From assembly GCA_035999335.1 (NCBI GenBank), contig DASYGV010000077.1, positions 7,064-71,063 of the forward strand: a stretch of 64,000 nt of DNA, written 5' to 3'. The first letter of the stretch is position 1, and every line of letters begins with the position of its first letter. The position numbers and the translations under genes were made by a program. Shown piece by piece: positions 1 through 64,000 of this stretch. This stretch comes from Thermoanaerobaculia bacterium (GTDB lineage Bacteria > Acidobacteriota > Thermoanaerobaculia > Gp7-AA8). The notes below the pieces were generated by a model that saw nothing but the letters and a program-made list of their open reading frames with translations, was not told the origin of the DNA and did not search any database.

Positions 1-67
1 AGCACCGCCGCACGCGCGCGGACCTGCCGGAGAACATGGTCTTCCCGCCGGAGCATTTGCCCTCGGC

Positions 68-985
68 ATGAAAGGGATGATCCTCGCCGCGGGTCTCGGC
101 ACGCGCCTGCGACCCATCACCCACACCCACCCGAAGCCGATGGTTCCGCTGTGCAACCGGCCGCTGGTCGCGTGGGCAGTGGAGTCGCTCCACGCGGCGG
201 GCGTGCACGATCTCATCGTCAACCTGCATCACCTCCCCGAAGCGATCGAGAGCTACCTGCGCTCGCGCTACGACCGCGTCGAGCTCTCGTACGAGCGGGA
301 GATCCTCGGCACCGGCGGCGCGATCCGCCGCGTGCGTCCGCTGCTCGAGAAGGAGGACTCGTTCTTCCTCGTCAACGGCGACACCGTGCAGTTCCCGCGC
401 TGGGACGCGCTGCGCGAAGCGCTCGGCGACAGCATCGCCGCGCTGACGCTGCGGCATCCGCCCGAGAACGATCGCTTCACGCCCGTGTTTCTCGCGGAGG
501 GACGCGTGACGGGATTCGGCGCAGGCCATGGCGAATCGCTGATGTTCGCCGGCTCGCATCTGATCAGCACGCGCATCTTCGAGGATCTGCCGGACGAGGA
601 AGAGTTCGGGATCGTCAACCGCGTCTACCAGCCGCTGCTCGACTCCGGCCGCGAGACCATCGGCGGGATCGTTGACGACGGTTTATGGTTCGACATCGGG
701 ACGCCGCAACGCTACGCCGCAGCGTCCCGCGCGCTGCTCGAGACGATGATCCGCGGCGAGCTCGCTCCGCCGGAGGGTTCGTATGTCGACGGCGATTCGC
801 TCGTGCACGAGACCGCCACGGGACGCGCGACGCGCTCGATCATCGGCGAGCGGACGACCATCCGCGGCGAGATCCGCGACAGCATCGTCTGGAACGACTG
901 CGTGATTGACGGCATCGTCGAGAACTGCATCGTCGCGCACGGCATGCGGGTGGAAGGCACGCATCGCGACGAAGTGATCGTGTGA
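68..985 (+). CDS. Sugar-1-phosphate nucleotidylyltransferase (NTP-transferase family)
   Basis: N-terminal MILAAGLGTRLRP..HPKPMVPL signature of glucose/mannose-1-P nucleotidyltransferases; ATG at 68; long ORF. Confidence 0.8.
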   Translation: MKGMILAAGLGTRLRPITHTHPKPMVPLCNRPLVAWAVESLHAAGVHDLIVNLHHLPEAIESYLRSRYDRVELSYEREILGTGGAIRRVRPLLEKEDSFFLVNGDTVQFPRWDALREALGDSIAALTLRHPPENDRFTPVFLAEGRVTGFGAGHGESLMFAGSHLISTRIFEDLPDEEEFGIVNRVYQPLLDSGRETIGGIVDDGLWFDIGTPQRYAAASRALLETMIRGELAPPEGSYVDGDSLVHETATGRATRSIIGERTTIRGEIRDSIVWNDCVIDGIVENCIVAHGMRVEGTHRDEVIV

Positions 986-986
986 C

Positions 987-1092
987 TCTGTCATCCTGAA
1001 GCCGCGCAGACGGCGAAGGATCTCCTGCCGATAAAACGTGACGCGTTCCAATCGGGGGGTCCTTCGCCGTCTGCGCGGCTCAGGATGACAAG
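987..1092. repeat. MITE-like palindromic element, family 1 (arms GTCATCCTGA(A)GCCGCGCAGACGGCGAAGGA)
   Basis: About 30-nt inverted arms at 990-1020 and 1060-1089. A second full copy at 14103-14208 has its interior in the inverted orientation. Half copies at 3678, 46409 and 56176. Confidence 0.7.
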
Positions 1093-3244
1093 GCCTGCGG
1101 GTGTACCATCTTCCAATCCCATGGCACCACAAGTCGACCTCCGACTCGCGCGGCGGCGTGTCATCTCGGTCTTTCTCATTCAGGGTCTGACCGGGCTGCT
1201 GGTGATGGTGTGGCTGACGTGGCTGCGTCACGATCAGACCAAAGAAGTCCTCGCCGCCCTCGGCAGCGACGCGCCGATCCTCATCGCGATCTTCGTCGTC
1301 TTCGCGACGACGCTCGCGTTCCTCAAGTTCGAGCTCACCGACTTGGTCTACGTCGCGCTGGTCATCACCGCGTACATGGCCATGTTCCCGCTCCTCGGGA
1401 TCGTGCTGTCGTCGTGGATCGCGGTGGGCGTCTCGGTCGGCACGCGCATCCTCGCGCTGCAGCAGATCGGTCCCGCGAAGATGGCGCGGCAGGACCCGGT
1501 CACCGACTGGGTGAAGGCATTCGGGCTCTTCGGCACGTACGGCATCCCCGTCGTCGTCGCCGCGTCGCTCTACGAATTCCTCGGCGGTACGTTCCCGGTG
1601 ATGGACGCGACTCCCGCGAACGCCGCGCGCATCGTGGTCGGCGGCGTGGCGCTCGTCCTCACCAACAGCCTGTTCATGTTCCTACCGCAGCGCGCCTACG
1701 GCTATTCGCTCGACAAGATCCTGCAGGTCTACCTCATCGACGGCGGCATCTCGCTGATCGCGCTGCCCTACGCCGTCGTCACGTCGCTCTCGTTCGGAAC
1801 CATCGGTTGGGGAGGAGTCGTCGCGCTCGCGTTCACCGGCACGGTCGCGAACTGGATCGCGCGCAAGCTCGCGCTCACGCGCTCGAAGACCAACGACTTG
1901 CTGCAGCGGCTCGCGTCGCTGACGAACATCGGCAAGACCATCTCGCTCCGCTACACGACCGACGAGCTGCTGATGGCGATCTATACCGAATGCCGCACGG
2001 CCATCGACTGCACGCTCTTTTCGATCGCGCTGCTGAACGAATCGACGAATGAGCTGGCGTTCGAGCTCGACGTCCGCGACGGCCAGGTCCTGCCGAAAGA
2101 CCGCATCCCTCTCGGCGAGGGACTCAACTCCTGGGTGGTGCAGCACCATCAGCCGCTCCTCCTCGGCAGCACCGCGGAAGAGCGCCGCTTCGGCGTGAAG
2201 GCGGTCGTGGACACGAAAGCGACGGAATCGTGGCTCGGCGTGCCGATGATCGCGCGCGACCGCGTGGTCGGCGTCATCGCCATCGAGAGCTTTCGCAAGA
2301 ACGCGTTCACCGCGGACGACCTGATCCTTCTCACCGCGATCGCGAACCAGGCCGCGGTCGCGATCGAAAACGCGCATCTCTACCGCGATCTCGAAGGGCT
2401 CACCTACGCGCTCGAAGCGCGCGTGACCGAGCGGACGAACGAGCTGCGCGAGGCGAACTTGCGTCTCCTCGCCGCGGATCGATCCAAAAACCAGTTCCTC
2501 GCGAACATGTCGCACGAGCTGCGCACGCCCCTCAACTCGATCATCGGCTTCTCCAGCGTGCTGATCGAGGCCGCGCGCGGCGCACTCTCCCCGCGCTTGC
2601 ATCGATTTCTCGAGAACATCCACGCCGCCGGCAATCACCTGCTCGAGCTGATCAACGACATCCTCGACCTCTCGAAGATCGAGGCCGGGAAGATGGAGCT
2701 GCGCGCCGACCACTTCGATCTCCACGAGACCATCGCCGCCGTCGAGCGCGTGATGCGAGGCGTGGCCGCGGAAGCGAAGGTACAGATCCTCTCGAAGATC
2801 GATCCCGCGCTGCCGAAGGTTCGCCTCGACGAGGGACGGCTCAAGCAGATCCTCTTCAACCTGCTGTCGAACGCGGTGAAGTTCTCTCCCGCGGGCGGGA
2901 TCGTCGTCATCACCTGCCGCCTGGTGTCCGAGGAAGAGTCGCCGCTGCAGATCGAGACAGTGCGCATCGACGTCGCGGACCAGGGCATCGGCATTCCACC
3001 GGACGAGCTGCAGCGGATCTTCGGCGAGTTCTATCAGACCGAAGATGGACGCCGCGCGCGCACGGGCGGCACGGGCCTGGGACTATCGCTGACACGGAAC
3101 TTCGTCGAGCTGCATCACGGGCGAATCGACGTGCAGTCCAAACCCGGCCATGGGTCGACGTTTTCTCTCTACCTGCCCATCGATTTCACCGTTGCGGTTG
3201 CCGCGGCTTCCGGCGGCACGGTGGTGCGCGCCCATATGCAATAA
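1085..3244 (+). CDS. Membrane sensor histidine kinase (multi-TM N-terminus, GAF, HisKA, HATPase_c)
   Basis: Hydrophobic N-terminal about 250 aa; GAF-like block ending AIENAHLY; H-box MSHELRTPLNSIIGF; GGTGLGLSL ATP lid. The annotated ATG lies inside the repeat arm, so the true start is uncertain. Confidence 0.85.
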   Translation: MTRPAGVPSSNPMAPQVDLRLARRRVISVFLIQGLTGLLVMVWLTWLRHDQTKEVLAALGSDAPILIAIFVVFATTLAFLKFELTDLVYVALVITAYMAMFPLLGIVLSSWIAVGVSVGTRILALQQIGPAKMARQDPVTDWVKAFGLFGTYGIPVVVAASLYEFLGGTFPVMDATPANAARIVVGGVALVLTNSLFMFLPQRAYGYSLDKILQVYLIDGGISLIALPYAVVTSLSFGTIGWGGVVALAFTGTVANWIARKLALTRSKTNDLLQRLASLTNIGKTISLRYTTDELLMAIYTECRTAIDCTLFSIALLNESTNELAFELDVRDGQVLPKDRIPLGEGLNSWVVQHHQPLLLGSTAEERRFGVKAVVDTKATESWLGVPMIARDRVVGVIAIESFRKNAFTADDLILLTAIANQAAVAIENAHLYRDLEGLTYALEARVTERTNELREANLRLLAADRSKNQFLANMSHELRTPLNSIIGFSSVLIEAARGALSPRLHRFLENIHAAGNHLLELINDILDLSKIEAGKMELRADHFDLHETIAAVERVMRGVAAEAKVQILSKIDPALPKVRLDEGRLKQILFNLLSNAVKFSPAGGIVVITCRLVSEEESPLQIETVRIDVADQGIGIPPDELQRIFGEFYQTEDGRRARTGGTGLGLSLTRNFVELHHGRIDVQSKPGHGSTFSLYLPIDFTVAVAAASGGTVVRAHMQ

Positions 3245-3254
3245 TCCGCGCCCT

Positions 3255-3671
3255 ATGTCCAACCGTACGTTCACGATCATCAAACCCGACTCGGTGCGCA
3301 AAGGAAACTTCGGCAAGATCATCAGCCGCATCGAGGCCTCGGGCTTCCGCATCCTCGGCGTCAAAAAACTCGCGCTCTCGCAGCGCCAGGCGCAGGCGTT
3401 TTACGCCGTCCACAAGGAACGCCCGTTCTACGGCAGTCTCGTCGAGTACATGACCTCGGGGCCGGTGTACATCGCCGCGCTCGAAGGCAACGACGCCGTC
3501 GCCAGCCTCCGCAAGCTCATGGGCGCAACCGATCCGACCAAGGCCGACGACGGCACGATCCGCAAGGAGTTCGGCGAGTCGATCGAGCAGAACGCGATCC
3601 ACGGCTCCGACTCGGACGAGAACGCGAACATCGAGATCGCGTTCTTCTTCGCGGAGTCGGAACTCGTTTAG
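3255..3671 (+). CDS. ndk: Nucleoside diphosphate kinase
   Basis: MSNRTFTIIKPDSV...NAIHGSDS signature; ATG at 3255 (internal Met of ORF 3150-3671). Confidence 0.95.
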   Translation: MSNRTFTIIKPDSVRKGNFGKIISRIEASGFRILGVKKLALSQRQAQAFYAVHKERPFYGSLVEYMTSGPVYIAALEGNDAVASLRKLMGATDPTKADDGTIRKEFGESIEQNAIHGSDSDENANIEIAFFFAESELV

Positions 3672-3677
3672 CTTGCT

Positions 3678-3737
3678 GTCATCCTGAGCTGCGGAGACAG
3701 CGAAGGAACCCATCGCAAGCGCGGAGGAGGTCCTTCA
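3678..3737. repeat. Partial/degenerate family-1 palindromic element
   Basis: GTCATCCTGAGCTGCGGAGACAGCGAAGGAA left arm. The right arm decays after TCCTTC and overlaps the stop of the convergent gene. Confidence 0.45.
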
Positions 3738-5897
3738 CCGCGTCGCCCTCCGCTTCCCCGGCCGCACGAACGTCGTGATCAACCTTCCCCGCCCGCCCGT
3801 CGCGAGCGCGAAGTTGCGCTCGAGCAGCGTGCGCCACTCGTTCAGCTTTGCCACCTCCGCGTCCGTCGCGGCGACGCCATCCTCCGTCACGAGCACGAAC
3901 GCCACGCGGAACTGCCGCTGACTGAGCGCCGTCGACGGAATGCGCGCGCCGTGCACGGCCGTGATCTGGCCGACTTGCACCTCGCGCTTCTCGCCGTATG
4001 CAACCGCGCCTTCCTGCGGCCAGTACTCGCGCGGCAGGTTCGTGCCCGCGAGGTAGAACCACGGCGGCACTTCCACCGGCGCCGCGAGTCCCATCAAATA
4101 CAAATCCGTCCAGCTGTAGCCCATGTTCGCCGCGTGCGCGCGATGCGAGCCGTCCGGCTGCGGCGTGAAGTACGCGCCGCCCATCACGCTCGATTCATCG
4201 CTCCCGTACACCACGAACGCCGCCGGCGTGTGCACGTACGCCGCGGGATGCGCGCTCACCGGATTGAGCGAGCGCGCCGCCCCGCCGTTTTCGGCGATCG
4301 TGAAGAAGTACAACCAGCGATGACCGAACTCGTGCAGCATCACCTTCGACGCCGTCTGCTCCGCCGCGCTGTAGTTGTACGTGAGCTGATTCATGTGCAG
4401 CAGCGTCGGCGCGCGCGTCGCGTGAGAGCCGTAGCCCGGAGAAAACGGCGCGATGCCGTCCACCTGCGGGTTTCCGCCCGTCGCGTACGCGCCGGCGTAG
4501 AAGATCATGTCGGTGAAGTACGTCTGATACATCGCCACACCGTCGTAGTCCCAATTGCTGAGGCCATACGACGACTGAACGAGGTCCCACGCGCGGTGCG
4601 GATCGAACGCGCCGAGGAGGAACGGTTCCGCGATCGGCACGTTGAGCTGCGTGTTCTGAGCGACCGCGGAGAGATCGCTCGCCACAGGCCGTGGCGCCGG
4701 CGTGTACGGAATGCTCAATACCGACGAATCGGTCGTGCGCCCGAGCGGCCGGTAAAACGTGATCACGCGCACCGAGACCTCGGCATCGCGCTGCACGCCA
4801 TAGATCTCCAGAACGTTGCCGTCGACGTTCACCGACGCGCCGTCGTTCTCGTAACGAAACCCGGTGAACGAGACCACGCGCGTGTTCACGCGATCGATCT
4901 CGATCGCCGCGCTCTCGACGCCGATCGTCGCCTGGTATCCGAGGACCTGCCCGTCCGCGAGCTTCGTGCGATCGATCGCGTCGCCCAGCGTGATGCGGAT
5001 CGCGAACAGATCGGAGTCGGCCAGGCGCTCGACGTCGACGCGCCGCATGTCGAGCATCGGACGGAGCATCTCCGGGACGGAGCCGGTGACGTCGTTCGCG
5101 TTGTCCTGCACGGCGTTCAGCGCGGTGCGCGTCACGTGCGCGGGATCGAAGCCCGGCGAGAGGATCGGGGTGCCCCAACGCATCCCGGTGACCGAGCGGT
5201 ACGAGTACGTCACCGTGCCGTCGCTGGCGAGCTTCGCCTGGATGTCGTAGCCAAATGGCGCGTTCGCCGTGCTGCGCCACGTGATGATCACGGCGCCGGG
5301 ACGATGGTCGACGTACACGCGCGGGTAGTCGAGATAGCGCGGCTTGCTGACCGTGATCATCAGCGGGGAAAGCACGGGCGTGCGATGCACTCCTGCCTCG
5401 ATCGCATCGAATTGCGTTCCTTTCTGCTCGCCCGGCGTGTAGATGTGGATGCTGTTGAACGCGGTGATGAAGACGCGCGACACGCTCTGACCAAACAGGG
5501 GAAACGCGAACGGAAGATCGACCGCGAAGTAGTGCCAGCCCGGGCCGGTCGCGGTCAGAAAATCGGCTACAGGCTGATTGAACGGCTCGACGTACTGCAG
5601 CGGCTCGCGGCGCATGGTGAACGCCGCGTCGCCCGCGCGCGTGAAAACGAGCGACTGGCCGGCGAGGTCGAATGGCCGATAGCCCGGCGTGATGGTTTCG
5701 TCGTTCTGAAGATAGAACGCGCCCTCGCGCAGAGTCGCGACGCGTGTCGAATCGGTCGCCAGCGTTGCTATCCGCGCACGCGTCCGCTCGTGGATTCCGC
5801 GAACGCGCAGGTCGTTTTCGGGACTCGTACCGCACATCGGCTCGGCGGCACGAGCGGCTACGGCCAACAGCAACCACGACAGCAGGGCGAGACGCAT
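3735..5897 (-). CDS. Exported protein with HExxH motif (putative secreted zinc metalloprotease)
   Basis: Signal peptide MRLALLSWLLLAVAARAAEP; MLHEFGHRW motif; 720-aa ORF. Confidence 0.6.
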   Translation of the reverse strand: MRLALLSWLLLAVAARAAEPMCGTSPENDLRVRGIHERTRARIATLATDSTRVATLREGAFYLQNDETITPGYRPFDLAGQSLVFTRAGDAAFTMRREPLQYVEPFNQPVADFLTATGPGWHYFAVDLPFAFPLFGQSVSRVFITAFNSIHIYTPGEQKGTQFDAIEAGVHRTPVLSPLMITVSKPRYLDYPRVYVDHRPGAVIITWRSTANAPFGYDIQAKLASDGTVTYSYRSVTGMRWGTPILSPGFDPAHVTRTALNAVQDNANDVTGSVPEMLRPMLDMRRVDVERLADSDLFAIRITLGDAIDRTKLADGQVLGYQATIGVESAAIEIDRVNTRVVSFTGFRYENDGASVNVDGNVLEIYGVQRDAEVSVRVITFYRPLGRTTDSSVLSIPYTPAPRPVASDLSAVAQNTQLNVPIAEPFLLGAFDPHRAWDLVQSSYGLSNWDYDGVAMYQTYFTDMIFYAGAYATGGNPQVDGIAPFSPGYGSHATRAPTLLHMNQLTYNYSAAEQTASKVMLHEFGHRWLYFFTIAENGGAARSLNPVSAHPAAYVHTPAAFVVYGSDESSVMGGAYFTPQPDGSHRAHAANMGYSWTDLYLMGLAAPVEVPPWFYLAGTNLPREYWPQEGAVAYGEKREVQVGQITAVHGARIPSTALSQRQFRVAFVLVTEDGVAATDAEVAKLNEWRTLLERNFALATGGRGRLITTFVRPGKRRATR

Positions 5898-5938
5898 GGG
5901 GCTTCCTCCGGGGATGACTTCGCATACTCTAACCGGAA

Positions 5939-7339
5939 GTGAAGGAACAGCCCGAACGGCAGGAGTACGGCGAATACGTGATCGAGTCCTTCCTCGGCAA
6001 GGGCTCCATCGGCAAGGTGTGGCTGGCGCGGCATCGCCGCATCGGACGCCGCGTTGCGCTCAAGACCGTGCATCTCGAACAGAAATTCGAGGACGACACG
6101 GACCGCGACGAGTTCTACAAGCGCCTGCAGCGCGAAGCCGAGCTCTGCGGCGCGATGCAGCATCCGAACATCGTCACGCTCTACGACGTCGGCTACGACG
6201 GTGAGCTGGTCTCGTACTTCGCGACCGAATACGTCGACGGCGAGTCGCTTCTCGCGCGGTTGCGGCGCACGCGGCCGCTCCCTCTTGCGGAGGCGCTGTC
6301 GATCGCCGCGGACGTGCTGCGCGGTCTCGTGTACGCGAACTCGAAGGGGATCATCCACCGCGACATCAAGCCCGCGAACATCCTCCTCACCTCGGAGGGG
6401 CAGGCGAAGATCGCCGACTTCGGCGTCGCGCGTCCGCTGCACTCGAGCCTCACCGCCACGCGCTCGCTCGTCGGCACGCCGAATTACATGTCGCCCGAGC
6501 AGGTGAAGACGAATCCCGTGTCGACGCGCTCCGATCTCTTCTCCGCGGGCGTGGTGATGTACGAGATGCTCAGCGGCGTGAAGCCGTTCGGATCGCCGGA
6601 TCTGAGCGGCATCCTCTATAACGTCGTCAATCACGCGCCGCCGCTCGTGAGCGAGGTCAATCCGTCGGTGCCGGAATCGCTGGCGCGCATCATCGCGAAG
6701 CTGCTCCAGAAACAACCCGAGGATCGCTACGCGAGCGCCGCGGAAGCGCTGACGGATCTCAATGCCGTGCTGCGCGAACCGGCGACCTCGGCGGTGCTCG
6801 GCTCGGAGACCATGGCCGTCACTCCGCACGACGTGACCTCGCCGCTGTCGACGGTCGTCGATACGGCGAACCGGTCCTCGATCGTGCGGCGCCCCGTGCC
6901 GGCGGCGATGTTCTGGCTGATCACCGTGCTGCTCGCGTCGGGACTTACCGGGGCCGTGGTGACGCTGCGCAAGAAAGTCGAGCGTCAGCAGCCGACCGCG
7001 GTGATCACGCCCGCGCAGATCGCGCGAGCGGAATTGAAGGAGCGCGAGCTCGCCGCCGCACGCGCGCACGTTCGCGCGGGACGTTACGCCGAGGCGATCA
7101 CGGCGTACGACTTGCTCCTCGTGCGGCATCCCGAGAACCTCACCGCGCGTCACGAGCGCGAGGAAACGAAACGCCTCTTCGAGATCTCGATGCCGAAGGC
7201 GGAAGTGACGAAGGTCGCGAAGAAATCGTCGCGCGAAAAAGTCGAGACGGCCGAAGCGATACCTCCGGAGCCGGAGAAAAAGGTCTCGCGCTGGGAGCGC
7301 TTCAAGCGCTGGTGGCGCGCGGGCGGAGAGAAGAAGTGA
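5939..7339 (+). CDS. Hanks-type Ser/Thr protein kinase with one TM segment and a C-terminal helical tail
   Basis: GKGSIGKV..ALK, HRDIKPANILL, DFG, GTPNYMSPE motifs; TM segment MFWLITVLLASGLTGAVV; GTG start at 5939. Confidence 0.85.
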   Translation: MKEQPERQEYGEYVIESFLGKGSIGKVWLARHRRIGRRVALKTVHLEQKFEDDTDRDEFYKRLQREAELCGAMQHPNIVTLYDVGYDGELVSYFATEYVDGESLLARLRRTRPLPLAEALSIAADVLRGLVYANSKGIIHRDIKPANILLTSEGQAKIADFGVARPLHSSLTATRSLVGTPNYMSPEQVKTNPVSTRSDLFSAGVVMYEMLSGVKPFGSPDLSGILYNVVNHAPPLVSEVNPSVPESLARIIAKLLQKQPEDRYASAAEALTDLNAVLREPATSAVLGSETMAVTPHDVTSPLSTVVDTANRSSIVRRPVPAAMFWLITVLLASGLTGAVVTLRKKVERQQPTAVITPAQIARAELKERELAAARAHVRAGRYAEAITAYDLLLVRHPENLTARHEREETKRLFEISMPKAEVTKVAKKSSREKVETAEAIPPEPEKKVSRWERFKRWWRAGGEKK

Positions 7340-7340
7340 T

Positions 7341-8246
7341 CTAGGCGTCCGCGGTGCGCAGCGCACGCAGCACCCGATGCCAACGCGCCCGCTCGAGATA
7401 CCACACCAGCGCGATGATCGTCGGCAGCACCGAGAAGACGAGCAGCATCTTCGCCACGCCTTCGATCTGCGGCGCGTAGCCAAGCCGGATCTGCACATCG
7501 AGCGCGACGACCTCCAGGTCGTTCATCAGCGCGCCGCCTTTGCCGCGGCGGTACCACTCCAGGAACTCCTGATCGTGGATCAGCCGCCACGCGAAGAGCG
7601 TGCTGTGGATCTGCACGAAGAACGCGACGAACGCGCCGAGGGGACGCTCGAAACCGGGCGCGCGCCAGCCGACGCCGGCCAGCGCCTTGTAGAAGAGGAT
7701 GCCGGCGAGGATGAACTCCGCGAGATGGCCGGCCGACGCGAACGCGATCTCGCGCCGCCACTCTTTCGTCACGAAGAACAGCCACACTAGAAAAATCACC
7801 GCGACGATTGCGACGCTTTTCTTGTTCTCGCGGAACAGCCACACGAGATACGCGAAGCCGCACGCGACGGCCACGGCGATCGAAAGGCGGAACGGACCGT
7901 GATGCGTCATCCCGCCGCCGTAGACGAAATCGAACGCCGGAATCGACGCATATCCGAAGAGCCATCCCGCGGCGGCGTGGCCGAATTCGTGGAAGAGCGT
8001 GACGATCGCGGAGAAGACGAAGCGGGTGAACGGCAGCGCGTAGACGACGATCGCCGCGAGCAGCCCGACGCCCAGGATCTTCCGCTCAGACGGCCCGATC
8101 CGTCCGTCGCCGATGCGCTCTTCCTCGATGACGTACGGACGAGGCATCGGCGCGCGCGAGTGCGAAGCCCTCGAGAAGATCACGCCGCAGCGCTCACACT
8201 CGAGCGCGCCGAACGCGGCGGTGTGTCCGCACTTGGGGCAGTCCAT
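7341..8246 (-). CDS. Zinc-ribbon plus polytopic membrane metalloprotease (M50B-like, HEFGH)
   Basis: N-terminal CPKCGH..CERCG zinc ribbon; several hydrophobic helices; TLFHEFGHAAAGW motif. Confidence 0.65.
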   Translation of the reverse strand: MDCPKCGHTAAFGALECERCGVIFSRASHSRAPMPRPYVIEEERIGDGRIGPSERKILGVGLLAAIVVYALPFTRFVFSAIVTLFHEFGHAAAGWLFGYASIPAFDFVYGGGMTHHGPFRLSIAVAVACGFAYLVWLFRENKKSVAIVAVIFLVWLFFVTKEWRREIAFASAGHLAEFILAGILFYKALAGVGWRAPGFERPLGAFVAFFVQIHSTLFAWRLIHDQEFLEWYRRGKGGALMNDLEVVALDVQIRLGYAPQIEGVAKMLLVFSVLPTIIALVWYLERARWHRVLRALRTADA

Positions 8247-8267
8247 TGGGGAGGATTGTAAAGGCGC

Positions 8268-9083
8268 TCACCGCCGCGAGGCGCGCCACATCGTGTGCTC
8301 GCGCGACATCGCGCCTTCCGCGTTCGCCACGAACGTCCCCCATGCTTCCTCCCCGTCCACGCCATCGACGCGTGACGCGATGATCGCGAGCTCCTCCGCC
8401 GCAACCGAATACGCCGCCGCGAGACTCTCGTACTGGCGCGTCTGCGTCCACGCCGCCGCAGCCGCGCCGATCGCGCCGACGATGCCGAAGAGGTCGAAAT
8501 CGATCCTGCCCATCGCCCGCAGCAGCGCGGCGACGAACGCTCCCGCCTCGACGAGCACGAGCACGATCGACCACACGCGCGCGTGACGCTCGTTCACGCG
8601 CGCGTTCTTCGTGTACCAACCAAACTGATCCTCGATGCGCTCACGCCGGTACAGATCGCGACGCGCCTCGAGCGACGACGTGCGCGCCCGTTTCATCTCT
8701 TCGCGCGGTTCTTCGGATTGGCCGAAAATGTCCTGTAGGCGCTGCCCAAACAGCGCATCGGGATCGCTCACATCCTGCGTGAATGGCGCGCCGCCGACCG
8801 AGTACCGCCACGCCAGCGTCTTCACCGATTCCGCCCCCGCGCGTTCGTCGTACCACGTGCGCTCCGGACGGCGCCGGACCACCACCAGTTCGAGCGCGAG
8901 CGCGATCCCGAACACGACCGCCACCGCGATCTCCGCCTCGCGCATCGTCATCTCGGCCAGCACGCCGGCGATGCACAACGCGAACAGCCGTGCGCCGGAC
9001 ATGCGGAAGAACGCGTTCTGCGCGCGCTCCGAGGCCTCGTCGGCCGCGTGGAACAACTGTGGAAAATTCGATTGCAAAGGCAT
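8268..9083 (-). CDS. SLATT/DUF4231-like protein with two 2TM modules
   Basis: Internal ATG at 9083 of ORF 8268-10190. Two hydrophobic hairpins (LFALCIAGVL..VAVVFGIALALELVV and VWSIVLVLVEAGAFVAALL..FGIVGAIGAAAAAW). GWYTKNARVNERHAR...QYESLAAAYSVAAEEL pattern as in DUF4231. Confidence 0.55.
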   Translation of the reverse strand: MPLQSNFPQLFHAADEASERAQNAFFRMSGARLFALCIAGVLAEMTMREAEIAVAVVFGIALALELVVVRRRPERTWYDERAGAESVKTLAWRYSVGGAPFTQDVSDPDALFGQRLQDIFGQSEEPREEMKRARTSSLEARRDLYRRERIEDQFGWYTKNARVNERHARVWSIVLVLVEAGAFVAALLRAMGRIDFDLFGIVGAIGAAAAAWTQTRQYESLAAAYSVAAEELAIIASRVDGVDGEEAWGTFVANAEGAMSREHTMWRASRR

Positions 9084-9104
9084 GCCCGCATTATCCTCAC
9101 GCGC

Positions 9105-10106
9105 ATGTGGATGATCTACGGGGCCAATGGCTACACGGGCGAGCTCACCGCACGCGAGGCGGTGCGGCGCGGACAACGTCCCATCCTCGCGGGCCGCAAC
9201 GCCGCGGCGATCGAGTCGCTCGCGCGCGAGCTCGGATGCGAGTCGCGCGTGTTCGATCTCGCCGCGCCGCGGCTCGAAGGCGTGAAGGCCGTGCTGCTCT
9301 GCGCCGGTCCGTTCATTCACACGAGCAAAGCGATGGTGAACGCATGCCTCGCCGCGGGCGTGCACTACCTCGACATCACCGGCGAGATCGCGGTGTTCGA
9401 GTCCGTGTTCCGCCGCGACGCCGAGGCGAAGCAGCGCGGCATCGCACTCCTGCCCGGCGTCGGCTTCGACGTCGTCCCGACCGACTGCCTCGCGGCCATG
9501 CTGCACGCGAAGCTTCCCGACGCGAACGAGCTCTGGCTCGCGTTCTCGTCGCGCAGCGGCGTCAGTCGCGGGACGATGAAGACGATGGTCGAAGGCATGG
9601 GATGGGGAAGCGCCATCCGCAAGGACGGAAAGATCACGCGCGTTCCGCAGGCGTGGGACGTGCGCGAGATCCCGTATCCCTCGGGGCCGCGGGTGTCGAT
9701 GACGATTCCGTGGGGGGACATCGCGACCGCGTACCGATCGACCGGCATCCCGAACATCCGCGTCTACTCCGCGCAGTCGCGGCGCGCCGTTGCGCGCATC
9801 CGGCGCATCCGGCCATTCATGCCGCTGCTGCGCCTGAAGCCGATTCAGCGCATCGCGCAGCGTTGGGCGGACAAGACCGAAGGACCGTCCGAGGAGCAGC
9901 GCGCGAAGGCGCGGGTGGAGTTGTGGGGACGCGTCACCAACGCGCGCGGCGACGAGCAAACGATGACGATGACCGTTGACGAGGGCTACAACTTCACCGT
10001 GAAGTCGTCGATCGCCGCGGTCGCGCGCGTGCTCACATCGACGACGTTGTCCGGCGCGCTCACTCCGTCGATGGCGTTCGGCGCGAATTTCGTGAACGAG
10101 GTGTAG
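9105..10106 (+). CDS. Saccharopine dehydrogenase-like NAD(P)-binding protein
   Basis: MIYGANGYTGELTAREA Rossmann N-terminus; ATG at 9105. Confidence 0.7.
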   Translation: MWMIYGANGYTGELTAREAVRRGQRPILAGRNAAAIESLARELGCESRVFDLAAPRLEGVKAVLLCAGPFIHTSKAMVNACLAAGVHYLDITGEIAVFESVFRRDAEAKQRGIALLPGVGFDVVPTDCLAAMLHAKLPDANELWLAFSSRSGVSRGTMKTMVEGMGWGSAIRKDGKITRVPQAWDVREIPYPSGPRVSMTIPWGDIATAYRSTGIPNIRVYSAQSRRAVARIRRIRPFMPLLRLKPIQRIAQRWADKTEGPSEEQRAKARVELWGRVTNARGDEQTMTMTVDEGYNFTVKSSIAAVARVLTSTTLSGALTPSMAFGANFVNEV

Positions 10107-10108
10107 CA

Positions 10109-10801
10109 ATGCCCCAGCACATCGGAATCGTTGCATGCTCCGCCGAGGGCGCGGCCCTCTGCTATCGCACCATCTGCGTCGAGGGCGCACAGCTCCTCGG
10201 CGCGCACGATCATCCCGAGGTGTCGATGCACACGCACTCGCTGGCCGAGTACATGAAGTGCATCGATCGCGACGACTGGCAGGGCGTCGGCGAGCTGATG
10301 CTCTCCTCGGCGAACAAGCTCGCGAGGATCGGAGCCGATTTCCTGATCTGCCCCGACAACACGATTCACCAGGCGCTTCCGTACATCAAGGAGCGATCGC
10401 CGCTGCCGTGGCTGCACATCGCGGAGGTCGTCGCTGCGCGGGCGGCAGAGCAAGGGTTCCAGCGCATCGGTCTCACCGGGACGCGCTATCTCGTGGAGAG
10501 CGACGTCTATCCGCGCGACTACGTTCGCCCGAACGCCGATGATCGCGAAGAGATCAATCGGATCATCTTCGATGAGCTGGTGTACGGCGTCTTCAAGCCC
10601 GAGGCGGTCGCCCGGTTTCAGCAGGTCATGGGACGCATGAAGGACGAAGGCTGCGACGCCGTCGTCCTCGGCTGCACGGAGATCCCGCTGATCATGAGCG
10701 ACGCGAATTCGCCGCTGCCGACGCTGGATTCGACGCGTTTGCTGGCGCGCGCGGCGTTGCGTCATTCAGTTTATCCTCGCCCCAGTTTATCCCGCGCGTA
10801 G
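10109..10801 (+). CDS. Aspartate/glutamate racemase family protein
   Basis: IGIVACSAEGAALCY and VVLGCTEIPL motifs (two catalytic Cys regions). The last about 12 codons and the stop lie in a palindromic repeat. Confidence 0.8.
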   Translation: MPQHIGIVACSAEGAALCYRTICVEGAQLLGAHDHPEVSMHTHSLAEYMKCIDRDDWQGVGELMLSSANKLARIGADFLICPDNTIHQALPYIKERSPLPWLHIAEVVAARAAEQGFQRIGLTGTRYLVESDVYPRDYVRPNADDREEINRIIFDELVYGVFKPEAVARFQQVMGRMKDEGCDAVVLGCTEIPLIMSDANSPLPTLDSTRLLARAALRHSVYPRPSLSRA

Positions 10802-10891
10802 ACGCGGGATCTCTCCGTGCACCTGCTCTGCTCATGGCACGTGCGCTGCCGGTGCACGCGGAGATCCCGCGTCTGCGCGCGGGATAAACTG
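10767..10891. repeat. Palindromic element, family 3 (CAGTTTATCCCGCGCGTAGACGCGGGATCTC arms)
   Basis: Left arm 10783-10823 and right arm 10851-10891 are near-perfect inverted repeats. An extra partial direct copy lies at 10767-10781. Confidence 0.6.
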
Positions 10892-10899
10892 ACGGGCTC

Positions 10900-11760
10900 A
10901 TGAAACGCGTGCTTCTCGTCGCCCTTCTGCTGACCGGCTGCTCAACGTACGACTCGCCGATCGACCGCGTCATCGATTCGCATCGCGGCAAGACCATCGC
11001 CGTCGCGTATTACGACCTCCGGACCGGTACGACGCTGCTCCGCAACGAGCGCGAGGTCTTCCACGCCGCCAGCACGATGAAGGTGCCGGTGATGCTCGGA
11101 ATCTACGAAGCGGTGACTCGCGGCGAGCTGTCGCTCGACCAGCCCGTGCGGGTGAAGAACGAGTTCGTCAGCATCTTCGACGGCTCGGCCTACGCGCTCG
11201 ATGCGGGTGAAGACTCCGATCCGGAGCTTTACGGCCTGGTCGGGAAGGACCTTCCCTTACGCGAGCTCGTGCGGCGCATGGAAGTGCGCAGCTCGAACCT
11301 CGCGACGAACATCGTCATCGAGTTGATCGGCGCGAAGCGCGTCATGCGCCTCATGAACGAGATCGGCGCCAAGGACATTCAAGTGCTACGCGGCGTCGAG
11401 GACGACAAGGCCTATCGCGCGGGCATGAACAATACGACCACCGCCCACGACCTGATGCTCGTTTTCCGCACGCTCGCCGAGCGTCGCGCGATCTCGGCCG
11501 ACGCCTCCGACGCGATGATCGAGATCCTCGCGGCACAGGAGCACAATGGCGGGATTCCGGCGGGATTACCGCCGGGAACGAAAGTCGCGCACAAGACGGG
11601 CTCCATTACGAAGATCGCGCATGACGCGGGGCTGGTGTTTCGTCCCGACGGCTCACAATACGTGCTGGTCGTTCTTACACGCGGTTTCGAGAAACATGCG
11701 GACGCGGAAGCGGTGATTTCCGAAATTTCGCGCATTCTGTGGTTGACACAGCCACAATGA
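10900..11760 (+). CDS. Class A beta-lactamase-like serine hydrolase (lipoprotein)
   Basis: Lipobox LLLTGCS; STMK (SxxK), SSN (SxN) and KTG motifs in the canonical order. Confidence 0.75.
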   Translation: MKRVLLVALLLTGCSTYDSPIDRVIDSHRGKTIAVAYYDLRTGTTLLRNEREVFHAASTMKVPVMLGIYEAVTRGELSLDQPVRVKNEFVSIFDGSAYALDAGEDSDPELYGLVGKDLPLRELVRRMEVRSSNLATNIVIELIGAKRVMRLMNEIGAKDIQVLRGVEDDKAYRAGMNNTTTAHDLMLVFRTLAERRAISADASDAMIEILAAQEHNGGIPAGLPPGTKVAHKTGSITKIAHDAGLVFRPDGSQYVLVVLTRGFEKHADAEAVISEISRILWLTQPQ

Positions 11761-11889
11761 GCTGCTAAGGTTCGCGGCCTCAATGAAACAGTGCTTCGAC
11801 ATACTCGTCGACATACTCGCCTCCAAGGGCAACGGACGAGGAGCCTCGGCCGAGAGCTAGAGCTTTTTACAAGCACGCTCTCCTCGAGA

Positions 11890-11927
11890 GCCCCTTCGGT
11901 TGCCAATGCCGAAGGGGCTTTTTGTTT
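11890..11927 (+). terminator. Rho-independent terminator
   Basis: GCCCCTTCGG / CCGAAGGGGC 10-bp stem, 9-nt loop, followed by TTTTTGTTT. Confidence 0.7.
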
Positions 11928-12019
11928 CTGGCGACAAGGAACCGTCCGGCCGGTGGCGCGCACCGCTCCTGACGGATTGTATGAGGTGTGTGTTCCATGA
12001 ACGGGTTCTGACGGAGACG

Positions 12020-12077
12020 GTTTACGTCGCCAGGTAAAGGCCTGTCAGGCAACGCGGGTTCGACTCCCGCTGTAAAC
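12020..12077 (+). other. tRNA-like element lacking an anticodon arm (pseudo-tRNA or att remnant)
   Basis: 7-bp acceptor pairing GTTTACG/TGTAAAC; D-like hairpin GCC-AGGTAAA-GGC; canonical T-arm GCGGG-TTCGACT-CCCGC. Only 12 nt sit where the anticodon arm should be, and there is no CCA. Confidence 0.3.
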
Positions 12078-12254
12078 AAAAAGGGCCCGGCCGCGTCGAT
12101 GCGCGGAGCAGACGAAGCCCTGCAGCGCGCGTGCAGTGCGTACGGAAGCGTAGTCACAATGCCATGGTGACTCCGTCGACGGCGTAACGACGTGGCGCTC
12201 CGCTTCGGATGCAGCTCGTACCGAGTTTCGGTGCGGCCGGGATTTTGTGCAAAA

Positions 12255-12303
12255 GGGGCGTCGGGCATCCTGCCCGACGTGCGGGCTGGAAGCCCGCACC
12301 CCC
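12255..12303. repeat. REP-like element, family 2 (GGGCATCCTGCCCG + GGGCTGGAAGCCCGC hairpins)
   Basis: Two short GC hairpins. Related copies at 27815-27861, 58926-58952 and an inverted pair at 62045-62163. Confidence 0.55.
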
Positions 12304-12320
12304 ATGAGGAGGTATCCATC

Positions 12321-13433
12321 ATGTTCCGTAGACTGAAGATCAACGCACACGAGCGCGGGCTTCTGTTCCGCGAGCGTGAGTTCCTCGGCGTACTGTCGCC
12401 GGGCGTGTACTGGCGATTCGATCCGTTTCTGAAGCTCCGGCTGCAGACGGTCGACCCGCGCAATCCGTGGATCGTCCACAATGAGCTCGATCTCATTGTG
12501 AAATCGGGCCGTCTCGGCGACGAAGCCGCGGTGGTCGACCTCAAGGACCACGAGCGGGCGCTGGTATGGATCGACGGCCGTTTCGCGAGCGTGCTCAATG
12601 CCGGTCTGTACGCATACTGGACCACGGAGCGCACGGTTCGCGTGGAGACCATAGATGCACGCGCAATGAAGCTCGTACACGTAGAGCTCCCGGTCATTGT
12701 GAGATCGCCGGGCGCAACGGCGCTGCTCGAGGTGCTGAACGTCGAGCCGGGCCACGTCGGTCTGTGGTTCCGCGACGGTCTGTACCAGGAGACGCTGGGG
12801 CCGGGCACGTACGCATTCTGGAAGAGCGTCGGCACGCTGAAGCTGTACGACGCCGACCTCCGGGAGCTGGCGCTCGACATCAGCGGTCAGGAGATCATGA
12901 CCGCCGACAAGGTGACGCTGCGCGTCAACGCGCTCGTGACTTACCGGATTGCCGATCCGCTGCGTTCGGTGTCCGAGGTCGACGACGCGGCGCAGGCGCT
13001 CTACCGGGCCGCGCAGCTTGCGCTGCGTGAGGCCATCGGCGCGAAGGACCTCGACGCGCTGCTGGTGACGAAGGAAGTCCTGGGGCGCGAGCTGGCGGAG
13101 ACGATCCGTCCGCGCGCGGCGGAGCTGGGCTACGCGATCGTGAGCGCGGGTGTCCGCGACGTGATCCTCCCGGGCGACATGAAGGACCTGATGAACAAGG
13201 TGACCGAGGCGAAGAAGGCTGCGGAGGCATCGCTGATCACGCGCCGTGAGGAGACGGCAGCGATGCGGATGCAGGCCAATACGGCAAAGATCCTCGAGTC
13301 CAGCCCAACGCTGATGAAGCTGCGCGAGCTGGAGACGCTCGAGAGAGTCGCGGGCAAGGCCAACCTCACAGTGGTCCTTGGCGGGAATGGTCTCGAGGAG
13401 GGCCTCGCCAACCGCGTCATCAAGCTGCTTTAG
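12321..13433 (+). CDS. SPFH/Band-7 (slipin-like) domain protein
   Basis: ATG at 12321 preceded by GAGGAGG. C-terminal half TADKVTLRVNALVTYRI..ALREAIG...VRDVILPGDM matches the SPFH core. Confidence 0.85.
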   Translation: MFRRLKINAHERGLLFREREFLGVLSPGVYWRFDPFLKLRLQTVDPRNPWIVHNELDLIVKSGRLGDEAAVVDLKDHERALVWIDGRFASVLNAGLYAYWTTERTVRVETIDARAMKLVHVELPVIVRSPGATALLEVLNVEPGHVGLWFRDGLYQETLGPGTYAFWKSVGTLKLYDADLRELALDISGQEIMTADKVTLRVNALVTYRIADPLRSVSEVDDAAQALYRAAQLALREAIGAKDLDALLVTKEVLGRELAETIRPRAAELGYAIVSAGVRDVILPGDMKDLMNKVTEAKKAAEASLITRREETAAMRMQANTAKILESSPTLMKLRELETLERVAGKANLTVVLGGNGLEEGLANRVIKLL

Positions 13434-13445
13434 AAAGAGAACGAA

Positions 13446-14204
13446 ATGGGCAAGGAGATCTCTCCGGAAAAACTACTGGACATGATCCGCAGCATTCTCC
13501 CTTCGACGGCGCGCGTCCGTGCGCGCCGTGCGAAGGCGGCGAAGAGCCGAAAGGTGCGGCGCCGCGTACACGCGGCGCTGCACCACGAGGATGCGGAGGA
13601 AACGAAGCTCGACCTGTACCAGGAGGCCAACCAGCGCGTAAACGTTTGGGACCGCCGCGGCGCCGACAAGCTCAATCACTTCATGCGCTGGTGCGAGTCC
13701 TGGACGCGAGGCATGACCGAGCGCCAGGCGCTCGATGCGGTTCGCGCGGTGCTCCCACGCAACCTCATCGGCGATCACGCATTCAGCCACTGGGAGTCGC
13801 ATGTGAAGTACCGGCACCGCCGCTACGCGTATGTTTCGGGGGAGCGTCAATGGCAGAGTCGATATGACAAAACACGGCACCGCCTGCGACAGGCGTTGTC
13901 AATTGACCCCGGATTTCCGGGACGCTTCAACGCCGCGGTGAAGGAGAAGAAGGAGCCTGAATTGCCGCGGCGGATGCTGCACGGACTGCACGACGTCGAC
14001 GCCTTCGTCGCCGACGTGCTGAACAAGCACGATTACCACCTCGAAGAGCGCGTACTGCTCGGCCTCCTCACGGAGGTCGAGCAGTACGGTCTAGGAGAAG
14101 GCTCTGTCATCCTGAAGCCGCGCAGACGGCGAAGGATCCCCTGTTTGGAACGCGTCACGCGCTTCGGCAGGAGGTCCTTCGCCGTCTACGCGGCCTCAGG
14201 ATGA
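13446..14204 (+). CDS. Hypothetical basic protein; the last about 35 codons and the stop are encoded by a family-1 repeat
   Basis: 12 nt after the SPFH gene; high GC3. The reading frame runs into the element at 14103 and stops at the TGA in its right arm. Confidence 0.6.
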   Translation: MGKEISPEKLLDMIRSILPSTARVRARRAKAAKSRKVRRRVHAALHHEDAEETKLDLYQEANQRVNVWDRRGADKLNHFMRWCESWTRGMTERQALDAVRAVLPRNLIGDHAFSHWESHVKYRHRRYAYVSGERQWQSRYDKTRHRLRQALSIDPGFPGRFNAAVKEKKEPELPRRMLHGLHDVDAFVADVLNKHDYHLEERVLLGLLTEVEQYGLGEGSVILKPRRRRRIPCLERVTRFGRRSFAVYAASG

Positions 14205-14208
14205 CAGA
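14103..14208. repeat. MITE-like palindromic element, family 1 (second full copy)
   Basis: Arms 14106-14136 and 14175-14205. The interior is the reverse complement of the interior of the copy at 987-1092. Confidence 0.7.
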
Positions 14209-14256
14209 ACCAACGCCCGTAGAAATCGGCACGCCGCTTGCCGCGTTACGAGCGTC

Positions 14257-14574
14257 ATGAAGCCGGACGAGCCGCTCCCTCCCGCCCCGCCCGATGCTCC
14301 CGAAGCTCCTTTCGAGTTCGGCGACCGCACGGTCCTTGCGCTTCGCTCCCAGGCCTTCGACATCGAGCAAGAGTACGGGACGATGATCCGCCCAAGCGCA
14401 CCGCCGGTGCCGATGGAAACGACGGAAATCCCGATGCCCTTGCTCGAGCTGCCAGCGACCGACCCGATTCTACGGCTCGAAGAAAAAATCGACACCGCGC
14501 TGCGCCTCATCCAGTCGCTTCAGCGGCAACTCGACTCGATCGATGCCGCGCTCGCCCGCACGCTAAATCGGTAG
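14257..14574 (+). CDS. Hypothetical small protein (Pro-rich N-terminus, C-terminal helix)
   Basis: 105-aa ORF with high GC3 that ends 14 nt before the lhr start; no recognisable motif. Confidence 0.45.
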   Translation: MKPDEPLPPAPPDAPEAPFEFGDRTVLALRSQAFDIEQEYGTMIRPSAPPVPMETTEIPMPLLELPATDPILRLEEKIDTALRLIQSLQRQLDSIDAALARTLNR

Positions 14575-14590
14575 TAGATAATGTTCCTTC

Positions 14591-17500
14591 ATGCCCCTGT
14601 CCCGGTTCCATCCCATCACCCGGCAATGGTTCGCTGACACCCTCGGCACTCCCACACCCGCGCAGGCCCGAGGCTGGGCCGCGCTTCGCGAGCGCCGGCA
14701 CACGCTGGTCGCCGCGCCGACCGGCTCGGGAAAAACGCTCGCCGCATTCCTCACCGCACTCGACGACCTCGTCGTCGAAGGACTCGAAACGCCGCTGCCC
14801 GACGAAGTGCGAGTCGTCTACGTCTCGCCGCTGAAGGCGCTCTCGACGGACATCCACAAGAACCTCACCGAGCCGCGCGAAGGCCTCGAGCGCCTCGGCG
14901 CACCGCGCATCACCGCGGCCGTGCGCACGGGCGACACGTCGACGTCCGAGCGCGCGGCGATGCTCCGCACGCCGCCGCACATCCTCGTGACGACGCCGGA
15001 GTCGCTCTACCTCCTGCTGACCGCGGAGCGCAGCCGCGAAATGCTTCGCACGGTGCGGACGGTGATCGTCGACGAGATCCACGCCGTCATCGGCACGCGC
15101 CGCGGCGCGCATCTCGCGCTGACGCTCGAACGCCTGCAGCACGTCGCCGAGCGCCCGCTGATCCGCCTCGGACTCTCGGCAACGCAGAAGCCGATCGAGG
15201 AAGTCGGGCGATATTTGGTCGGCAACGACGACGTCGCGATCGTCAACGAAGGCCATCGCCGCGCGATGGATCTGCAGCTCGAGCTTCCGCGCTCGCCGCT
15301 CGAAGCAGTGATGTCGGCGGAGGTCTGGACCGAGTACTACGATCGCCTCACGCAACTCATCGCCGAGCACAAAACAACGCTGGTCTTCGTGAACACGCGC
15401 CGCATGGCCGAGCGCGTCGCGCGGCATCTCGCCGATCGCCTCGGCGAAGAAGCGGTGACTGCACATCACGGGAGTCTCTCGAAAGAAAACCGCCTCGATG
15501 CCGAGACGCGGCTCAAGAGCGGAAACCTCAAGGCGCTCGTGGCGACGGCGTCGCTGGAGCTGGGCATCGACATCGGCAGCGTCGATCTCGTCTGCCAGCT
15601 CGGCTCGCCGCATCGCATCGCCACGTTCCTCCAGCGCGTCGGCCGCTCGGGTCACACGGTCGCGGGACTGCCGAAAGGACGCCTCTTCCCCGTTTCGCTC
15701 GACGACCTCGTCGAATGCGCGGCGCTGCTGCGCGCGGTGAAGCGCGGCGAGCTCGATCGCATCGTCGTCCAGGAAGCGCCGCTGGACGTGCTCGCGCAGC
15801 AGATGGTCGCCGAGGCCGCGTCGAGTGATTACGCGGAAGACGATTTATACGCGCTCGTGAAACGCGCCTGGCCTTATCGCGATCTGAATCGCGACGACTT
15901 CGACGCCGTCGTGAAAATGACCGCGGAGGGATTCGCGACGAAGCGCGGCCGGCGCGGCGCGCTGCTGCATCGCGACGAAGTGAACCGCGCTGTCCGCGGA
16001 CGCCGCGGCTCGCGCATGCTCGCGATCACCTCCGGCGGCGCGATCCCCGAGGTCGCGGACTATCGGGTCGTGCTCGAGCCGGAGGAGACGTTCATCGGGA
16101 CGCTCAACGAAGACTTCGCCATCGAGAGCATGGCCGGCGACGTCTTCCAGCTCGGCAACACATCGTGGCGCATCACGCAGGTGCTGAGCGGCGTCGTGCG
16201 CGTGACGGACGCGAAGGGCGAGCCGCCCAGCATTCCGTTCTGGTTCGGCGAAGCACCCGCGCGCAGCGATGAGCTGTCGCGCGCGGTGAGCGATTTGCGC
16301 GCGGATCTCGACGAGATCCTCGACGACGAGAACTCCGCTCTCGAGCTACTCCTCGAAACGGGCATCTCGCGGCACGCCGCCGAAGAGATCGTCGAATATC
16401 TCGCCGCCTCGCGTCGCGCGCTCGGCGTGCTTCCGACTCAGGAGACGCTCGTGCTCGAGCGCTTCTTCGACGAAGCGGGCGGCATGCAGCTCGTGCTGCA
16501 CGCGCCGTTCGGCAGCCGGATCAATCGCGCGTGGGGACTCGCGCTGCGGAAGCGCTTCTGCCGCCAGTTCAATTTCGAGTTGCAGGCCGCGGCGACGGAA
16601 GACGCGGTGCTGCTCTCGCTGGGACCGCAGCACTCGTTCCCGCTCGCGGACGTCTTCCGCTATCTGCATCCGAACACGGCGAAGGACGTGCTCGTGCAGG
16701 CGTTCCTCGACGCGCCGGTGTTCAAGACGCGTTGGCGCTGGAACACGACCATCTCGCTCGCCGTACCGCGCAACCGTAACGGCAACAAAGTCGCGCCGCA
16801 ACTGCAGAGGATGATGGCCGACGATCTGATGGCCGCGGTGTTCCCAGACGCCGCCGCGTGTTTCGAGAACATCCCCGGCGACCGCGAGATCCCCGACCAT
16901 CCGCTCGTGAAGCAGGTCGTACGCGACTGCCTCGAGGAGGCGATGGACTTCGACGGACTCGCGCGCGTGCTCACGCGCATCCATCAGAACGAGGTCCGTC
17001 TCGTCGCGCGCGACACGCCGGAGCCGTCGCCGCTGACGTACGAGATCCTCAACGCGAAGCCGTACGCGTTCCTCGACGACGCGCCACTCGAGGAGCGCCG
17101 TACGCAGGCTGTGCTCACGCGCCGCGGCGGCGAGATCTCGGAGTTCGGCGCGCTCGACGCCGCGGCGATCGCGCGCGTGCGCGATGAGGAACGTCCCGAC
17201 CCGCGCGACGCGGACGAACTGCACGACGCGCTATTGACGGCAGGGTTCCTTCTCGACGAGGAAGTGGACAGGACGCTTGCGCACGTTTTGGAGTGCGCAG
17301 GCAGGGCCTGCGCTTTTGAAACGATCTGGATCGCGGCGGAGCGTCTCCCTGAGTTCCTCGCCATTCACGACATCGACGCCCCCATCGCTCCCCCCGCGTC
17401 GCGCGTCAAACCCTGGATCCGCGAAGACGCCATCGTCGAGCTCCTCCGCGGACGCACCTCCATCCTCGGCCCCACCACCGCGCGCGAGCTCGCGGTCTCG

Positions 17501-18721
17501 CTGACTATCGACGAGCGCGAGGCAGACGCGGCGTTGCTGAAGCTCGAGTCCGAGGGCGTTGTGTTGCGCGGGCACTTCAGTGCGCCTAATGAGTGGTGCG
17601 ATCGAAGACTCCTCGCGCGGATCCATCGCTACACCCTCAACCGCCTGCGCGCGGAGATCGAGCCGGTCGGCGCGGCGGATTTCATGCGCTTCCTCTTCGC
17701 GTGGCAGCACGTGGCGCCGTCGGCGAGGCTCATGGGCATCGACGGATTGCAGGCGGTGATCGCGCAGCTCGACGGCTTCGAGATTGCGGCCGGCGCGTGG
17801 GAGCGCTCGGTGCTGCCATCACGCATCGACACGTACGAAGCATCGCTGCTGGACATGCTCTGCCTGACCGGCGAAGTCGGCTGGGCGCGACTCTCGCCCG
17901 CGGCGACGAGCGTCGTCAGCGCGACACCGATCGCGCTGTTCCTGCGCGAGCACGCAGACGCGTGGCAGTCGTTGCGCGGCGAATCCGAGATCGTTCTCAG
18001 CGATCGCGCGCAGACGGTGCTCGACACGCTCCGCGCCCGCGGCGCCTGTTTCTCCCGCGACCTCGGCAATGACGGCGAGGCGCTTGACGAAGCATTGTCC
18101 GAGCTGGTCTCCGCGGGCCTGATCGCATCCGACGGCTTCGCTGGATTGCGGACGCTCGTCAACGCGAACGCTCGCGCGAACTACGCGGGACGATGGTCGA
18201 TCGTCGACGGGCTGAAGCCCGTCCTACGTGACGACGCGGTCGAGATCCAGGCGCGTGTGCTGCTGCGCCGCTACGGCATCGTTTTCCGCAGAATCCTCAC
18301 GCGCGAGCCGAACGCCGCGCCTTGGCGCGAGCTCGCGCGGGTGTACCGGCGACTCGAAGCGCGCGGCGAGATCCGCGGCGGACGTTTCGTCCACGGCATG
18401 AGCGGCGAACAGTTCGCGCTGCCGGAGGCGATCGAGCGCCTGCGCGAAGTGCGTCGAGAGACGCCGGACGGAAAACTGATCGTCCTCTCCGCCGCCGATC
18501 CGCTCAACCTCATCGGCATCATCACCCCGGACGAACGCATCCGCGCGGTGCCGGCCACGCGCATCGCATGGCGCGACGGCATCGCGGTCTCGGTGATGGA
18601 AGGCGACTATGTCCGCCCGCTGGCGAACCTCGACGAGACCGCGGCAATGAACGTCGCGGCCGCGCTCGCGGGAAGACGCGTGCCCGTCGCGAGCGGTTGG
18701 GTGGGAAGAAGCAGCGCGTAA
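14591..18721 (+). CDS. lhr: Lhr-like large ATP-dependent DEAD/DEAH-box helicase
   Basis: N-terminus FHPITRQWF...AQ..GW...[16 protein letters not shown]; DEIH box; HHGSLS; QLGSP; long C-terminal extension (1376 aa). Confidence 0.9.
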
Positions 18722-18906
18722 ACGCGAAGCGTCTGGAGTTCGCGAGCGGTTGCGGTAGCGTCGAGCGGATGCATCTGATCCCGGCGGATGGCAAGGGCCT
18801 TCAGTACTCGTCGTACCTGCGCGAACGGGTGCTGCTGTCGATGGAAGATGGGCGCGCCGCGTTGCGACACTGCGCGACGAGATCATCGCTACGGGGCCGC
18901 GGTAAC

Positions 18907-19470
18907 CTACCGAGAAAGTACGCGACACACCTTGAAACGTATGTCGTCGCAGAACCGTCCCTTGCATGCCATCGCGACGGCAGCAAAATCTTTGGGGAAT
19001 CTCACTGTATTCGACGGCGACTTCGAGTCGGTAACCCACGGATAGGTCCACATACAGTCGGACCCAGACGGGTACGCTTCGTCCAACTCCACGCATTCGA
19101 GAAAGACGTCGTCGCAGTTTTTTCCCTTACAGGATAAACCGGAGATGAATCGCAAGTCGGAGCAACCTCTTCCTTCGATTCCTTCCTCTTCAGAGATCCG
19201 CTCGGTCCACTCGATATCGCCGATGATCTTGTATGAGGGTGCTGCGGTCGAACTGGTCGCAGTGCCGCAAATCAGCGTGATATTGTCACAGAACGAGCCC
19301 CAACAAGTGATCCCGCCGAGGAGTTTGGTCCCACAGGATCTTGGTGCCGTCCCGTCGGAGATCGTGGTTGGCGATCGATCGACCACGAGGGTTCCTGGGC
19401 AGCCGAGCTGTACGAACCCTGAAATGATGATCGACACAAGCAACAAACAGAACAACGTGTGTTTTTTCAT
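18907..19470 (-). CDS. Secreted Cys-rich protein with three C-x-G-x-x-C-D-[DN]-[IV]-x-[LF]-x-C repeats
   Basis: Internal ATG at 19470 gives signal peptide MKKHTLFCLLLVSIIISG. Motifs ITCWGSFCDNITLIC, LSCKGKNCDDVFLEC, MACKGRFCDDIRFKVC. AT-richer DNA. Confidence 0.55.
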   Translation of the reverse strand: MKKHTLFCLLLVSIIISGFVQLGCPGTLVVDRSPTTISDGTAPRSCGTKLLGGITCWGSFCDNITLICGTATSSTAAPSYKIIGDIEWTERISEEEGIEGRGCSDLRFISGLSCKGKNCDDVFLECVELDEAYPSGSDCMWTYPWVTDSKSPSNTVRFPKDFAAVAMACKGRFCDDIRFKVCRVLSR

Positions 19471-19763
19471 GCGCCGTGCCTCCAGCCAGCTCACGGCAAG
19501 CGCTGCCTGCTTCGGACAGTTCCGAACTCGAGTTTGAACTAAGCCCCGACTATTCGGACGAGGCCGCTGTGCCTGCGGCGACCGGAACATATTGGCACCG
19601 CCAATAGTCGGTTGATTGCAACCCTTGCGTCGAATATAGGTCGCGCACATCATAAATGCCATAGCGGCGGCACTCCTCCTCCTCGCTGTTCTTGAGATCT
19701 GTCACCGATCTCGGGAGGTTTCAGCACATTTCACGCGCATCCTGCCGCCCCATCCTCCGCCGC

Positions 19764-20340
19764 TTACAGTCGCGAGCGCGCTGCTGTCACAAGAAGCTCC
19801 TTCCGCTGTCGACGATCAGTTTTTCGACGATCGGCGACTTGGTCACGAAGTATCTGATTACCAACTGAGGCTGTGAGCGAGGGTGAGGGGGCTCCTGGGA
19901 TTGGAGATGCGTGGCAATTGCCGGTTGGGGCCCGCCGGAGATTCCGTTCACAAGGTTCGGGGGTCTTCGGTTTCGTCGCCGGCGTCGGAGGCCAGGCGCG
20001 GTTCGCCGCGGCGAAGTGACATTGCATACACGTCGCACCGAACTGCGGCAGCGAGTTATTGATGTCCTGGTAGTACGTCTCCATCGTCACATTCGCGACC
20101 GGAACGTCCATGGCGTCCGGACCCGGCTCCGGGTTCAACGCGCCCTGACGTAGTCGTTCAGCTTGAACAGTTTCGTCGGGTTGCCAGGCACCACTTCCCA
20201 TCCCATCCAGCGGCCAATGCGAGCCGGATAAAGGAAGACGATCGCCTCAACGTCATTCGTGCTCGAACGTCGCCCACAGCCAGGAGTTGAATCCTTTGAC
20301 CTTCTGGATGATGTGCAGGCTCGACCAGCGCGACGCGTTG
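19764..20340 (-). pseudogene. Frameshifted remnant of a c-type cytochrome-like (CxxCH) gene
   Basis: Plausible peptide continues across three frames: HIIQKVKGFNSWLWATFEH, then NDVEAIVFLYPARIGRWMGWEVVPGNPTKLFKLNDYV, then LNPEPGPDAMDVPVANVTMETYYQDINNSLPQFGATCMQCHFAA. Confidence 0.45.
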
Positions 20341-20425
20341 CGGCGGACCGCATTTCTCCGTGAGGGGTTATCCCAGGACGCCGCTCCAACGCATTGAAAC
20401 AGCGCGCGAACGCCGCGGTTTTGCG

Positions 20426-21127
20426 CTAAGCCCGCATCGCGCGGCGTTGCGCCATCGTCGCGATGAACGCGAGGAGCACGGCCGCGAGACGGAACGCTTC
20501 GAGAATCGCGGTGCTCTGCGGCTGGATGGACCACCAGAGGTCGTACAGCAGCCACGCCACTTCGCTCGCGGCGAGATAGATCCACGTGTGCATCAGCAGA
20601 CCGCCGCGCATCGCGAGCGCCGGCAGCGCGAGCGGGACGATGAGCGAGAGACCGACGATGTCGCCGAGGGTCGAGACGAGAAGGATCGGATCGGCGTTTG
20701 CGGTCGTGAGCGCCTTCATCAGCGGATAACCGCCGACGAGCACTGCGACCGCGATGCCCGTGAGAATCGAGACTGTCTGCGCGGAAGTCGACAGCGGCGC
20801 CGTGAGTCCCGTCGCGCGCCACGCGAGCACAAATAGCAGTAGCGCGATCGCGATGGCGACGTTCTGCAAGATCGCGAGCGTGCTGTTCACCGCCGGCGGC
20901 AAAGCGACCGACGAATCGAGATACGACGCGAGGCGCACGCCGTGACGCACGGCCGCAAGGAAGTAGCCGGCGCCGACCAGCAGCCAGCAGACCAGCAGTC
21001 GATCACCCGCGGAGAATTTTGCGGACGTGAGAAACGCGCTGAAGCTCGTCGCGAGGACCGCGAGGACGAGCAGGAAACGGTGAAAGCGCGCCGCGGTGTC
21101 GGCATCGAAGGCATAGCCGCCGATCAA
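20426..21127 (-). CDS. Polytopic membrane protein, unknown function
   Basis: 233-aa ORF with about seven hydrophobic helices. Confidence 0.6.
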   Translation of the reverse strand: MIGGYAFDADTAARFHRFLLVLAVLATSFSAFLTSAKFSAGDRLLVCWLLVGAGYFLAAVRHGVRLASYLDSSVALPPAVNSTLAILQNVAIAIALLLFVLAWRATGLTAPLSTSAQTVSILTGIAVAVLVGGYPLMKALTTANADPILLVSTLGDIVGLSLIVPLALPALAMRGGLLMHTWIYLAASEVAWLLYDLWWSIQPQSTAILEAFRLAAVLLAFIATMAQRRAMRA

Positions 21128-21168
21128 CGTCGCCGCGGCGAACAGAAGAGGGATCAGGATGAGCCGCT

Positions 21169-21405
21169 TCAGAGCGCGAGCTCCTTTCGGATGTCCGCCG
21201 CGACCTTCTCCGCCGTCGCCTTGCCGAGGAGCGTGCGCAGCGTCGGGCCGAGGGCGTCGATGAGTGCCGGCACCTGCGTTCGCGTGACCTGATCCGGGTC
21301 CGTTCCGATGGACTGCTTCGCGACCATCTGCACGGCGTTCTTCGCGGTGAAGGGCCCGAGATATTGGCTGAGCTTCGTGCGCACGACTTCAGCGGGAGTC
21401 ATCAT
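21169..21405 (-). CDS. Small hypothetical protein
   Basis: 78-aa ORF, 41 nt upstream of the membrane protein gene on the same strand. Confidence 0.45.
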   Translation of the reverse strand: MMTPAEVVRTKLSQYLGPFTAKNAVQMVAKQSIGTDPDQVTRTQVPALIDALGPTLRTLLGKATAEKVAADIRKELAL

Positions 21406-21473
21406 GGGTATTGGACCGAAAGAAGTATACGTTTTAAAAGTCCAGCAGATACAGGTCCCCCCGTTTGCGCGCG

Positions 21474-22208
21474 ATGCTGAAGTCCCTTCGGCGACTACAA
21501 TCGCGGATCGTGAAGCTCGCGCAGTTGATCGCGTTGCTATGGCTTGCGGCGGCGCCCGAGCGGCGCGAGACGACCGTCATTCCGTGGGCATGGGAGCGGC
21601 GCGAGGACTTGCGGTTCACGGGCTCCGGCGCGACGGTCGCGTGGTATGCCGGCATCCTCATGCTCGACGGTGAGCGCGTCGTCGTCGAGCCGCGCCGCAA
21701 TCCGCTGCAGCTCGCGGATGACGTGCGTCGCGTCGCCGTGATCCGCATCGAGACGAAGCATCCGTCGCTCGACGACGCGCAACTGCGCGCGACGCTCGCC
21801 GCGATCCTCCGCCTTTATCGCCACGCCGAAGAGCTGCAGATCGACTTCGACGCGAGGCGCTCCGAGCGCGCGTTCTATCGCGCGCTGCTGATCGCGCTGA
21901 GGAAAGAGAACGACGCGCCGCTGTCGATCACCGCACTCGCGTCGTGGTGCATCGGCGACCGCTGGATGAGCGGCCTGCCGATCGACGAGGCGGTGCCGAT
22001 GCTCTTCCGCATGGGCCGCGACGCGCGCGAAGTCCGCGCACGGCTCGCGCGCAACGAGGCATTCCCCGAACCGCGCTGCCGCGCGAGCGCGGGTATCTCG
22101 CTCGACGAACCGCTCCCCCGAATCCCGAAAGCCGCGCGCGTCTGGGTATTCAACCCGGAGCGCTGGACGGAGGCCGAATGGAACACCGCGCTCTCTCGCG
22201 TCCGCTGA
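21474..22208 (+). CDS. Hypothetical protein (DUF3142-like by memory)
   Basis: ORF with N-terminal hydrophobic segment LAQLIALLWLAAA; overlaps the next gene by 31 nt. Confidence 0.5.
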   Translation: MLKSLRRLQSRIVKLAQLIALLWLAAAPERRETTVIPWAWERREDLRFTGSGATVAWYAGILMLDGERVVVEPRRNPLQLADDVRRVAVIRIETKHPSLDDAQLRATLAAILRLYRHAEELQIDFDARRSERAFYRALLIALRKENDAPLSITALASWCIGDRWMSGLPIDEAVPMLFRMGRDAREVRARLARNEAFPEPRCRASAGISLDEPLPRIPKAARVWVFNPERWTEAEWNTALSRVR

Positions 22209-24166
22209 AGGTCGCCGCGCTCATGCTGTTGTGCGCCGCGGTGGCGACGCCGTGCTCGTTCGACACGACGCCGATCCTGTTCTTCGACGTGCGTCCGGAC
22301 ATGCCGATCGACGACTACGTCGACGGCCGCCTCGGCATCGTGCAACCGACCTACGCGCGCTCGCACCTCGTCGTCGCGTTCCGCCATCTCAGCAGCAAGC
22401 CTCCCTCGAACGCGGAGCGCGAAGGCTTCCGCGATCTGCTTCGTCATCGTCTCAACGAAGTTCCCTTCGAGGCTCGTCCGGTCAATCCCGTCGAACAGTG
22501 GGAGCGGCTGCGCATGAACATTCGCGGCCTCGAGTACAAGTGGCCGCCGGACCGCACTCGCTCGGTCGCGGGTGCTTACGATTCGTACGACAACTGCACG
22601 GACGACGCGTTCGCAACGGCATCGAAGACGCTCGCGCAACACATGAAGACCTTCGGCGCCGCAAATCCCGCGGTGATGCGCTGGCTCGACGCACAGGAGA
22701 TGGTCTTCGCGAATTGCACCGAAGGCGAGGCGCGCATCCCGGAAGACGATGCGTCGCTGCCGGCGGCGCTGCGAGCGGACCGGCAGTATCAGATTGCCGC
22801 GGCGAATTTCTACGCGTTGCGCTATGACGATGCACGGGCGCGATTCCTCGCCATCGCGCGCGACCGGCAGTCGCCGTGGCAGAAGACGGCCCGTCTCGTC
22901 GCGGCGCGCGTTCTCATCCGCGCGGAGAATCTCGACGTCGCAATCAAGGATGAGGATCCGCTCGCGCTGGCAGAGCAGGAGCTCCGCACGATCCTCGCCG
23001 ACGCGTCGATGAAATCGCTGCACGACGCGGCGTGGGACCTGTTCGCGGTGACGACGTTGCGCCGCAATCCGCAACAACGCTTCCGCGACGCCGCGAATGG
23101 ACTCCTCGGCGGCGAGACGTCGGCGCGTCGCGTGCGCACGCATCTCGCGGACTACACGATTCTCTGGGACAAAGAGGTCACCGGCGACGACGAGCTGACG
23201 GACTGGATCCGGACGTTCCAGTCGGGCGACGTCGCGCACGCGCTCGAACGCTGGAACGCGTCGAAGGGAACGCCGTGGCTCGTCGCCGCGCTCACGCACG
23301 TGAAGCCCGACGATGCGTCGGTGGCGTCGCTGCTCGAAGCATCGAAAAACATCGGCGCGGATTCTGCGGCGGCGACGTCCGTCGCATACCACCGCGCGCG
23401 GCTTTTGCTCGCTGCGGATCGCGTCGACGACGCGCGCGCGGAGCTCGACCGCGTGCTCGCGCGCGACATCCCGGTCTCCGCGCGCAATCAACTGCTCGCG
23501 CAGCGGCGTGCGGTTGCGCGCACGCTTGCGGAGTTCCTGCGTGACACGCCTTCGCGGCCGGTCGGCGAAGGAGCGGACGCGATCGATCCCGAGGAAGCGG
23601 CGCCGCATCTGCCCGAAGATGCGGCGGCGGTGCTGAATACCTGGACGCCGCTAGAGACGCTCGCGCGCGCGGCGGCCGATGAAACGCTGCCCACGGAGAT
23701 TCGCGACCCGCTAGCGCGCGCGTTGTCGACGCGCAGGCTACTGCTCGGCGAACCGTCGTTCGAGACCGCGGATGTCTTCGTGCACGACACCGAGCTGAGG
23801 CCGTACATCCACGCAGAACACTACTACTACGGCAATTGGTGGTGCGCCGGCGGCCCGACGCAAACCGCGCCAGTGCCGCTGTTCCTACGCCCGACACTTT
23901 CCGCCGCGAACGCGGAGCAGGAGCAATTACGCGCGATGGGCAGCGGCGCGTCCTGGATTCTGCGGACCGTGCTCGCACGCGCGAAGTCGCATCCGAACGA
24001 CCCGCGCGTTCCGGAAGCGCTGTCGCTCGCGATCCTCGGCACGCGCCGCGCGTGCGGCGACGGCGATACGGAGAAGCTGGCGAAGGAGGCGTTCGGAGCG
24101 CTGCACCGCAAGTACGGCAAGACGAGCTGGGCGGCGGAGACGCCGTACTGGTACAAGCCGTATTGA
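22178..24166 (+). CDS. Exported hypothetical protein (lipoprotein-like N-terminus)
   Basis: Internal ATG at 22178 gives MEHRALSRPLKVAALMLLCAAVATPCS; 662 aa, helical-repeat-like composition. Confidence 0.6.
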   Translation: MEHRALSRPLKVAALMLLCAAVATPCSFDTTPILFFDVRPDMPIDDYVDGRLGIVQPTYARSHLVVAFRHLSSKPPSNAEREGFRDLLRHRLNEVPFEARPVNPVEQWERLRMNIRGLEYKWPPDRTRSVAGAYDSYDNCTDDAFATASKTLAQHMKTFGAANPAVMRWLDAQEMVFANCTEGEARIPEDDASLPAALRADRQYQIAAANFYALRYDDARARFLAIARDRQSPWQKTARLVAARVLIRAENLDVAIKDEDPLALAEQELRTILADASMKSLHDAAWDLFAVTTLRRNPQQRFRDAANGLLGGETSARRVRTHLADYTILWDKEVTGDDELTDWIRTFQSGDVAHALERWNASKGTPWLVAALTHVKPDDASVASLLEASKNIGADSAAATSVAYHRARLLLAADRVDDARAELDRVLARDIPVSARNQLLAQRRAVARTLAEFLRDTPSRPVGEGADAIDPEEAAPHLPEDAAAVLNTWTPLETLARAAADETLPTEIRDPLARALSTRRLLLGEPSFETADVFVHDTELRPYIHAEHYYYGNWWCAGGPTQTAPVPLFLRPTLSAANAEQEQLRAMGSGASWILRTVLARAKSHPNDPRVPEALSLAILGTRRACGDGDTEKLAKEAFGALHRKYGKTSWAAETPYWYKPY

Positions 24167-24223
24167 TCCGCTGCGCTCTTGCCGCGCTGTTCGAAAGCGG
24201 CGGCCTTGCCGCCGCACTCCAAA

Positions 24224-24721
24224 CTAGTACTTCAACGCCAGAAGCCGCGGCTCGCTCCCCTCCGCCAGGGTCACGATGAAGAGGTTGTCGTACTCCTCTT
24301 CGCTGATGGTCGGAGGGTTTGCGACGCCGAGGGCGGCGATGACGTCGCGGGTTGTGTTCGTGTGGCCGACCACGAGGACCGTCTTGCCCGCGTGCGTCGA
24401 GCGGATGCGGTTGGCGATGTCGCGCGCATACGTCGCGGCGGGCGCGCTCACGGCGGGCTGGATGGACAGAGCCTTTGCGATCGGCGCGGCGGTCTGGCGC
24501 GTGCGCGCGAGGTTCGTCGAGAAAATTGCGGTGATGCCGCTGTTGCCGAGGATGCGCGCCAGTTCCTTCGCGCGCTCTTGCCCCTCGGCGGTCAGCGGCG
24601 GATTGTTTGCGGGCTCCGTCGCCTTCTCCGCGTGACGCACCAGGATGACGGTCGTGATCCCAGGCGCGGCCTGCGCGCCCAGCGCAATCAGAGTGAAGAG
24701 AATGACGAAGATGCGTTTCAC
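24224..24721 (-). CDS. Exported histidine phosphatase family protein (SixA/PGM-like)
   Basis: Signal peptide then ILVRHAEK (RHG motif) and VVGHTNT. Confidence 0.75.
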   Translation of the reverse strand: MKRIFVILFTLIALGAQAAPGITTVILVRHAEKATEPANNPPLTAEGQERAKELARILGNSGITAIFSTNLARTRQTAAPIAKALSIQPAVSAPAATYARDIANRIRSTHAGKTVLVVGHTNTTRDVIAALGVANPPTISEEEYDNLFIVTLAEGSEPRLLALKY

Positions 24722-24730
24722 GACGACCTC

Positions 24731-25189
24731 CTATCGCGGTGCGGGGACATTGTATTCACAGCGGTAGACGTCACCGCCGGCCATGTAGACGCTGAGCACG
24801 ATCGCGATGACATCGTTGCCCCGGCGCCGGTAAATCTCGCGCGTCCCGCCTACCCCGCGCACCGGCAGCTCGAACTTTTCGTCGTCGCCCGCCTCGATGA
24901 CCTGCTTGAACTCGCGATAGCTGCTCTCGATCGCGTAGCGCTCCTGCGCGGTGTATCCCGGCTCGACACGGATGGCTTTCACTTCGATGGCCCGGTCGGC
25001 GTTGTTGCCGATCTCGACGACCACGGTCAGATTGTCGGTTGCGCTCTCCATCATCACCTCCGGCAGGTTCAGGTAGAGATTGACCGACACTTCCTGCCCC
25101 GCGTCGCAGTCGCGGATGGTTTCGTCGATGACACCATCGCGCGACGCGCAAGCCGCGAGCAAGAACAGCAGCACGAGGGTTCGGCGCAT
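24731..25189 (-). CDS. Lipoprotein, unknown function
   Basis: Internal ATG at 25189 gives MRRTLVLLFLLAACAS lipobox; 9 nt upstream of the phosphatase gene. Confidence 0.6.
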   Translation of the reverse strand: MRRTLVLLFLLAACASRDGVIDETIRDCDAGQEVSVNLYLNLPEVMMESATDNLTVVVEIGNNADRAIEVKAIRVEPGYTAQERYAIESSYREFKQVIEAGDDEKFELPVRGVGGTREIYRRRGNDVIAIVLSVYMAGGDVYRCEYNVPAPR

Positions 25190-25216
25190 CGGCGCAGTCT
25201 GCGCCAGAATGCGCGC

Positions 25217-26248
25217 ATGATCAATCGACGCAACTTCGCCCGTCTCGTTTCGATCGCCGCGGCCGCCGCGTCCGTATCGGCGGACCCTCGGCTGAAGCCG
25301 GGGGCTAGGAGGATCATCAAACCGAAACGGTTGGTGGACGGCGACACGGTCGGCCTCGTGCTCCCCGCGTCGTCGACGCTCGAAGGCGACGACATTCAGC
25401 TCGCGAAGGAACAGCTCGAGGCGATCGGATTGAAAGTCGCGATCGGCGCGCACGCGTACGACCGCCACGGCTACTTCGCCGGACGCGATCGCGACCGCGC
25501 GGACGATCTCAATCGCATGTTCGCCGACGACCGCATCGCCGGCATCGTCTGCTACACCGGCGGCTGGGGCTCGCCGCGCGTGCTGCCGTATCTCGACTAC
25601 GCGCTCATCGCGCGCAAGCCGAAAGTGCTGATCGGTTACAGCGACATCACCGCGCTTCTCAACGCGATTCATCAGCGCACCGGACTGGTCACGTTTCACG
25701 GACCGGTCGGCGCCTCGACGATCGAGCCGTATTCGCTGGAGAGCTTCCGCAGGGTGGTGATGAGTCCCGAGCCCGCGGGGCTGCTCGCGCCGCCGCCAAA
25801 GAAAACGTCGGAGCTCGTCGACCGCACGAATCGCGTCCTCCGCCTGCATCCCGGCAACGCGACCGGACGTCTCGCGGGCGGCAATCTCACCTTGCTGGCA
25901 TCGCTCATGGGCACGCCCTACGAGATCGACACAGACGGCGCGATCCTGTTCGCGGAGGACATCCGCGAAGAGGTCTACCGCATCGACCGCATGCTCACGC
26001 AGCTCGCCCTCGGCGAAAAGTTCGAGCGGATGGCCGGCTTCGTCTTCGGCCGCTGCACGGACTGCAAGGCGACGAACGTGAGCCTCGAAGACGTGTTGCG
26101 CGATCGCTTCGGCGCCGGGCCGAAGCCCGCGATCGCGGGGCTGTCGTTCGGCCACATCGAACAGAAGATGACGCTGCCGATCGGCGCGATGGCGAGCCTG
26201 GATGCGGACGCGGGGACGGTGGAGGTGCTCGAGGGGGCGGTGACGTGA
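25217..26248 (+). CDS. LD-carboxypeptidase (peptidase S66, LdcA/MccF-like)
   Basis: ATG at 25217; twin-Arg-like leader; GYSDITAL nucleophile motif and C-terminal FGH. Confidence 0.8.
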   Translation: MINRRNFARLVSIAAAAASVSADPRLKPGARRIIKPKRLVDGDTVGLVLPASSTLEGDDIQLAKEQLEAIGLKVAIGAHAYDRHGYFAGRDRDRADDLNRMFADDRIAGIVCYTGGWGSPRVLPYLDYALIARKPKVLIGYSDITALLNAIHQRTGLVTFHGPVGASTIEPYSLESFRRVVMSPEPAGLLAPPPKKTSELVDRTNRVLRLHPGNATGRLAGGNLTLLASLMGTPYEIDTDGAILFAEDIREEVYRIDRMLTQLALGEKFERMAGFVFGRCTDCKATNVSLEDVLRDRFGAGPKPAIAGLSFGHIEQKMTLPIGAMASLDADAGTVEVLEGAVT

Positions 26249-26256
26249 CGGGGAAG

Positions 26257-26340
26257 AGTGCTGGGTGCTGAGTGCTGAGTGCTCAGACCCACCACCCAGG
26301 GCGGGCGGGACTCAGCACTCAGCACCCAGCACTCAGCACT
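26257..26340. repeat. Palindromic element, family 4: (A/G)GTGCTG heptad x4 in each arm (bidirectional hairpin between convergent genes)
   Basis: Left arm 26257-26286 and right arm 26311-26340 are complementary apart from 3 positions. The stop of the M20 gene lies in the right arm. Confidence 0.6.
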
Positions 26341-27796
26341 AACGTCCCCCCTTCTCCAATCCTTCGAACAGTGCAGTGAAGATCGCGATGCCGTCCCATA
26401 GGTTTCGGAGGCGGAGGTTCTCGTTCGCGGCGTGCTGGTTGTTGTCGTGATTCACGATCGGCAGGACGATCGTCGGCGTGTTGTCCGGCTGCTGGAAGAG
26501 GTAGATCGGAACGCTGCCGCCCATCGTCGGAAGGCGCACCGGCTCGTGTCCCGCGCGCGTCATCAGCGCTGCGATCTCCTTCGCGAGCGGATGATCGAGC
26601 GGCGTGCGCGCCGGCGGATAGCCGGAGCCCCAGCGCACGCGCACGATCCTGTCATTCGCGAGGCGCGTGGCGGCGTCCGGATCGTCGCGCACGATCTTGT
26701 AGCCGCGCGCGGCGAGGTGCCGTTCGACGTGCGCTTTCACAGAGTCCGGCGTCTGCGCGGGCACAAGACGGAAGTCGATCGCCGCGCGTGCGCTGATCTG
26801 CAGCGTGTTCGACGCCTTGTCGCCGACGCCGCCGGACTGAATGCCGCTCACGTTCAGCGCGGGCAGGAGGATGCGCTCGTTCAGCGACACGCCTTCCGTG
26901 CGCGCGATCTGAAATTCGCGGCGCAGATCGTCCTCCACCGGCGGCATCGCGGCGACCGCCGCTTTCTCTGCCGTCGTCGCAACGACGACGTTGTCGTAGA
27001 AGCCGTCGATGAGGATGCGTCCGTTCTCGTCGCGCATCGACGCGAGGAGGTGCGTCAGCGCGACGATCGGATTCGGCACCCAATTGCCGTAGTGGCCGTC
27101 GTGCAGCGCCCGCACGGGTCCGTACACGACGAGGTCGAGCGTGAGGACGCCGCGCGCGCCGAACGCGAGCTGCGCGCGGCGGCTCTGGTGCACAGGACCG
27201 TCGCAGATGATCCATGCGTCGGGACGGAGGACGTCGGGATATTTCGCGATGTAGGCGGCGAGGTGCGGCGAGCCGGCTTCCTCTTCGCCTTCGAAGACGA
27301 AGCGGAGGTTCACGCGCGGCTTCACGTTGCGCGCGCGCAATGAGTCGACCGCCGCGAGCATGGCCATGATCGGAGCCTTGTCGTCGCTCGCCGAGCGCGC
27401 GTAGAGACGCCACTCGGGATCGAGCGCCGTCGCGTTCGTCCAGTCGACGTCGTTGCCATTCGCGTCGCGCATGACCGGCGTCCACGGCGCGCTCTTCCAC
27501 TGCGCGGGGTCGAGAGGCTGGCCATCGTAGTGCGCGTAGAACGCAAGCGTGCGCGTCGAGCCCTCGGCTTTCCAATCGCCCACGACAATGGGAGGCGCGC
27601 CGTCGAGCGTAAGCAACCGCGTCGCGAGGCCGCGGCGCTCGAGCATCGCCTGAAGCTTCGTCGCGTTGGCGTTGATGTTCGCGGTGTCGTCGGCAAGATT
27701 CGGGATCGCGAGGAGGTCGACGAGCTCGCGAAGGACGGCCTTCTGGTCCGCCGCGAACAGCGGGAGTGCACACAGGAGCACGGCGATCAGGCGCAT
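26339..27796 (-). CDS. Exported M20-family metallopeptidase (dipeptidase-like)
   Basis: Internal ATG at 27796 gives signal peptide MRLIAVLLCALPLFAA; ARSASDDKAPI and FEGEEEAGSPHL metal-site motifs. Confidence 0.8.
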   Translation of the reverse strand: MRLIAVLLCALPLFAADQKAVLRELVDLLAIPNLADDTANINANATKLQAMLERRGLATRLLTLDGAPPIVVGDWKAEGSTRTLAFYAHYDGQPLDPAQWKSAPWTPVMRDANGNDVDWTNATALDPEWRLYARSASDDKAPIMAMLAAVDSLRARNVKPRVNLRFVFEGEEEAGSPHLAAYIAKYPDVLRPDAWIICDGPVHQSRRAQLAFGARGVLTLDLVVYGPVRALHDGHYGNWVPNPIVALTHLLASMRDENGRILIDGFYDNVVVATTAEKAAVAAMPPVEDDLRREFQIARTEGVSLNERILLPALNVSGIQSGGVGDKASNTLQISARAAIDFRLVPAQTPDSVKAHVERHLAARGYKIVRDDPDAATRLANDRIVRVRWGSGYPPARTPLDHPLAKEIAALMTRAGHEPVRLPTMGGSVPIYLFQQPDNTPTIVLPIVNHDNNQHAANENLRLRNLWDGIAIFTALFEGLEKGGR

Positions 27797-27814
27797 GTGC
27801 GAATGGTAATGTGT

Positions 27815-27861
27815 TGGGGCCCGGGCATTCTGCCCGGCGCCGGGCTGGAAGCCCGGGCCCC
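27815..27861. repeat. REP-like element, family 2
   Basis: GGGGCCCGGGCATTCTGCCCGGCGCCGGGCTGGAAGCCCGGGCCCCC in the divergent intergenic region. Confidence 0.55.
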
Positions 27862-27867
27862 CATCAC

Positions 27868-28776
27868 ATGAAAGCAATTCGGCTTATCGAACATGGTCAC
27901 CCGCTCGTCGAGCAGGACTTGCCCGACCCGTCGCCGCGTGACGGCGAGATCGTCGTCGACGTCGTGTGCGCCGGGATCTGCCACAGCGACGCGCACTATC
28001 GCGCCGAGCCCGGACGCGCAAATCCTCCGATCACCCTCGGCCACGAAGTCGCGGGCGTCGTCTCCGGCACCGGCCAGCGCGTCGCGCTGCACTATCTCCT
28101 CCCGAACGGCGACATGCTCGGAAAGGAAGTGAATGGCGGTTACGCGCAGAAGATCGTGGTCCCCGCGGAAAACGCCATTCCGATTCCGGACAACGTCCCG
28201 TTCGACGCCGCCGCGATCATGATGTGCTCGACCGCGACCGCGTATCACGCGCTCCGCCTCTCGAACATTCAACCAGGCGAGTCGCTCGCCATCCTCGGCT
28301 TCGGAGGACTCGGTGTCTCCGCCGCGCAACTCGCACCGGCTTTTGGCGTGAAGGACGTCATCGCCGTCGACGTCGTCCCCGAGAAGCTCGCGCTCGCGAA
28401 ACAATTCGGCGCGCGCACGGGCGACCTGAACGGCGTCGACGTCGCGCTCGAATTCACCGGCAACGCCGCCGTCGCGCAGAAAGCGTTGCGCGCGCTTGCG
28501 CCTGGCGGACGGCTGATGATCGTCGCGATCAACCTGCGCTCGATGACCTTCGATCCCTTCGACGACCTCCTGCGGCGCGAGCACCGCATCATCGGCTGTG
28601 CGGATCACACACGCGAAGAGCTCGTCGAGTTGATGGAGCTGGCGCGGCGCGGGGAGATCGACCTCACCCGCGCCATTACACGCACGGTTCCGCTCGAAGC
28701 GGACGCGATCAATGCTGCTCTTGACGATCTGGAGCGGCAGACGTCGCACTTGCGGACGGTGATCGCGGTACGTTGA
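27868..28776 (+). CDS. Zinc-dependent alcohol dehydrogenase family protein
   Basis: ATG at 27868; GICHSD zinc motif; GFGGLG Rossmann motif. Confidence 0.8.
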   Translation: MKAIRLIEHGHPLVEQDLPDPSPRDGEIVVDVVCAGICHSDAHYRAEPGRANPPITLGHEVAGVVSGTGQRVALHYLLPNGDMLGKEVNGGYAQKIVVPAENAIPIPDNVPFDAAAIMMCSTATAYHALRLSNIQPGESLAILGFGGLGVSAAQLAPAFGVKDVIAVDVVPEKLALAKQFGARTGDLNGVDVALEFTGNAAVAQKALRALAPGGRLMIVAINLRSMTFDPFDDLLRREHRIIGCADHTREELVELMELARRGEIDLTRAITRTVPLEADAINAALDDLERQTSHLRTVIAVR

Positions 28777-30667
28777 TCGCCGGGTTGCGCGCGAAGAAGC
28801 CCGCCGGAATCAGCTTGAAGCCCGTCTGGTGCACGTTCATGATCGGCCACTCCTCGGCGCGCGGGATGTGCGTCACGCCGGTCGTGTACCAGACCACGAC
28901 GTCCGACTTGTCGAGCGCCTCGTCGTCCGCCGTCCACTTCTCCAGTCCGTCGCCGCCGGAGCTCTGGTTTGGGTAGTAGCCCGACGCGTGCATCTCCGCA
29001 TCGCGGAAGCGCGTGGCCCAGAAGTGATGATCGAGGAACGCCGCGCGCTTGCGCGCAGGCGCGGTCGCAGTGACGAACGGCAGTGAGTTGTCGCCCGGCA
29101 CGAGCAGGTACGCGGTCGATCCGCCGAGGGCGTTCTTCACCGCTGGATTGACGACCTTCCACTTGCGCTGCGCGGCGAGGCTGAGCTCGCGCCGCGCGGT
29201 TTTCTCGGACGCGAGCTTCGTCGACTCCATCAGGAACGCGTTGCCGAGGGCGTTCGCGGCGGGGTCGTCGATCGCGCGGCTGTTGCTTTCGTAAATGCTG
29301 TTTGCGACGCCGTCGACGTCGAAGTCGAGACGGAAATTGAAGAAGTGCTGGTGATGCGGTGCGACGAGATTCGGCGCGACGACGTGCGCACTGTGGAGGT
29401 CGTGTCCGGCCTCGTCGGCAACGCCCTTCGTGAGCATGATCCCGGTGAGGTCGGCGCGGAACTCGAGCGTGCCGTCCTGGTGGAAGATCCAGTTCAGCGC
29501 GTAGTCGTAGTTTCCGACCGTCGCGATGAACATCACCACGAGCTGCCGCCCGCGGCGCGACTCGTTGTAGTCGCGATCGATGTCGTAGTGCTTCCAGAGC
29601 AGGCCGGCGTCGCGCTCGAACACCGCCACCGCGTCGCGCAAGTTCAGAACCTCGCCGGCATCACTTGCGACGGGGAAATCGACGTACACCGCGTTCTCCG
29701 GCGCATCGACGTTCCGCTCGATCGGCGACGCGAGCCGGCCGATGCCGTACTCGCCGACGTCGAACGCGCTCCGCCAGGCCCAGTTCGGATCGGCGTCGCC
29801 GTAAGGCACGACCATCTCCGAGAGCGACGCGCGGTAGAGCACCGAGCGCTCCTTCTCGCCGTCGACCCACCGCACGCGATGCAGTACGAGTCCCTCGCGC
29901 GGATCGAGTCCGAAGTGGAAGCGCCAGTTCTCCCACGCCACGTCCCCGCCATTCATCGAGAACCCGGCCCCCTCGGACTGCACGATCTTCAGCGGCTTCG
30001 GAGACGGCCGCAGCGGAGCGTTGCTCTTTTCGTCGAGCGCGCCCTTGTCCTTCGAGATCGGAACGACGCCGCTGTCCGTCACCTCGAGCACGGTTTTCTT
30101 CGTCAGGTTGATCACCGCGACCACGCCTTCGATCGGCCGCGAGTACCAGTTCGAGTCCTCGTCGTCTTTGTAGAAGAAGATCGCGCGAATGATGCGCGAG
30201 CCGTCGGCCATGTCGCCGAGGTAGCCGGGCGCCCAGGCGTCGACTTTGACTTTGTCGAGCTCGATGCCGCGCTTGCGCATTGCCTCCTGGAACCGCGGAT
30301 CGGCTTTGATGATCTCCGGCGCGATCGCGTACTCCTCGATGACCACCGACGGCTGCACGTTCGGAATCGTCTTCCACGTTTTGATCGCCTTGCCCGCCAG
30401 GTCGACGACCACTTCGTTGGTCTTGTTGTGATCGCGGTCGAGCAGGACGACAAACGCCTCGCGCGCGATCGGCTTCCCTTCGAGAATCTGCGCCTTGGTC
30501 GGCTCATTGAGCGAAACGACCGCGAACAGAGAGCCCTCGACGAACCGCTCGTCCGCTTTCGTCGCGGTGACGGCCGCGGTGATCTCATCGACAGTGATGG
30601 AGTCGAGCGGATGCGCCGCGAAGAGCGGAAGGGCGAGAAGAAGGACGAGCGTCGTTCTTACGGTCAT
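28709..30667 (-). CDS. Copper (topaquinone) primary-amine oxidase
   Basis: Internal ATG at 30667 gives a signal peptide; TVGNYDY TPQ precursor motif; HHQHFF copper-ligand region. Confidence 0.9.
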   Translation of the reverse strand: MTVRTTLVLLLALPLFAAHPLDSITVDEITAAVTATKADERFVEGSLFAVVSLNEPTKAQILEGKPIAREAFVVLLDRDHNKTNEVVVDLAGKAIKTWKTIPNVQPSVVIEEYAIAPEIIKADPRFQEAMRKRGIELDKVKVDAWAPGYLGDMADGSRIIRAIFFYKDDEDSNWYSRPIEGVVAVINLTKKTVLEVTDSGVVPISKDKGALDEKSNAPLRPSPKPLKIVQSEGAGFSMNGGDVAWENWRFHFGLDPREGLVLHRVRWVDGEKERSVLYRASLSEMVVPYGDADPNWAWRSAFDVGEYGIGRLASPIERNVDAPENAVYVDFPVASDAGEVLNLRDAVAVFERDAGLLWKHYDIDRDYNESRRGRQLVVMFIATVGNYDYALNWIFHQDGTLEFRADLTGIMLTKGVADEAGHDLHSAHVVAPNLVAPHHQHFFNFRLDFDVDGVANSIYESNSRAIDDPAANALGNAFLMESTKLASEKTARRELSLAAQRKWKVVNPAVKNALGGSTAYLLVPGDNSLPFVTATAPARKRAAFLDHHFWATRFRDAEMHASGYYPNQSSGGDGLEKWTADDEALDKSDVVVWYTTGVTHIPRAEEWPIMNVHQTGFKLIPAGFFARNPAINVPRSPSASATSAAPDRQEQH

Positions 30668-30770
30668 GCGCGAATGATAACTGCGCGCACAGAGTCGCCT
30701 TTCTTCTCTATTGTCCGCCCTTCCGGATCGGAGTACCCTTCTGCGTTCCGGTAGCTTCCCACACACGACT

Positions 30771-33700
30771 ATGCAGAATGGCTTCGACGATCCGGTCAAG
30801 CTCCACCGCCTGGTGCGTCTCACTGAGCTGACGCAGCAGATGATGGCGGACCTTGGAACGACTCCGCTCCAAGAACAGCTCGACCGAATTGCAAAAGCGG
30901 CGCAAGAGACGCTGGAAGCCGAAGCGTGCGGCGTTTTTCTCGTCGCCGACAAAAAAGGCGAGCGAGGAACGAAGGAACTGATTCTCGAGGCAAGCGTGGG
31001 GCATCGTGAAAAGGGCGCAGAGCTCGGAAAGCGCCTCCCCATCAAGAGCTGCGAACGCTGCGGGCTGACGAGCCACATCGCTTACCAGGGAGAGCTGTTC
31101 CATGCATACGGCAGAGACCTGAGGGATCACTTCGCCGTAACGAATCCCGCGCATGAGCTGCGGCATACGGAGGGGCCGTGTGTCTCACTGCTGGCGATGC
31201 CGCTTCACAAGAAAGCCGGCGAGAAGAAAGAGCTGGTGGGACTGCTTCGCATCGACAACAAACGACGGCCGGACGGTCAACTGGTCACGGAAAGCGGCTT
31301 CGACGAAGACGACAAGTGGTTGATCCAACTCTTCGCCGGCATCGCGGTCGTCGCGATCGAGAACGCGGAGCTGATGCACTACAAGTCCAGCCTGATCTCG
31401 AGCTGCCCGAGCGGCATCATCGCCGTCAATCGACAAGGCATCGTCACCGAGTACAACGACAAAGCTGCAAAGATCCTCGGGAAGCCGCGAGAAGAAGCGA
31501 TGAACCGGCCGGTCCATGACCTGTACATGGATCCCAACGAGCCGCATAACATCGGCGACATGCTTCGCGAAAAGGGTGGCCGGATAGAAGACTACAAGAC
31601 ACTCGTAAGAGGTCCCAATGGCGAGCCGATTCCGATTCTGCATGCGGCAACCTGGCTCATTGCGGGCGGCTCGAGCGGTCAGCGCCTGGGGAGCGTCGGC
31701 TATTTCCAGGATGTGAGCGAGCTCCGCAAGCTCGAACGGCGCGATACATTGCTGAAAACCATCGACCTGGTCGCAAAGACGAGCGACATGGAGACCGGTC
31801 TGCAGCGATTCACCGAGGAAATGGTGCAGTTGCTCGGACGCTCGTATTGCGCGGTCCGGCTTCTCGAGAATGAAGAACGCCCGGTGCTCACGCTGCGCGC
31901 GGCGAGCCGAATTGATGACTCCTCGTGGCGCCCACCCATCCATGCACGCATGACGATCGACGAGTGTCCAGGACTGCTTGATCTGCTCGCCGGCGGCGTG
32001 CCAAAAATCCGGCAATCGGAGGACGAGCGGTTTCGCTTTACTCTGCAAAGGCTCACGAAGAGCATGGGCTTCGATCGACACCTGCAGTCCGTGCTCATCG
32101 GACCGCTGAACGTCGGCGGCCGCATCGTCGGGCTGATCGAGCTCGGTGACCGCCGCAGTATCACGCGCGAGACATTTGCGCCGGACGAAGAGATCGAGCT
32201 CGTCGGCGTGGTTGCGGCGCAAATGGGCGTTCTGATGGACCGTCTGCACCTCATCGAACAGACGACGCTGCGAGAGCGACGGCTCGCGAAACTCGCCAGG
32301 AGTGCTGCAGCGCTGAGGCCGGAAGCGGATCTTGCTACGCTGCTTCGCCACGTGGTCCGTCTCGCTCCCGAATTGATCGATTACGGCGTCGCGGGAATCT
32401 ATCTGTGGCATCCGCCGACGAAGAAATTTGTCCTCCGCGAGGGCGAGGGACTTCCTCGAGGTCTCATCGAACAAGAACCTGAGGCCGTCTCTGTGATCGC
32501 GACCGCAGGACGCGATCGCGAGACCCAATACGCCCGCACGCTGACGCTCAGCGCATCGGGCGTGACGATCGAGCTCGGGGAAACACTCGCAGTGCCCTTG
32601 CGCGTGCAAAGTGGCTTAGCGGAGGGCGTTCTCTTTGTTGCGAATCCGACGCAACAACTTCGCATCGATGGCGTCGACCAGGACGTCCTGGAGCGCTTTG
32701 CGTTTCATGTCGCCACGGCCGTTCAGACCGCGCGCCTTCTGAGTCACGCTGACCGCACGGGCGGACGGGCGGAAGTCCTCGACCACGTAACCGACTACAT
32801 CCTGAAATGCACCGATGAGGAAAAGTTGCATCACGCCTTTCTGACCGGCATCACCGCCAGCTACGGCCTACGGTTCAACCGCGCATTCCTTTTCGGGATT
32901 GACGACTCAGAGAACTATCTCGTCGGAAAGTACGGAATTGGGGAGCTCGACCAAAAAGACGCCGATGCGTCTTGGAACATCGACGAGGAAAGCGGACTCG
33001 TGGACTTCGGCCGTTATGTGCAGCGATCTGAAGCCGGCGAGATCGGCGCCTCGACCATCGGGCAGCTCATCCGGAGCGTTCAATTCCAGATCGGCGTCGG
33101 CGACCATTTTTCAGAGGTCATCCGCGGACACGATGAGTATCGAATCGTCGATCCGTCAGATTTCGGGAGGTTGCCGGAGTTCTTCTTCAATCAATTCCGC
33201 GTCACATCGCACGTCGTGATCGTGCCTCTTGGAACCTCGGGCAAGCGACTTGGCCTTCTGGTCGCCGACAACAAATTCACGCGCGCACCGGTCGATACGA
33301 ACGTGAATGCATTGACTGCATTCGCACGGACGGTCACCGTCGCGCTCGAGAACCGCGCTCTCCTCAAGGAGCTCGACGATCACCAGCGCCAGCTCGAAGC
33401 ATTCTATGCAATGAGCAGTGATCTCGCGGCGGTCACCGACCCGGACCTGATTCTCGGCATGCTTGCGGATCGGGCAATCCGCACGATGAATGCCTACGGA
33501 GCAACGCTGCTGTTGTTTGACTCCACGCGCACGATCGTCAAACGGATTCCGCTCGGACGAGATCGAGAGGTTGATCCCAAGACGGGCGTCCGTGACAACG
33601 GCATCACAATGGAAGTGCTGCGCACGGGAAAGGCGCGCAAAATCGAAGACGTTGGACGTGGAACCGATTTGAACCCGCTACTGATGTTCCGCGGCATCAA

Positions 33701-35588
33701 AGCGGCGCTCTGCGCGCCGCTTTCACTTCCCGACAAACAACTGGGGGTCATTTGGTTTCACTACGACCGCCCCCGCCGTTTCAGCATGTCCCTCGTTGGC
33801 GCGCTGCAACTCGTTCTCAATCAAGCCACGGTCGCCTACGAGCAGGCCCGGCGCATCAAGGCACTCGAGGGAATCCGTGAGGCGGCCGAGTCACTCGCCG
33901 CAACCGAGGACCTCGGCGGCGTTCTCAACCGCATTGTCGATAGTGCTAGGCGTTTATTTCATGCGTCCTCCTCGATCTTGTGGCTCTCGGATGGTGAACG
34001 TTTTCTAGCCGAGCGCTCGGTCTCCAGCGGCCTCGACGCACAAATCTGGGAGGCTCGGCAAGCCCAGGGACCGGCCGCCATGGGGATCATGATTGAACAT
34101 CTGCGCGGCGGCTGGATCGGCATTTCCGACTACAAGACTGCTTCCGATTCCACCGTGCCCCAGGAGATGCTCGACTTTCTCGAAGAGGTCGACGCGCGCG
34201 GGTATCAACTCGTTCCCTTGTCGGTCGGTGAGGAGAAGCTCGGTGTCCTTTGTACGGTGCACAAAAGCCCCGTTCCTCCGGGCGAAGATCAACAGTTCAT
34301 CGCCGAAGAGTTCGCAACCCACAGCGCGTGGTCGCTCAAGAAGGCGCGACTTCTCGAAACGGTCATGAAGGCAAAGGCCGCTGCGAAGGTCGTGGCGGAA
34401 GTCGTTGCCAGCGGGACTCAGCGGACGGTCCGGGAGAAGCTCGATCGCATCGCTCAACTTTCTCTCGACGCTCTCGGTTGTGGCGCGGTCGTCCTTTTCG
34501 CGAGCAATGACGGAGACTTGAGTCACCCGGCGGCGACCGCGGGCGTGAACTTCCCCGAGGCGATGGAAAACGATGCCGAAAAGCAGGACTACGATCTTGT
34601 CCGCCGCCTATTGAAGGCGCCACGTCCGGAGATCGTACCGAACGTTCGAGAGCATCCCGACTTCATGCAGCGGCGTTTCGTCCTGGACGAAGAAATCCGT
34701 TCGTGCGCGGCGTTTCCGCTCCGCGCCGGCGACACGAGCGTGGGCGTGATGTTCGTGAACTATCGAACTCCGCACGCGTTCACCGCGCGCGAAGTCGACG
34801 ACATCGAGCTGTTCGCGAGCCAGGCGGCGACAGCCATCCATTCGGCACAGTTGTTCGACGATCTGAATCGCAAAATAGAAGAGCTTCACAATACGGAGCA
34901 GCTCCTCGCGGCGCGCACGGATGTGGCGTGGATCGGCCTTCGGACGATCGACTGGTCCCACAGCGTGGCCAATGCAGTCAGCAAGATTCTCAATCTTTTA
35001 GCGGCATTGCGTCGGTCGACTCGTGACGGTGTAGCCACCATGAAGATCGACCGCGCGTCGCAGCTCGTCCGCCAAATGGCGCGACCGCCTCTGCCGGAGT
35101 ACGACGCACCCACTCAAGCAGTTTTCGCGATCGACGAGCCGTTGTTGCGGTCGCTTCGCGATGACATTTCGACGATTTATAACGCGGACAGCACGACGTT
35201 CCGCATCGAAATCGACCTTCCCACGGAGACCCACGTACAGGCCGCGCAATGGTGGCTGCAGTGCGTCATCGGCTATGCGGTGAAAAACGCGTTGGACGCT
35301 TTCAGCAACACGCAACAGGAGCGCGAGATCGTTCTCGGGGCTCGTCGCGCGGGTCGCCACGTCGAGATCTTCATTCGAGACAACGGCCCAGGGATTCCGC
35401 CGGAGCTCCTCGAGACGCTGACCGTGCGGCCCGTGCCCAAAGAAGACCGCGCAAGCGGCCTCGGAATTGGTCTCTGGGTCACTCGCCGGGTCATGCAGAT
35501 CTTCAACGGCGACGTTCATGTAAGCAATGTAGAACCGCACGGCGCATTAGTTGTACTGACGCTGCCGGTCCTCGATCGACTTCCATGA
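30771..35588 (+). CDS. Cytoplasmic sensor histidine kinase with about seven GAF-like modules and one PAS module
   Basis: No TM segment; repeated GAF-like blocks; PAS-like SCPSGIIAVNRQGIVTEYNDKAAKILG; kinase core with DWSHSVANAV, IRDNGPGIPPE and GLGIGLW. Confidence 0.85.
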   Translation: MQNGFDDPVKLHRLVRLTELTQQMMADLGTTPLQEQLDRIAKAAQETLEAEACGVFLVADKKGERGTKELILEASVGHREKGAELGKRLPIKSCERCGLTSHIAYQGELFHAYGRDLRDHFAVTNPAHELRHTEGPCVSLLAMPLHKKAGEKKELVGLLRIDNKRRPDGQLVTESGFDEDDKWLIQLFAGIAVVAIENAELMHYKSSLISSCPSGIIAVNRQGIVTEYNDKAAKILGKPREEAMNRPVHDLYMDPNEPHNIGDMLREKGGRIEDYKTLVRGPNGEPIPILHAATWLIAGGSSGQRLGSVGYFQDVSELRKLERRDTLLKTIDLVAKTSDMETGLQRFTEEMVQLLGRSYCAVRLLENEERPVLTLRAASRIDDSSWRPPIHARMTIDECPGLLDLLAGGVPKIRQSEDERFRFTLQRLTKSMGFDRHLQSVLIGPLNVGGRIVGLIELGDRRSITRETFAPDEEIELVGVVAAQMGVLMDRLHLIEQTTLRERRLAKLARSAAALRPEADLATLLRHVVRLAPELIDYGVAGIYLWHPPTKKFVLREGEGLPRGLIEQEPEAVSVIATAGRDRETQYARTLTLSASGVTIELGETLAVPLRVQSGLAEGVLFVANPTQQLRIDGVDQDVLERFAFHVATAVQTARLLSHADRTGGRAEVLDHVTDYILKCTDEEKLHHAFLTGITASYGLRFNRAFLFGIDDSENYLVGKYGIGELDQKDADASWNIDEESGLVDFGRYVQRSEAGEIGASTIGQLIRSVQFQIGVGDHFSEVIRGHDEYRIVDPSDFGRLPEFFFNQFRVTSHVVIVPLGTSGKRLGLLVADNKFTRAPVDTNVNALTAFARTVTVALENRALLKELDDHQRQLEAFYAMSSDLAAVTDPDLILGMLADRAIRTMNAYGATLLLFDSTRTIVKRIPLGRDREVDPKTGVRDNGITMEVLRTGKARKIEDVGRGTDLNPLLMFRGIKAALCAPLSLPDKQLGVIWFHYDRPRRFSMSLVGALQLVLNQATVAYEQARRIKALEGIREAAESLAATEDLGGVLNRIVDSARRLFHASSSILWLSDGERFLAERSVSSGLDAQIWEARQAQGPAAMGIMIEHLRGGWIGISDYKTASDSTVPQEMLDFLEEVDARGYQLVPLSVGEEKLGVLCTVHKSPVPPGEDQQFIAEEFATHSAWSLKKARLLETVMKAKAAAKVVAEVVASGTQRTVREKLDRIAQLSLDALGCGAVVLFASNDGDLSHPAATAGVNFPEAMENDAEKQDYDLVRRLLKAPRPEIVPNVREHPDFMQRRFVLDEEIRSCAAFPLRAGDTSVGVMFVNYRTPHAFTAREVDDIELFASQAATAIHSAQLFDDLNRKIEELHNTEQLLAARTDVAWIGLRTIDWSHSVANAVSKILNLLAALRRSTRDGVATMKIDRASQLVRQMARPPLPEYDAPTQAVFAIDEPLLRSLRDDISTIYNADSTTFRIEIDLPTETHVQAAQWWLQCVIGYAVKNALDAFSNTQQEREIVLGARRAGRHVEIFIRDNGPGIPPELLETLTVRPVPKEDRASGLGIGLWVTRRVMQIFNGDVHVSNVEPHGALVVLTLPVLDRLP

Positions 35589-35601
35589 GAAAGAACACGA
35601 C

Positions 35602-36444
35602 ATGGCGAACTACACGATTCTCCTCGTAGACGACGACAAAGAGACGGTCGACCTTTATGCCGAATCACTGGAAGCAGCCGGCTATGATGTCCTGCGATGC
35701 GCGGGCGAACGACCAGCAAAAGCGCTGATCCACAACAAGCCAGCATCGTTCGACCTCGCCATCATCGACGTTCGGCTCCGGCCGCCGCGCGATGACACGA
35801 GCGGCTTCGAGGTGGCGAAAGCCATCAAACGTGACATTCCGGTGGTCATCTTTTCGGAGAATCTCAATCTCGAAAGAGCTTTGCGGGCCGGGAGTCTTTC
35901 CAAAGAAGGAGCGATTCGTGACGCACACGTCATTCGCAAGTCCGACGGACCTGAAGCATTGATCGACCTGATTCGCAAGATTCTTCCTCACCGTGTCTTC
36001 ATCGCCCACGGCCACGACACGAACTTCCGACACGATGTCTTCTTGACGCTTACAAATCTCGGGGTCAGCCCGACGGTGCTGATGGAAACCGCCACTGAAG
36101 GGGACACCATCGCAGAATCCATCGAGAGGCATTCCAACGTCAGCTTCGCCGTGATCCTCGTAACCGCTGACGACCTAGGCAAGGCCAAGAACGACAAAGC
36201 GCTGCAACCGCGAGCGCGCCAAAACGTCATGGTCGAATGGGGCTACTTCATAGGCAAACTTGGCCGACAGAGAGTGATTGCCCTCAACAAGAGCGATCCG
36301 AAGAAACCAATCGAGCTCCTCCCGACGGACTACTACGGGCTGCGCTTCATCCCCGTCGACAACGACGGCAAGTGGCGCCGGAGCCTCGCGAAGGAGCTCG
36401 CGAATGCGGGGATTCCGGTTCATTTGGAGCGCCTTCCGCCTTGA
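35602..36444 (+). CDS. Response regulator: receiver domain fused to a TIR-like (COG4271/PF10137, Cap12/PycTIR-type) domain
   Basis: LLVDDD and DLAIIDVRL receiver motifs. C-terminal RVFIAHGHD...FAVILVTADDLG...PRARQNVMVEWGYFIGKLGRQRVIAL...LAKELANAGI. Starts 13 nt after the kinase stop. Confidence 0.75.
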   Translation: MANYTILLVDDDKETVDLYAESLEAAGYDVLRCAGERPAKALIHNKPASFDLAIIDVRLRPPRDDTSGFEVAKAIKRDIPVVIFSENLNLERALRAGSLSKEGAIRDAHVIRKSDGPEALIDLIRKILPHRVFIAHGHDTNFRHDVFLTLTNLGVSPTVLMETATEGDTIAESIERHSNVSFAVILVTADDLGKAKNDKALQPRARQNVMVEWGYFIGKLGRQRVIALNKSDPKKPIELLPTDYYGLRFIPVDNDGKWRRSLAKELANAGIPVHLERLPP

Positions 36445-36575
36445 TGGTCGTCGTTCATTGGAGGACGTGAGACTGGCCACTCCGTTGCTTGTCAAACGCA
36501 GCTGTGAGCCCGCTACCGCTTCCGATCCCATCCGTTGGCCGCGCTCTTGCTCTCTAACCGCGCGGAGAACGCACC

Positions 36576-36812
36576 ATGAACAAGCTCATTGTCTTTGCGG
36601 CGATCCTCGTCCTCTGCGGTGCCGCGTGCCAGCAGACCACCGAGAGAGAAGTCAGTGCGACGGAGACCACCGAGACGACCACCATCTCCACCGCCACCGT
36701 CGATACCGCGGCCGCCGAGGAGGCGGTACGCGACGCGGCTCACGAAACCGGAACGGCCCTGGAGACCGCCGGCAAAGAGCTGCAGGAAGAAGCGAAGACG
36801 GACACGAAGTAG
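36576..36812 (+). CDS. Small exported Thr/Glu/Ala-rich protein
   Basis: Signal-like MNKLIVFAAILVLCGAAC, 78 aa. Confidence 0.5.
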   Translation: MNKLIVFAAILVLCGAACQQTTEREVSATETTETTTISTATVDTAAAEEAVRDAAHETGTALETAGKELQEEAKTDTK

Positions 36813-36821
36813 GAGGCCTCG

Positions 36822-37088
36822 ATGGACATCCTCACCTGGCTCATCGTCGGACTCGTTGCCGGCGTGCTCGCGTCGATCGTCATGGGCGGCACCGGGTACG
36901 GGATCATCGGCGACATCATCATCGGCATCGTCGGAGCGTTCGTCGGCGGCTGGATCTTCAGCAAGCTCGGCGTGTCGACGCCGTTCGGAGGACTGCCCGG
37001 AACGATCTTCATCGCGTTCGTCGGCGCCTTGGTTCTGCTGTTCGTGCTCCGGATCATTCGCGGAGCCGGAACGCGCAGACTCGACTAA
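36822..37088 (+). CDS. GlsB/YeaQ/YmgE family stress-response membrane protein
   Basis: ILTWLIVGLVAGVLAS..GIIGDIIIGIVGAFVGGWIF pattern typical of the family. Confidence 0.85.
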   Translation: MDILTWLIVGLVAGVLASIVMGGTGYGIIGDIIIGIVGAFVGGWIFSKLGVSTPFGGLPGTIFIAFVGALVLLFVLRIIRGAGTRRLD

Positions 37089-37091
37089 TCG

Positions 37092-38066
37092 CTACGGAAC
37101 GCGCGCCCGCCCGATCGTGTTCGCGTCCGTGCCAAACCAGAGCTCGCGGCGCTTCGCGTCGAAGACCATGTGTCGCACGGTGCTTCCTCCGCTCGGCACG
37201 TTGCCGATCGCGAAGAACTCCTTCGACGCCGGATCGAACCCGACGAGACGATTCGGCTGCGGTCCGCTTTCGACGAGCCACATCCTGCCGCGGTCGTCTA
37301 CCGACATCGCGTACGGCAGCGAGCCTTTGCCCCCCGGCGTCAGCCACTCCTCGACCTTGCGCGTCTTCGGATCAAACCGTGCCAAGCGACCGCGCGCGTA
37401 GTCGACGTACCAGATCGCGCCGTCGCGTCCGAGGGCGATGCGCCGTCCGCGAGCGCCTTCGGGCAGCGGATGCTCCTCGAGCTTCATCGTGTTCGGATCG
37501 ATCGTGCCGAGAAAGTTGCGGCCGAATTCGTTGAACCAGGGACGGCCGGTTGCGTCGAGGATGATGCCGTACGGACGCGAGCCGGCCGTCGGCACTTTCA
37601 CCAGACGGACGGCGCCGCTCTTCGGCGCGAGACGTCCGACGAAACTGCCGCTCTGCACCGTGAACCAGATGTCTCCGTTCGACGCGAGCACGAGCGTGTG
37701 CGGATCGCCTGCGGCGGAATCGGGCATCGGGAACTTGCGGATCGCGCCGCTTTTCGGATCGAGACGGCCGATGTAGCCCTTGCGATTTCCCGCGAACCAG
37801 ATCGCACCGTCCGCGCCGACGATCAGATTGTGCGGACCGGTGCCTTCGTCGAGCTCGAAGCGCTGGAACTTCCCGCTCGCGGGATCGACCTTCGCGATGT
37901 AGTGGCCGGTCTGCCCGACGAACCACACGTTACCGTCGCGATCGACGGCAGGATCGCGCGGACGCGTGTCCTCCCACGGGACGGTCCACTCGCGGATACC
38001 GACGGTGGTCTGCGCGGAAGCGGCGATCGCGGCGAAGAAAATGGACAGCAGAGCGATGCGTTTCAT
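37092..38066 (-). CDS. Exported beta-propeller protein (Vgb/streptogramin-lyase-like repeats)
   Basis: Signal peptide; repeated GP..(I/L)..G.DG.IWF...G.IGR.DP..G modules. Confidence 0.7.
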   Translation of the reverse strand: MKRIALLSIFFAAIAASAQTTVGIREWTVPWEDTRPRDPAVDRDGNVWFVGQTGHYIAKVDPASGKFQRFELDEGTGPHNLIVGADGAIWFAGNRKGYIGRLDPKSGAIRKFPMPDSAAGDPHTLVLASNGDIWFTVQSGSFVGRLAPKSGAVRLVKVPTAGSRPYGIILDATGRPWFNEFGRNFLGTIDPNTMKLEEHPLPEGARGRRIALGRDGAIWYVDYARGRLARFDPKTRKVEEWLTPGGKGSLPYAMSVDDRGRMWLVESGPQPNRLVGFDPASKEFFAIGNVPSGGSTVRHMVFDAKRRELWFGTDANTIGRARVP

Positions 38067-38086
38067 CGTGTGCCTCCGGTCGGCAA

Positions 38087-38614
38087 TTATCCGCCGGCTT
38101 CGTAGCGGAACTTCACCGGCGTCGACGCGACGCTCCTGTCGTCACGGAACTTTGTCAACGTGCCGTTGAGCACCGCGGTCTCATAGGAAGGAGGCTCTGC
38201 TGCGAAGTTGCCAACAACCTGAAATGCACCGCTGAACTCGTAGTGCACATCGTCGACCGCCGCCGTCGTGAAGGTCAGGTTGCGGCCTTCGAGCTTCGGG
38301 CTGATCAGCGCGTAGTCCTTCGCGTCGCGGTCCTTCGGCCGGAGGAAGCCATTGAGCGGCGCCGAAGCCGCGTTCTCGTCGATCGTTGCCAGCGACAGAT
38401 GCTCGAGCTCCGCGAACTCCGCGGGAAGCTCGGTCATCGCGAAATAGGCTCCGGTCGGGTCGAGCGGCGTCTCGCTCGGCTCGGCCGGCGCCGGCTGCGC
38501 CTCGGTCGTCGTTGCGACGGTGCTCGTCGGTGCGGCGGCGGACGGCGGCTCCGCCTCGCGACAAGCGGCGACGGCGATGAGGAGGAGGGCGGCGATGATC
38601 CAATGGTGTGTCAT
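38087..38614 (-). CDS. Lipoprotein, unknown function
   Basis: Internal ATG at 38614 gives MTHHWIIAALLLIAVAAC lipobox. Confidence 0.55.
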   Translation of the reverse strand: MTHHWIIAALLLIAVAACREAEPPSAAAPTSTVATTTEAQPAPAEPSETPLDPTGAYFAMTELPAEFAELEHLSLATIDENAASAPLNGFLRPKDRDAKDYALISPKLEGRNLTFTTAAVDDVHYEFSGAFQVVGNFAAEPPSYETAVLNGTLTKFRDDRSVASTPVKFRYEAGG

Positions 38615-38619
38615 GGCGG

Positions 38620-39900
38620 TCACGTAGTCGGGAGCCCGCGTCGCGCGATCGTCTCCATCACCTCGGCAAAGCGATCGAGCTCCTCGAACGTCGTGTAGAC
38701 GCTCGGCGTGATGCGGAGACCTTTGAACTCCTCGTGATCGATCGGCGTGACGAAGATCCGGTGCGCGTTGAACAAGTATTGCGCGAGCGGCACGGGCTCG
38801 ATCCCTTCGATCTCCACGGTGCCGATCGCGCACGACTGCGCGTCGTCGAGCGGCGTGTGGAAGCGAATGCGCGGGACGTCGCGCAGGCGCGTCTCCCAAT
38901 AGCGCGCGAGCGTTCGCAGCCGCGCTGCCTTCCGTTCCGCGCCGATCGCGCGATGAAAGAGGATCGCCTCGCCGATCGCGAGCCGCGGCGCCGCGGGATG
39001 CGTTCCGATCTCCTCGAACTTGCGGATGTCGGTGGTCTGCTTCTTTTCCGCGGCCATCAGCGGCCAGAGGCGCTCGATGCGGTCGCGGCGCACGTAGAGC
39101 ATGCCCGTGCCTTTCGGCGCGAAGAGCCACTTGTGCAGGCTGGTGCCGAAGTAGTCGCAGCCGATCTCGTCGCGCGTGAACGGGAAGTGCGCGAACGAAT
39201 GCGCGCCGTCGACGATGACTTCGATCCCGCGCGAGCGTCCCAGATCGCAGATCGCGCGCAGGGGCACGATCTGGCCGGTGATGTTGACGACGTGCGAAAC
39301 GAGAATCACGCGCGTCTTCGGTGTGATGCCTGCTTCGAACGCGCGCGTGATCTCGCCCGCGTCTTTCGGAGCGAGCGGCAGCTTCACGGTCTTGAGGACG
39401 ATCCCCTCGCGAAGCTCGCGCTGGCGAAGGGTCGTGAGCATGCGCCCGTAATCGTGCGTGGAGGTGAGAACCTCGTCACCGCGCTTCAGATCGAGCCCGA
39501 ACAGCAGGATCTCCAGCGACTCCGAGGCGTTGCGGGTGATGGCGATCTCCTCGCGATCGCACCCGAACAGCGCCGCCAGCTCGGTCCGGATCCGCTCCGA
39601 CTGCGGCTCGAGGATCTGCCACATCGTGTACGCGGTCGTGTCCTCCTGCTGCCACGTGTACCGCGTGTACGCCTCGGTGACGATCCGCGGCGACGGCGAG
39701 ACGCCGCCGTTGTTCAGGTTGACGATGCCGCGGCCGGAGGAGAACGACTGCTGGATGACGGACCAGAAGTCCGCGTCTGTTCGCGGGTGCTCGAGCTCTT
39801 TCGCGAGAGCGGTGATGGTGGGAACGGTGGCGGCGGCAAGGCCGACGACGGTTCCGGCGTTCGCGAGGAAGGCGCGGCGGGTGGAGCTGAGGTCGTTCAT
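38620..39900 (-). CDS. Class V aminotransferase-fold PLP enzyme with twin-arginine leader
   Basis: STRRAFLANAG Tat-like leader; SLHKW PLP-lysine motif; 426 aa. Confidence 0.8.
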   Translation of the reverse strand: MNDLSSTRRAFLANAGTVVGLAAATVPTITALAKELEHPRTDADFWSVIQQSFSSGRGIVNLNNGGVSPSPRIVTEAYTRYTWQQEDTTAYTMWQILEPQSERIRTELAALFGCDREEIAITRNASESLEILLFGLDLKRGDEVLTSTHDYGRMLTTLRQRELREGIVLKTVKLPLAPKDAGEITRAFEAGITPKTRVILVSHVVNITGQIVPLRAICDLGRSRGIEVIVDGAHSFAHFPFTRDEIGCDYFGTSLHKWLFAPKGTGMLYVRRDRIERLWPLMAAEKKQTTDIRKFEEIGTHPAAPRLAIGEAILFHRAIGAERKAARLRTLARYWETRLRDVPRIRFHTPLDDAQSCAIGTVEIEGIEPVPLAQYLFNAHRIFVTPIDHEEFKGLRITPSVYTTFEELDRFAEVMETIARRGLPTT

Positions 39901-39960
39901 TGAGGCGCGATGATACGCTGGTGGACCCGATCACGCGGAAACGGGATCCGAACTCGCTTC

Positions 39961-40263
39961 TCAGTCGAAATCCACTTCAACTTCGTCACTGATTTCAAGT
40001 TCGGCAAAGCAGGCCATGCAGAGTAGCTTCACGCCAGCACCGCTTTCCCAGTCGACCTCGTCGGAATCGATATCGACTTCAAGGACAAGAGGTCCTTCGC
40101 CGTCCCTCTTCGGAGCAAAGTCCCACATCCGCGTGACCTGCTCCGTTACGCGGAAAGGTGCGCTCCCGTTCCTCTCCCATGGGCCATGTCCGCCGTCGTT
40201 GCCACAGTGGGGACAGCGGACGCCGAACTCGGCCCATTGCAATGTCTTGCAGTGCGCATCCAT
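39961..40263 (-). CDS. Small acidic zinc-ribbon-like protein
   Basis: Internal ATG at 40263; CPHC ... CMAC cysteine pairs; acidic C-terminus; AT-richer DNA. Confidence 0.4.
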   Translation of the reverse strand: MDAHCKTLQWAEFGVRCPHCGNDGGHGPWERNGSAPFRVTEQVTRMWDFAPKRDGEGPLVLEVDIDSDEVDWESGAGVKLLCMACFAELEISDEVEVDFD

Positions 40264-40412
40264 AAGACCTCCGCATCGCGCAAAACTTTGCCCGAGCTTA
40301 CCTCGGTTCGCAGGCGCCGCGCTGAACTGCACTGCCTGCACAAAACGCAGAATTGAAAGGTGCGGAGCAGCGAAAACGCCACACCGGGTAGAATCGTGCC
40401 GGTCCGCCAATC

Positions 40413-40916
40413 ATGACGAAACTGCCCGATGGGCTGTACGACCTGCTGGTTACACAAGCGATCGAGCATGAGATTGCGCAGCTTGGTCAAAAACGCCGCG
40501 CTGATACGGAACCTCTGGAACCTGCGGACTCGCATCTGCTCCTTGCACGTCACATCGCCGGAGTCATTCGCAATGCTCTTCGCGAGATTCCAGAGGAAGA
40601 ACGAGTCCATCGACAGACGCAGATCAGCAACGAGATCCTGCGCAGCGTCTCGGTTTCGCTGCCGCAACAGTTCGCCGACGACGACTACGTCGCCGAACCT
40701 CCGCAGCGACTCGCTGCTGTGTATCCGATTGACGCTTTGAAGTCACGCCGGCCTGCAGCGCCGGAGATTCCTCTCAGCCAAAGCGATCTCCTCGTCAACG
40801 CTCGGGACGAACCCCGCATCGGCGCAGTACTGGAGAGGGAGATCGACTCCGCCGATCGTGTCGATCTGATCATCGCATTCATTCGATGGAGCGGCCTGCG
40901 GGTATGCTCCGTATAG
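40413..40916 (+). pseudogene. N-terminal fragment (about 165 aa) of a PLD(HKD)-nuclease/helicase-type protein
   Basis: LPDGLYDLLVTQAIEHEI...LLVNARDEPRIGAVLEREIDSADRVDLIIAFIRWSGLR resembles the start of roughly 1000-aa PLD plus DEAD-helicase proteins. The ORF stops right after the first PLD-region strand. Confidence 0.5.
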
Positions 40917-41127
40917 GAGCGGATGGTCACTCATTCAGAATCGGCGATGGTGTAGAAGAGCGTAGGTAATGACGCGTGCGAATATTGGCGTTGACGAGCA
41001 CTAGCTTTCGAAGCGCGCAGGGCTTCCAGGTCGAATTGCAGGATGAGCCACGTTCACCGAATTTCACGACAGTGGCGGCAATCATCGTGAGCCTCTTTCA
41101 GGACTCCGAAGGGCGTACAATCGACGG

Positions 41128-41826
41128 ATGGTAAATTGCTGGGCTAACGTTCTCGGGGATTGTGCCGGCGGTCAGAGTCGGGAGCACTACCTGAGCCGTA
41201 GTGTGATCGGGTCAGGAGATGTGACGGTGTCCGGTTTTCCATTTCTGCGTGGCGACACGCGGACAATATCTGTAAACCGATTGGTGGCCAAAATTTTGTG
41301 CAGAAAGCATAACGAAGCACTCTCAGAAGTTGACACGGCCGCAGGGCATTTCTTCAATGTGATGCGAGCCTTTAGGCACCGTGCCGCTATGCGAGCAAAG
41401 GGTTACCGGAAGCCGGGTGGAATTGATATGTACGATGTTGATGGTTTCCTCGTGGAGCGATGGATGCTTAAGACAATAATCAATTTGATGGTAGATCAGC
41501 CTTTACGCCAAGAACGCTGGCGTCCCGATGACGTCTGGGTTCGCTGTGCATACGGTCTGGCGCCGTTTCCTGATCGCTGTGGGTTATATTTGCTGGCTGA
41601 TAACAAATACCGGAAAGCCTCGCCCGATTCTGGGATATGTATTTGGACTCTGACGAAAGGAAAGAACGCGGATCTTCTTACCGGCGGTCACTACAAAATC
41701 GAAGAGGCGCAGTTCGCTATCACAATGGCGCCTCTCGCGGGCGCACACCAACCTCTTTATCGGCTTCGCGCACTCAAGGACAAGCCGGCTCTTGAACTTC
41801 GCCAGATAATCAATTTCCGATGGTGA
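41128..41826 (+). CDS. Hypothetical protein with possible His-Me finger (HNH-like) signature
   Basis: NCWANVLGDCAGGQSREHYLS ... KILCRKHNEALSEVD (C..C..EH then C..HN..L..D). AT-richer DNA; no neighbours in the same operon. Confidence 0.45.
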   Translation: MVNCWANVLGDCAGGQSREHYLSRSVIGSGDVTVSGFPFLRGDTRTISVNRLVAKILCRKHNEALSEVDTAAGHFFNVMRAFRHRAAMRAKGYRKPGGIDMYDVDGFLVERWMLKTIINLMVDQPLRQERWRPDDVWVRCAYGLAPFPDRCGLYLLADNKYRKASPDSGICIWTLTKGKNADLLTGGHYKIEEAQFAITMAPLAGAHQPLYRLRALKDKPALELRQIINFRW

Positions 41827-41853
41827 CCTTTCCTTTAGTGGCTAAACATCCTG

Positions 41854-42476
41854 TTAAGTGACGCTGGCGAGCCGCTCCCGCCGGCTCATGTAGCGGAGCG
41901 TCTCTTCGTCGGCGTAGGTAAGAACTGCTAAGGCGTCACGTCGCGATACGTGCGACAACGGAATCGCCGCGAACGGTTGAATAGATGGTGCGATGAGCCG
42001 CGCGACGAGCGCGGATGTGGCGGCCATCGCAAAATGGTTGTCGACGTTGTCGATGAATCGGTGGATTTCGTTCCCGCGCGCATCCTTGTCAGCGACTTTC
42101 TGGAGCTTCTTCAGATGTTCGCGAACGTCCTTGATAGGGGTGTTCGTTCATCCGGAATCAGCAGCCCCCGCTCCGTGTGTGTTGCCTCGGCACACCTGCG
42201 TTCGAGCAGGCGGTTGCGATCGATCTTCGCGAGCCAATACTTCGGCGTCGACTCGGCGTCGCGATGCGCACTTCCAACGCCGTCGTCGGTGACGAGTTGC
42301 TCGGCCAGCGTCAGCTCCTTCCCGTTATCGAACTGGAGCAGAGCGAGCGTTTGCCGATGATCCGAGGCGAGACGTTGCGAGCTGTCAAACAGAGGCATCA
42401 TGTCGCACACGCCGAACCGCGGTGCGAACTGCGCGATCAACTCGCGCGTGCGCTCTTCCCACTTCGAGCTGTGCAT
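41854..42476 (-). pseudogene. Frameshifted hypothetical gene
   Basis: ORF 42111-42476 continues in another frame (PIKDVREHLKKLQKVADKDARGNEIHRFIDNVDNHF...RERLASVT, stop at 41854). The shift maps to the G4/C4 run at 42137-42140. Confidence 0.45.
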
Positions 42477-42766
42477 CCCGAAAATGCACTCTCGGCAGGT
42501 TGCGGTTCAGCGAGGCTGATTCGCTCAGAAACGACTGATATCTCGGATGCTTGCGCCGACGTGGCTATCCAAGCTCGGATGCACTCACGTCGCGCACTCT
42601 TCCTTGCGCGCACACGACCGCCCATTCGGCCGCTACTCGCGCTCAACGCACGACGACACAGACGTTTAGATCGAATTGTTCGCTGCTGGATGGGGTGTTT
42701 CGCGTTGGGTTTGATGGTGGCGGTTCTTGCGAAACACTCGTTCGCGACTCTTCGCGGCGCACGGTG

Positions 42767-42806
42767 CGCTGAATCGGCGCGAAGTGATGCCGATTCAGCG
42801 CTTTTC
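42767..42806 (+). terminator. Orphan Rho-independent terminator-like hairpin
   Basis: GCGCTGAATCGG / CCGATTCAGCGC 12-bp stem, 12-nt loop, then TTTT. No intact upstream plus-strand gene. Confidence 0.45.
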
Positions 42807-42944
42807 CGTCCGGCTTCCGTCCGGCTATTGTCCGGGCTGTCCGGGCAATTTTCTTTGCAGGAGTTCCTGCAACTTCATACCGCCTCGCAGAACGCAGGCG
42901 CGGGACGCCTGCGGGCCAGCCGGCGAGGACGCCGGCGTTCCTCA

Positions 42945-44348
42945 TCACCGCCGCACGGAGCGCCGCCGCCCGCCCGGCATTTCGATCTTCGCCCACGACG
43001 TCGCCCAGGTTCCGTTCTTCGCGTGGATCTGCGTCGTCCAGAACGACGCGTCGTCGACCGGATCGACGAGCGTGGTCGTGTAGTCGCCCCAGCGATCGTC
43101 GAACGTCACCGCCGTTTCCCCCGCGCGGATCGGTGCGACCGTGCTGACGCGGCCGAGGAAGTCGCGATAGATGTAGCCGGATGCGGCGTACTGCGTCGCG
43201 GAAAAATGTCCGAAGCCGATCAGCATCGAGCCATGACGGTTCACCGCGATGGATGGATAAGCGAAGACGCGTCCTTGCGGATCCGTCAGCGAGCCCCACT
43301 CCGCGTCACCCGTGTCCGGGTCGAACTTGCACCACACGATCGTCGAGGAAGCACCCGGCGCGTCGCGCGTGAGCGTCACGTAGATCTTCCCGTGCCGCTC
43401 GACGGCGTTCTGGACCACGTCGTAGCCGCCATCGAGCACGAACGCGGTGCCGAGTTGCGGGAGATACGGCTCGGCCGTTCGCCACGAGGGCGGCTCGGCG
43501 ATGAAGCGCACGCTGGAGGCGCCGAGGCGCTGCACGGCGATGCCGTTGTTGGAGACGGAGCTGACGACGTATTCGACCGCGCGATCGGTGCTCACCGGCT
43601 GCGCGTAGTCCAGGCTCACGTTGTATTGCGTCAGCGGGAGCGTCGGCGGCATCGCGTAGAGATGCTGCTTTTGCACGGATGCGAACACGGCGTTGTTTGA
43701 CGGCCAGCGCAGCGTGCCGAAGACCACGGTGTCGCGCGTGATCGCCAGCATCGAGAAGTCGCAGTCCGAAACGGAGAGCTGGTAGCGTCGCCACGTGCCG
43801 GTCGGATCGCCGCTCTCCGAGACGGCGAACATCATCGCCTCTTCGTCGAAGATGGTCATCATCACCCAGCGGTCGGCGCCGGCGTCGTACACCGCGCGCG
43901 GGTCGTAATACACGCCACTCGGGGAGTTGGCCGACCAGAACTGCGACTGCGCGACGGTCTTCAGAACGTTGCCGTCGCGGTCGTGCACGATGATGCGCGC
44001 ATTCGAGATGCTGAGGACGTGCGCCGGACCGACCGCGCCCGTCGCGTCGGGAGGAGTCAGGTTCTTCGACGTGTCGGAGTCGAAGACCGTCGTCATCGGC
44101 GGCGGCGCGATCGTGACCGCCGGCGCGGAAAGCTCCCCGGACGAGCTCGGCGCTTCGAGGCGCGCACGGAATTGCGGAACGTGACGATGGACGATTCTGC
44201 GCCGCTGCTCGAGGAACGGCCTCGCGGCCAGCTCGCCCATCGCCGCGCGCGGGAGCGCAACCGCGTGGACGATTTCCTGCGCGACGACTGGGATCGAGAG
44301 GACGAGGGACAGGAGAAGCGCGGAGAACGAACGAGGAAAGGTCATCAT
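42945..44348 (-). CDS. Exported hypothetical protein
   Basis: Internal ATG pair at 44348 gives MMTFPRSFSALLLSLVLSIPVVAQ; 467 aa, beta-rich composition. Confidence 0.6.
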   Translation of the reverse strand: MMTFPRSFSALLLSLVLSIPVVAQEIVHAVALPRAAMGELAARPFLEQRRRIVHRHVPQFRARLEAPSSSGELSAPAVTIAPPPMTTVFDSDTSKNLTPPDATGAVGPAHVLSISNARIIVHDRDGNVLKTVAQSQFWSANSPSGVYYDPRAVYDAGADRWVMMTIFDEEAMMFAVSESGDPTGTWRRYQLSVSDCDFSMLAITRDTVVFGTLRWPSNNAVFASVQKQHLYAMPPTLPLTQYNVSLDYAQPVSTDRAVEYVVSSVSNNGIAVQRLGASSVRFIAEPPSWRTAEPYLPQLGTAFVLDGGYDVVQNAVERHGKIYVTLTRDAPGASSTIVWCKFDPDTGDAEWGSLTDPQGRVFAYPSIAVNRHGSMLIGFGHFSATQYAASGYIYRDFLGRVSTVAPIRAGETAVTFDDRWGDYTTTLVDPVDDASFWTTQIHAKNGTWATSWAKIEMPGGRRRSVRR

Positions 44349-44421
44349 GAGTGCGCCCGCGGACCGAAGGCGCGCCATTTTGCCACGATTTGACAAGACC
44401 GAACCCCGGACCTACCCTGAA

Positions 44422-44476
44422 GATCGCTGGATTGATTTGGGGGCGGCTTGCAACCAGCTTAAAAAAAGCTAAAGAG
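44422..44476 (+). promoter_or_regulatory. Candidate SAM-II/SAM-V-like pseudoknot riboswitch
   Basis: CUGG..CCAG helix enclosing GAUUGAUUUGG...GGCUUGC, then A-rich tail AAAAAAAGCUAAAG able to pair with GGCUU. Lies in the leader of a methionine-cycle gene. Confidence 0.3.
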
Positions 44477-44503
44477 CCGGCATTCGAGTTCGAGTACAAG
44501 CTG

Positions 44504-44537
44504 CCCCGCGTCGTTTCGGCGTGGGGTTTTTGTTTTT
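44504..44537 (+). terminator. Intrinsic terminator/attenuator in the leader of the YitJ-like gene
   Basis: CCCCGCGTCG / CGGCGTGGGG stem (one or two G-U pairs), UUU loop, then TTTTTGTTTTT, ending 13 nt before the ATG. Confidence 0.55.
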
Positions 44538-44549
44538 GGGCTACTGACC

Positions 44550-46418
44550 ATGGATTTCATCCAGGCAATCGCAGACGAACACGTCTACCTCTTCGACGGC
44601 GCGATGGGGACGATGCTCTATTCGAAGGGCGTCTTCATCAACAAGTGCTACGACGAGCTGAACGTCCGCAACCCGGAGATCGTGCTCGAAGTGCACCGCC
44701 AGTACGTCCGGGCCGGCGCGGAGATCCTCGAGACCAACACCTACGGCGCGAATCGCGTGAAGCTGCACGGCTTCGGCATCGAGAACGAGCTGCGCGACAT
44801 CAACCTGCGCGCCGCGGAGATCGCGCGCAAAGCCGCGGGCGACTCCGTGTACGTCGCCGGCGCCATCGGTCCCCTCGGCATCCGTATCGAGCCCTACGGA
44901 CCCACCGCGCTCGACGAAGCGCGCGACATCTTCCGCGAACAGGCCACCGCGCTGAACGACGCCGGCGTGGATCTCTTCATCTGCGAGACCTTCTCCAACA
45001 TCAGCGAGATCGAGCAGGCCGTGGCCGCGGTCCGCGAGATCTGTTCCCTTCCGGTCATCGCGCAGATGACCATCGGCACCGACGGCCGCACGATCTTCGG
45101 CGACGTGCCGCGCGACTTCGCGCAGCGCCTCGACCGGGCCGGCGCCGACGTCATCGGCATCAACTGCTCGGTCGGTCCCGATCTCATGCTCGACGCGATC
45201 GAGGAGATCGCCGCCGTCACCGCGAAGAAGATCTCCTGTCAGCCGAACGCCGGCTTGCCGCGCGACGTGAACGGGCGGCAGATGTACATGGCCTCCCCGG
45301 AGTACTTCTCGAAGTACGCGAAGAGGCTCATCCACAAGGGCGTCAAGTTCATCGGCGGCTGCTGCGGCACGACGCCGGAGCACATCAAGATGATGTCCGA
45401 CGCGGTGCGTCCGCTGTCGCCGCGGCGCTCGTTCGTGGTCATCGAGCGCAACGGCAAGTCGGGCGAAAAAGGCGCGGGCTTCGAGCCGCTGCCGATGGAG
45501 ACGCGCTCGAACTGGGGACGCAAGCTGGCCGCCGGCGAGTTCGTCACCACGATCGAGATCGTGCCGCCGAAGGGTCCCAACGCCGACGCGATGCTCAAGC
45601 AGGTCGAGACGATCAAGGCCGCGGGCGTGGACGGCGTCAATGTCCCCGACGGGCCGCGCGCGCAGAACCGCATGGGCGCGATCGCGGTCGCGGTGCTGCT
45701 GCAGCAGCGCATCGGCATCGAGGCCGTGCTGCACTACTGCTGCCGCGACCGCAATCTCCTCGGCATGCACAGCGATCTCCTCGGCTGCGCCGCGCTCGGA
45801 CTGCGCAACATGCTGCTCATCACCGGCGATCCGCCCAAGATGGGTCCTTACCCCGAGGCGACGGCGGTGTTCGACATCGACTCGATCGGCCTGACGAACA
45901 TGGTCAGCCTGATGAACCGCGGCCTCGACCTCGGCGGCAACCCCTTCGGCGAGCCCACGCGCTTCACCATCGGCGTCGGCGTGAATCCGGGCCACCTCGA
46001 CCTCGAATACGAGCTGAAGCGCCTCGAGTGGAAGGTGAAGGCCGGCGCCGAGTACGCGATCACCCAGCCGGTGTTCGACGTCCGCCAGCTCGAGTATTTC
46101 CTCCAGCGCATCGAGCACCTGAAACTCCCGATCGTTGCCGGCATCTGGCCGCTGCTGTCCTACCGCAACGCGCAGTTCATGAACAACGAAGTCCCCGGCG
46201 TGTCCGTCCCCGACGACGTAATGGAGCGCATGCGCATCGCATCGGAAAAGAGCAAAGAGCACGCGCTCCACGAAGGCGTGACCATCGCCCGCGAAACGCT
46301 CGAGCGCGTCCGCGATCGCGTCGCAGGCGTGCAGGTGAGCGCGCCGCTGGGCCGCGTGGATCTCGCGCTGCAGGTGTTCGAGGGGATGAACGCAATACAC
46401 GCCACTCTGTCATCCTGA
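44550..46418 (+). CDS. yitJ: Bifunctional homocysteine S-methyltransferase / 5,10-methylenetetrahydrofolate reductase (YitJ-like)
   Basis: N-terminal Hcy-binding domain (LFDGAMGTMLY, GGCCGTTPEHI) fused to an MTHFR domain (LHYCCRDRN, ITGDPPK). Stop codon lies in a family-1 repeat arm. Confidence 0.9.
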   Translation: MDFIQAIADEHVYLFDGAMGTMLYSKGVFINKCYDELNVRNPEIVLEVHRQYVRAGAEILETNTYGANRVKLHGFGIENELRDINLRAAEIARKAAGDSVYVAGAIGPLGIRIEPYGPTALDEARDIFREQATALNDAGVDLFICETFSNISEIEQAVAAVREICSLPVIAQMTIGTDGRTIFGDVPRDFAQRLDRAGADVIGINCSVGPDLMLDAIEEIAAVTAKKISCQPNAGLPRDVNGRQMYMASPEYFSKYAKRLIHKGVKFIGGCCGTTPEHIKMMSDAVRPLSPRRSFVVIERNGKSGEKGAGFEPLPMETRSNWGRKLAAGEFVTTIEIVPPKGPNADAMLKQVETIKAAGVDGVNVPDGPRAQNRMGAIAVAVLLQQRIGIEAVLHYCCRDRNLLGMHSDLLGCAALGLRNMLLITGDPPKMGPYPEATAVFDIDSIGLTNMVSLMNRGLDLGGNPFGEPTRFTIGVGVNPGHLDLEYELKRLEWKVKAGAEYAITQPVFDVRQLEYFLQRIEHLKLPIVAGIWPLLSYRNAQFMNNEVPGVSVPDDVMERMRIASEKSKEHALHEGVTIARETLERVRDRVAGVQVSAPLGRVDLALQVFEGMNAIHATLSS

Positions 46419-46439
46419 GCCGCGCAGACGGCGAAGGAC
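46409..46439. repeat. Family-1 element, left arm only
   Basis: GTCATCCTGAGCCGCGCAGACGGCGAAGGAC; supplies the last codons (LSS) and the TGA of the YitJ-like gene. Confidence 0.5.
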
Positions 46440-46797
46440 CCCCTTGCATTGAGCGCTTTACCGTTTTCGCGACCGCGACTCGCCGCGATCCTCGCACATG
46501 CGACAACCACCTGTGCTGGAACCTCCCGTATTACACGTCGTCAGCGCTCCAATTCGCCGCGCTCTGCGTCATTTTTGTTCCATAGCGCGGCATGTTCCAT
46601 CACATCGCGACAAACGCGATGAGAGTGCCCATACGTAGACCAGGCGAGTACAAGTTGGAGTAGGACGTAGGCGGACGATGGATGGTCCCCATCCTCTCCG
46701 GAAGGGATCATGAGCACTCGGAAGCTGCGAACGGCATCGTGCTTCGCGATATAGTTGCCGGCACTCGCGATCGGCCCTGCGAAAAATTGGAGGTTGC

Positions 46798-47664
46798 TTG
46801 GAAGGCTGCCTTTTCATCATCTTGGTCATCGTCGCCGCTCTTATCGCTATACCCATCAGCATCTCGCAAGCCGAGAAGAGACGCGAAGCCGCGGCTCAGG
46901 AAGCGGCGCGCGAGAGGGCCGAGCGCGAGCGGGCTGAAGCCGAGCGCCAACGCGATTTCGCACAGCAGAACCAATTTATCACTCAAATACGGAGCATCAA
47001 CGAAGAATCACTCAGTGCTTTTGAATCGATGCCAGTCGAGGTAGAGACGGCGGAAAAGTATCTAGACCAAGCTGAAGTAGATTTTTCCGAAGGAGCTTTC
47101 GCTCCGTTTTGGACCTCAGTCGAAAAAGCGACCTTGGCTCTCGCGAGATTCGACGAGAATGTCTCGAAGATCGAGAGGAATTCGTCTAAGTATGTTGATT
47201 TGGTAAAAGGGTACAGGGGTCGGTCGCCAGTGTTCTCCATATCACCGGACTCGACACCGAAGTTGAAGATTGCTTTTGAGACGTCGAAGCGAATGAGCGA
47301 GATTGTTCGTAAGGCGCAGCGCAACTTTGAATTCTCCTTGATCTACGAACAGAGGAAAACCAACCAGATCCTGGTCGCGGGTTTCAGGAGTCTAGCGCAA
47401 GCCTTGGAGGAGATGACTTGGAGGATCACTTCCTCAATCGATGACCTTACGAACTCGGTTGATAGAATGAGTTCGACGCTGAACGCATCATTACAAAAGA
47501 TTCACGATCAAACTGAGAGGATTGCGGTGAGCGCAGAGAAACATCGCGAAGAAGTTGCGAAAGAAGCATCTGGCAGAGGCGAGAGAGAGCGTAAAACACT
47601 CGAAATGCTCGACAACCTTCAGCGGAAACGCTATCCCAGTATTATTCATGGTGGCTTGCGGTAA
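46798..47664 (+). CDS. Hypothetical membrane-anchored coiled-coil protein
   Basis: TTG start 4 nt after GGAGG; N-terminal TM FIILVIVAALIAIPI; Glu/Arg/Ala-rich helix; AT-richer DNA. Confidence 0.55.
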   Translation: MEGCLFIILVIVAALIAIPISISQAEKRREAAAQEAARERAERERAEAERQRDFAQQNQFITQIRSINEESLSAFESMPVEVETAEKYLDQAEVDFSEGAFAPFWTSVEKATLALARFDENVSKIERNSSKYVDLVKGYRGRSPVFSISPDSTPKLKIAFETSKRMSEIVRKAQRNFEFSLIYEQRKTNQILVAGFRSLAQALEEMTWRITSSIDDLTNSVDRMSSTLNASLQKIHDQTERIAVSAEKHREEVAKEASGRGERERKTLEMLDNLQRKRYPSIIHGGLR

Positions 47665-47849
47665 ACAGGCGGTCTGAGTATTACGTACTAAGAAATGGCG
47701 CGATCTACAGGATGCTTTCGTTCCTGAGGTCGCGACCATCTATGAGGCCAACATCAACATACGGTCGGCGACGCGGCGAAGCGAAGGATCGCGGAGCGTG
47801 CAAAGAGCGGGCTACGCAGCGTGAATCATCCACAGCTGTACTCGCTGGG

Positions 47850-48191
47850 TTATTGCGTCTCCCGGATGACGAAGTCTCCGCCCGGCGATGTCGCCTTCAG
47901 CAATGCGTCCAGTTTTTCGAGAGTCGGTGCGGCTTCGCCCCGCTCATATCGCGCGTAAGCATTTCGCGACGTCGCGCTGAGTCGCGATGCCATATCTCTT
48001 AGCGAAGCGCCGCTTGCTGCCCGGCGGCGGCGCAGTAAGAGCGCGACCATGGACGTCGCGTCAGAACCGGAGACCTCGAATTCAGCACGGCCCTTTTCGT
48101 GTACGGTTGCGTAGAAGTCGCTGCGGTTCACGGCGGTTTCGAGCCAGTCCTTCACCATCTCGAGGGCCTCGCGTCGTGTGCGGCCTTGCAA
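47850..48191 (-). CDS. XRE-type HTH protein resembling the C-terminal part of HicB antitoxins (possibly 5'-truncated)
   Basis: REALEMVKDWLE (end of a HicB-like N-domain) then ASLRDMASRL..SRNAYARYERGEAAPTLEKL HTH. Only a TTG start 1 nt after the upstream stop, or an ATG 11 codons in. Confidence 0.55.
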   Translation of the reverse strand: MQGRTRREALEMVKDWLETAVNRSDFYATVHEKGRAEFEVSGSDATSMVALLLRRRRAASGASLRDMASRLSATSRNAYARYERGEAAPTLEKLDALLKATSPGGDFVIRETQ

Positions 48192-48192
48192 C

Positions 48193-49572
48193 TCAACCCC
48201 CGTCCACCACGGCGATCTGGGTATTGACGCGAATGTTGTCTGGCGCGTCGACGCCCCGCTTCTCGTAATCGGTGAACGTGAGCTTCACCCCGGGGCGGAA
48301 GATGAGGCAATGGGTCGACCCGCCGAAGTGGAACATGCCCAGCTGATCGCCCTTGTTGACGTGGGCACCCGGCTGCACCGTGATCTGGCAGCTCGACACC
48401 TCGGCCATGCCCACCGGCACCACGCACATCAGCCCGATCGCGGGATTGTCGGCCTCGATGAAGATGAGCGCCCGCGTGGCTACGGCTGTGAGAAAGGCCT
48501 GGGAGTCGTTGGGCGCGGCAGGGTCGGGCCCCGAGGGACTGAAGAAGCCCTGGTGAAGGTTCTCGAGATAGTAGGAGCCATTGACCACGTAGGCCTTCTT
48601 GATCGTCCCGCTCACCGGGCTGTGCCAGCGGTGGTAGCTGAGCGCGCTGAGGAACGCTTGATAGACCGTTCCCCCTGAGAACTGCGGCGTGTCGTCGTCC
48701 CAGTTGAGCATGTTCTCGAGCGAGTAGGGCTGACCCTTGAGCCAGAACGAATCCGAGAGCGCGACGTCGTGCCTCACTGCGAGCGGGGCCGACTCGCAGG
48801 CGTTGACGATCACGCTGTCGTCGCCCGCTCCGTACACGGGCCGCACGCCGTCGCGGAAGGTGCGGGTGAAGAAGTCGTCCCAGGACTTGAAGCCGTAATA
48901 GGCGTCGCTGGGGTCGCAGTTGAAGATGTCCGCGAACGTCGCGCCGGGGCCGATGGGGTTGGGTGGCTGGCCAAGGGCCGAGGTGGCCACGCTGACCATC
49001 TCCGCCTGTGCCGCGGGGCTCAGCCACGCGATGGCGTCGTTGGCCGGGTCGTTCTGGACCAGCACGTAGCGCGACTCCTCGGTGACCAGGAACGTCGACC
49101 AGTACTCGAGGATCTTCTTGAGCTGCTGGTTGACCAGTGCGTTCGAGAATACGTCGTAGCCGAAGACGGTGGCCATCGGCCAATCGAGCAAGGCATTGAT
49201 CGGAAACCCGATCATCCCGGCCGGCTGCTGATTCTTGCCTCTTCCCGTCTGATAGGCCTCCGGTGCCGTGAACATGATCGCGTTGAGCAGCACCAGGAAG
49301 TCTTCGAAAGTCTGCGGTTCCGGCTCCCAGGTGAGCGGCGTTCTTTTCTCGAGCCGGTACGCCTCGGCGAACATCCCCTGGACGTTCGCATAGAGCACCG
49401 GGTCGGAGTAGACCATCTGCTGGAATTCCGCGATGGGTCGGATGAGGGGCCTAGGATGCTCGCTCGCGAGCCTCTGTAGCTTCTGAATCCAGCGTTCGAT
49501 CTCCTCGCGGTCTCGGGGCAGCCAGCCGCCCAGACGCGCGTTCCCGGTTCTCTCATGCGTGCTGTCGCTCAT
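48193..49572 (-). CDS. Long-form phosphatidylserine-decarboxylase-family (pyruvoyl) decarboxylase, PsiD-like
   Basis: SYHRWHSPVSG and GMFHFGGST self-cleavage motifs. At 459 aa it is much longer than membrane Psd, and by memory it aligns along its length with fungal PsiD. Confidence 0.8.
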   Translation of the reverse strand: MSDSTHERTGNARLGGWLPRDREEIERWIQKLQRLASEHPRPLIRPIAEFQQMVYSDPVLYANVQGMFAEAYRLEKRTPLTWEPEPQTFEDFLVLLNAIMFTAPEAYQTGRGKNQQPAGMIGFPINALLDWPMATVFGYDVFSNALVNQQLKKILEYWSTFLVTEESRYVLVQNDPANDAIAWLSPAAQAEMVSVATSALGQPPNPIGPGATFADIFNCDPSDAYYGFKSWDDFFTRTFRDGVRPVYGAGDDSVIVNACESAPLAVRHDVALSDSFWLKGQPYSLENMLNWDDDTPQFSGGTVYQAFLSALSYHRWHSPVSGTIKKAYVVNGSYYLENLHQGFFSPSGPDPAAPNDSQAFLTAVATRALIFIEADNPAIGLMCVVPVGMAEVSSCQITVQPGAHVNKGDQLGMFHFGGSTHCLIFRPGVKLTFTDYEKRGVDAPDNIRVNTQIAVVDGG

Positions 49573-49675
49573 CGGCGCGTTCCTCCTGTGATGCGTCCTC
49601 GCTGTAGGAGAGTGGCGTCGTCGAAAATCCCTACCTTCTGGAATGCCGAATCATCGTCGGACACAATCGGCGCGA

Positions 49676-50842
49676 TCAGTCGCCGCAGGCGAGAGGGATC
49701 GTCAATCTCCACATGTCGTTGAGCAGCACCGGCGCGAACTCCGCGGTCGCTCCCCCGAAGATGTAGAGCTCGTAGGCCGTCACGGTCTTGCGAGAGAAGT
49801 AGAACTGGCCGAACCTCGGCGCCGGCGCCGGCCCCGTCATCGCGGTGTCCACGCGCGTCCAGGTTCCCATGTCGAGATTGGCGTCGAGATCGAAGGACCA
49901 GACATCGGACAGGGTGGTCCCGTCGAACCGGCTGCCCCCGAAGAGCCAGATGCGGTTGTTGTCCTCATCAACGATCAGCTTCGCGTTGTCGCGGTGGCCC
50001 GGTCCGCCGGTCTCGTCGAAGACCAGCTGCTTCCAGGTCTCCTTGTGGACGTCGAGCATCCAAAGATCGCCGAGGTAGTTCTCCGGCGTGAACAGACCGG
50101 TCCCGTTCACCGCGTCGTTCGTGTATCCGCCGTAGACGAACAGGGCGTTCCAGCCCTCGGAGTAGACGAGCGGATGATGGGCTCGGGCGCGCGGAGCGGC
50201 AGAGCCGGTCGAAACCTGCTTCCATCCGTTCTTGTAGCGGACCAGGTCGTGCTGGAGGCCGTCCGGACGGTTGACGAAGGCCGGCAGCGTCGACGACGAG
50301 CCCGAGAAGGCGTATGCGACGGTCTTGTGTTTCCCCTTCTCTCGCACGGCAACCGCCTCGGTGGAGCGGTTGGCCCGTCCGATCTCGGCCGCGTTCTGCG
50401 AGATCTCTGTCCACCCTTGCACCAGATCGAACTGGAATGTGTCCTGGTGCGTGAGGTCGAGCCCGCGGCGGAAAGGACCTCTCCCGCCGGAGACGATCAG
50501 CGCGTCGTCCTCGGCGACGGCCCACATCATCGCCTCGGCCCTGGCGGACGGCCCGCCCGGGTACTGGCCGAGGTCGTCCCAGGTCAGCGTGTCGACGTCG
50601 AAGGCGCTGAAACCGGCCACGGGCTCGTCGTTCGGGAAGGTCCCGTTCAACCCGCCGAAGATGTAGAAGACGCCCGCGTGATAGGCGCTCGAACCGTCCC
50701 AGACGGGGTCGGGGACGACGCCGCCCTGCGGAATCTCGGTCCAGTAAGGCAAGCACGACTGAGCGGCGGTCGGGCGAATCCAGGCGAAGGAGAGCAACAG
50801 AAAAGCGACGAGAACGATCCGAAACGGAAGCCTGCTTGTCAT
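49676..50842 (-). CDS. Exported Kelch-repeat beta-propeller protein
   Basis: Internal ATG at 50842 gives a signal peptide. Recurrent (I/V/L)FGG / VYGG blade motifs and W-containing strands. Confidence 0.75.
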   Translation of the reverse strand: MTSRLPFRIVLVAFLLLSFAWIRPTAAQSCLPYWTEIPQGGVVPDPVWDGSSAYHAGVFYIFGGLNGTFPNDEPVAGFSAFDVDTLTWDDLGQYPGGPSARAEAMMWAVAEDDALIVSGGRGPFRRGLDLTHQDTFQFDLVQGWTEISQNAAEIGRANRSTEAVAVREKGKHKTVAYAFSGSSSTLPAFVNRPDGLQHDLVRYKNGWKQVSTGSAAPRARAHHPLVYSEGWNALFVYGGYTNDAVNGTGLFTPENYLGDLWMLDVHKETWKQLVFDETGGPGHRDNAKLIVDEDNNRIWLFGGSRFDGTTLSDVWSFDLDANLDMGTWTRVDTAMTGPAPAPRFGQFYFSRKTVTAYELYIFGGATAEFAPVLLNDMWRLTIPLACGD

Positions 50843-50940
50843 TCGGCTGACTCCTTTGGTTTCCCGCAGCGGTGTCATCATAGCCCCATATTTGCGGATC
50901 GGTGGATAGAAGTACTCTGTCCGCAACAGAAGGAGTCCCC

Positions 50941-53373
50941 ATGAGACATCAGAGAACCCTCCATCGGCTCCCCGTGCTCGGGCTGACGCTCGCCCTGCTG
51001 CTCGGGCTCATGGTGGCGGTCCCCGGCGCCGCCCAGTACGCGAAGGACACCGTCACCTACCAGATCACCAACGTCTCCGGCGCCGCCACCCGTTCGGCCA
51101 TCGCCGCCACCGGTGCGGACATCTTCGAAGTCGGCCATGACTACGTCCTCGTCGAGGCCACGGCGGAGGAAGCTACGGCCCTGACGCAGCAAGGCTTCAC
51201 GCTCGTGAAGTTCCGAACGCAGGACGAGTTCGAGGAAGCCTTTCCGCCGGCCGACTCGAACTATCACGACTATGCGGAGATGGTGGCGGAGCTGCAGCAG
51301 GCCGCGCTCGACCATCCGGCAATCTTCTCGCTGTTCAGCCTCGGCATCTCGTATCAGGGGCGGACGGTGTGGGCCGGCAAGATCTCCGACAACGTGGACA
51401 CCGACGAGGACGAGCCCGAGGTGCTGTTCACGCACCATCAACATGCGCGCGAGCATCTGACCGTCGAGATGGCCCTCTACACCCTGCGCATGCTGACCGA
51501 TGAATACGGTACTGATTCGCAGATCACCAATATGGTGGACGGCCGTGAGATCTGGCTCGTTTTCGACGTGAATCCTGACGGTGGCGAGTACGACATCGCC
51601 ACCGGCAGCTACGGTTCCTGGCGCAAGAACCGCCAGCCCAACGCCGGCTCGAGCGCCATCGGCACCGATTTGAACCGCAACTGGGGCTACCTCTGGGGCT
51701 GCTGCGGCGGCAGCAGCGGCACGCCGAGCAGCTCGACCTACCGCGGCGCGTCGGCCTTCTCGGCTCCCGAGACCCAGGTCGTGCGAGACTTCGTCAACAG
51801 CCGCGTGATCGGCGGCGAGCAGCAGATCACCACTCATATCGACTTTCACACTTTCGGTGAGCTGGTCATGTGGCCCTACGGCTACACCTTCACCGACGTG
51901 CCGGCCGACATCACTCAGGACGATCACGACACGTTCGTGGCCATGGGCCAGGCCATGGCCTCGACGAACGGCTACACGCCACAACAGATGAGCGATCTGT
52001 ACATCACCGATGGGACGATCTGCGACTGGCTGTACGGCGCCCACCAGATCTTCTCGTACACCTTCGAGATGTACCCGGTGACCTCGGGGCAAGGGGGCTT
52101 CTATCCGCCGGACGAAGTGATCCCGGCCCAGACCGCCCGCAACCGCGCCTCGGTCTTGTATCTGCTCGAGCAGTCCGCCTGCCCGTATGCCGTGATCGGC
52201 AAGCAGGGGCAGTATTGCAACGTGCTGCCGGGCGCGCCGGGTGCGCTCACGGCCACGGCGGGCTCGGAGCAGATCAGCCTCACCTGGACCGCCGCCAGCG
52301 GCGCGACTCTCTACAACATCCACCGCGGCGACGCGAGCGGCGGGCCGTACACGCCCATCCAGAGCGACTGGCCCGGCACGAGCTTCACCGACACCGGTCT
52401 GACGAATGGGACCCCCTATTTCTACGTGGTGACCGCCACGAACGCCACCGGCGAGGGCCCTGCTTCGAACGAAGCCTCGGCCACGCCGTTCGAGCCGGTA
52501 TCAACCACCACCGCCCTCGCCTCCGCGCCCAACTCTTCGACGTTCGGACAATCCGTCACCTTCACGGCGACCATCACCTCCGGCAGCGGCGTGCCCGCGG
52601 GCACCGTCACGTTCACCGAGGGGGCGACCGTCTGGGCATCTAACGTCGCGGTCAACGGTGCCGGCCAGGCATCGTTCAGCACCACGGCGCTCACCGTGGG
52701 TAGCCATACCCTCACGGCCACCTTCACCGGCGCCAGCGGCTGGTTGGGTAGCAGCGGCACGAACGGCGGCGCGCCGCAGATCGTGAATCCGGCTCCCATC
52801 ACGGTGACCTTCACTTCGGGGGGCGCCCAGGACGGCTGGGTGCTGGAGTCGGGCGAGACCTCCAACGTCGGCGGCTCGCTCAATGCCACCAGCAGCAACA
52901 GCAGCGCTTTGCGGGTGGGCGACAACAACCAGGACCGGCAGTACAAGACCGTGGTTTCGTTCGACACCTCGTCGATCCCCGACGGCGCCACGATCGTGTC
53001 GGTGACCCTGCGTCTACTCCGCGGCTCGCTGACCGGTACCAACCCCTTCACCACGCACGGGACCTGCTGGGTCGACGTGCAGAACGGCAGCGGCTTCTCG
53101 GGGTCGACGACTCTGCAGAACGGGGACTTCCAGGCGGCGGCCACCGCCGTCCAGGCGGCGACTCTGAGCAACGCCGCGTCCAACGGCACTTGGTCGACCG
53201 GCACCCTGAACGCCGCGGGCCTTGCAGCCGTGAACAAGACCGGGACGACGCAGCTGCGCGTCTCGTTCAACCTCGACGACAACGACGACACGAACAACGA
53301 CTATCTCGGTTACTACTCCGGTGAAAACGGGACCGCGGCCAACCGGCCGCAACTCGTGGTGACGTATCAGTAG
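50941..53373 (+). CDS. Secreted M14 zinc carboxypeptidase with FN3, Ig-like and C-terminal beta domains (copy 1)
   Basis: Signal peptide; [10 protein letters not shown] zinc motif; FN3-like [17 protein letters not shown]...[11 protein letters not shown]; Ig-like [18 protein letters not shown]. Confidence 0.85.
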
Positions 53374-53395
53374 ACGCGGTCAACAGGAGTTGCGT

Positions 53396-55810
53396 ATGAA
53401 GTTCCATCGGGTGCTCACCGGCTTTCTCTTCATTGTGTTGGCGTTCGTCCTCACGGCGCCCGCCGCCGCGCAATCCGCGAAAGAGACCGAGACGTACAAG
53501 ATCTCCGGTGTCCATGACGCCGTCGCGCGCTCGATCATTGTCAGCACGGGTGCCGACATCTTCGAGGTCGGCCACGATTACGTCCTCGTCGAGGCCACGG
53601 CGGCGGAAGCCGCGGCGCTGCTGCAGTCGGGCTTCACGCTGGTGAAGTTCTCGACGCAAGACGAATTCGAGAATGCCTTTCCGCCGGCCGACTCGAACTA
53701 TCACGACTATGCCGAGATGGTGGCGGAGCTGCAGCAGGCCGCGCTCGATCATCCGGCGATCTTCTCGCTGTTCAGCCTCGGCGTCTCGTACCAGGGTCGC
53801 ACCATCTGGGCCGGCAAGATCTCCGACAACGTCGGCACCGACGAAGACGAGCCCGAAGTGTTGTTCACGCACCATCAGCATGCGCGCGAGCATCTCACCA
53901 TCGAGATGGCCCTCTATACCCTGCGCATCCTCACCGACGAATACGGCACCGATCCCCAGATCACCGGTCTGGTGGGCGGGCGCGAGATCTGGATGGTCTT
54001 CGACCTGAATCCGGACGGCGGCGAGTACGACATCGCCACCGGGAGCTACGTCTCGTGGCGCAAGAACCGGCAGCCGAATGCCGGCACGAGCGCGATCGGC
54101 ACCGACTTGAATCGCAACTGGGGCTACCTCTGGGGTTGCTGCGGCGGCAGCAGCGGCACGCCGAGCAGCGAGACCTATCGCGGTGCGTCGGCTTTCTCGG
54201 CGCCAGAGACGCAGGTCGTGCGCGACTTCGTCAACGGTCGTGTGATCGGCGGTACGCAGCAGATCAGGGCCCAAATCGACTTCCACACCTACGGTGAGCT
54301 GGTCATGTGGCCCTATGGCTACACCTTCACCGACGTGCCGGCAGACATGACCCAGGACGATCACGACACGTTCGTGGCGATGGGCCAGGCCATGGCCGCG
54401 ACGAACGGCTACACGCCGCAACAGGGCAGCGATCTGTACATCACGGACGGGTCGATCCGCGACTGGCTGTACGGCGTGCACCACCTCTTCTCCTTCACCT
54501 TCGAGATGTACCCGGTGACCTCCGGGCAGGGAGGTTTCTATCCGCCGGACGAGGTGATCCCGGCCCAGACCACGCGCAACCGCGCCGCGATCCTCTATCT
54601 GCTCGAGCAGTCCGCCTGCCCGTATGCCGTGATCGGCAAGCAGGGCCAGTACTGCAACCTGCCGCCAGGCGCGCCGGGTGCGCTCTCAGCCACGGCGGGC
54701 GACGGACAGATCGGCCTGACCTGGACCGCCGCGAGCGGCGCGACCCTCTACAACATCCACCGCGGCGAGGCGACCGGCGGCCCATACACGCCAATCCAGA
54801 TCGACTGGCCCGGCACGAGCTTCACGGACACCGGCCTGACCAACGGGACCCCGTACTACTACGTGGTGACCGCCACCAACACGGCCGGCGAGGGACCGGC
54901 ATCGAACGAGGCCTCGGCCACGCCGTTCACGTCGGTCGCGACCAGCACGGCGCTCGCCTCCGCGCCCAACCCTTCGACGTTCGGACAATCCGTCACCTTC
55001 ACGGCGACCATCACCTCCGGCAGCGGCGTGCCTGCAGGCACCGTCACGTTCACCGAGGGCGCCACCACGTGGGTCTCGAACGTCACGGTCAACGGCGCCG
55101 GCCAGGCCGCGTTCAACACCACCGCGCTCAGCGTGGGGAGCCACACGCTCACCGCCACGTTCACCGGCGCCAGCGGCTGGTTAGGGAGCAGCGGCACCAA
55201 CGGTGGCTCGCCGCAAGTCGTGAATCCCGCTCCCATCACGGTGACCTTCACTTCCGGGGGCTCTCAGGATGGCTGGGTGCTGGAGTCGGGCGAAAACACC
55301 AACGTCGGCGGCTCGCTCAGTGCCACCAGCAGCAACAGCAGCGCGCTACGCGTGGGCGACAACAACCAGGACCGGCAGTACAAGACCGTGGTTTCGTTCG
55401 ACACCTCGTCGATCCCCGACGGCGCCACGATCGTATCGGTGACCCTGCGCCTGTTGCGCGGCTCGCTCACCGGCACCAACCCCTTCACCACCCACGGCAC
55501 CTGCCGGGTCGACGTGCAGAACGGCAGCGGCTTCTCCGGATCGACGACCCTCCAGAACGGAGACTTCCAGGCCACGGCCACCGCCGTCCAGGCGGCGAGC
55601 CTGAGCAACGCCGCGTCCAACGGCACTTGGTCGACCGGCAGCCTGAATGCCGCGGGCCTTGCAGCCGTGAACAAGACGGGGACGACGCAGTTGCGCGTCT
55701 CGTTCAACCTCGACGACAACGACGACACGGGCAACGACTATCTCGGCTACTACTCCGGCGAAAACGGGACCGCGGCCAACCGGCCGCAGCTCGTGGTCAC
55801 CTACCAGTAA
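53396..55810 (+). CDS. Secreted M14 zinc carboxypeptidase paralog (copy 2, tandem duplicate)
   Basis: ATG at 53396, 6 nt after AGGAG. Same domain order as copy 1 with long identical peptide stretches. Confidence 0.85.
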
Positions 55811-55920
55811 CCACCACGGACTGGGCCGGGACGAACCACCGAGGTGGTCTGTCCCGGCCACAGTGAGAGCGAAGCTGGATGAGGGCGTATCTTTCGGTTC
55901 ATCCGCGAACCCTGCCCCCA

Positions 55921-56100
55921 CACCGCCCTCGGAACTCGCAACCCGCAACTCGCCACTCCTCCGAATCACCGCGATCAACACATCGTCATCCGGCACGACC
56001 GCCCGCTTCCTGGCGTTCTTTCCTCCGTGACTAGCGATCGTCTCGCCATGTCGTCGTAGGTCGCTGTCCACACCGTGCGGGCCAAGGATGTAGTGAGCAC
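55921..56100 (-). pseudogene. Truncated copy of the 3' end of a SpoIIE/PP2C phosphatase gene
   Basis: 55921-56001 matches 57031-57111 with 7 mismatches in 81 nt (hand alignment) and encodes VVPDDDVLIAVIRRSGELRVAS. Similarity fades toward 56100. Confidence 0.55.
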
Positions 56101-56104
56101 TCTG

Positions 56105-56332
56105 GTGCAGGTCTCGGCGCCGCTGGGCCATGTGGATCTCGCGCTGCAGGTGTTCGAGGGGATGATGGTGCGCGCCTCCGCTGCGCTGTCCTCCTGAGTC
56201 GCGTAGACGACGAAGGACTGCGTGCATTGGGCGCTTCGCGCGCGATCGGAAGGGGATCGGCTTTCGCGCTTCGCCGTTCCTGGCCGCCGCGATCACTCGC
56301 GTTTCGCGACAACCGGTCGCAATGTAACCTCC
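56105..56332 (+). pseudogene. Truncated copy of the 3' end of the YitJ-like gene plus its downstream repeat
   Basis: Aligns with 46329-46526. The core GCCGCTGGGCC..GTGGATCTCGCGCTGCAGGTGTTCGAGGGGATGA has 2 mismatches in 47 nt, followed by a degenerate family-1 arm. Confidence 0.6.
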
Positions 56333-56433
56333 GGCGCAACTGAGTTTGTCTTCGACTCTTGCGCCCGCTGAAAGTTACGGACTGGTTGGCGCTGGTGAGC
56401 GCTACCGTTGGGCGCACGAGAAACCGCCGAGCG

Positions 56434-56748
56434 TCAGTCAAACTTGAGCCGAGTACGCCAATAGTTCGGCTTTCGACTTGTGTGCGCCAAGGCCACGATC
56501 TGCAGGTGACCGCTGCGCTGCCGGTAGACCACAAAGAAGGGGAAGTGTCGCAGCGGAAAGCGACGGACGAGACCACGAGTGCGGCTTACGGATTCTCCAA
56601 TCTCCGGGTGAGCGGAAATCAGATCGGCCGCCCCTTGAATGTCTTGCCACAATCTGTCGCCCAGTCCAGGCGATTCAGACTCATATCGGCGCAGTTAATA
56701 CTCAATTTCGTCCTGAGCGAACGAACTTGGGTGGACCGGTATGGTCAC
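56434..56748 (-). pseudogene. ParE/RelE-family toxin gene with an in-frame TAA at codon 18
   Basis: GTG at 56748 overlaps the antitoxin stop (GTGA). Translation is VTIPVHPSSFAQDEIEY*LRRYESESPGLGDRLWQDI...RRFPLRHFPFFVVYRQ..IVALAHTSR, with TAA at 56695-56697. Confidence 0.6.
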
Positions 56749-56978
56749 CGGCCGAACACGTCCCGTTCAATTCGCGCGCGGAACTCATTCCAGTCCGACG
56801 TAACCGCGTCGCCACTGTCGAGCGCAGCACATCGACGCTCGATCTCACGCGCCCATGCCTCGTCGACACCTTCACGATCGGAGTCGTCGAGACTTTGGAG
56901 CAGTCGCGCCGCTATCTCCGCGCGATCGTGCTCGGGTAACTCCAGCGCGATTGTCAGAACCTTCTTGGCGTCATCCAT
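56745..56978 (-). CDS. Addiction-module antitoxin (Unstab_antitox-like)
   Basis: LELPEHDRAEIAARLLQSLD...VDEAWAREIERR pattern typical of the putative addiction module component family. Confidence 0.7.
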   Translation of the reverse strand: MDDAKKVLTIALELPEHDRAEIAARLLQSLDDSDREGVDEAWAREIERRCAALDSGDAVTSDWNEFRARIERDVFGR

Positions 56979-56995
56979 CGCCGCTCGAGTTTAGT

Positions 56996-58158
56996 TCAAG
57001 ACGGCGAGGATCCGATGGCCGAACCACCCTCGGCACTCGCAACCCGCAACTCGCCACTCCTCCTGATCACCGCGATCGACACATCGTCATCCGGCACCAC
57101 CGATCCAATGTACGTTCGCCACTCGCCGAGGATCGATTCGATCAGCGACGCCGCGGAGGCATCCGGATGCCATCCGGCGACCACTTCGACGTAGGCGTCC
57201 CCGAACTCCTTCTCCTGAAGGTTGCGCGCTTCGGTGAGGCCGTCCGAGTGGAGGAGGAGGCGCTCGCCGGGGGCGAGGGTGCCGGAGGTGACTTGCCAGG
57301 TGAGGTTGGCTTTGACGCCGAGGGGATAGGCGCCGCGGCCGATGCGCTCGGTGACGCGGCCCGCGGCGTCGATCTTCAGTACCGGCGGGTGGCCGGCGAT
57401 CATCGCGAGATACGTGCCGTCCGGTTGGAGCAGGAAATAGCAGCAGGAGAAGAATGAGCGCGAGCCGCCGGTGCGGCAGAGAATGCGATTGAGCGACGCC
57501 GTGATCGCCGCGGGCGACGGATCGACTTCGAGCTGCGTGCGGAACGCCGCGTGCGCGACGGCCATCACCAGGCCCGCGGCCATGCCGTGTCCGGATGCGT
57601 CGCCGAACAGCACGGCGAGGCTGCCGTCGGGCATCGGGACGAAATCGTAAATGTCGCCGCCGACTGTGTTCGCGATGCGATTGAAGGCCGCGATGTCCCA
57701 CTGCTCAGTGCGCGGCATCTGGTGCGGGATGAGGCTGGCCTGCAGGTCGCGCGCGAGTTGCAGCTCGTCGCGGTACTTCAGTTTGTCGATCAGCTCCATC
57801 GCCAGCAGCAACACCATCAACAGAAACGTCGCCGCGATCTCGAGCAGCGTCCAGAGCGGCGGCTGCTCCATCTGCGACGTCAGGGAGAGGAGGCAGACGA
57901 AGAAGAAGACGAACGCGATCGCGAAGAGGATGCGCCGGTGCGGTGCGAGGCGCTTGGCCAGCCCGTAGAAGATCGCGCTGACCGTGCGCACCCAGCGCCG
58001 CAAACGCCTCGGCTCCCGCTCGATGGACGCGCTGTGCTCGGCCATGAGCATCTTCCGCGTCTCCGGCCACTCGAGCGAATAGAGATTCGTCACGTCGTCC
58101 GAGGTGAGGGACGTGAACGTGCTCTTGCCGAGGTCGAGCCAGTCGCGCAGGCGGGCCA
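56996..58158 (-). CDS. Membrane-associated SpoIIE/PP2C-family protein phosphatase
   Basis: Two TM helices then GGDIYDF, FGDASGHGMAAG, LLHSDGLTEA, DDVSIAVIRR motifs. Start uncertain: GTG at 58158 preferred over the ORF maximum of 58294, which would overlap the divergent kinase. Confidence 0.7.
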
Positions 58159-58217
58159 CAGGGGGATTGTACGGAGTGATGGACTTTGAGTTGCGAGACG
58201 AGGGATACACTCCGCGA

Positions 58218-61200
58218 ATGCGCCGATGGCTCCCCAGCGTGTTGATCGCGGCGTCCGCGCTCCACGCACAGGAGCTCCCCTTCACCCACTTCACGACCGA
58301 CGACCTCCTTCCTTCCGCAAGCGTGCAGAAGGTCGTTCAGGACCATCAGGGATTCATCTGGCTCGCGTTCTACTCGACCGGCATCGCGCGGTACGACGGG
58401 AAGACGATGGAGAGCTACGGCGTGGCGGACGGCATCGCCGATCCGACCGTGCGCGAGATCGTCGAGGACCGCACGCATCGTCTGTGGGTCGGCTCCGAAG
58501 CGGGGCTCGTCGTTTCGGAGAAGCCGCTCGACGCGTACGCTCCGGGCGAGCGCGTGCGATTCGTTTCCAACGGACTGACCGCGTCGCGCATGCGACGCAA
58601 CTGCGTCATCGCGGCGCCGGATGGATGGGTGTGGGCGGGAACGCAGGACGGGATCGTGCGCTATCGCTTCAATGGCACGCGCCTCGAGAGCGAGACTATC
58701 GACCTCCGCGCGGTCGAGACTCCCGTGGCCGCGCAGTCGATGTTCGTGCGTCGCGACGGCTCGATGCTCGTGAGTCTCGCCGGCGGCACGATCGTCTCGA
58801 TCGATACGAACGGAAAGGTGAGCGGCGTGGTCGCTCACACCACACCCGCGACGGGCGCTCTCGCGGAGACACCGGACGGCACGCTGTGGGGTGGCACGGT
58901 GAACGGTTCGGTGTGGCGGCTGGATGGCGGCGGGCTGGAAGCCCGCGCCCCCGTGATTGTGAATCACGATCTCAGCGAACGCATCGTGGCGCTACACGTC
59001 ACGCCCGCGGGCGAGCTGTGGGCAGCGAGCCTCGGCAGCGGCGCAGTGCGCATCGACGTGCGCGATCCGTCGCATCCGTTCGTCGTCACGCGCGCGAACG
59101 GCCTGCTCGCGGAGACGCTCTGGACGCTCTTCGAAGACCGCGAGGGCAATCTCTGGTTCGGCCAGAACGGTGGCGTCTCGCGTCTGCGCAAAGGCTATCG
59201 GGCGTTTCATGCGTGGACCGCGCGCACGCGTCCCGCGCTGCCCGATCCCGGTACGTTCGCGGTGCTGCCGGTCGCGGACGGCATGTGGGTCGGCACGGGC
59301 AACGGTCTGGCGAAGATGACGGGCAGCGGGACGACGACGTACCGCACGAGCGACGGCCTGCGCTCGAATCAGGTCTACGCGATCGCGGACGACGGCACCG
59401 GCACGGTGTGGATCGGCACCTCGGCCGGCGTGAATTCGGTGTCGCCCGACGGCGTGGTGAAATCGCACGGGCTCGACACGACGTACGCGATCCGCACATG
59501 GGGGGCCGGCGCCTCGCCGGCCCCCCATGGCGCCACAATCTGCTTTGCTGGCAACTATGGCGTGAGCTGTTTCGCGGACGGCGAGTGGTCGCGCTTCGGG
59601 CGGGAGTCCGGTCTTTCGCCCGGCGGCGCGACGAGCATTGCGTTCGACGATCAGGGACAGCTCTGGGTCGGCAGTCCCGATCGCGGACTCTTTCGCTCGA
59701 CCGCGCCGCTCGCGCCGAAGGTCAAGTTCGCGCGCGTCTGGAGCAGGGCGAACGGCGCTCCGTCGGACAGCGTCCGCTCGCTGCTCTTTCACGACGGCAA
59801 GTTGTGGGTCGGTACTAGCGCGGGACTCTCGATCGTTGGCAAGACTGCGGTCGCAGTGTTCGAAGGACGTCCCGCTATCGGGATGGCGCCGTCGAACGAC
59901 GGCTCGCGCGTCTGGGTGAGCAACAACGCGGGCCTCGTCGAAGTCGACGCGCGCACGTTGCGTGTGATCGCACACGTCACGCGGGCCGACGGCCTGCTCG
60001 ACGACGAAGCGTGGGCCTACGGCCCGGTCGCCGCCGATGCACAGGGACACATCTACCTCTGCACGCCTCGCGGTCTCTCCGTCTTCAACCCCGTCGCGCG
60101 CGAGTTGAACACGATCGCGCCGATCGTGCGTCTGCGGCGCATCGACCGCGACGGGAACGACGTCGGATTCGAATACGCGGCGCTCACGTTCGGCGACGAG
60201 TCGCGCGTGCACTTCCGCACGCGGCTCGCGGGATTCGATCGCGACTGGTCGGACGAAACGCGCGACGCCAAGATCCGCTACACGAACCTGCCGGCGTTTC
60301 TGTTCACGCGGCGATACACCTTCGAAGTGAAGGCGCACAACGCGGACGAGGTGTGGTCCGAGCCGCTGTCGTATCAATTCACCATCGCGCCGCCGCCGTG
60401 GCTGCGCTGGTGGGCGGTGCTCGCGTATCTGGTCGTCATCGTCGCAGCGGCGTGGGCCGCCAACCGCTGGCGCATGCGCCAGCTCCAGCGGAAGAACCGC
60501 GCCCTCGAGGACCTCGTCTTCGCGCGCACGGACGAGATCCGCTCGCAGGCGCGCGAGCTGGAGACGCTCGACCGCATCGTCGAGGTCATCAACCGCGAAA
60601 TGAGTCTCGAGAACGTGCTGAAGAGCATCCTCGAACAGGGGATGCGGCTCTTCCCGAACGCGGAGAAGGGAGCGTTCCTGAAGTTCGATCACGAGACGCG
60701 GCGCACGGAAGTCGTGGGCGTCGCGGGCTACGATCCGGAGCTCTTCCGCGGGATCTCGTTCTCGTTCGAAGAAGCGATACAGCGCTACTCCGGCCGCGCC
60801 GAGCAGCTCGGCGAAGGCGTGTATCTCATCCGCTCCGCCGACTTCCGCCATCTCGCCGCGGCGGAGAAGATCAAGAACTTACTCCCGGAGCCGAAGGCGA
60901 TGCTGGCGATGGCGGTCACGCTCGGCGGACGGATGGAAGGCTTCCTGATCTTCGACAACTTCACGAACGAGGACGCGTTCGGGCCGACCGACCTGCAGAA
61001 GCTCGCGCGCGTTCGCGAGCACGCGGTGTCCGCGATCGCGAAGGCGCGCATCCTCCGCGAGCTGCAGACGAAGAATGAACAGGCCGAGGATGCGAACCGC
61101 GCGAAGTCGATCTTCCTGGCGAACATGAGCCACGAGCTGCGCACGCCGATGAACGCGATCATCGGTTTCTCGGAGATTCTCGCGGAGCGGCTGCAGGGGC

Positions 61201-62048
61201 GGGTCGAGCCGAAGTACGTCGGCTTTCTCCGCTCGATCCTGCAATCAGGCCAGCACCTCCTCGGCATCATCAACGACATCCTCGACCTCTCGAAGGTCGA
61301 GGCCGGGAAGATGGAGATCTACCCGGAGACGTTCCCGGTGCGCCCGGCGATCGAGAGCGTCTGCCAGGTGATGAAGGGCCTCTCGGCGAAGAAGAACATC
61401 GCCTTCGAAGTCGACGTCGCCTCGGACGTGCTCGACATCGAGACCGATCACGCGAAATTCAAGCAGATCCTCTACAACCTCCTGTCGAACGCGGTGAAGT
61501 TCTCGAAGCTGAACAGCGTCGTGACGATCCGCGCGCGCGTGAAGGGCGACGTGCTGGTCGTGACCGTGATCGATCGCGGCATCGGCATCGCGCCGCAGTA
61601 CCGCGATCTGATCTTCGACGAATTCCGCCAGATCGACACGGCCACGAGCCGCTCGCACGGCGGCACGGGGTTGGGGCTCTCGCTGGTGAAGAAGTTCGTC
61701 GAGCTGCAGCGGGGCATGGTGTCGGTGCAAAGCGTGTTTGGCGAAGGGAGCGAGTTTACGTTCACGCTGCCGCTGCGCTTCGGCGGACGCGTGCTGATCG
61801 TGGAGAGCGAAGACGAGACGTTCGACGCCTACTCCGCGGTTCTCCGCTCCGCCGGCTACGTGACGATCCGCGCGCGCTCGGGCGACGAGGCCGTCGAGCG
61901 CGCACGCATGATGAGCCCCCGCGCGATCATGCTGGATGACGCAATCGAAGCTGCGAGCCTCCGCGAGATGAACATCCCGGTGATCGTGTTCTCGCAGGTT
62001 GAGAATCGGGAGCTTTTGCTACGCCGACTGGCCGAAGCCACGCGCTAG
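58218..62048 (+). CDS. Sensor histidine kinase with periplasmic Reg_prop/Y_Y_Y beta-propeller repeats, TM, GAF, HisKA, HATPase_c and a degenerate C-terminal receiver-like tail
   Basis: Repeated LWVG(T/S)..GL modules; TM WWAVLAYLVVIVAAAWAA; MSHELRTPMNAIIGF; GGTGLGLSLVKKF; ATG at 58218. Confidence 0.85.
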   Translation: MRRWLPSVLIAASALHAQELPFTHFTTDDLLPSASVQKVVQDHQGFIWLAFYSTGIARYDGKTMESYGVADGIADPTVREIVEDRTHRLWVGSEAGLVVSEKPLDAYAPGERVRFVSNGLTASRMRRNCVIAAPDGWVWAGTQDGIVRYRFNGTRLESETIDLRAVETPVAAQSMFVRRDGSMLVSLAGGTIVSIDTNGKVSGVVAHTTPATGALAETPDGTLWGGTVNGSVWRLDGGGLEARAPVIVNHDLSERIVALHVTPAGELWAASLGSGAVRIDVRDPSHPFVVTRANGLLAETLWTLFEDREGNLWFGQNGGVSRLRKGYRAFHAWTARTRPALPDPGTFAVLPVADGMWVGTGNGLAKMTGSGTTTYRTSDGLRSNQVYAIADDGTGTVWIGTSAGVNSVSPDGVVKSHGLDTTYAIRTWGAGASPAPHGATICFAGNYGVSCFADGEWSRFGRESGLSPGGATSIAFDDQGQLWVGSPDRGLFRSTAPLAPKVKFARVWSRANGAPSDSVRSLLFHDGKLWVGTSAGLSIVGKTAVAVFEGRPAIGMAPSNDGSRVWVSNNAGLVEVDARTLRVIAHVTRADGLLDDEAWAYGPVAADAQGHIYLCTPRGLSVFNPVARELNTIAPIVRLRRIDRDGNDVGFEYAALTFGDESRVHFRTRLAGFDRDWSDETRDAKIRYTNLPAFLFTRRYTFEVKAHNADEVWSEPLSYQFTIAPPPWLRWWAVLAYLVVIVAAAWAANRWRMRQLQRKNRALEDLVFARTDEIRSQARELETLDRIVEVINREMSLENVLKSILEQGMRLFPNAEKGAFLKFDHETRRTEVVGVAGYDPELFRGISFSFEEAIQRYSGRAEQLGEGVYLIRSADFRHLAAAEKIKNLLPEPKAMLAMAVTLGGRMEGFLIFDNFTNEDAFGPTDLQKLARVREHAVSAIAKARILRELQTKNEQAEDANRAKSIFLANMSHELRTPMNAIIGFSEILAERLQGRVEPKYVGFLRSILQSGQHLLGIINDILDLSKVEAGKMEIYPETFPVRPAIESVCQVMKGLSAKKNIAFEVDVASDVLDIETDHAKFKQILYNLLSNAVKFSKLNSVVTIRARVKGDVLVVTVIDRGIGIAPQYRDLIFDEFRQIDTATSRSHGGTGLGLSLVKKFVELQRGMVSVQSVFGEGSEFTFTLPLRFGGRVLIVESEDETFDAYSAVLRSAGYVTIRARSGDEAVERARMMSPRAIMLDDAIEAASLREMNIPVIVFSQVENRELLLRRLAEATR

Positions 62049-62163
62049 GGGGGCGGGCTTCCAGCCCGCATGCGGCGGGCATCCTGCCCGGCGCCTATCG
62101 CCGCAAGAACGCCGCCGGGCTGGAAGCCGCGGCGGAGGCGGGCAGGATGCCCGCCCCCCCTAG
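62045..62163. repeat. Two family-2 REP-like units in inverted orientation (about 115-nt palindrome between convergent genes)
   Basis: CTAGGGGGGCGGGCTTCCAGCCCGC..GGGCATCCTGCCCGG ... CCGGGCTGGAAGCC..GGGCAGGATGCCCGCCCCCCCTAG. The kinase stop TAG is in the left end. Confidence 0.65.
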
Positions 62164-62169
62164 CGCGAC

Positions 62170-63132
62170 CTACCTCGCGGCTTCGATCCTTGCGCGATAC
62201 CGTTCCACGTCGGGCGTGATCTCGATGAACGGGAGTGCGCTCGCGAGCTCGCGCTTCGCGCGCTCGTGCTGGCCGGTCTCGTACAGCGCGACGGCGATGT
62301 AGTAGCGGTAGGCCTCTTCGCCGGACCGCAGCGTGCCGACGCGCGCGAATGCGTCGAGCGCTCCGGCGAAATCACGCGAGCGATACAGCCCTTCGGCGAC
62401 GCGGATCGACGTCGCGTGATCGAGGTCGGGCACCGCAAGCAGCTGGCGATAGGCGCGTCGAGCTTCGGCGAGTTTCGCCGCGAGCATGGCGCGGTCGCCC
62501 GCCGCGAGCAATGCGGGGACATCGACGCGCGGCGGCGCGGGCTGAGCCTGCACCGGTTTCGGTGCGGGAGGTGGAGGCGTCGTCTTCGCCTGCGCCACGA
62601 CTGGTTTGCTCGGCGCGGGCTTCTCGACGGGCTTCTCGACGACTTTCTTCGGCGTCGTGGTCTGTGAGCTCGTCTGCGGCGTCTGGGTCTGCGGTTGCGG
62701 TTGGCTCGCGGGTACGGCCGGTGTCGATGGAGTCAGCAGCAGCGCTGCGTCCGCCGAGGGCAGGACTTTTCTTGCCACCGCGGCGAACGCAGTGCGGATC
62801 GGCGCAGGCAACGCCAGCCCCGCGAACTTCCGCTCTACGCGCTCCGCGGCGAGGATGCGCACCATCGCTTCGCGTGCGGCATCCGGTTGCTGCATCCGGT
62901 CGAACGCGATCGCGAGGTAGACCTGCGCGGTCTGGTAGTGATCGACCGACTCGACAAGACCGAAGGCGGCCAGACGCAGCGGCATGACCGCCTTATCGTT
63001 GCGGCCGGCATCCACCTCGCTAATTCCGCGACGGAGCAGGCCGAGGTAGAAGTCGGTCGCCGTCGCGGCGAACAGTGGCGCTCCGCTGGAGACGGTGACG
63101 AGCAACAGCGTCCATTGAATGAGTTTGCGCAT
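62170..63132 (-). CDS. Exported TPR-like protein with Pro/Thr/Gln-rich linker
   Basis: Internal ATG at 63132 gives MRKLIQWTLLLVTVSSGAPLFA; helical-repeat N- and C-terminal parts. Confidence 0.6.
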   Translation of the reverse strand: MRKLIQWTLLLVTVSSGAPLFAATATDFYLGLLRRGISEVDAGRNDKAVMPLRLAAFGLVESVDHYQTAQVYLAIAFDRMQQPDAAREAMVRILAAERVERKFAGLALPAPIRTAFAAVARKVLPSADAALLLTPSTPAVPASQPQPQTQTPQTSSQTTTPKKVVEKPVEKPAPSKPVVAQAKTTPPPPAPKPVQAQPAPPRVDVPALLAAGDRAMLAAKLAEARRAYRQLLAVPDLDHATSIRVAEGLYRSRDFAGALDAFARVGTLRSGEEAYRYYIAVALYETGQHERAKRELASALPFIEITPDVERYRARIEAAR

Positions 63133-63254
63133 GTTTGAACGTCCCCGATAACAGCCGAGGCGCTGAAGCAATTCTGACCGTATCGGATTCTGCCATACCT
63201 CAGTAGGCCATGCGACGAAGCCGCTTGTAGGAAATGCGGTACGATCCGGCCCCC

Positions 63255-64000
63255 GTGAGTAAGAACGTCGTGATCGTCGGTGGGGGACTGGCAGGTCTCG
63301 CGGCGTCCATATACCTCGCCCGCGCGGGCCGCACGGTCACGGTCTTCGAGAAGCGCCGCTACCTCGGCGGCCGCGCGATCACGCAGCTCCGCCACGGCTA
63401 TCGCTTCAATCTCGGCGCGCACGCGTTCTATCGCACCGGTGCCGCCGCTGCGGTCTGCAAAGAGCTCGGCGTGCCGGTTCCTGGCGTCGCCCCGAAGCCG
63501 AAGGCGATCGCGCTGATCGGCGGCGAAGAGCGCGGGCTGCCGAGCCGCATTCTCTCGCTGCTCACGACGTCGCTGCTCTCGATCGGCGGCAAGATGCAGC
63601 TCGCCTCCGCGTTGTGGCGCATCCGGAGTCTCGATTTTGCGAGCGTGAGCTCGCAGACGCTGCGCGAGTGGCTCGACTCGAATATCTCCGACACGCGCGC
63701 GCGTCAAGTCCTCGAGTCGCTGATCCGGCTCGCGACGTACTCCGATCACGCCGAGACCGAAAGCGCCGCGCTTCCGCTCGCGCAGATGAAGCTCGCGTTG
63801 CGCGGCGTGCTCTATGTGCACGAAGGCTGGCAGCGCATCATCGACTCGATGCACAGCACGGCGATCTCCTCAGGCGTGAACTTCGTCACGAGCTCGCGCA
63901 TCGTCGGCGTGGATACCGAGGAAGGCCGCGTGCGCGCCGTGCGCCTCGGCGGGCTCGAGCTCGATGCCGATCGGACCGATACGATGTCTATCGCGTATCC
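63255..64000 (+). CDS. FAD-dependent oxidoreductase (phytoene-desaturase/amine-oxidase-like), 3' end outside the window
   Basis: GTG at 63255; VVIVGGGLAGLAASIYLARAGRTVTVFEKRRYLGGRA dinucleotide-binding motif. The frame stays open to the window end (not in the ORF track). Confidence 0.75.
   Translation, partial: MSKNVVIVGGGLAGLAASIYLARAGRTVTVFEKRRYLGGRAITQLRHGYRFNLGAHAFYRTGAAAAVCKELGVPVPGVAPKPKAIALIGGEERGLPSRILSLLTTSLLSIGGKMQLASALWRIRSLDFASVSSQTLREWLDSNISDTRARQVLESLIRLATYSDHAETESAALPLAQMKLALRGVLYVHEGWQRIIDSMHSTAISSGVNFVTSSRIVGVDTEEGRVRAVRLGGLELDADRTDTMSIAY

Follow-up and report, generated by a model that had tools for sequence, protein, structure and literature searches.

Few response regulators have an enzymatic output that arrests the cell. 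Among characterised two-component systems, Detocs (kinase DtcA, receiver DtcB and the REC-PNP effector DtcC) is the only one we found that is itself a defence system and not the regulator of one. Its relay from kinase to receiver-effector can gate an abortive-infection enzyme, and its effector domain is modular, with REase, TOPRIM and TM (but not TIR) alternatives given in the paper that describes it. The known TIR NADase effectors are switched on by ligand-induced oligomerisation, which in Cap12 (TIR-STING) is required for activation and completes the active site; in SfSTING, active-site residues have been assigned as the catalytic glutamate and as contacts to the phosphodiester and the ribose of NAD+ (PMC9402430). 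Receiver domains are also found among the effectors of vWA-MoxR (VMAP) ternary conflict systems, where they occur without an accompanying histidine kinase (Kaur et al. 2020, 2021). Furthermore, PADLOC lists PDC-S35, a computational candidate that consists of single-gene TIR-like proteins of about 230-280 aa; our literature search found no paper on PDC-S35 or on a kinase/REC-TIR pair of the kind described below.

The window (the whole analysed stretch of 64,000 nucleotides from a Thermoanaerobaculia bacterium, GCA_035999335.1) carries a cognate kinase gene and regulator gene, adjacent and co-oriented (Table 1), which lie where the preliminary description had placed them (30771-35588, and from an ATG at 35602, with a 13-nt gap between). 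The mechanically called kinase frame starts at an upstream TTG (30711); because homology with the orthologue of locus L001 begins five residues after 30771, the ATG at 30771 is the likely start. The E-values of kinase and regulator, together with the open frame of 1605 codons, are far beyond chance. The 13-nt spacer suggests that the two genes form one operon, and no terminator-like site beyond chance was detected between them. The kinase has a DHp histidine and a CA domain with N, G1 and G2 boxes, the regulator has a receiver with acidic pocket, acceptor Asp, Thr/Ser and Lys, and the two probably constitute a dedicated two-component module in which the output would be enzymatic and not transcriptional.

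Table 1. Features of the kinase/REC-TIR gene pair (positions counted from the first nucleotide of the window)
Feature	Position	Strand	Basis
Multi-GAF/PAS soluble sensor histidine kinase, 1605 aa	30771..35588	+	ORF and Pfam
GAF module 1, residues 33-196	30867..31358	+	Pfam GAF E=4e-9, isolated segment
PAS domain, residues 206-319	31386..31727	+	PAS/PAS_9 E about 3e-11
GAF modules 2 and 3, residues 339-487 and 521-652	31785..32726	+	GAF E=9e-9; GAF_3 E=2e-7
Divergent GAF-like module 4, residues 655-870	32733..33380	+	Sub-threshold GAF matches, E about 0.01
GAF modules 5, 6 and 7, residues 890-1022, 1047-1188 and 1219-1357	33438..34841	+	GAF_2 E=1e-9; GAF E=1e-6; GAF_2 E=7e-14
DHp-like dimerisation/phospho-acceptor region, atypical H-box	34863..35240	+	Family profile aligned to ZraS, FixL
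Predicted acceptor His1397 (DWSHSV)	34959-34961	+	Codon verified
HATPase_c ATP-binding domain, residues 1496-1600; N, G1 (DNGPGI) and G2 (GLGIGL) boxes	35256..35570	+	Pfam E=7e-14
Intergenic spacer, 13 nt, GAAAGAACACGAC	35589..35601	+	Between kinase TGA (35586-35588) and regulator ATG 35602
REC-TIR response regulator, 280 aa	35602..36444	+	ORF, Pfam, PADLOC, AF2 model
Receiver domain, residues about 6-125	35617..35976	+	Pfam Response_reg E=8e-10 (6-97)
Receiver phospho-acceptor D56	35767-35769	+	Conserved position
Receiver K113	35938-35940	+	Conserved position
PF10137 TIR-like effector domain, residues 131-278	35992..36435	+	Pfam, Foldseek, alignment to Cap12/PycTIR
Putative catalytic E212	36235-36237	+	Aligned with SfSTING E84
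D243, P-T-D loop	36328-30	+	Aligned with SfSTING D110

The kinase is ordered as GAF, PAS, two GAFs, a divergent GAF-like module, three GAFs and the kinase core. Scanned whole against Pfam, it returned GAF (E=7e-54, in 6 stretches), PAS (E=3.6e-11, residues 206-315) and HATPase_c (E=7e-14), and scanning module by module yielded six significant GAFs (Table 1). GAF-like module 4 stayed sub-threshold, aligning to the C-terminal half of GAF models only, and gave no match when searched alone against NCBIfam; since six modules are significant and a seventh is GAF-like below threshold, the earlier count of 'about seven' GAF-like modules is a fair one. The single PAS module and all the helix and kinase motifs quoted in the preliminary description, the latter at the expected spacing, were recovered as well. 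The protein was also correctly described as lacking a transmembrane segment, in that no 19-residue window was transmembrane-like (the Kyte-Doolittle mean peaks at 1.64). PAS and GAF input arrays usually serve intracellular small-molecule sensing.

The kinase core, already suspected to be atypical, combines the HATPase_c domain with an unusual H-box and gave no Pfam HisKA match, whether scanned whole or by module (HisKA does detect two other kinases of the same window). A profile of the core family aligns end to end with the DHp and CA domains of ZraS (9jfj) and FixL/YF1 (4gcz), His on His, and the N, G1 and G2 boxes are conserved across the family. The acceptor His is invariant in the cores compared (11-12 loci), and a distinctive RT-x-[LV]A..G...H motif is common to the cores of 12 loci paired with REC-TIR. 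The residue that follows the acceptor His, which is acidic in HisKA kinases generally (and in the aligned H-boxes of ZraS and FixL), is Ser in the window kinase and variable across the core family. Because this H-box is missed by HisKA and has no acidic residue after the His, the autokinase chemistry may differ from that of HisKA kinases. The sequence analysis also shows that this dedicated kinase-core family co-varies with REC-TIR.

The regulator unites a receiver (Response_reg E=8e-10) and a TIR-like domain (PF10137 E=5e-28) in one protein, which bears out the fusion originally proposed. Within the receiver of the window protein the pocket is kept entire (acidic D10-D12, D56, S85 and K113); across 94 full-length REC-TIR sequences D56 is found in 93/94, T/S85 in 90/94 and K113 in 82/94; at the second position of the acidic pocket, 59/94 have Asn where the window protein has Asp. 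The PF10137 match (CAP12-PCTIR_TIR) scores 97.9 bits against a cut-off of 24.7 over residues 131-252 and profile positions 1-117 of 119, so that the family assignment made beforehand is significant. An AF2 model of the 280-aa regulator (pLDDT 88, pTM 0.77) was matched by Foldseek both to receiver domains (TM 0.8-0.86 normalised to target) and to the SfSTING TIR (7un8_A, E=8e-6, rmsd 2.7 over 142 columns), the predicted C-terminal structure thus agreeing with the expected Cap12/SfSTING TIR fold. In the alignment R206, N208 and E212 correspond to the SfSTING NADase residues R78, N80 and E84, and D243 to D110, which is contributed by the dimer mate. R206, N208, E212 (the Glu of NVMVEWGYF, whose conservation had been anticipated) and W258 are each present in 94/94 REC-TIR sequences, and D/N243 in 92/94. 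Such strict invariance of R206, N208, E212 and W258 argues for catalysis over a scaffold role, and REC-TIR would, on our reading of its residues, cleave NAD+. Outside the catalytic helix the resemblance to the NADases Cap12 and PycTIR is weak (PDB E=1e-5 to 0.08), so the substrate could differ from theirs.

In comparison with Detocs, the window pair would likewise pass phosphate from a kinase to a regulator that acts through an enzyme which degrades a metabolite and arrests growth, and not through a DNA-binding domain, a resemblance in architecture that is by analogy only. DtcA has TPR repeats, whereas the window kinase has GAF/PAS modules and is not DtcA-like, since it lacks a match to any PADLOC model at E<=0.1 (PADLOC-DB v2.0.0, assumed to carry Detocs models). 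The Detocs effector is a PNP ATP nucleosidase, that of the window a PF10137 TIR with predicted NAD+ cleavage. The buffer receiver DtcB has no equivalent in the window, where no receiver-only ORF lies between or beside the two genes, unlike in locus L095, where a stand-alone 94-aa REC resembling DtcB is placed between kinase and REC-TIR. The preliminary description, in stating that no characterised example was known, overstated the novelty: Detocs is characterised and has a REC-effector output, but it employs another kinase family and a PNP effector.

With Cap12 (TIR-STING) and PycTIR the regulator shares PF10137, the fold, the catalytic Glu, Arg and Asn and the partner-loop Asp; it differs in its input, which is STING or another cyclic-nucleotide sensor in those proteins and a phospho-receiver in the window protein (where Pfam finds only REC and TIR). 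Identity as a CBASS Cap12 or Pycsar PycTIR effector was rejected, as the protein has no cyclic-nucleotide sensor domain, Pfam and PADLOC scans of neighbouring genes in the window turned up no CD-NTase or pyrimidine cyclase, and its scores with the NCBIfam Cap12 equivalog models (32 and 25 bits) fall far short of the cut-off of 450. Thoeris ThsB was likewise rejected (TIR_2 20.3 bits against a cut-off of 28; no ThsA-type partner genes among the neighbours scanned). Among the PADLOC matches of the regulator (PDC-S35, TIR effector and PycTIR models, none of them DtcC), PDC-S35 is the closest relative of the TIR half (E=2e-51), much closer than Cap12 or PycTIR. Only the C-terminal half of the PDC-S35 models is aligned (e.g. 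133-276 of 278), the N-terminal half being replaced by REC in the window protein. The TIR half is about 50% identical to 290-aa bacterial proteins such as P0016; in the stand-alone TIR proteins that were compared directly (P0016 and a 275-aa protein in locus L074) the N-terminal region is not a REC, and a kinase partner was observed for neither.

We propose that the soluble kinase would integrate intracellular cues through its PAS and seven GAF-type modules, autophosphorylate on His1397 and transfer the phosphate to Asp56 of REC-TIR. Phosphorylated receivers would associate as dimers or higher oligomers and bring the PF10137 TIR domains into TIR-TIR contact. There one subunit would supply R206, N208 and E212 and its partner probably the D243 loop, so that a complete active site would form as in the SfSTING filament, a reuse of the Cap12-type activation principle. 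The assembled TIR would then cleave NAD+, leading to cell arrest or death. By analogy with Detocs, a role in conflict, either abortive infection or stress-induced arrest, is the most likely one, and we consider the scheme as a whole, from phosphorelay kinase through REC-TIR oligomer and NAD+ cleavage to arrest or death in such a role, fairly probable. We infer phosphotransfer, oligomerisation-driven activation, NAD+ as substrate, GAF ligand(s) and a defence role, and the pair looks like a candidate phosphorylation-switched growth-arrest or anti-phage module with a logic related to that of Detocs. As the window has no stand-alone buffer receiver, leak control would be a problem for the scheme if the effector were lethal.

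The pairing itself is conserved, as had been surmised: each stand-alone REC-TIR gene inspected (about 15 independent loci) is immediately preceded by a kinase gene of this core family (L001, L002, L003-5, L006-9, the P0009 and P0010 contigs, L010 with two pairs, L011, L012, L013, L092 with two pairs, L093 and L095). Several bacterial phyla harbour the pair, the named sources being Acidobacteriota, Chloroflexota and Entotheonella (in finer rank Thermoanaerobaculia, Pyrinomonadaceae, Anaerolineae/Aggregatilineales and Entotheonella). In the three-gene variants (L003, L006) REC-TIR is followed by a conserved 650-aa REC-X-wHTH protein (26% identity, full length). Moreover, the cassette is found in fusions: P0107 carries a collinear homologue of the window GAF/PAS array (32-40% identity) in which homology stops exactly at the end of the last GAF, where a pseudo-REC-TIR (acceptor D changed to N) is directly fused, the protein having no HATPase_c or kinase core. 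P0096, a VMAP-N (SAV_2336) protein, has the same cassette at its C-terminus and is encoded in the Thermoanaerobaculia locus L092 beside SIR2-VMAP-C and a MoxR-like AAA protein, all flanked by two kinase/REC-TIR pairs; the receivers described for VMAP systems come without a histidine kinase, whereas that of the window has a dedicated one.

Conflict-system context was encountered only in relatives, namely L092, L093 (where a PhD/PIN toxin-antitoxin pair and a DNA methyltransferase come after the kinase/REC-TIR pair) and L011 and L012 (adjoining an LRR-Roc-COR-TIR protein, a TIR-TPR protein, a trypsin-PLD protein and an IS66 transposase). In the window, a copper amine oxidase and a Vgb-lyase-like propeller flank the pair, and the neighbours are metabolic or housekeeping genes (these two together with a class V aminotransferase, peptidases and an Lhr helicase). 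Scanning of the neighbour genes with Pfam and PADLOC revealed no defence island around the pair and no SIR2, SLOG or Macro gene; the window holds no vWA, MoxR or VMAP gene, and a search for mobile-element boundaries, flanking repeats and tRNA genes gave nothing. Its GC (0.60 against 0.66 in the flanks) and GC3 (0.71 against about 0.85) are below those of the flanks, which fits horizontal acquisition. The metabolic or housekeeping surroundings, shared by L001, L002 and L013, would suit a physiological, non-immune function in complex-lifestyle bacteria, in which the array would sense metabolites, redox or energy and REC-TIR would reversibly tune NAD+ or nucleotide pools (in dormancy, starvation or development); the soluble kinase with its PAS and seven GAF-type modules, the transcription-factor regulator of the three-gene variants (typical of adaptive signalling) and the named sources point the same way. 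We nevertheless regard this function as unlikely, given the SIR2/VMAP/MoxR, TIR-NTPase, toxin-antitoxin and methyltransferase genes in L092, L093, L011 and L012, the reuse of the cassette as C-terminal effector of a VMAP-N protein, the atypical GC that suggests horizontal acquisition and the defence candidates of PADLOC as closest TIR relatives; furthermore, full-length REC-TIR accounted for three of the best 80 loci in a scan of 185,579 species (one genome per species).

A rather unlikely alternative retains the wiring and changes the product, so that the phosphorylated TIR would make a cyclic-ADPR-type or related messenger from NAD+ for a receptor encoded elsewhere, like ThsB and plant TIRs. 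The NADase catalytic residues equally support cyclase or transferase chemistry, and the synthesis of cADPR isomers is reported for TIR domains from both bacteria and plants; the REC-X-wHTH protein, as a second and transcriptional output, suits signalling over a suicide circuit, and a missing buffer receiver would be easier to tolerate if the product were a signal. However, no receptor candidate (SLOG, Macro, SAVED, CARF, STING or similar) was seen beside the pair, either in the window or among those relatives that were examined, TIR_2 is below threshold with no ThsB-type family among the Pfam matches, and the characterised PF10137 members found among solved structures and NCBIfam (Cap12/TIR-STING, PycTIR) are terminal effectors, TIR-STING being described as degrading NAD+ (PMC9402430). 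It is very unlikely that the TIR is instead no NAD+ hydrolase but only a phosphorylation-controlled protein-interaction scaffold, or an enzyme with N-glycosidase or 2',3'-cNMP-synthetase-like chemistry whose substrate is a different nucleotide or a nucleic acid. In favour of this reading, a relationship of the SfSTING TIR to nucleotide glycosylhydrolases such as MilB has been described (PMC9402430), and the PDC-S35-like subfamily is uncharacterised and distant from Cap12 and PycTIR. Against it, the strictly invariant residues speak for catalysis and not for a scaffold, and the conserved positions are those which in SfSTING are assigned to the catalytic glutamate and to contacts with the phosphodiester and the ribose of NAD+.

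Returning to a phosphorelay that gates NAD+ cleavage, we tentatively suggest, as a possibility that reaches beyond the single pair, that the clade of GAF-rich soluble kinases (usually multi-GAF, with an RT-x-LA..G...H H-box) forms a new two-component family that triggers NAD+ destruction via REC-TIR. It would act as a suicide or dormancy switch in which the GAF arrays are direct infection or stress sensors and the receiver is an oligomerisation adaptor, also drivable without phosphorylation (P0107, P0096). For annotation, this means a dedicated kinase family missed by Pfam HisKA, and such regulators now carry labels such as 'CheY-like', 'TIR domain-containing' or 'predicted nucleotide-binding protein'. 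The P0107 fusion and the L092 locus, with its two pairs around SIR2/MoxR/VMAP, represent ready comparative material, and since receiver domains are classic phosphorylation-driven dimerisers, REC-TIR is a clean system for the minimal switching of a TIR. The seven-module GAF/PAS input, in turn, raises the question of which intracellular cue justifies the destruction of NAD+. If true, this would be the first two-component system with a TIR output and the second defensive one, by sequence not descended from Detocs, and the REC-TIR output would show a Detocs-like phosphorelay logic coupled to the TIR NADase effector class.

Two adjacent forward-strand genes, a multi-GAF/PAS histidine kinase and a regulator in which a receiver domain (REC) precedes a TIR-like domain, were found in the window at the coordinates and with the 13-nt gap of the preliminary description. 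Translation of the kinase probably begins at the ATG at 30771, since similarity to the orthologue in locus L001 sets in five residues downstream. Pfam scans (performed on the whole protein and module by module, and used to set the domain borders) recovered GAF in six stretches (E=7e-54), PAS (E ~3e-11) and HATPase_c (E=7e-14), and no membrane-like hydrophobic stretch was detected along the whole protein; the kinase had thus been accurately described as a GAF- and PAS-containing protein devoid of such a stretch. A whole-protein NCBIfam match to the ‘MadS family’ kinase model (residues 808-884, E=2e-8) was discarded, as a scan of the isolated module 4 gave no hit.

Features of the kinase and REC-TIR regulator pair (residue numbers refer to the respective protein; conservation is given for the 94-sequence alignment)
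Feature	Position	Size or conservation	Remark
Kinase ORF (+)	window 30771-35588	1605 aa	
Intergenic spacer	kinase-regulator gap	13 nt	GAAAGAACACGAC
Regulator ORF (+)	window 35602-36444	280 aa	
GAF1	kinase 33-196		Pfam
PAS	kinase 206-319		Pfam
GAF2	kinase 339-487		Pfam
GAF3	kinase 521-652		Pfam
Divergent GAF-like module 4	window 32733-33380, kinase 655-870	216 aa	sub-threshold GAF matches only
GAF5	kinase 890-1022		Pfam
GAF6	kinase 1047-1188		Pfam
GAF7	kinase 1219-1357		Pfam
DHp-like region	kinase 1365-1490		
HATPase_c	kinase 1496-1600		Pfam
Phospho-acceptor Asp	regulator D56	93/94	
Receiver switch residue (Thr/Ser)	regulator S85	90/94	
Receiver Lys	regulator K113	82/94	
TIR active site	regulator R206, N208, E212	94/94 each	
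Partner loop (Asp/Asn)	regulator D243	92/94	

The ‘atypical kinase core’ noted earlier was borne out, in that Pfam HisKA does not match this kinase, unlike two other kinases of the window (GAF-HisKA-HATPase, 1085-3244, +; Reg_prop/Y_Y_Y-HisKA-HATPase, 58104-62048, +). Both of these have canonical HisKA matches and act as internal controls in judging the unusual H-box. When the kinase core was used as query in a word-indexed homology search, just 6 proteins came back and orthologues already known were missing; as this was uninformative, the cores from relative loci were aligned instead. Those of 12 loci align well and have in common an ‘RT-x-[LV]A-x-x-G ... H’ motif, an invariant histidine (His1397, DWSHSV), the N box, and the G1 (D-x-G-x-G) and G2 (G-x-G-L) motifs. 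The resulting profile aligns end to end with the phospho-acceptor (DHp) and ATP-binding (CA) parts of ZraS (9jfj, E=4e-26) and FixL/YF1 (4gcz), with the family histidine on that of ‘HEIRNPL’ and ‘HELNQPL’, and since it spans both parts, His on His, we consider that the core is, as judged from this alignment, a true class I core with a divergent H-box. HisKA kinases generally carry an acidic residue after the histidine, as the aligned ZraS and FixL H-boxes do; in the window kinase this residue is Ser, and it is variable across the family.

The regulator (100% identical to P0001, its best protein match) yielded Pfam matches to Response_reg (E=8e-10) and to the CAP12-PCTIR_TIR family PF10137 (E=5e-28; score 97.9 bits, cut-off 24.7), on which its TIR domain is assigned to PF10137, as had been proposed. 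An AlphaFold2 model (46 sequences, pLDDT 88, pTM 0.77) resembles receiver domains in its N-terminal half (Foldseek, TM 0.8-0.86 normalised to target) and, in its C-terminal half, the TIR of the TIR-STING (Cap12) NADase SfSTING (7un8_A, E=8e-6, rmsd 2.7 over 142 columns). Residue conservation was followed in alignments of 16 REC-TIR proteins and of 94 sequences (the window protein and 93 from searches, mostly 50%-identity cluster representatives), and the window regulator has the canonical acidic pocket D10-D11-D12. The conserved glutamate singled out in the preliminary description, E212, aligns with the Glu of ‘RDNVVFEFG’ in solved Cap12 and PycTIR chains, which in SfSTING is the catalytic E84; there, R78 and N80 bind NAD+, and D110 from the dimer mate completes the NAD+ pocket (PMC9402430). 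The same sequence alignment places R78, N80 and D110 on R206, N208 and D243. The composite active site of SfSTING filaments is matched by these active-site residues, together with the Asp or Asn of the partner loop. By PADLOC the TIR half is closest to PDC-S35 (a candidate system of TIR-like proteins, E=2e-51) and only a distant relative of the models for PycTIR and for the TIR effector of CBASS (E=1e-12 to 2e-7), and the regulator scores far under the cut-off of the NCBIfam Cap12 equivalogs. Identity with a Cap12/PycTIR effector was rejected because there is neither a cyclic-nucleotide sensor domain nor a cyclase neighbour; ThsB membership was likewise rejected.

The pairing is conserved in relatives: wherever a stand-alone REC-TIR gene could be located on a contig, a kinase gene in the same orientation lies just upstream of it. 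This holds for the close relatives L001 and L002 (the kinase of the latter being split, 1362 + 229 aa), for L003-5 from Entotheonella (GAF-HATPase-REC hybrid kinase), L006-9 (1741 aa, REC-GAF), L010 (two tandem pairs), L011 (Thermoanaerobaculia), L012 (Pyrinomonadaceae), L013 (Aggregatilineales, PASx3-GAF), L092 (two pairs), L093 (Peripla_BP-GAF) and L095 (Anaerolineae), and the contigs of P0009 and P0010 show the same kinase to REC-TIR order. GAF is present in every resolved kinase input region, the inputs being otherwise varied, and the small kinases of L010 have no input domains. A Pseudomonas locus (L074), aligned over 23-270, was excluded, as its N-terminal half has neither a REC Pfam match nor the acceptor Asp and no kinase neighbours it. 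When a REC-TIR profile was run with HMMER against all 1.84 billion cluster representatives, 5721 matches at E<=1e-30 were obtained; about half of the best 150 cover the TIR region only, and these 150 together with earlier matches comprise at least 93 full-length proteins besides that of the window, including REC-REC-TIR forms (~405 aa). In genome_contigs (one genome per species, 185,579 species) 3 of the best 80 loci hold a full-length REC-TIR. On these counts the architecture is recurrent but uncommon, and members with inspected sources are mostly metagenome-only.

Fused forms of REC-TIR also occur. In P0107 (1580 aa; L091 2286-7028, known from a single 10.5-kb contig) an array collinear with the GAF/PAS array of the window kinase (32-40% identity) keeps its homology precisely up to where the last GAF ends and is followed directly by a pseudo-receiver-TIR, in which the acceptor Asp is replaced by Asn (‘AIINLQL’) and the acidic pocket reads ‘HNN’; HATPase_c and the kinase core are absent from this protein, which joins sensor array and effector in Rosetta-stone fashion. 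In P0096 (814 aa) a SAV_2336/VMAP-N domain (E=6e-90) of the vWA-MoxR conflict-system proteins (VMAP) is fused to REC-TIR. Its locus, L092 (1-19323 of DASVAS010000092.1, Thermoanaerobaculia MAG GCA_036376245.1), encodes on one strand a multi-GAF kinase, REC-TIR, SIR2-VMAP-C, a MoxR-like AAA, VMAP-N-REC-TIR, a second multi-GAF kinase and another REC-TIR, and is a compound conflict-system locus with three copies of the REC-TIR cassette. The two fusions suggest that the receiver is also a general-purpose adaptor for coupling or oligomerisation.

Additional genes accompany the pair in some relatives. A 94-aa stand-alone receiver gene (L095 7694-7978) lies between kinase and REC-TIR and is formally like DtcB, the buffer protein of the two-component defence system Detocs. 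Downstream of REC-TIR, a conserved third gene of ~650 aa (REC-X-wHTH) is found in the more remotely related L003 (8842-10791; receiver, weak TCAD9 match in the uncharacterised middle region, OmpR-type wHTH) and L006 (8901-10859), and probably also in L095 and the P0010 contig; it has no PADLOC match and no counterpart in the window. The L095 and L006 loci open with an S1-REC-GAF-HATPase protein, and 3' of the three-gene module L006 carries VWA, PP2C-like, YukD (ubiquitin-like) and FtsK/SpoIIIE genes (11772-16900), a gene set that recalls type VII secretion or ternary conflict systems.

Taken together, the best-supported reading of these sequence data is that the pair may constitute a dedicated phosphorelay, in which the kinase would pass its phosphoryl group to the receiver of REC-TIR, and receiver-driven oligomerisation would switch on a predicted TIR NAD+ hydrolase. 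Receiver domains dimerise upon phosphorylation. Rival explanations are that the TIR domain makes a signalling-nucleotide product, that the role of the pair is physiological and not immune, or that the domain acts on another substrate or serves as a scaffold.

The immediate neighbours of the pair in the window are a divergently oriented gene for a copper amine oxidase and a convergent one for a Vgb-lyase-like propeller, with peptidase, dehydrogenase, class V aminotransferase, MetH-like and Lhr helicase genes farther away. The last of these (14591-18721, +) matches PADLOC DpdJ (E=0) and BrxHI (3e-80), but these matches are generic and were left out of the defence context, because Pfam (DEAD, WH_Lhr, DEAD_assoc) gives a canonical 1376-aa Lhr helicase; it illustrates how a housekeeping Lhr helicase can be mistaken for a defence gene. 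Conflict-type neighbours occur in L092, L093 (PhD/PIN toxin-antitoxin pair, DNA methyltransferase), L011 (trypsin-PLD and LRR-Roc-COR-TIR proteins) and L012 (TIR-TPR protein, IS66 transposase), whereas the surroundings of L001, L002 and L013 are unremarkable. As the pair is AT-shifted against its flanks (GC 0.60 vs 0.66, GC3 0.71 vs ~0.85; window GC ~66%), horizontal acquisition is suggested, the atypical GC being its sole hint: direct or inverted repeats flanking a possible island (30.0-36.5 kb) were only short and at chance level, and the whole window has no tRNA genes. A promoter/terminator scan gave nothing exceeding shuffled expectation.

Elsewhere in the window, low-GC patches at 40000-42000 and 46500-48000 (0.48-0.60 vs 0.66), whose ORFs 40016-40471, 40413-40916, 41128-41826 and 46798-47664 have no Pfam match, may be further foreign DNA. 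Tandem paralogues of ~810 aa (50902-53373 and 53390-55810, +) carry M14 carboxypeptidase, fn3 and Big_3_5 domains, and three large ORFs with coding-like GC3 (3735-5897, -, 720 aa; 21944-24166, +, 740 aa; 42945-44396, -, 483 aa) had no Pfam match under the thresholds applied.

The functionally closest system is Detocs, in which DtcA phosphorylates DtcC (REC-PNP), ATP is degraded, and DtcB buffers leak. Judged by sequence, the window pair is not Detocs: its kinase has no PADLOC match, DtcB is missing and the effector differs. Papers of the Aravind group place receiver and TIR domains among vWA-MoxR effectors, the receivers being without an accompanying histidine kinase, and neither receivers nor kinases are mentioned in a systematic survey, dated 2025, of TIR systems in bacteria. 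No description of the kinase and REC-TIR module was found in the literature searched (PDC-S35, COG4271/PF10137, TCAD9, Detocs and the Aravind-group conflict systems), and an apparent match (PMC11237479) concerns CesT/Tir chaperones and is irrelevant. The concept is anticipated by Detocs, and the activity is here predicted from sequence; both the two-component-gated effector principle and the TIR NADase effector family are already known, and what we consider new is the combination of the two, together with the dedicated kinase clade and its multi-GAF input.

Follow-up and report, generated by a model that had tools for sequence, protein, structure and literature searches.

Islands are known to accrete in tandem at the 3' ends of genes. 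The fda site of Streptococcus thermophilus, with its ICEs and cis-mobilisable elements, is one example, and arrays of this type need a tyrosine integrase as well as precise att cores. Transfer hotspots between core genes that are free of integrases were described by Oliveira, Touchon, Cury & Rocha (2017, Nat Commun; PMC5635113), with exchange inferred to proceed by double crossover through flank homology, and core defence hotspots were reported in Pseudomonas aeruginosa by Johnson et al. (2023, NAR; PMC10250203). In E. coli conjugation, single crossovers of circularised molecules resulted in duplications of 109-950 bp of the homologous end (PLoS One 2011; PMC3240628). The same paper summarises homology-facilitated illegitimate recombination (HFIR), known from Acinetobacter, Pseudomonas stutzeri and pneumococcus, and describes true HFIR as generally giving deletions.

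The locus described here, from an uncultured soil acidobacterium (a Thermoanaerobaculia bacterium, Acidobacteriota), looks like the scar of integrase-free recombination, which placed one lineage's version of a hotspot beside another's. The window, i.e. the whole stretch of 64,000 nt that was analysed, is positions 7,064-71,063 of the forward strand of contig DASYGV010000077.1 (assembly GCA_035999335.1).

Layout of the locus and its duplicated gene ends

The left core flank of the hotspot is gene A (44550-46418, plus strand), encoding a YitJ-like, bifunctional homocysteine S-methyltransferase/MTHFR of 622 aa, a methionine-cycle enzyme (Pfam S-methyl_trans, 1.9e-73; MTHFR, 1.6e-34). Thermoanaerobaculia MAGs and metagenomes contain orthologues that share 77-95% of its amino acids. 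The right core flank is gene B (56996-58294, minus strand), which encodes a membrane-anchored SpoIIE/PP2C-type phosphatase (Pfam SpoIIE, 3.9e-39). The two genes are convergent (tail-to-tail), and two cargos, X and Y, are located side by side between them in the order A3', cargo X, B3' fragment, A3' fragment, cargo Y, B3'. This order, proposed in the first-pass annotation, was confirmed as both repeat pairs were recovered by self-BLAST of the window and by a repeat search, with similarities far above chance expectation (E=1.6e-23 for A, E=8.7e-27 for B). Reasoning from the coordinates, the interleaved order A1<B1<A2<B2 requires a tandem A3'-cargo-B3' unit, as had been suggested. Two separate target-duplicating insertions were rejected, as they would yield A1<A2<B1<B2 or a third copy. 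No tRNA or tmRNA was found near the locus.

On the A side, self-BLAST and alignments placed the first repeat copy at 46329-46527 (plus strand), where the final 90 nt of gene A are accompanied by distal intergenic sequence and by a REP-like element at 46405-46444. The second copy is the A3' fragment (56105-56333, plus strand), a truncated A gene end that encodes VQVSAPLGHVDLALQVFEGMMVRASAALSS up to a stop codon and has a REP-like element and distal intergenic sequence of its own. Self-BLAST aligned 46329-46458 with 56105-56236 at 79% identity over 134 nt. The identity is 90% in the initial 61 nt, the count of 2 mismatches in a core of 47 nt proved correct, and a tract of 34 nt is perfect (46356-46389 and 56132-56165). 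Gapped homology runs on to approximately 46527/56333, where the distal block scored 31, while 2000 shuffles reached 26 at most. Compared with about 40 A orthologues, the homology of the A3' fragment begins at 56105, and one base earlier in 2 of them.

On the B side, the B3' fragment (55922-56001, minus strand), a truncated B gene end, matches the end of the intact gene (57023-57102, minus strand) with no gaps at 92.5% identity, with 6 mismatches in 80 nt. The recurrence had been recognised previously, but the coordinates given for the intact copy (57031-57111) were about 9 nt too high according to self-BLAST. The fragment translates as VVPDDDVLIAVIRRSGELRVASSEGG, and the coding capacity claimed for it is real, as the translation gives VVPDDDVLIAVIRRSGELRVAS. 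Four of the six codon changes between the B copies are synonymous and two are nonsynonymous. The final ~8 codons of intact B are read from the upstream region of the cargo Y cassette.

Part of each repeat is generic. The REP-like element of the A repeat recurs by self-BLAST at 985-1096, 3676-3717 and 14100-14211, and it is hugely over-represented across soil metagenomes. The B3' fragment consists of a B-specific part (55959-56001, 43 nt) and a generic heptamer/REP-like motif (55926-55958), whose words have a depth of 46-90x compared with ~8x and which is bordered by many other flanking sequences in soil metagenomes. The concern that the similarities could be only generic repeats was partly justified, but gene-specific sequence of 61 nt (A) and 43 nt (B) remains when the generic repeats are removed.

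The truncated B and A ends are joined at the junction of the tandem units by a filler of 103 nt (56002-56104), which had no match in the window, in ~90 compared loci, in the sequence upstream in A and B, or elsewhere in metagenomes, where its depth was that of a single-copy sequence. The filler was spanned by contigs from runs X1, X2, X3, X5, X6 and X10, including a k=31 contig of 462 nt (55700-56161) across the junction in runs X1 and X2 and one of 342 nt in X3. The junction was also present at 99.99-100% identity in three independent JGI assemblies from different samples, and in a strain variant diverged by ~1.5%. Contigs of this variant (661 nt in X6, 55940-56598, with 7 mismatches; 386 nt in X10) run through the filler and also through the 34-nt repeat, which they can pass because a SNP breaks it. 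Read depth was equal over X, the junction and Y. As the junction is common to the JGI assemblies, the strain variant and k=31 contigs of several runs from soil, it is not an assembly chimera, and both the tandem structure and its physical presence are established.

Cargos and the behaviour of the A-B site

Cargo X (46528-55921, ~9.4 kb) was annotated by Pfam and GC profile. It encodes a low-GC, 288-aa coiled-coil protein (46798-47664, plus), an XRE-type HTH regulator (47850-48158, minus), a phosphatidylserine-decarboxylase-like protein (48193-49572, minus), a Kelch-repeat protein (49676-50926, minus) and two M14 carboxypeptidases (50902-53373 and 53390-55810, both plus) that carry fn3 and Big_3_5 domains; the domains were assigned by Pfam. 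The two carboxypeptidases are tandem paralogues with 88% nt identity (self-BLAST), and their closest homologues are located in unrelated contexts. X gave no hits to integrase, transposase or defence genes, and the X genes were absent from the A-B site of all relatives.

Cargo Y (56422-57022, minus strand) is a type II toxin-antitoxin cassette, with a PF09720 antitoxin (56745-56978, minus) and a ParE-family toxin (56434-56748, minus). Its limits were set by 92% nt homology to locus L147, where the toxin is intact and the neighbours differ. Both genes had been named from the outset and were found by Pfam, but the ParE toxin is a pseudogene, inactivated by TAA at codon 18 (56695-56697), which is TAC in L147 and L149.

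Were X and Y two alternative cargos, X-only and Y-only alleles would be expected, and neither was firmly found. There was no X-only allele anywhere among the relatives and metagenomes searched. A Y-only allele is hinted at by two low-depth k=31 contigs (runs X7 and X8), which may be graph chimeras at the 34-nt repeat; their identity steps precisely at this repeat, and the leftmost 27 nt of the A3' fragment are unlike both A haplotypes of these contigs.

Genes A and B are convergent neighbours in 31 relatives, in which the site is empty in 20 and contains unrelated inserts of 0.34-7.8 kb in the other 11. In the closest relative, L101 (A 95% aa identity), there is a third, different cargo of 4.4 kb with a toxin-antitoxin pair, an Mrr-like nuclease and a TIR protein. 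Pfam detected no integrase or transposase in X and Y of the window or in the cargos of the five relatives scanned. The A-B gap is therefore an integrase-free gene-exchange hotspot in soil Thermoanaerobaculia, and the first-pass annotation, which had called it a hotspot without any integrase, is well supported. Duplicated flank ends also recur elsewhere: in L028 the A3' end is duplicated on either side of a CHASE3 kinase gene (over 252 nt with 94% identity and a further 78 nt with 96%), and in L130 the metH 3' end with its terminator is duplicated (132 nt) around a 4.6-kb cargo that lacks an integrase. This recurrence supports the explanation we favour below.

Origin of the truncated ends and possible routes of recombination

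The truncated ends are of inter-lineage origin. Six of the nine codon differences between copies are synonymous (binomial p = 0.01-0.03), including a serine difference between AGC and TCG, and the TCG state is common among other relatives. Copy-to-copy conservation ends at residue 613, the same point as between orthologues. Beyond it, the resident A has the tail type of its closest A relatives (MNAIHATLSS), while the tail of the A3' fragment (MMVRASAALSS) is of the type of a second A sub-lineage (MMARTALSS, MMASTALSS). In the B repeat, the intact copy agrees with L101 and L085 at the three changed places of the gene body, and the fragment agrees with L101, L085 and L148 at two sites in the tail; L148 is mixed at these five informative places. 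Judged from these sequence differences, the two B copies would fit the pattern of reciprocal hybrids, which argues for a crossover within the B end.

The locus could be explained by a Campbell-type single crossover of a circularised segment from a sister lineage, which would create the hetero-tandem of A3'-X-B3' and A3'-Y-B3' in a single event, and we give this about an even chance of being correct. Of the two mechanisms offered initially, integration by single crossover from a diverged relative fits best, whereas plain in-situ duplication is disfavoured because of the synonymous bias and the A3' fragment tail from a different A sub-lineage. The donor would have been a short chromosomal segment of a co-occurring sister lineage, extending from ~90 nt inside A to ~107 nt inside B, which circularised with the 103-nt filler as the closure joint. 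A crossover between the circle and the resident locus, made by the host's homologous-recombination machinery within a short tract of identity, could then have duplicated the homologous end and set the incoming cargo next to the resident cargo. The same event would join the truncated B end, via the filler, to the truncated A end.

The favoured crossover would lie inside the 29-nt tract of identity at the B end, and a 1.1-kb circle (the A fragment, REP element and ParE/antitoxin cassette) would then have entered a resident A-X-B locus. In the mirror case, a 9.8-kb circle with X would have entered A-Y-B. The sequence comparison weakly favours the 1.1-kb toxin-antitoxin unit as the incoming cargo, although the crossover placement uses only five informative B places and assumes that L101 represents the native state. 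A circular intermediate or back-joint was not seen in any of 14 runs. Identical tracts of 29 and 34 nt are about as short as RecA-dependent exchange allows, which counts against the single-crossover model, as do the sourceless 103-nt filler, the circularisation step and the failure to find firm examples of the parental single-cargo alleles.

The best of the other explanations, which we consider unlikely, is that linear DNA taken up from a sister lineage was inserted through two joints, by HFIR or in another way. One joint, homologous and invisible, would lie in A or B, and the other, illegitimate, in the recipient's A or B 3' end, giving the fragment/filler junction. No circular intermediate is required, the mechanism is established in transformable bacteria according to what PMC3240628 says of it, the inter-lineage origin of the fragments fits too, and the abrupt ends of homology at 56001/56002 and 56104/56105, with the orphan filler between them, resemble an illegitimate joint. 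However, the typical outcome given in that account is that recipient DNA is deleted, not duplicated. Anchoring in B would leave the whole B fragment native, but its 43-nt gene-body part is an outlier to L101 and L085, and anchoring in A would make the B fragment resemble the lineage of the A donor (L101-like), from which it differs; both points involve few sites and are weak.

Rather less probable is an in-situ tandem duplication of the A3'-cargo-B3' unit by illegitimate or unequal recombination, followed by cargo replacement, conversion or allelic replacement by foreign DNA, and fragment decay. The locus has the topology of a tandem duplication, and the perfect 34-nt and 29-nt tracts could be conversion tracts. 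A universally conserved Arg codon reads CAT (His) in the A3' fragment, which resembles decay after inactivation because the variant strain reads CGC. However, the two units have no cargo in common, the differences show the synonymous bias, with an AGC/TCG difference matching a state common in relatives, and the fragment has the foreign type of tail. The scheme also requires at least two additional events, one of them using just 80 nt of homology.

Site-specific accretion of integrase-less islands (cf. cis-mobilisable elements), with the recombinase encoded elsewhere, appears very unlikely. In such a scheme the A 3' end would be the att site with the 34-nt tract as its core, and X with the B piece, derived from an imprecise excision, would be the element between attL and attR. 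Integrative elements commonly restore the 3' end of their target gene, and the direct repeats, which lie where a conserved gene ends and share a perfect 34-nt core, and the similar flank-end repeats in L028 and L130, are in agreement with this. However, no integrase was found in the ~10 kb to the left or right, nor in the five cargos from relatives that were scanned with Pfam, alleles X, Y and Z have B-side cargo boundaries that are 5-15 nt apart, and the repeats are far from uniform in length (61, 132 and 252 nt) and identity. For the B fragment an extra ad hoc step would be needed, and resident A keeps the native tail of its own sub-lineage, which is unexpected if the tail were derived from an element.

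Fusion of two strain haplotypes, A-X-B and A-Y-B, into one contig, although conceivable for a metagenomic source in which related strains occur together in the same soils and an exact 34-nt repeat breaks k=31 graphs, is largely refuted and extremely improbable, since in at least six runs the joint of B fragment, filler and A fragment follows k-mer paths that do not branch, a haplotype bubble gives no route from B back to A, and the three large-k JGI assemblies, the variant-strain contigs across the repeat and the equal depth all speak against it.

Comparison with known systems

The Campbell-type cases in E. coli are similar in having a direct duplication flanking the insert, and the 80-200 nt found here are near the 109-950 bp reported there. 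Those were laboratory plasmid constructs, whereas here a natural chromosome would have received a presumed circle of a chromosomal fragment, which, unlike the constructs, would contain the ends of both flanking genes and a 103-nt closure filler. With HFIR, the locus shares the addition of a relative's DNA beside a homologous anchor, the lack of any mobile-element function and one illegitimate joint; it differs in showing a duplication and a 103-nt filler, where HFIR, according to PMC3240628, usually deletes recipient DNA of similar size, with microhomology of 3-10 bp.

As in accretion of the fda type, the tandem islands are separated by copies of the 3' end of the target gene, but neither an integrase nor a precise site was seen here, and the internal joint also holds the end of the opposite flank. 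The cargos of relatives resemble those of the P. aeruginosa defence hotspots in including toxin-antitoxin pairs, an Mrr-like nuclease and TIR-domain proteins, whereas X, with its predicted secreted peptidases, Kelch protein and PSD-like enzyme, is not defence-related. The integrase-free hotspots of PMC5635113 likewise lie between conserved and syntenic core flanks, with most relatives empty at the site and others holding unrelated genes, and with no integrase or transposase. In those hotspots, double crossover swaps one allele for another, whereas at the A-B site a single-crossover or unequal event would have stacked two of them and duplicated both flank ends.

Duplicated flank ends and their cargos

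Gene A (44550-46418), the YitJ-like gene on the left flank, and gene B (56996-58294, minus strand) on the right flank are convergent, and were assigned by Pfam to a bifunctional homocysteine S-methyltransferase/MTHFR and a SpoIIE/PP2C-type phosphatase, respectively. The first-pass annotation had described the 3′ ends of both genes as recurring back to back between them, and both repeat pairs were indeed retrieved by self-BLAST of the window and by a repeat finder. The A-side pair (46329-46458 and 56105-56236) is 79% identical over 134 nt (self-BLAST, E=1.6e-23), rising to 90% in the initial 61 nt, which include a perfect 34-nt tract (46356-46389 and 56132-56165). When gaps are allowed, the homology extends to approximately 46527/56333, the distal block scoring 31 whereas none of 2000 shuffles exceeded 26. 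The B-side pair (55922-56001 and 57023-57102) is ungapped and 92.5% identical (self-BLAST, E=8.7e-27), which upholds the duplication of the B end but places the intact copy about 9 nt lower than had been annotated. The A fragment translates as VQVSAPLGHVDLALQVFEGMMVRASAALSS followed by a stop, and the translation of the B fragment includes VVPDDDVLIAVIRRSGELRVASSEGG. The truncated sides of the two fragments face each other across 103 nt of filler (56002-56104). By BLAST, this filler has no likeness to A, B, the rest of the window or the approximately 90 relatives' loci, and when its source was sought in metagenomes its depth was not raised.

The concern that self-alignment would reveal only generic repeats was partly justified. 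On the A side, 46405-46444 is a REP-like element (…GTCATCCTGAGCCGCGCAGACGGCGAAGGAC…) with further copies at 985-1096, 3676-3717 and 14100-14211 and a word depth of approximately 150-1900x in soil metagenomes, compared to 3-8x in the flanks; it provides the final codons and stop of gene A (…LSS and stop), and does the same in the A fragment. On the B side, a heptamer-type motif (GTTGCGAGT/GTTGCGGGT) at 55926-55958 and 57027-57059, read as the B tail …GELRVAS…, is present in many other contigs (depth 46-90x, compared to 8x), and in two relatives' loci, L101 and L085, B ends just ahead of it. Without these generic motifs, however, gene-specific cores of 61 nt in A and 43 nt in B are left.

Other repeats were also seen. 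Long imperfect palindromes, 78-84% self-complementary, at 10783-10891, 26257-26340, 27809-27869 and 62041-62167 are probably further REP-type elements, and in the relative's locus L100 a 103-nt palindromic REP-like sequence occurs between B and A as 99% identical copies (1817-1919 and 2322-2424 of that locus) around approximately 400 nt. The segments 2495-3114 and 61113-61708, 67-85% similar over approximately 500 nt, are probably paralogous parts of sensor kinases. Directly 3′ of a large GAF/PAS histidine kinase, a plus-strand gene (35602-36444) fuses a response-regulator receiver domain to a CAP12-PCTIR_TIR domain in the precomputed Pfam tables.

The larger cargo, X (approximately 9.4 kb, 46528-55921), holds six genes according to Pfam: a low-GC coiled-coil protein of 288 aa, an XRE-type regulator, a PSD-like decarboxylase, a Kelch-repeat protein and two tandem plus-strand M14 carboxypeptidase paralogues with fn3 and Big_3_5 domains (50902-53373 and 53390-55810), which share 88% nucleotide identity across 2.35 kb and repeat at a period of 2437 nt. 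None of the X genes had a defence match in PADLOC. A low-GC patch (47000-47500, 48% compared to approximately 65%) within the coiled-coil gene, the leftmost of X, suggests a separate foreign origin for part of this cargo.

The smaller cargo, Y, consists of an antitoxin (PF09720, 3.7e-13) and a ParE-family toxin (56434-56748, minus strand; PF05016, 2.4e-6). The toxin gene is interrupted by a TAA at its codon 18 (56695-56697), where two homologous loci, L147 and L149, with intact toxins of 104 aa, have TAC (Tyr). Y is therefore a degenerate type II toxin-antitoxin module, in which the intact antitoxin beside a stop-bearing toxin is an orphan. The limits of the cassette (56422-57022) were set by homology to L147 (92% nt), where the cassette has an intact toxin and different neighbours. 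The cassette adjoins the B repeat at 57023, and the final eight or so codons of B lie in its upstream region.

The junction between the two fragments is physically real. The window lies within JGI contig Ga0373492_0000005, and the junction is found again, at 100% and 99.99% identity, in assemblies from two further samples. Among k=31 Logan contigs from soil metagenome runs, a 462-nt contig in runs X1 and X2 spans 55700-56161, starting in the last part of the second M14 gene, crossing the B fragment and the filler and reaching the first part of the A fragment, and there is a 342-nt contig in run X3. The following contig begins at 56136, so that the sole break is the exact 34-nt repeat, as a k=31 graph demands. 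A strain variant, approximately 1-1.5% diverged, has a SNP within this repeat, and its single contigs traverse it (661 nt in run X6, covering 55940-56598, and 386 nt in run X10). The tandem structure predates the split of the two strain variants. Depth is equal across X, the junction and Y, and the assembly artefact against which the first-pass annotation had cautioned can be set aside, as merging two haplotypes yields no path from truncated B to truncated A.

The convergent site in relatives

In 31 relatives of this Thermoanaerobaculia bacterium (Acidobacteriota), A and B are again adjacent and convergent, with 56-95% amino acid identity. The site is empty in 20 of these, with no more than 216 nt between the last conserved residues, and the remaining 11 hold inserts of 0.34-7.8 kb. 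These inserts include an ECF sigma factor in L007 and L017, the latter also with a putative anti-sigma factor, and, as read from sequence, a radical-SAM-like gene in L009; that of L010 comprises glyoxalase, SnoaL, XRE-S24 regulator and ParE genes. The closest relative, L101 (Ga0209382_10000127; A 95% identical in amino acids and 93% in nucleotides), holds a 4.4-kb cargo, Z (834-4924 of that locus), with a ParE-like toxin and its antitoxin, a possible RHH protein, an Mrr_cat nuclease, a TIR_2 protein matching PADLOC TIR effectors, and a 2-TM protein (CyanoTRADDas_TM). Cargo Z is thus conflict-system-like. Upstream of A, a 467-aa gene (42945-44348, minus strand) has no counterpart in L101 (7222-10793), and its homologues in that position, found in some MAGs, are only 33-41% identical in amino acids, so that a second variable region may lie to the left of A.

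The view that the site exchanges cargo without an integrase was borne out by these varied inserts, as no integrase was found in any relative's cargo scanned with Pfam, and no integrase or transposase in the X or Y genes (Pfam) or within approximately 10 kb on either side (Pfam tables). No tRNA or Rfam family was found at the site or within that distance either, nor a tmRNA at the site, and the B-side boundaries of the cargo in the X, Y, Z and L148 alleles vary by 5-15 nt. The 34-nt perfect tract within a 61-nt, 90% repeat is as expected for an att core as for a homologous crossover site; an integrase-mediated element is nevertheless disfavoured, since the scanned region holds no recombinase gene, the insertion points differ and there is no tRNA or tmRNA target.

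Alleles carrying only one of the two cargos were sought, with an ambiguous result. No X or Y gene was found at the A-B site when 11 window proteins were searched by tblastn against 34 GTDB and 58 metagenome loci. Deletion and circle joints were surveyed in all 14 runs with the locus, to which a run search by Y alone added none. The survey yielded only two low-depth contigs, in runs X7 and X8, that skip exactly 9776 nt and join an A body to a fragment-type tail and the Y side. The X8 contig connects 78 nt of A body, mismatched at 6 of the 69 nt preceding the repeat, with a tail of the fragment type, the REP element and the Y side, these last parts matching at approximately 98.8%, and in the X7 contig the same divergent A body meets the fragment tail within the 34-nt tract. 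These contigs possibly represent a co-occurring lineage with Y-only alleles, in which case that lineage would be a plausible donor. They could also be graph chimeras, since the step in identity, or the join, coincides with a repeat whose length exceeds k. No back-joint of a circle was found in the 14 runs, and no X-only allele among the relatives' loci, the runs or the contexts of the closest homologues of the second M14 gene (90% and 88% aa), which are single genes in unrelated neighbourhoods. The antitoxin homologue in L147 (99% aa) belongs to a cassette in another context on a contig ending 41 nt upstream, L148 has B followed by a Z-like remnant, a toxin-antitoxin pair and an HxlR-type regulator gene, and the homologues in L149 and L150 are in unrelated contexts.

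Origin of the tandem structure

The repeats are interleaved, with the first A copy followed by the first B copy, the second A copy and the second B copy. Since this order arises only from tandem units of A 3′ end, cargo and B 3′ end, one event must have joined B (at the position equivalent to 57102) to A (at that equivalent to 46329) through the filler. Two independent target-duplicating insertions predict both A copies ahead of both B copies, or extra copies, and were therefore rejected.

The first-pass annotation had offered either tandem duplication or Campbell-type integration, that is, a single crossover of a circularised segment, to explain this structure. The topology was confirmed, and between the two explanations a single crossover with a foreign allele is favoured, whereas plain in-situ duplication, in which the same cargo and neutral decay would be expected, is disfavoured. 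The two cargos differ, and the copies are distinguished at nine codons, synonymously at 6 and non-synonymously at 3 (binomial p = 0.01-0.03), including a serine codon change between AGC and TCG that takes three base changes; the TCG of the fragment is the common state in other relatives. The A copies are alike up to residue 613, after which the likeness of the C-terminal tail collapses, as it does among orthologues, and in a comparison of 120 A homologues the two tails fall in different groups. That of the resident copy (MNAIHATLSS) goes with the nearest A proteins, at 92-93% aa (MTAAHATVSS, MTATQATLTSS), and that of the fragment (MMVRASAALSS) with a second sub-lineage, at 90-91% (MMARTALSS, MMASTALSS, MMARSATSGS). 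The synonymous bias, the orthologue-like divergence and the grouping of the tails together argue that the fragments diverged within working genes of another lineage. Later decay is suggested for one change, a CAT (His) in the A fragment at an invariant Arg codon for which the variant strain has CGC. When the donor was sought by the type of the fragment tail, the two loci looked up (L153 and L154) had empty sites and only 80-84% nucleotide identity, and they are therefore not the donor.

In E. coli conjugation, single crossovers of circularised molecules gave duplications of 109-950 bp of the homologous ends (PMC3240628). With this precedent, the direct duplications of the A and B ends that bracket the insert make a Campbell-type event the first choice. 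A crossover in the 34-nt A tract was rejected as the simplest model, as it would leave A with the tail of the other lineage, and the body and tail of A share one sub-lineage. With the crossover at the B repeat instead, a putative circle of 1,101 bp would have entered a resident A-X-B locus, made up of a B end, the filler, the toxin-antitoxin cassette and the A fragment together with its REP element. In the gene body of the B repeat, the intact copy agrees with L101 and L085 at three changed places, and in the tail the fragment agrees with L101, L085 and L148 at two sites. This split between the copies would match the reciprocal hybrid expected of a crossover in a 29-nt identical tract; the five informative sites fit if L101 and L085 are native, although they are few and L148 is mixed. 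The mirror case, with X as the incoming cargo, is possible.

Another possibility is homology-facilitated illegitimate recombination (HFIR), with one homologous and one illegitimate joint, and the joint with the filler does look illegitimate. The hallmark of HFIR is usually a deletion in the recipient with 3-10-bp microhomology. The outcome here is a duplication, whereas loss of recipient DNA is the general result of true HFIR (PMC3240628).

Recurrence and comparison with known hotspots

Similar duplications were found in two other loci. In L028 (11294-13961), a CHASE3 kinase gene lies between duplicated 3′ ends of A (252 nt at 94% and 78 nt at 96%), without an integrase, the A fragment having an internal deletion. 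In L130 (11229-15875), from a more distant lineage in which B faces metH, 132 nt of the metH end and terminator hairpin are duplicated at 80% around a 4.6-kb cargo without an integrase. Together with the window these hint at a general route, although three examples do not suffice to establish it. It is conceivable, if rather unlikely, that Acidobacteriota repeatedly insert circularised pieces of neighbours' chromosomes by single crossover at the 3′ ends of convergent core genes, through short homology, so that alleles stack without a mobile-element enzyme, the three loci are independent scars and the repeats make the cargos excisable again. If so, this would be a general route of island accretion so far undescribed.

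The locus is the physical scar of an event at an integrase-free hotspot in an uncultured soil phylum, and shows the duplicated flank ends, the closure joint and diagnostic sites of two lineages. Under the single-crossover reading, hotspots would be able to grow by the addition of alleles and not just by swapping, and the added cargo would stay flanked by repeats, making later loss or onward transfer possible.

Approximately half of bacterial gene-exchange hotspots are without a recognisable mobile element, and gene gain at them has mostly been inferred statistically (PMC5635113). The A-B site fits the integrase-free class of Oliveira et al. (PMC5635113), having both syntenic core flanks and varied, unrelated gene content. 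Here such a hotspot has grown by the stacking of alleles in tandem.
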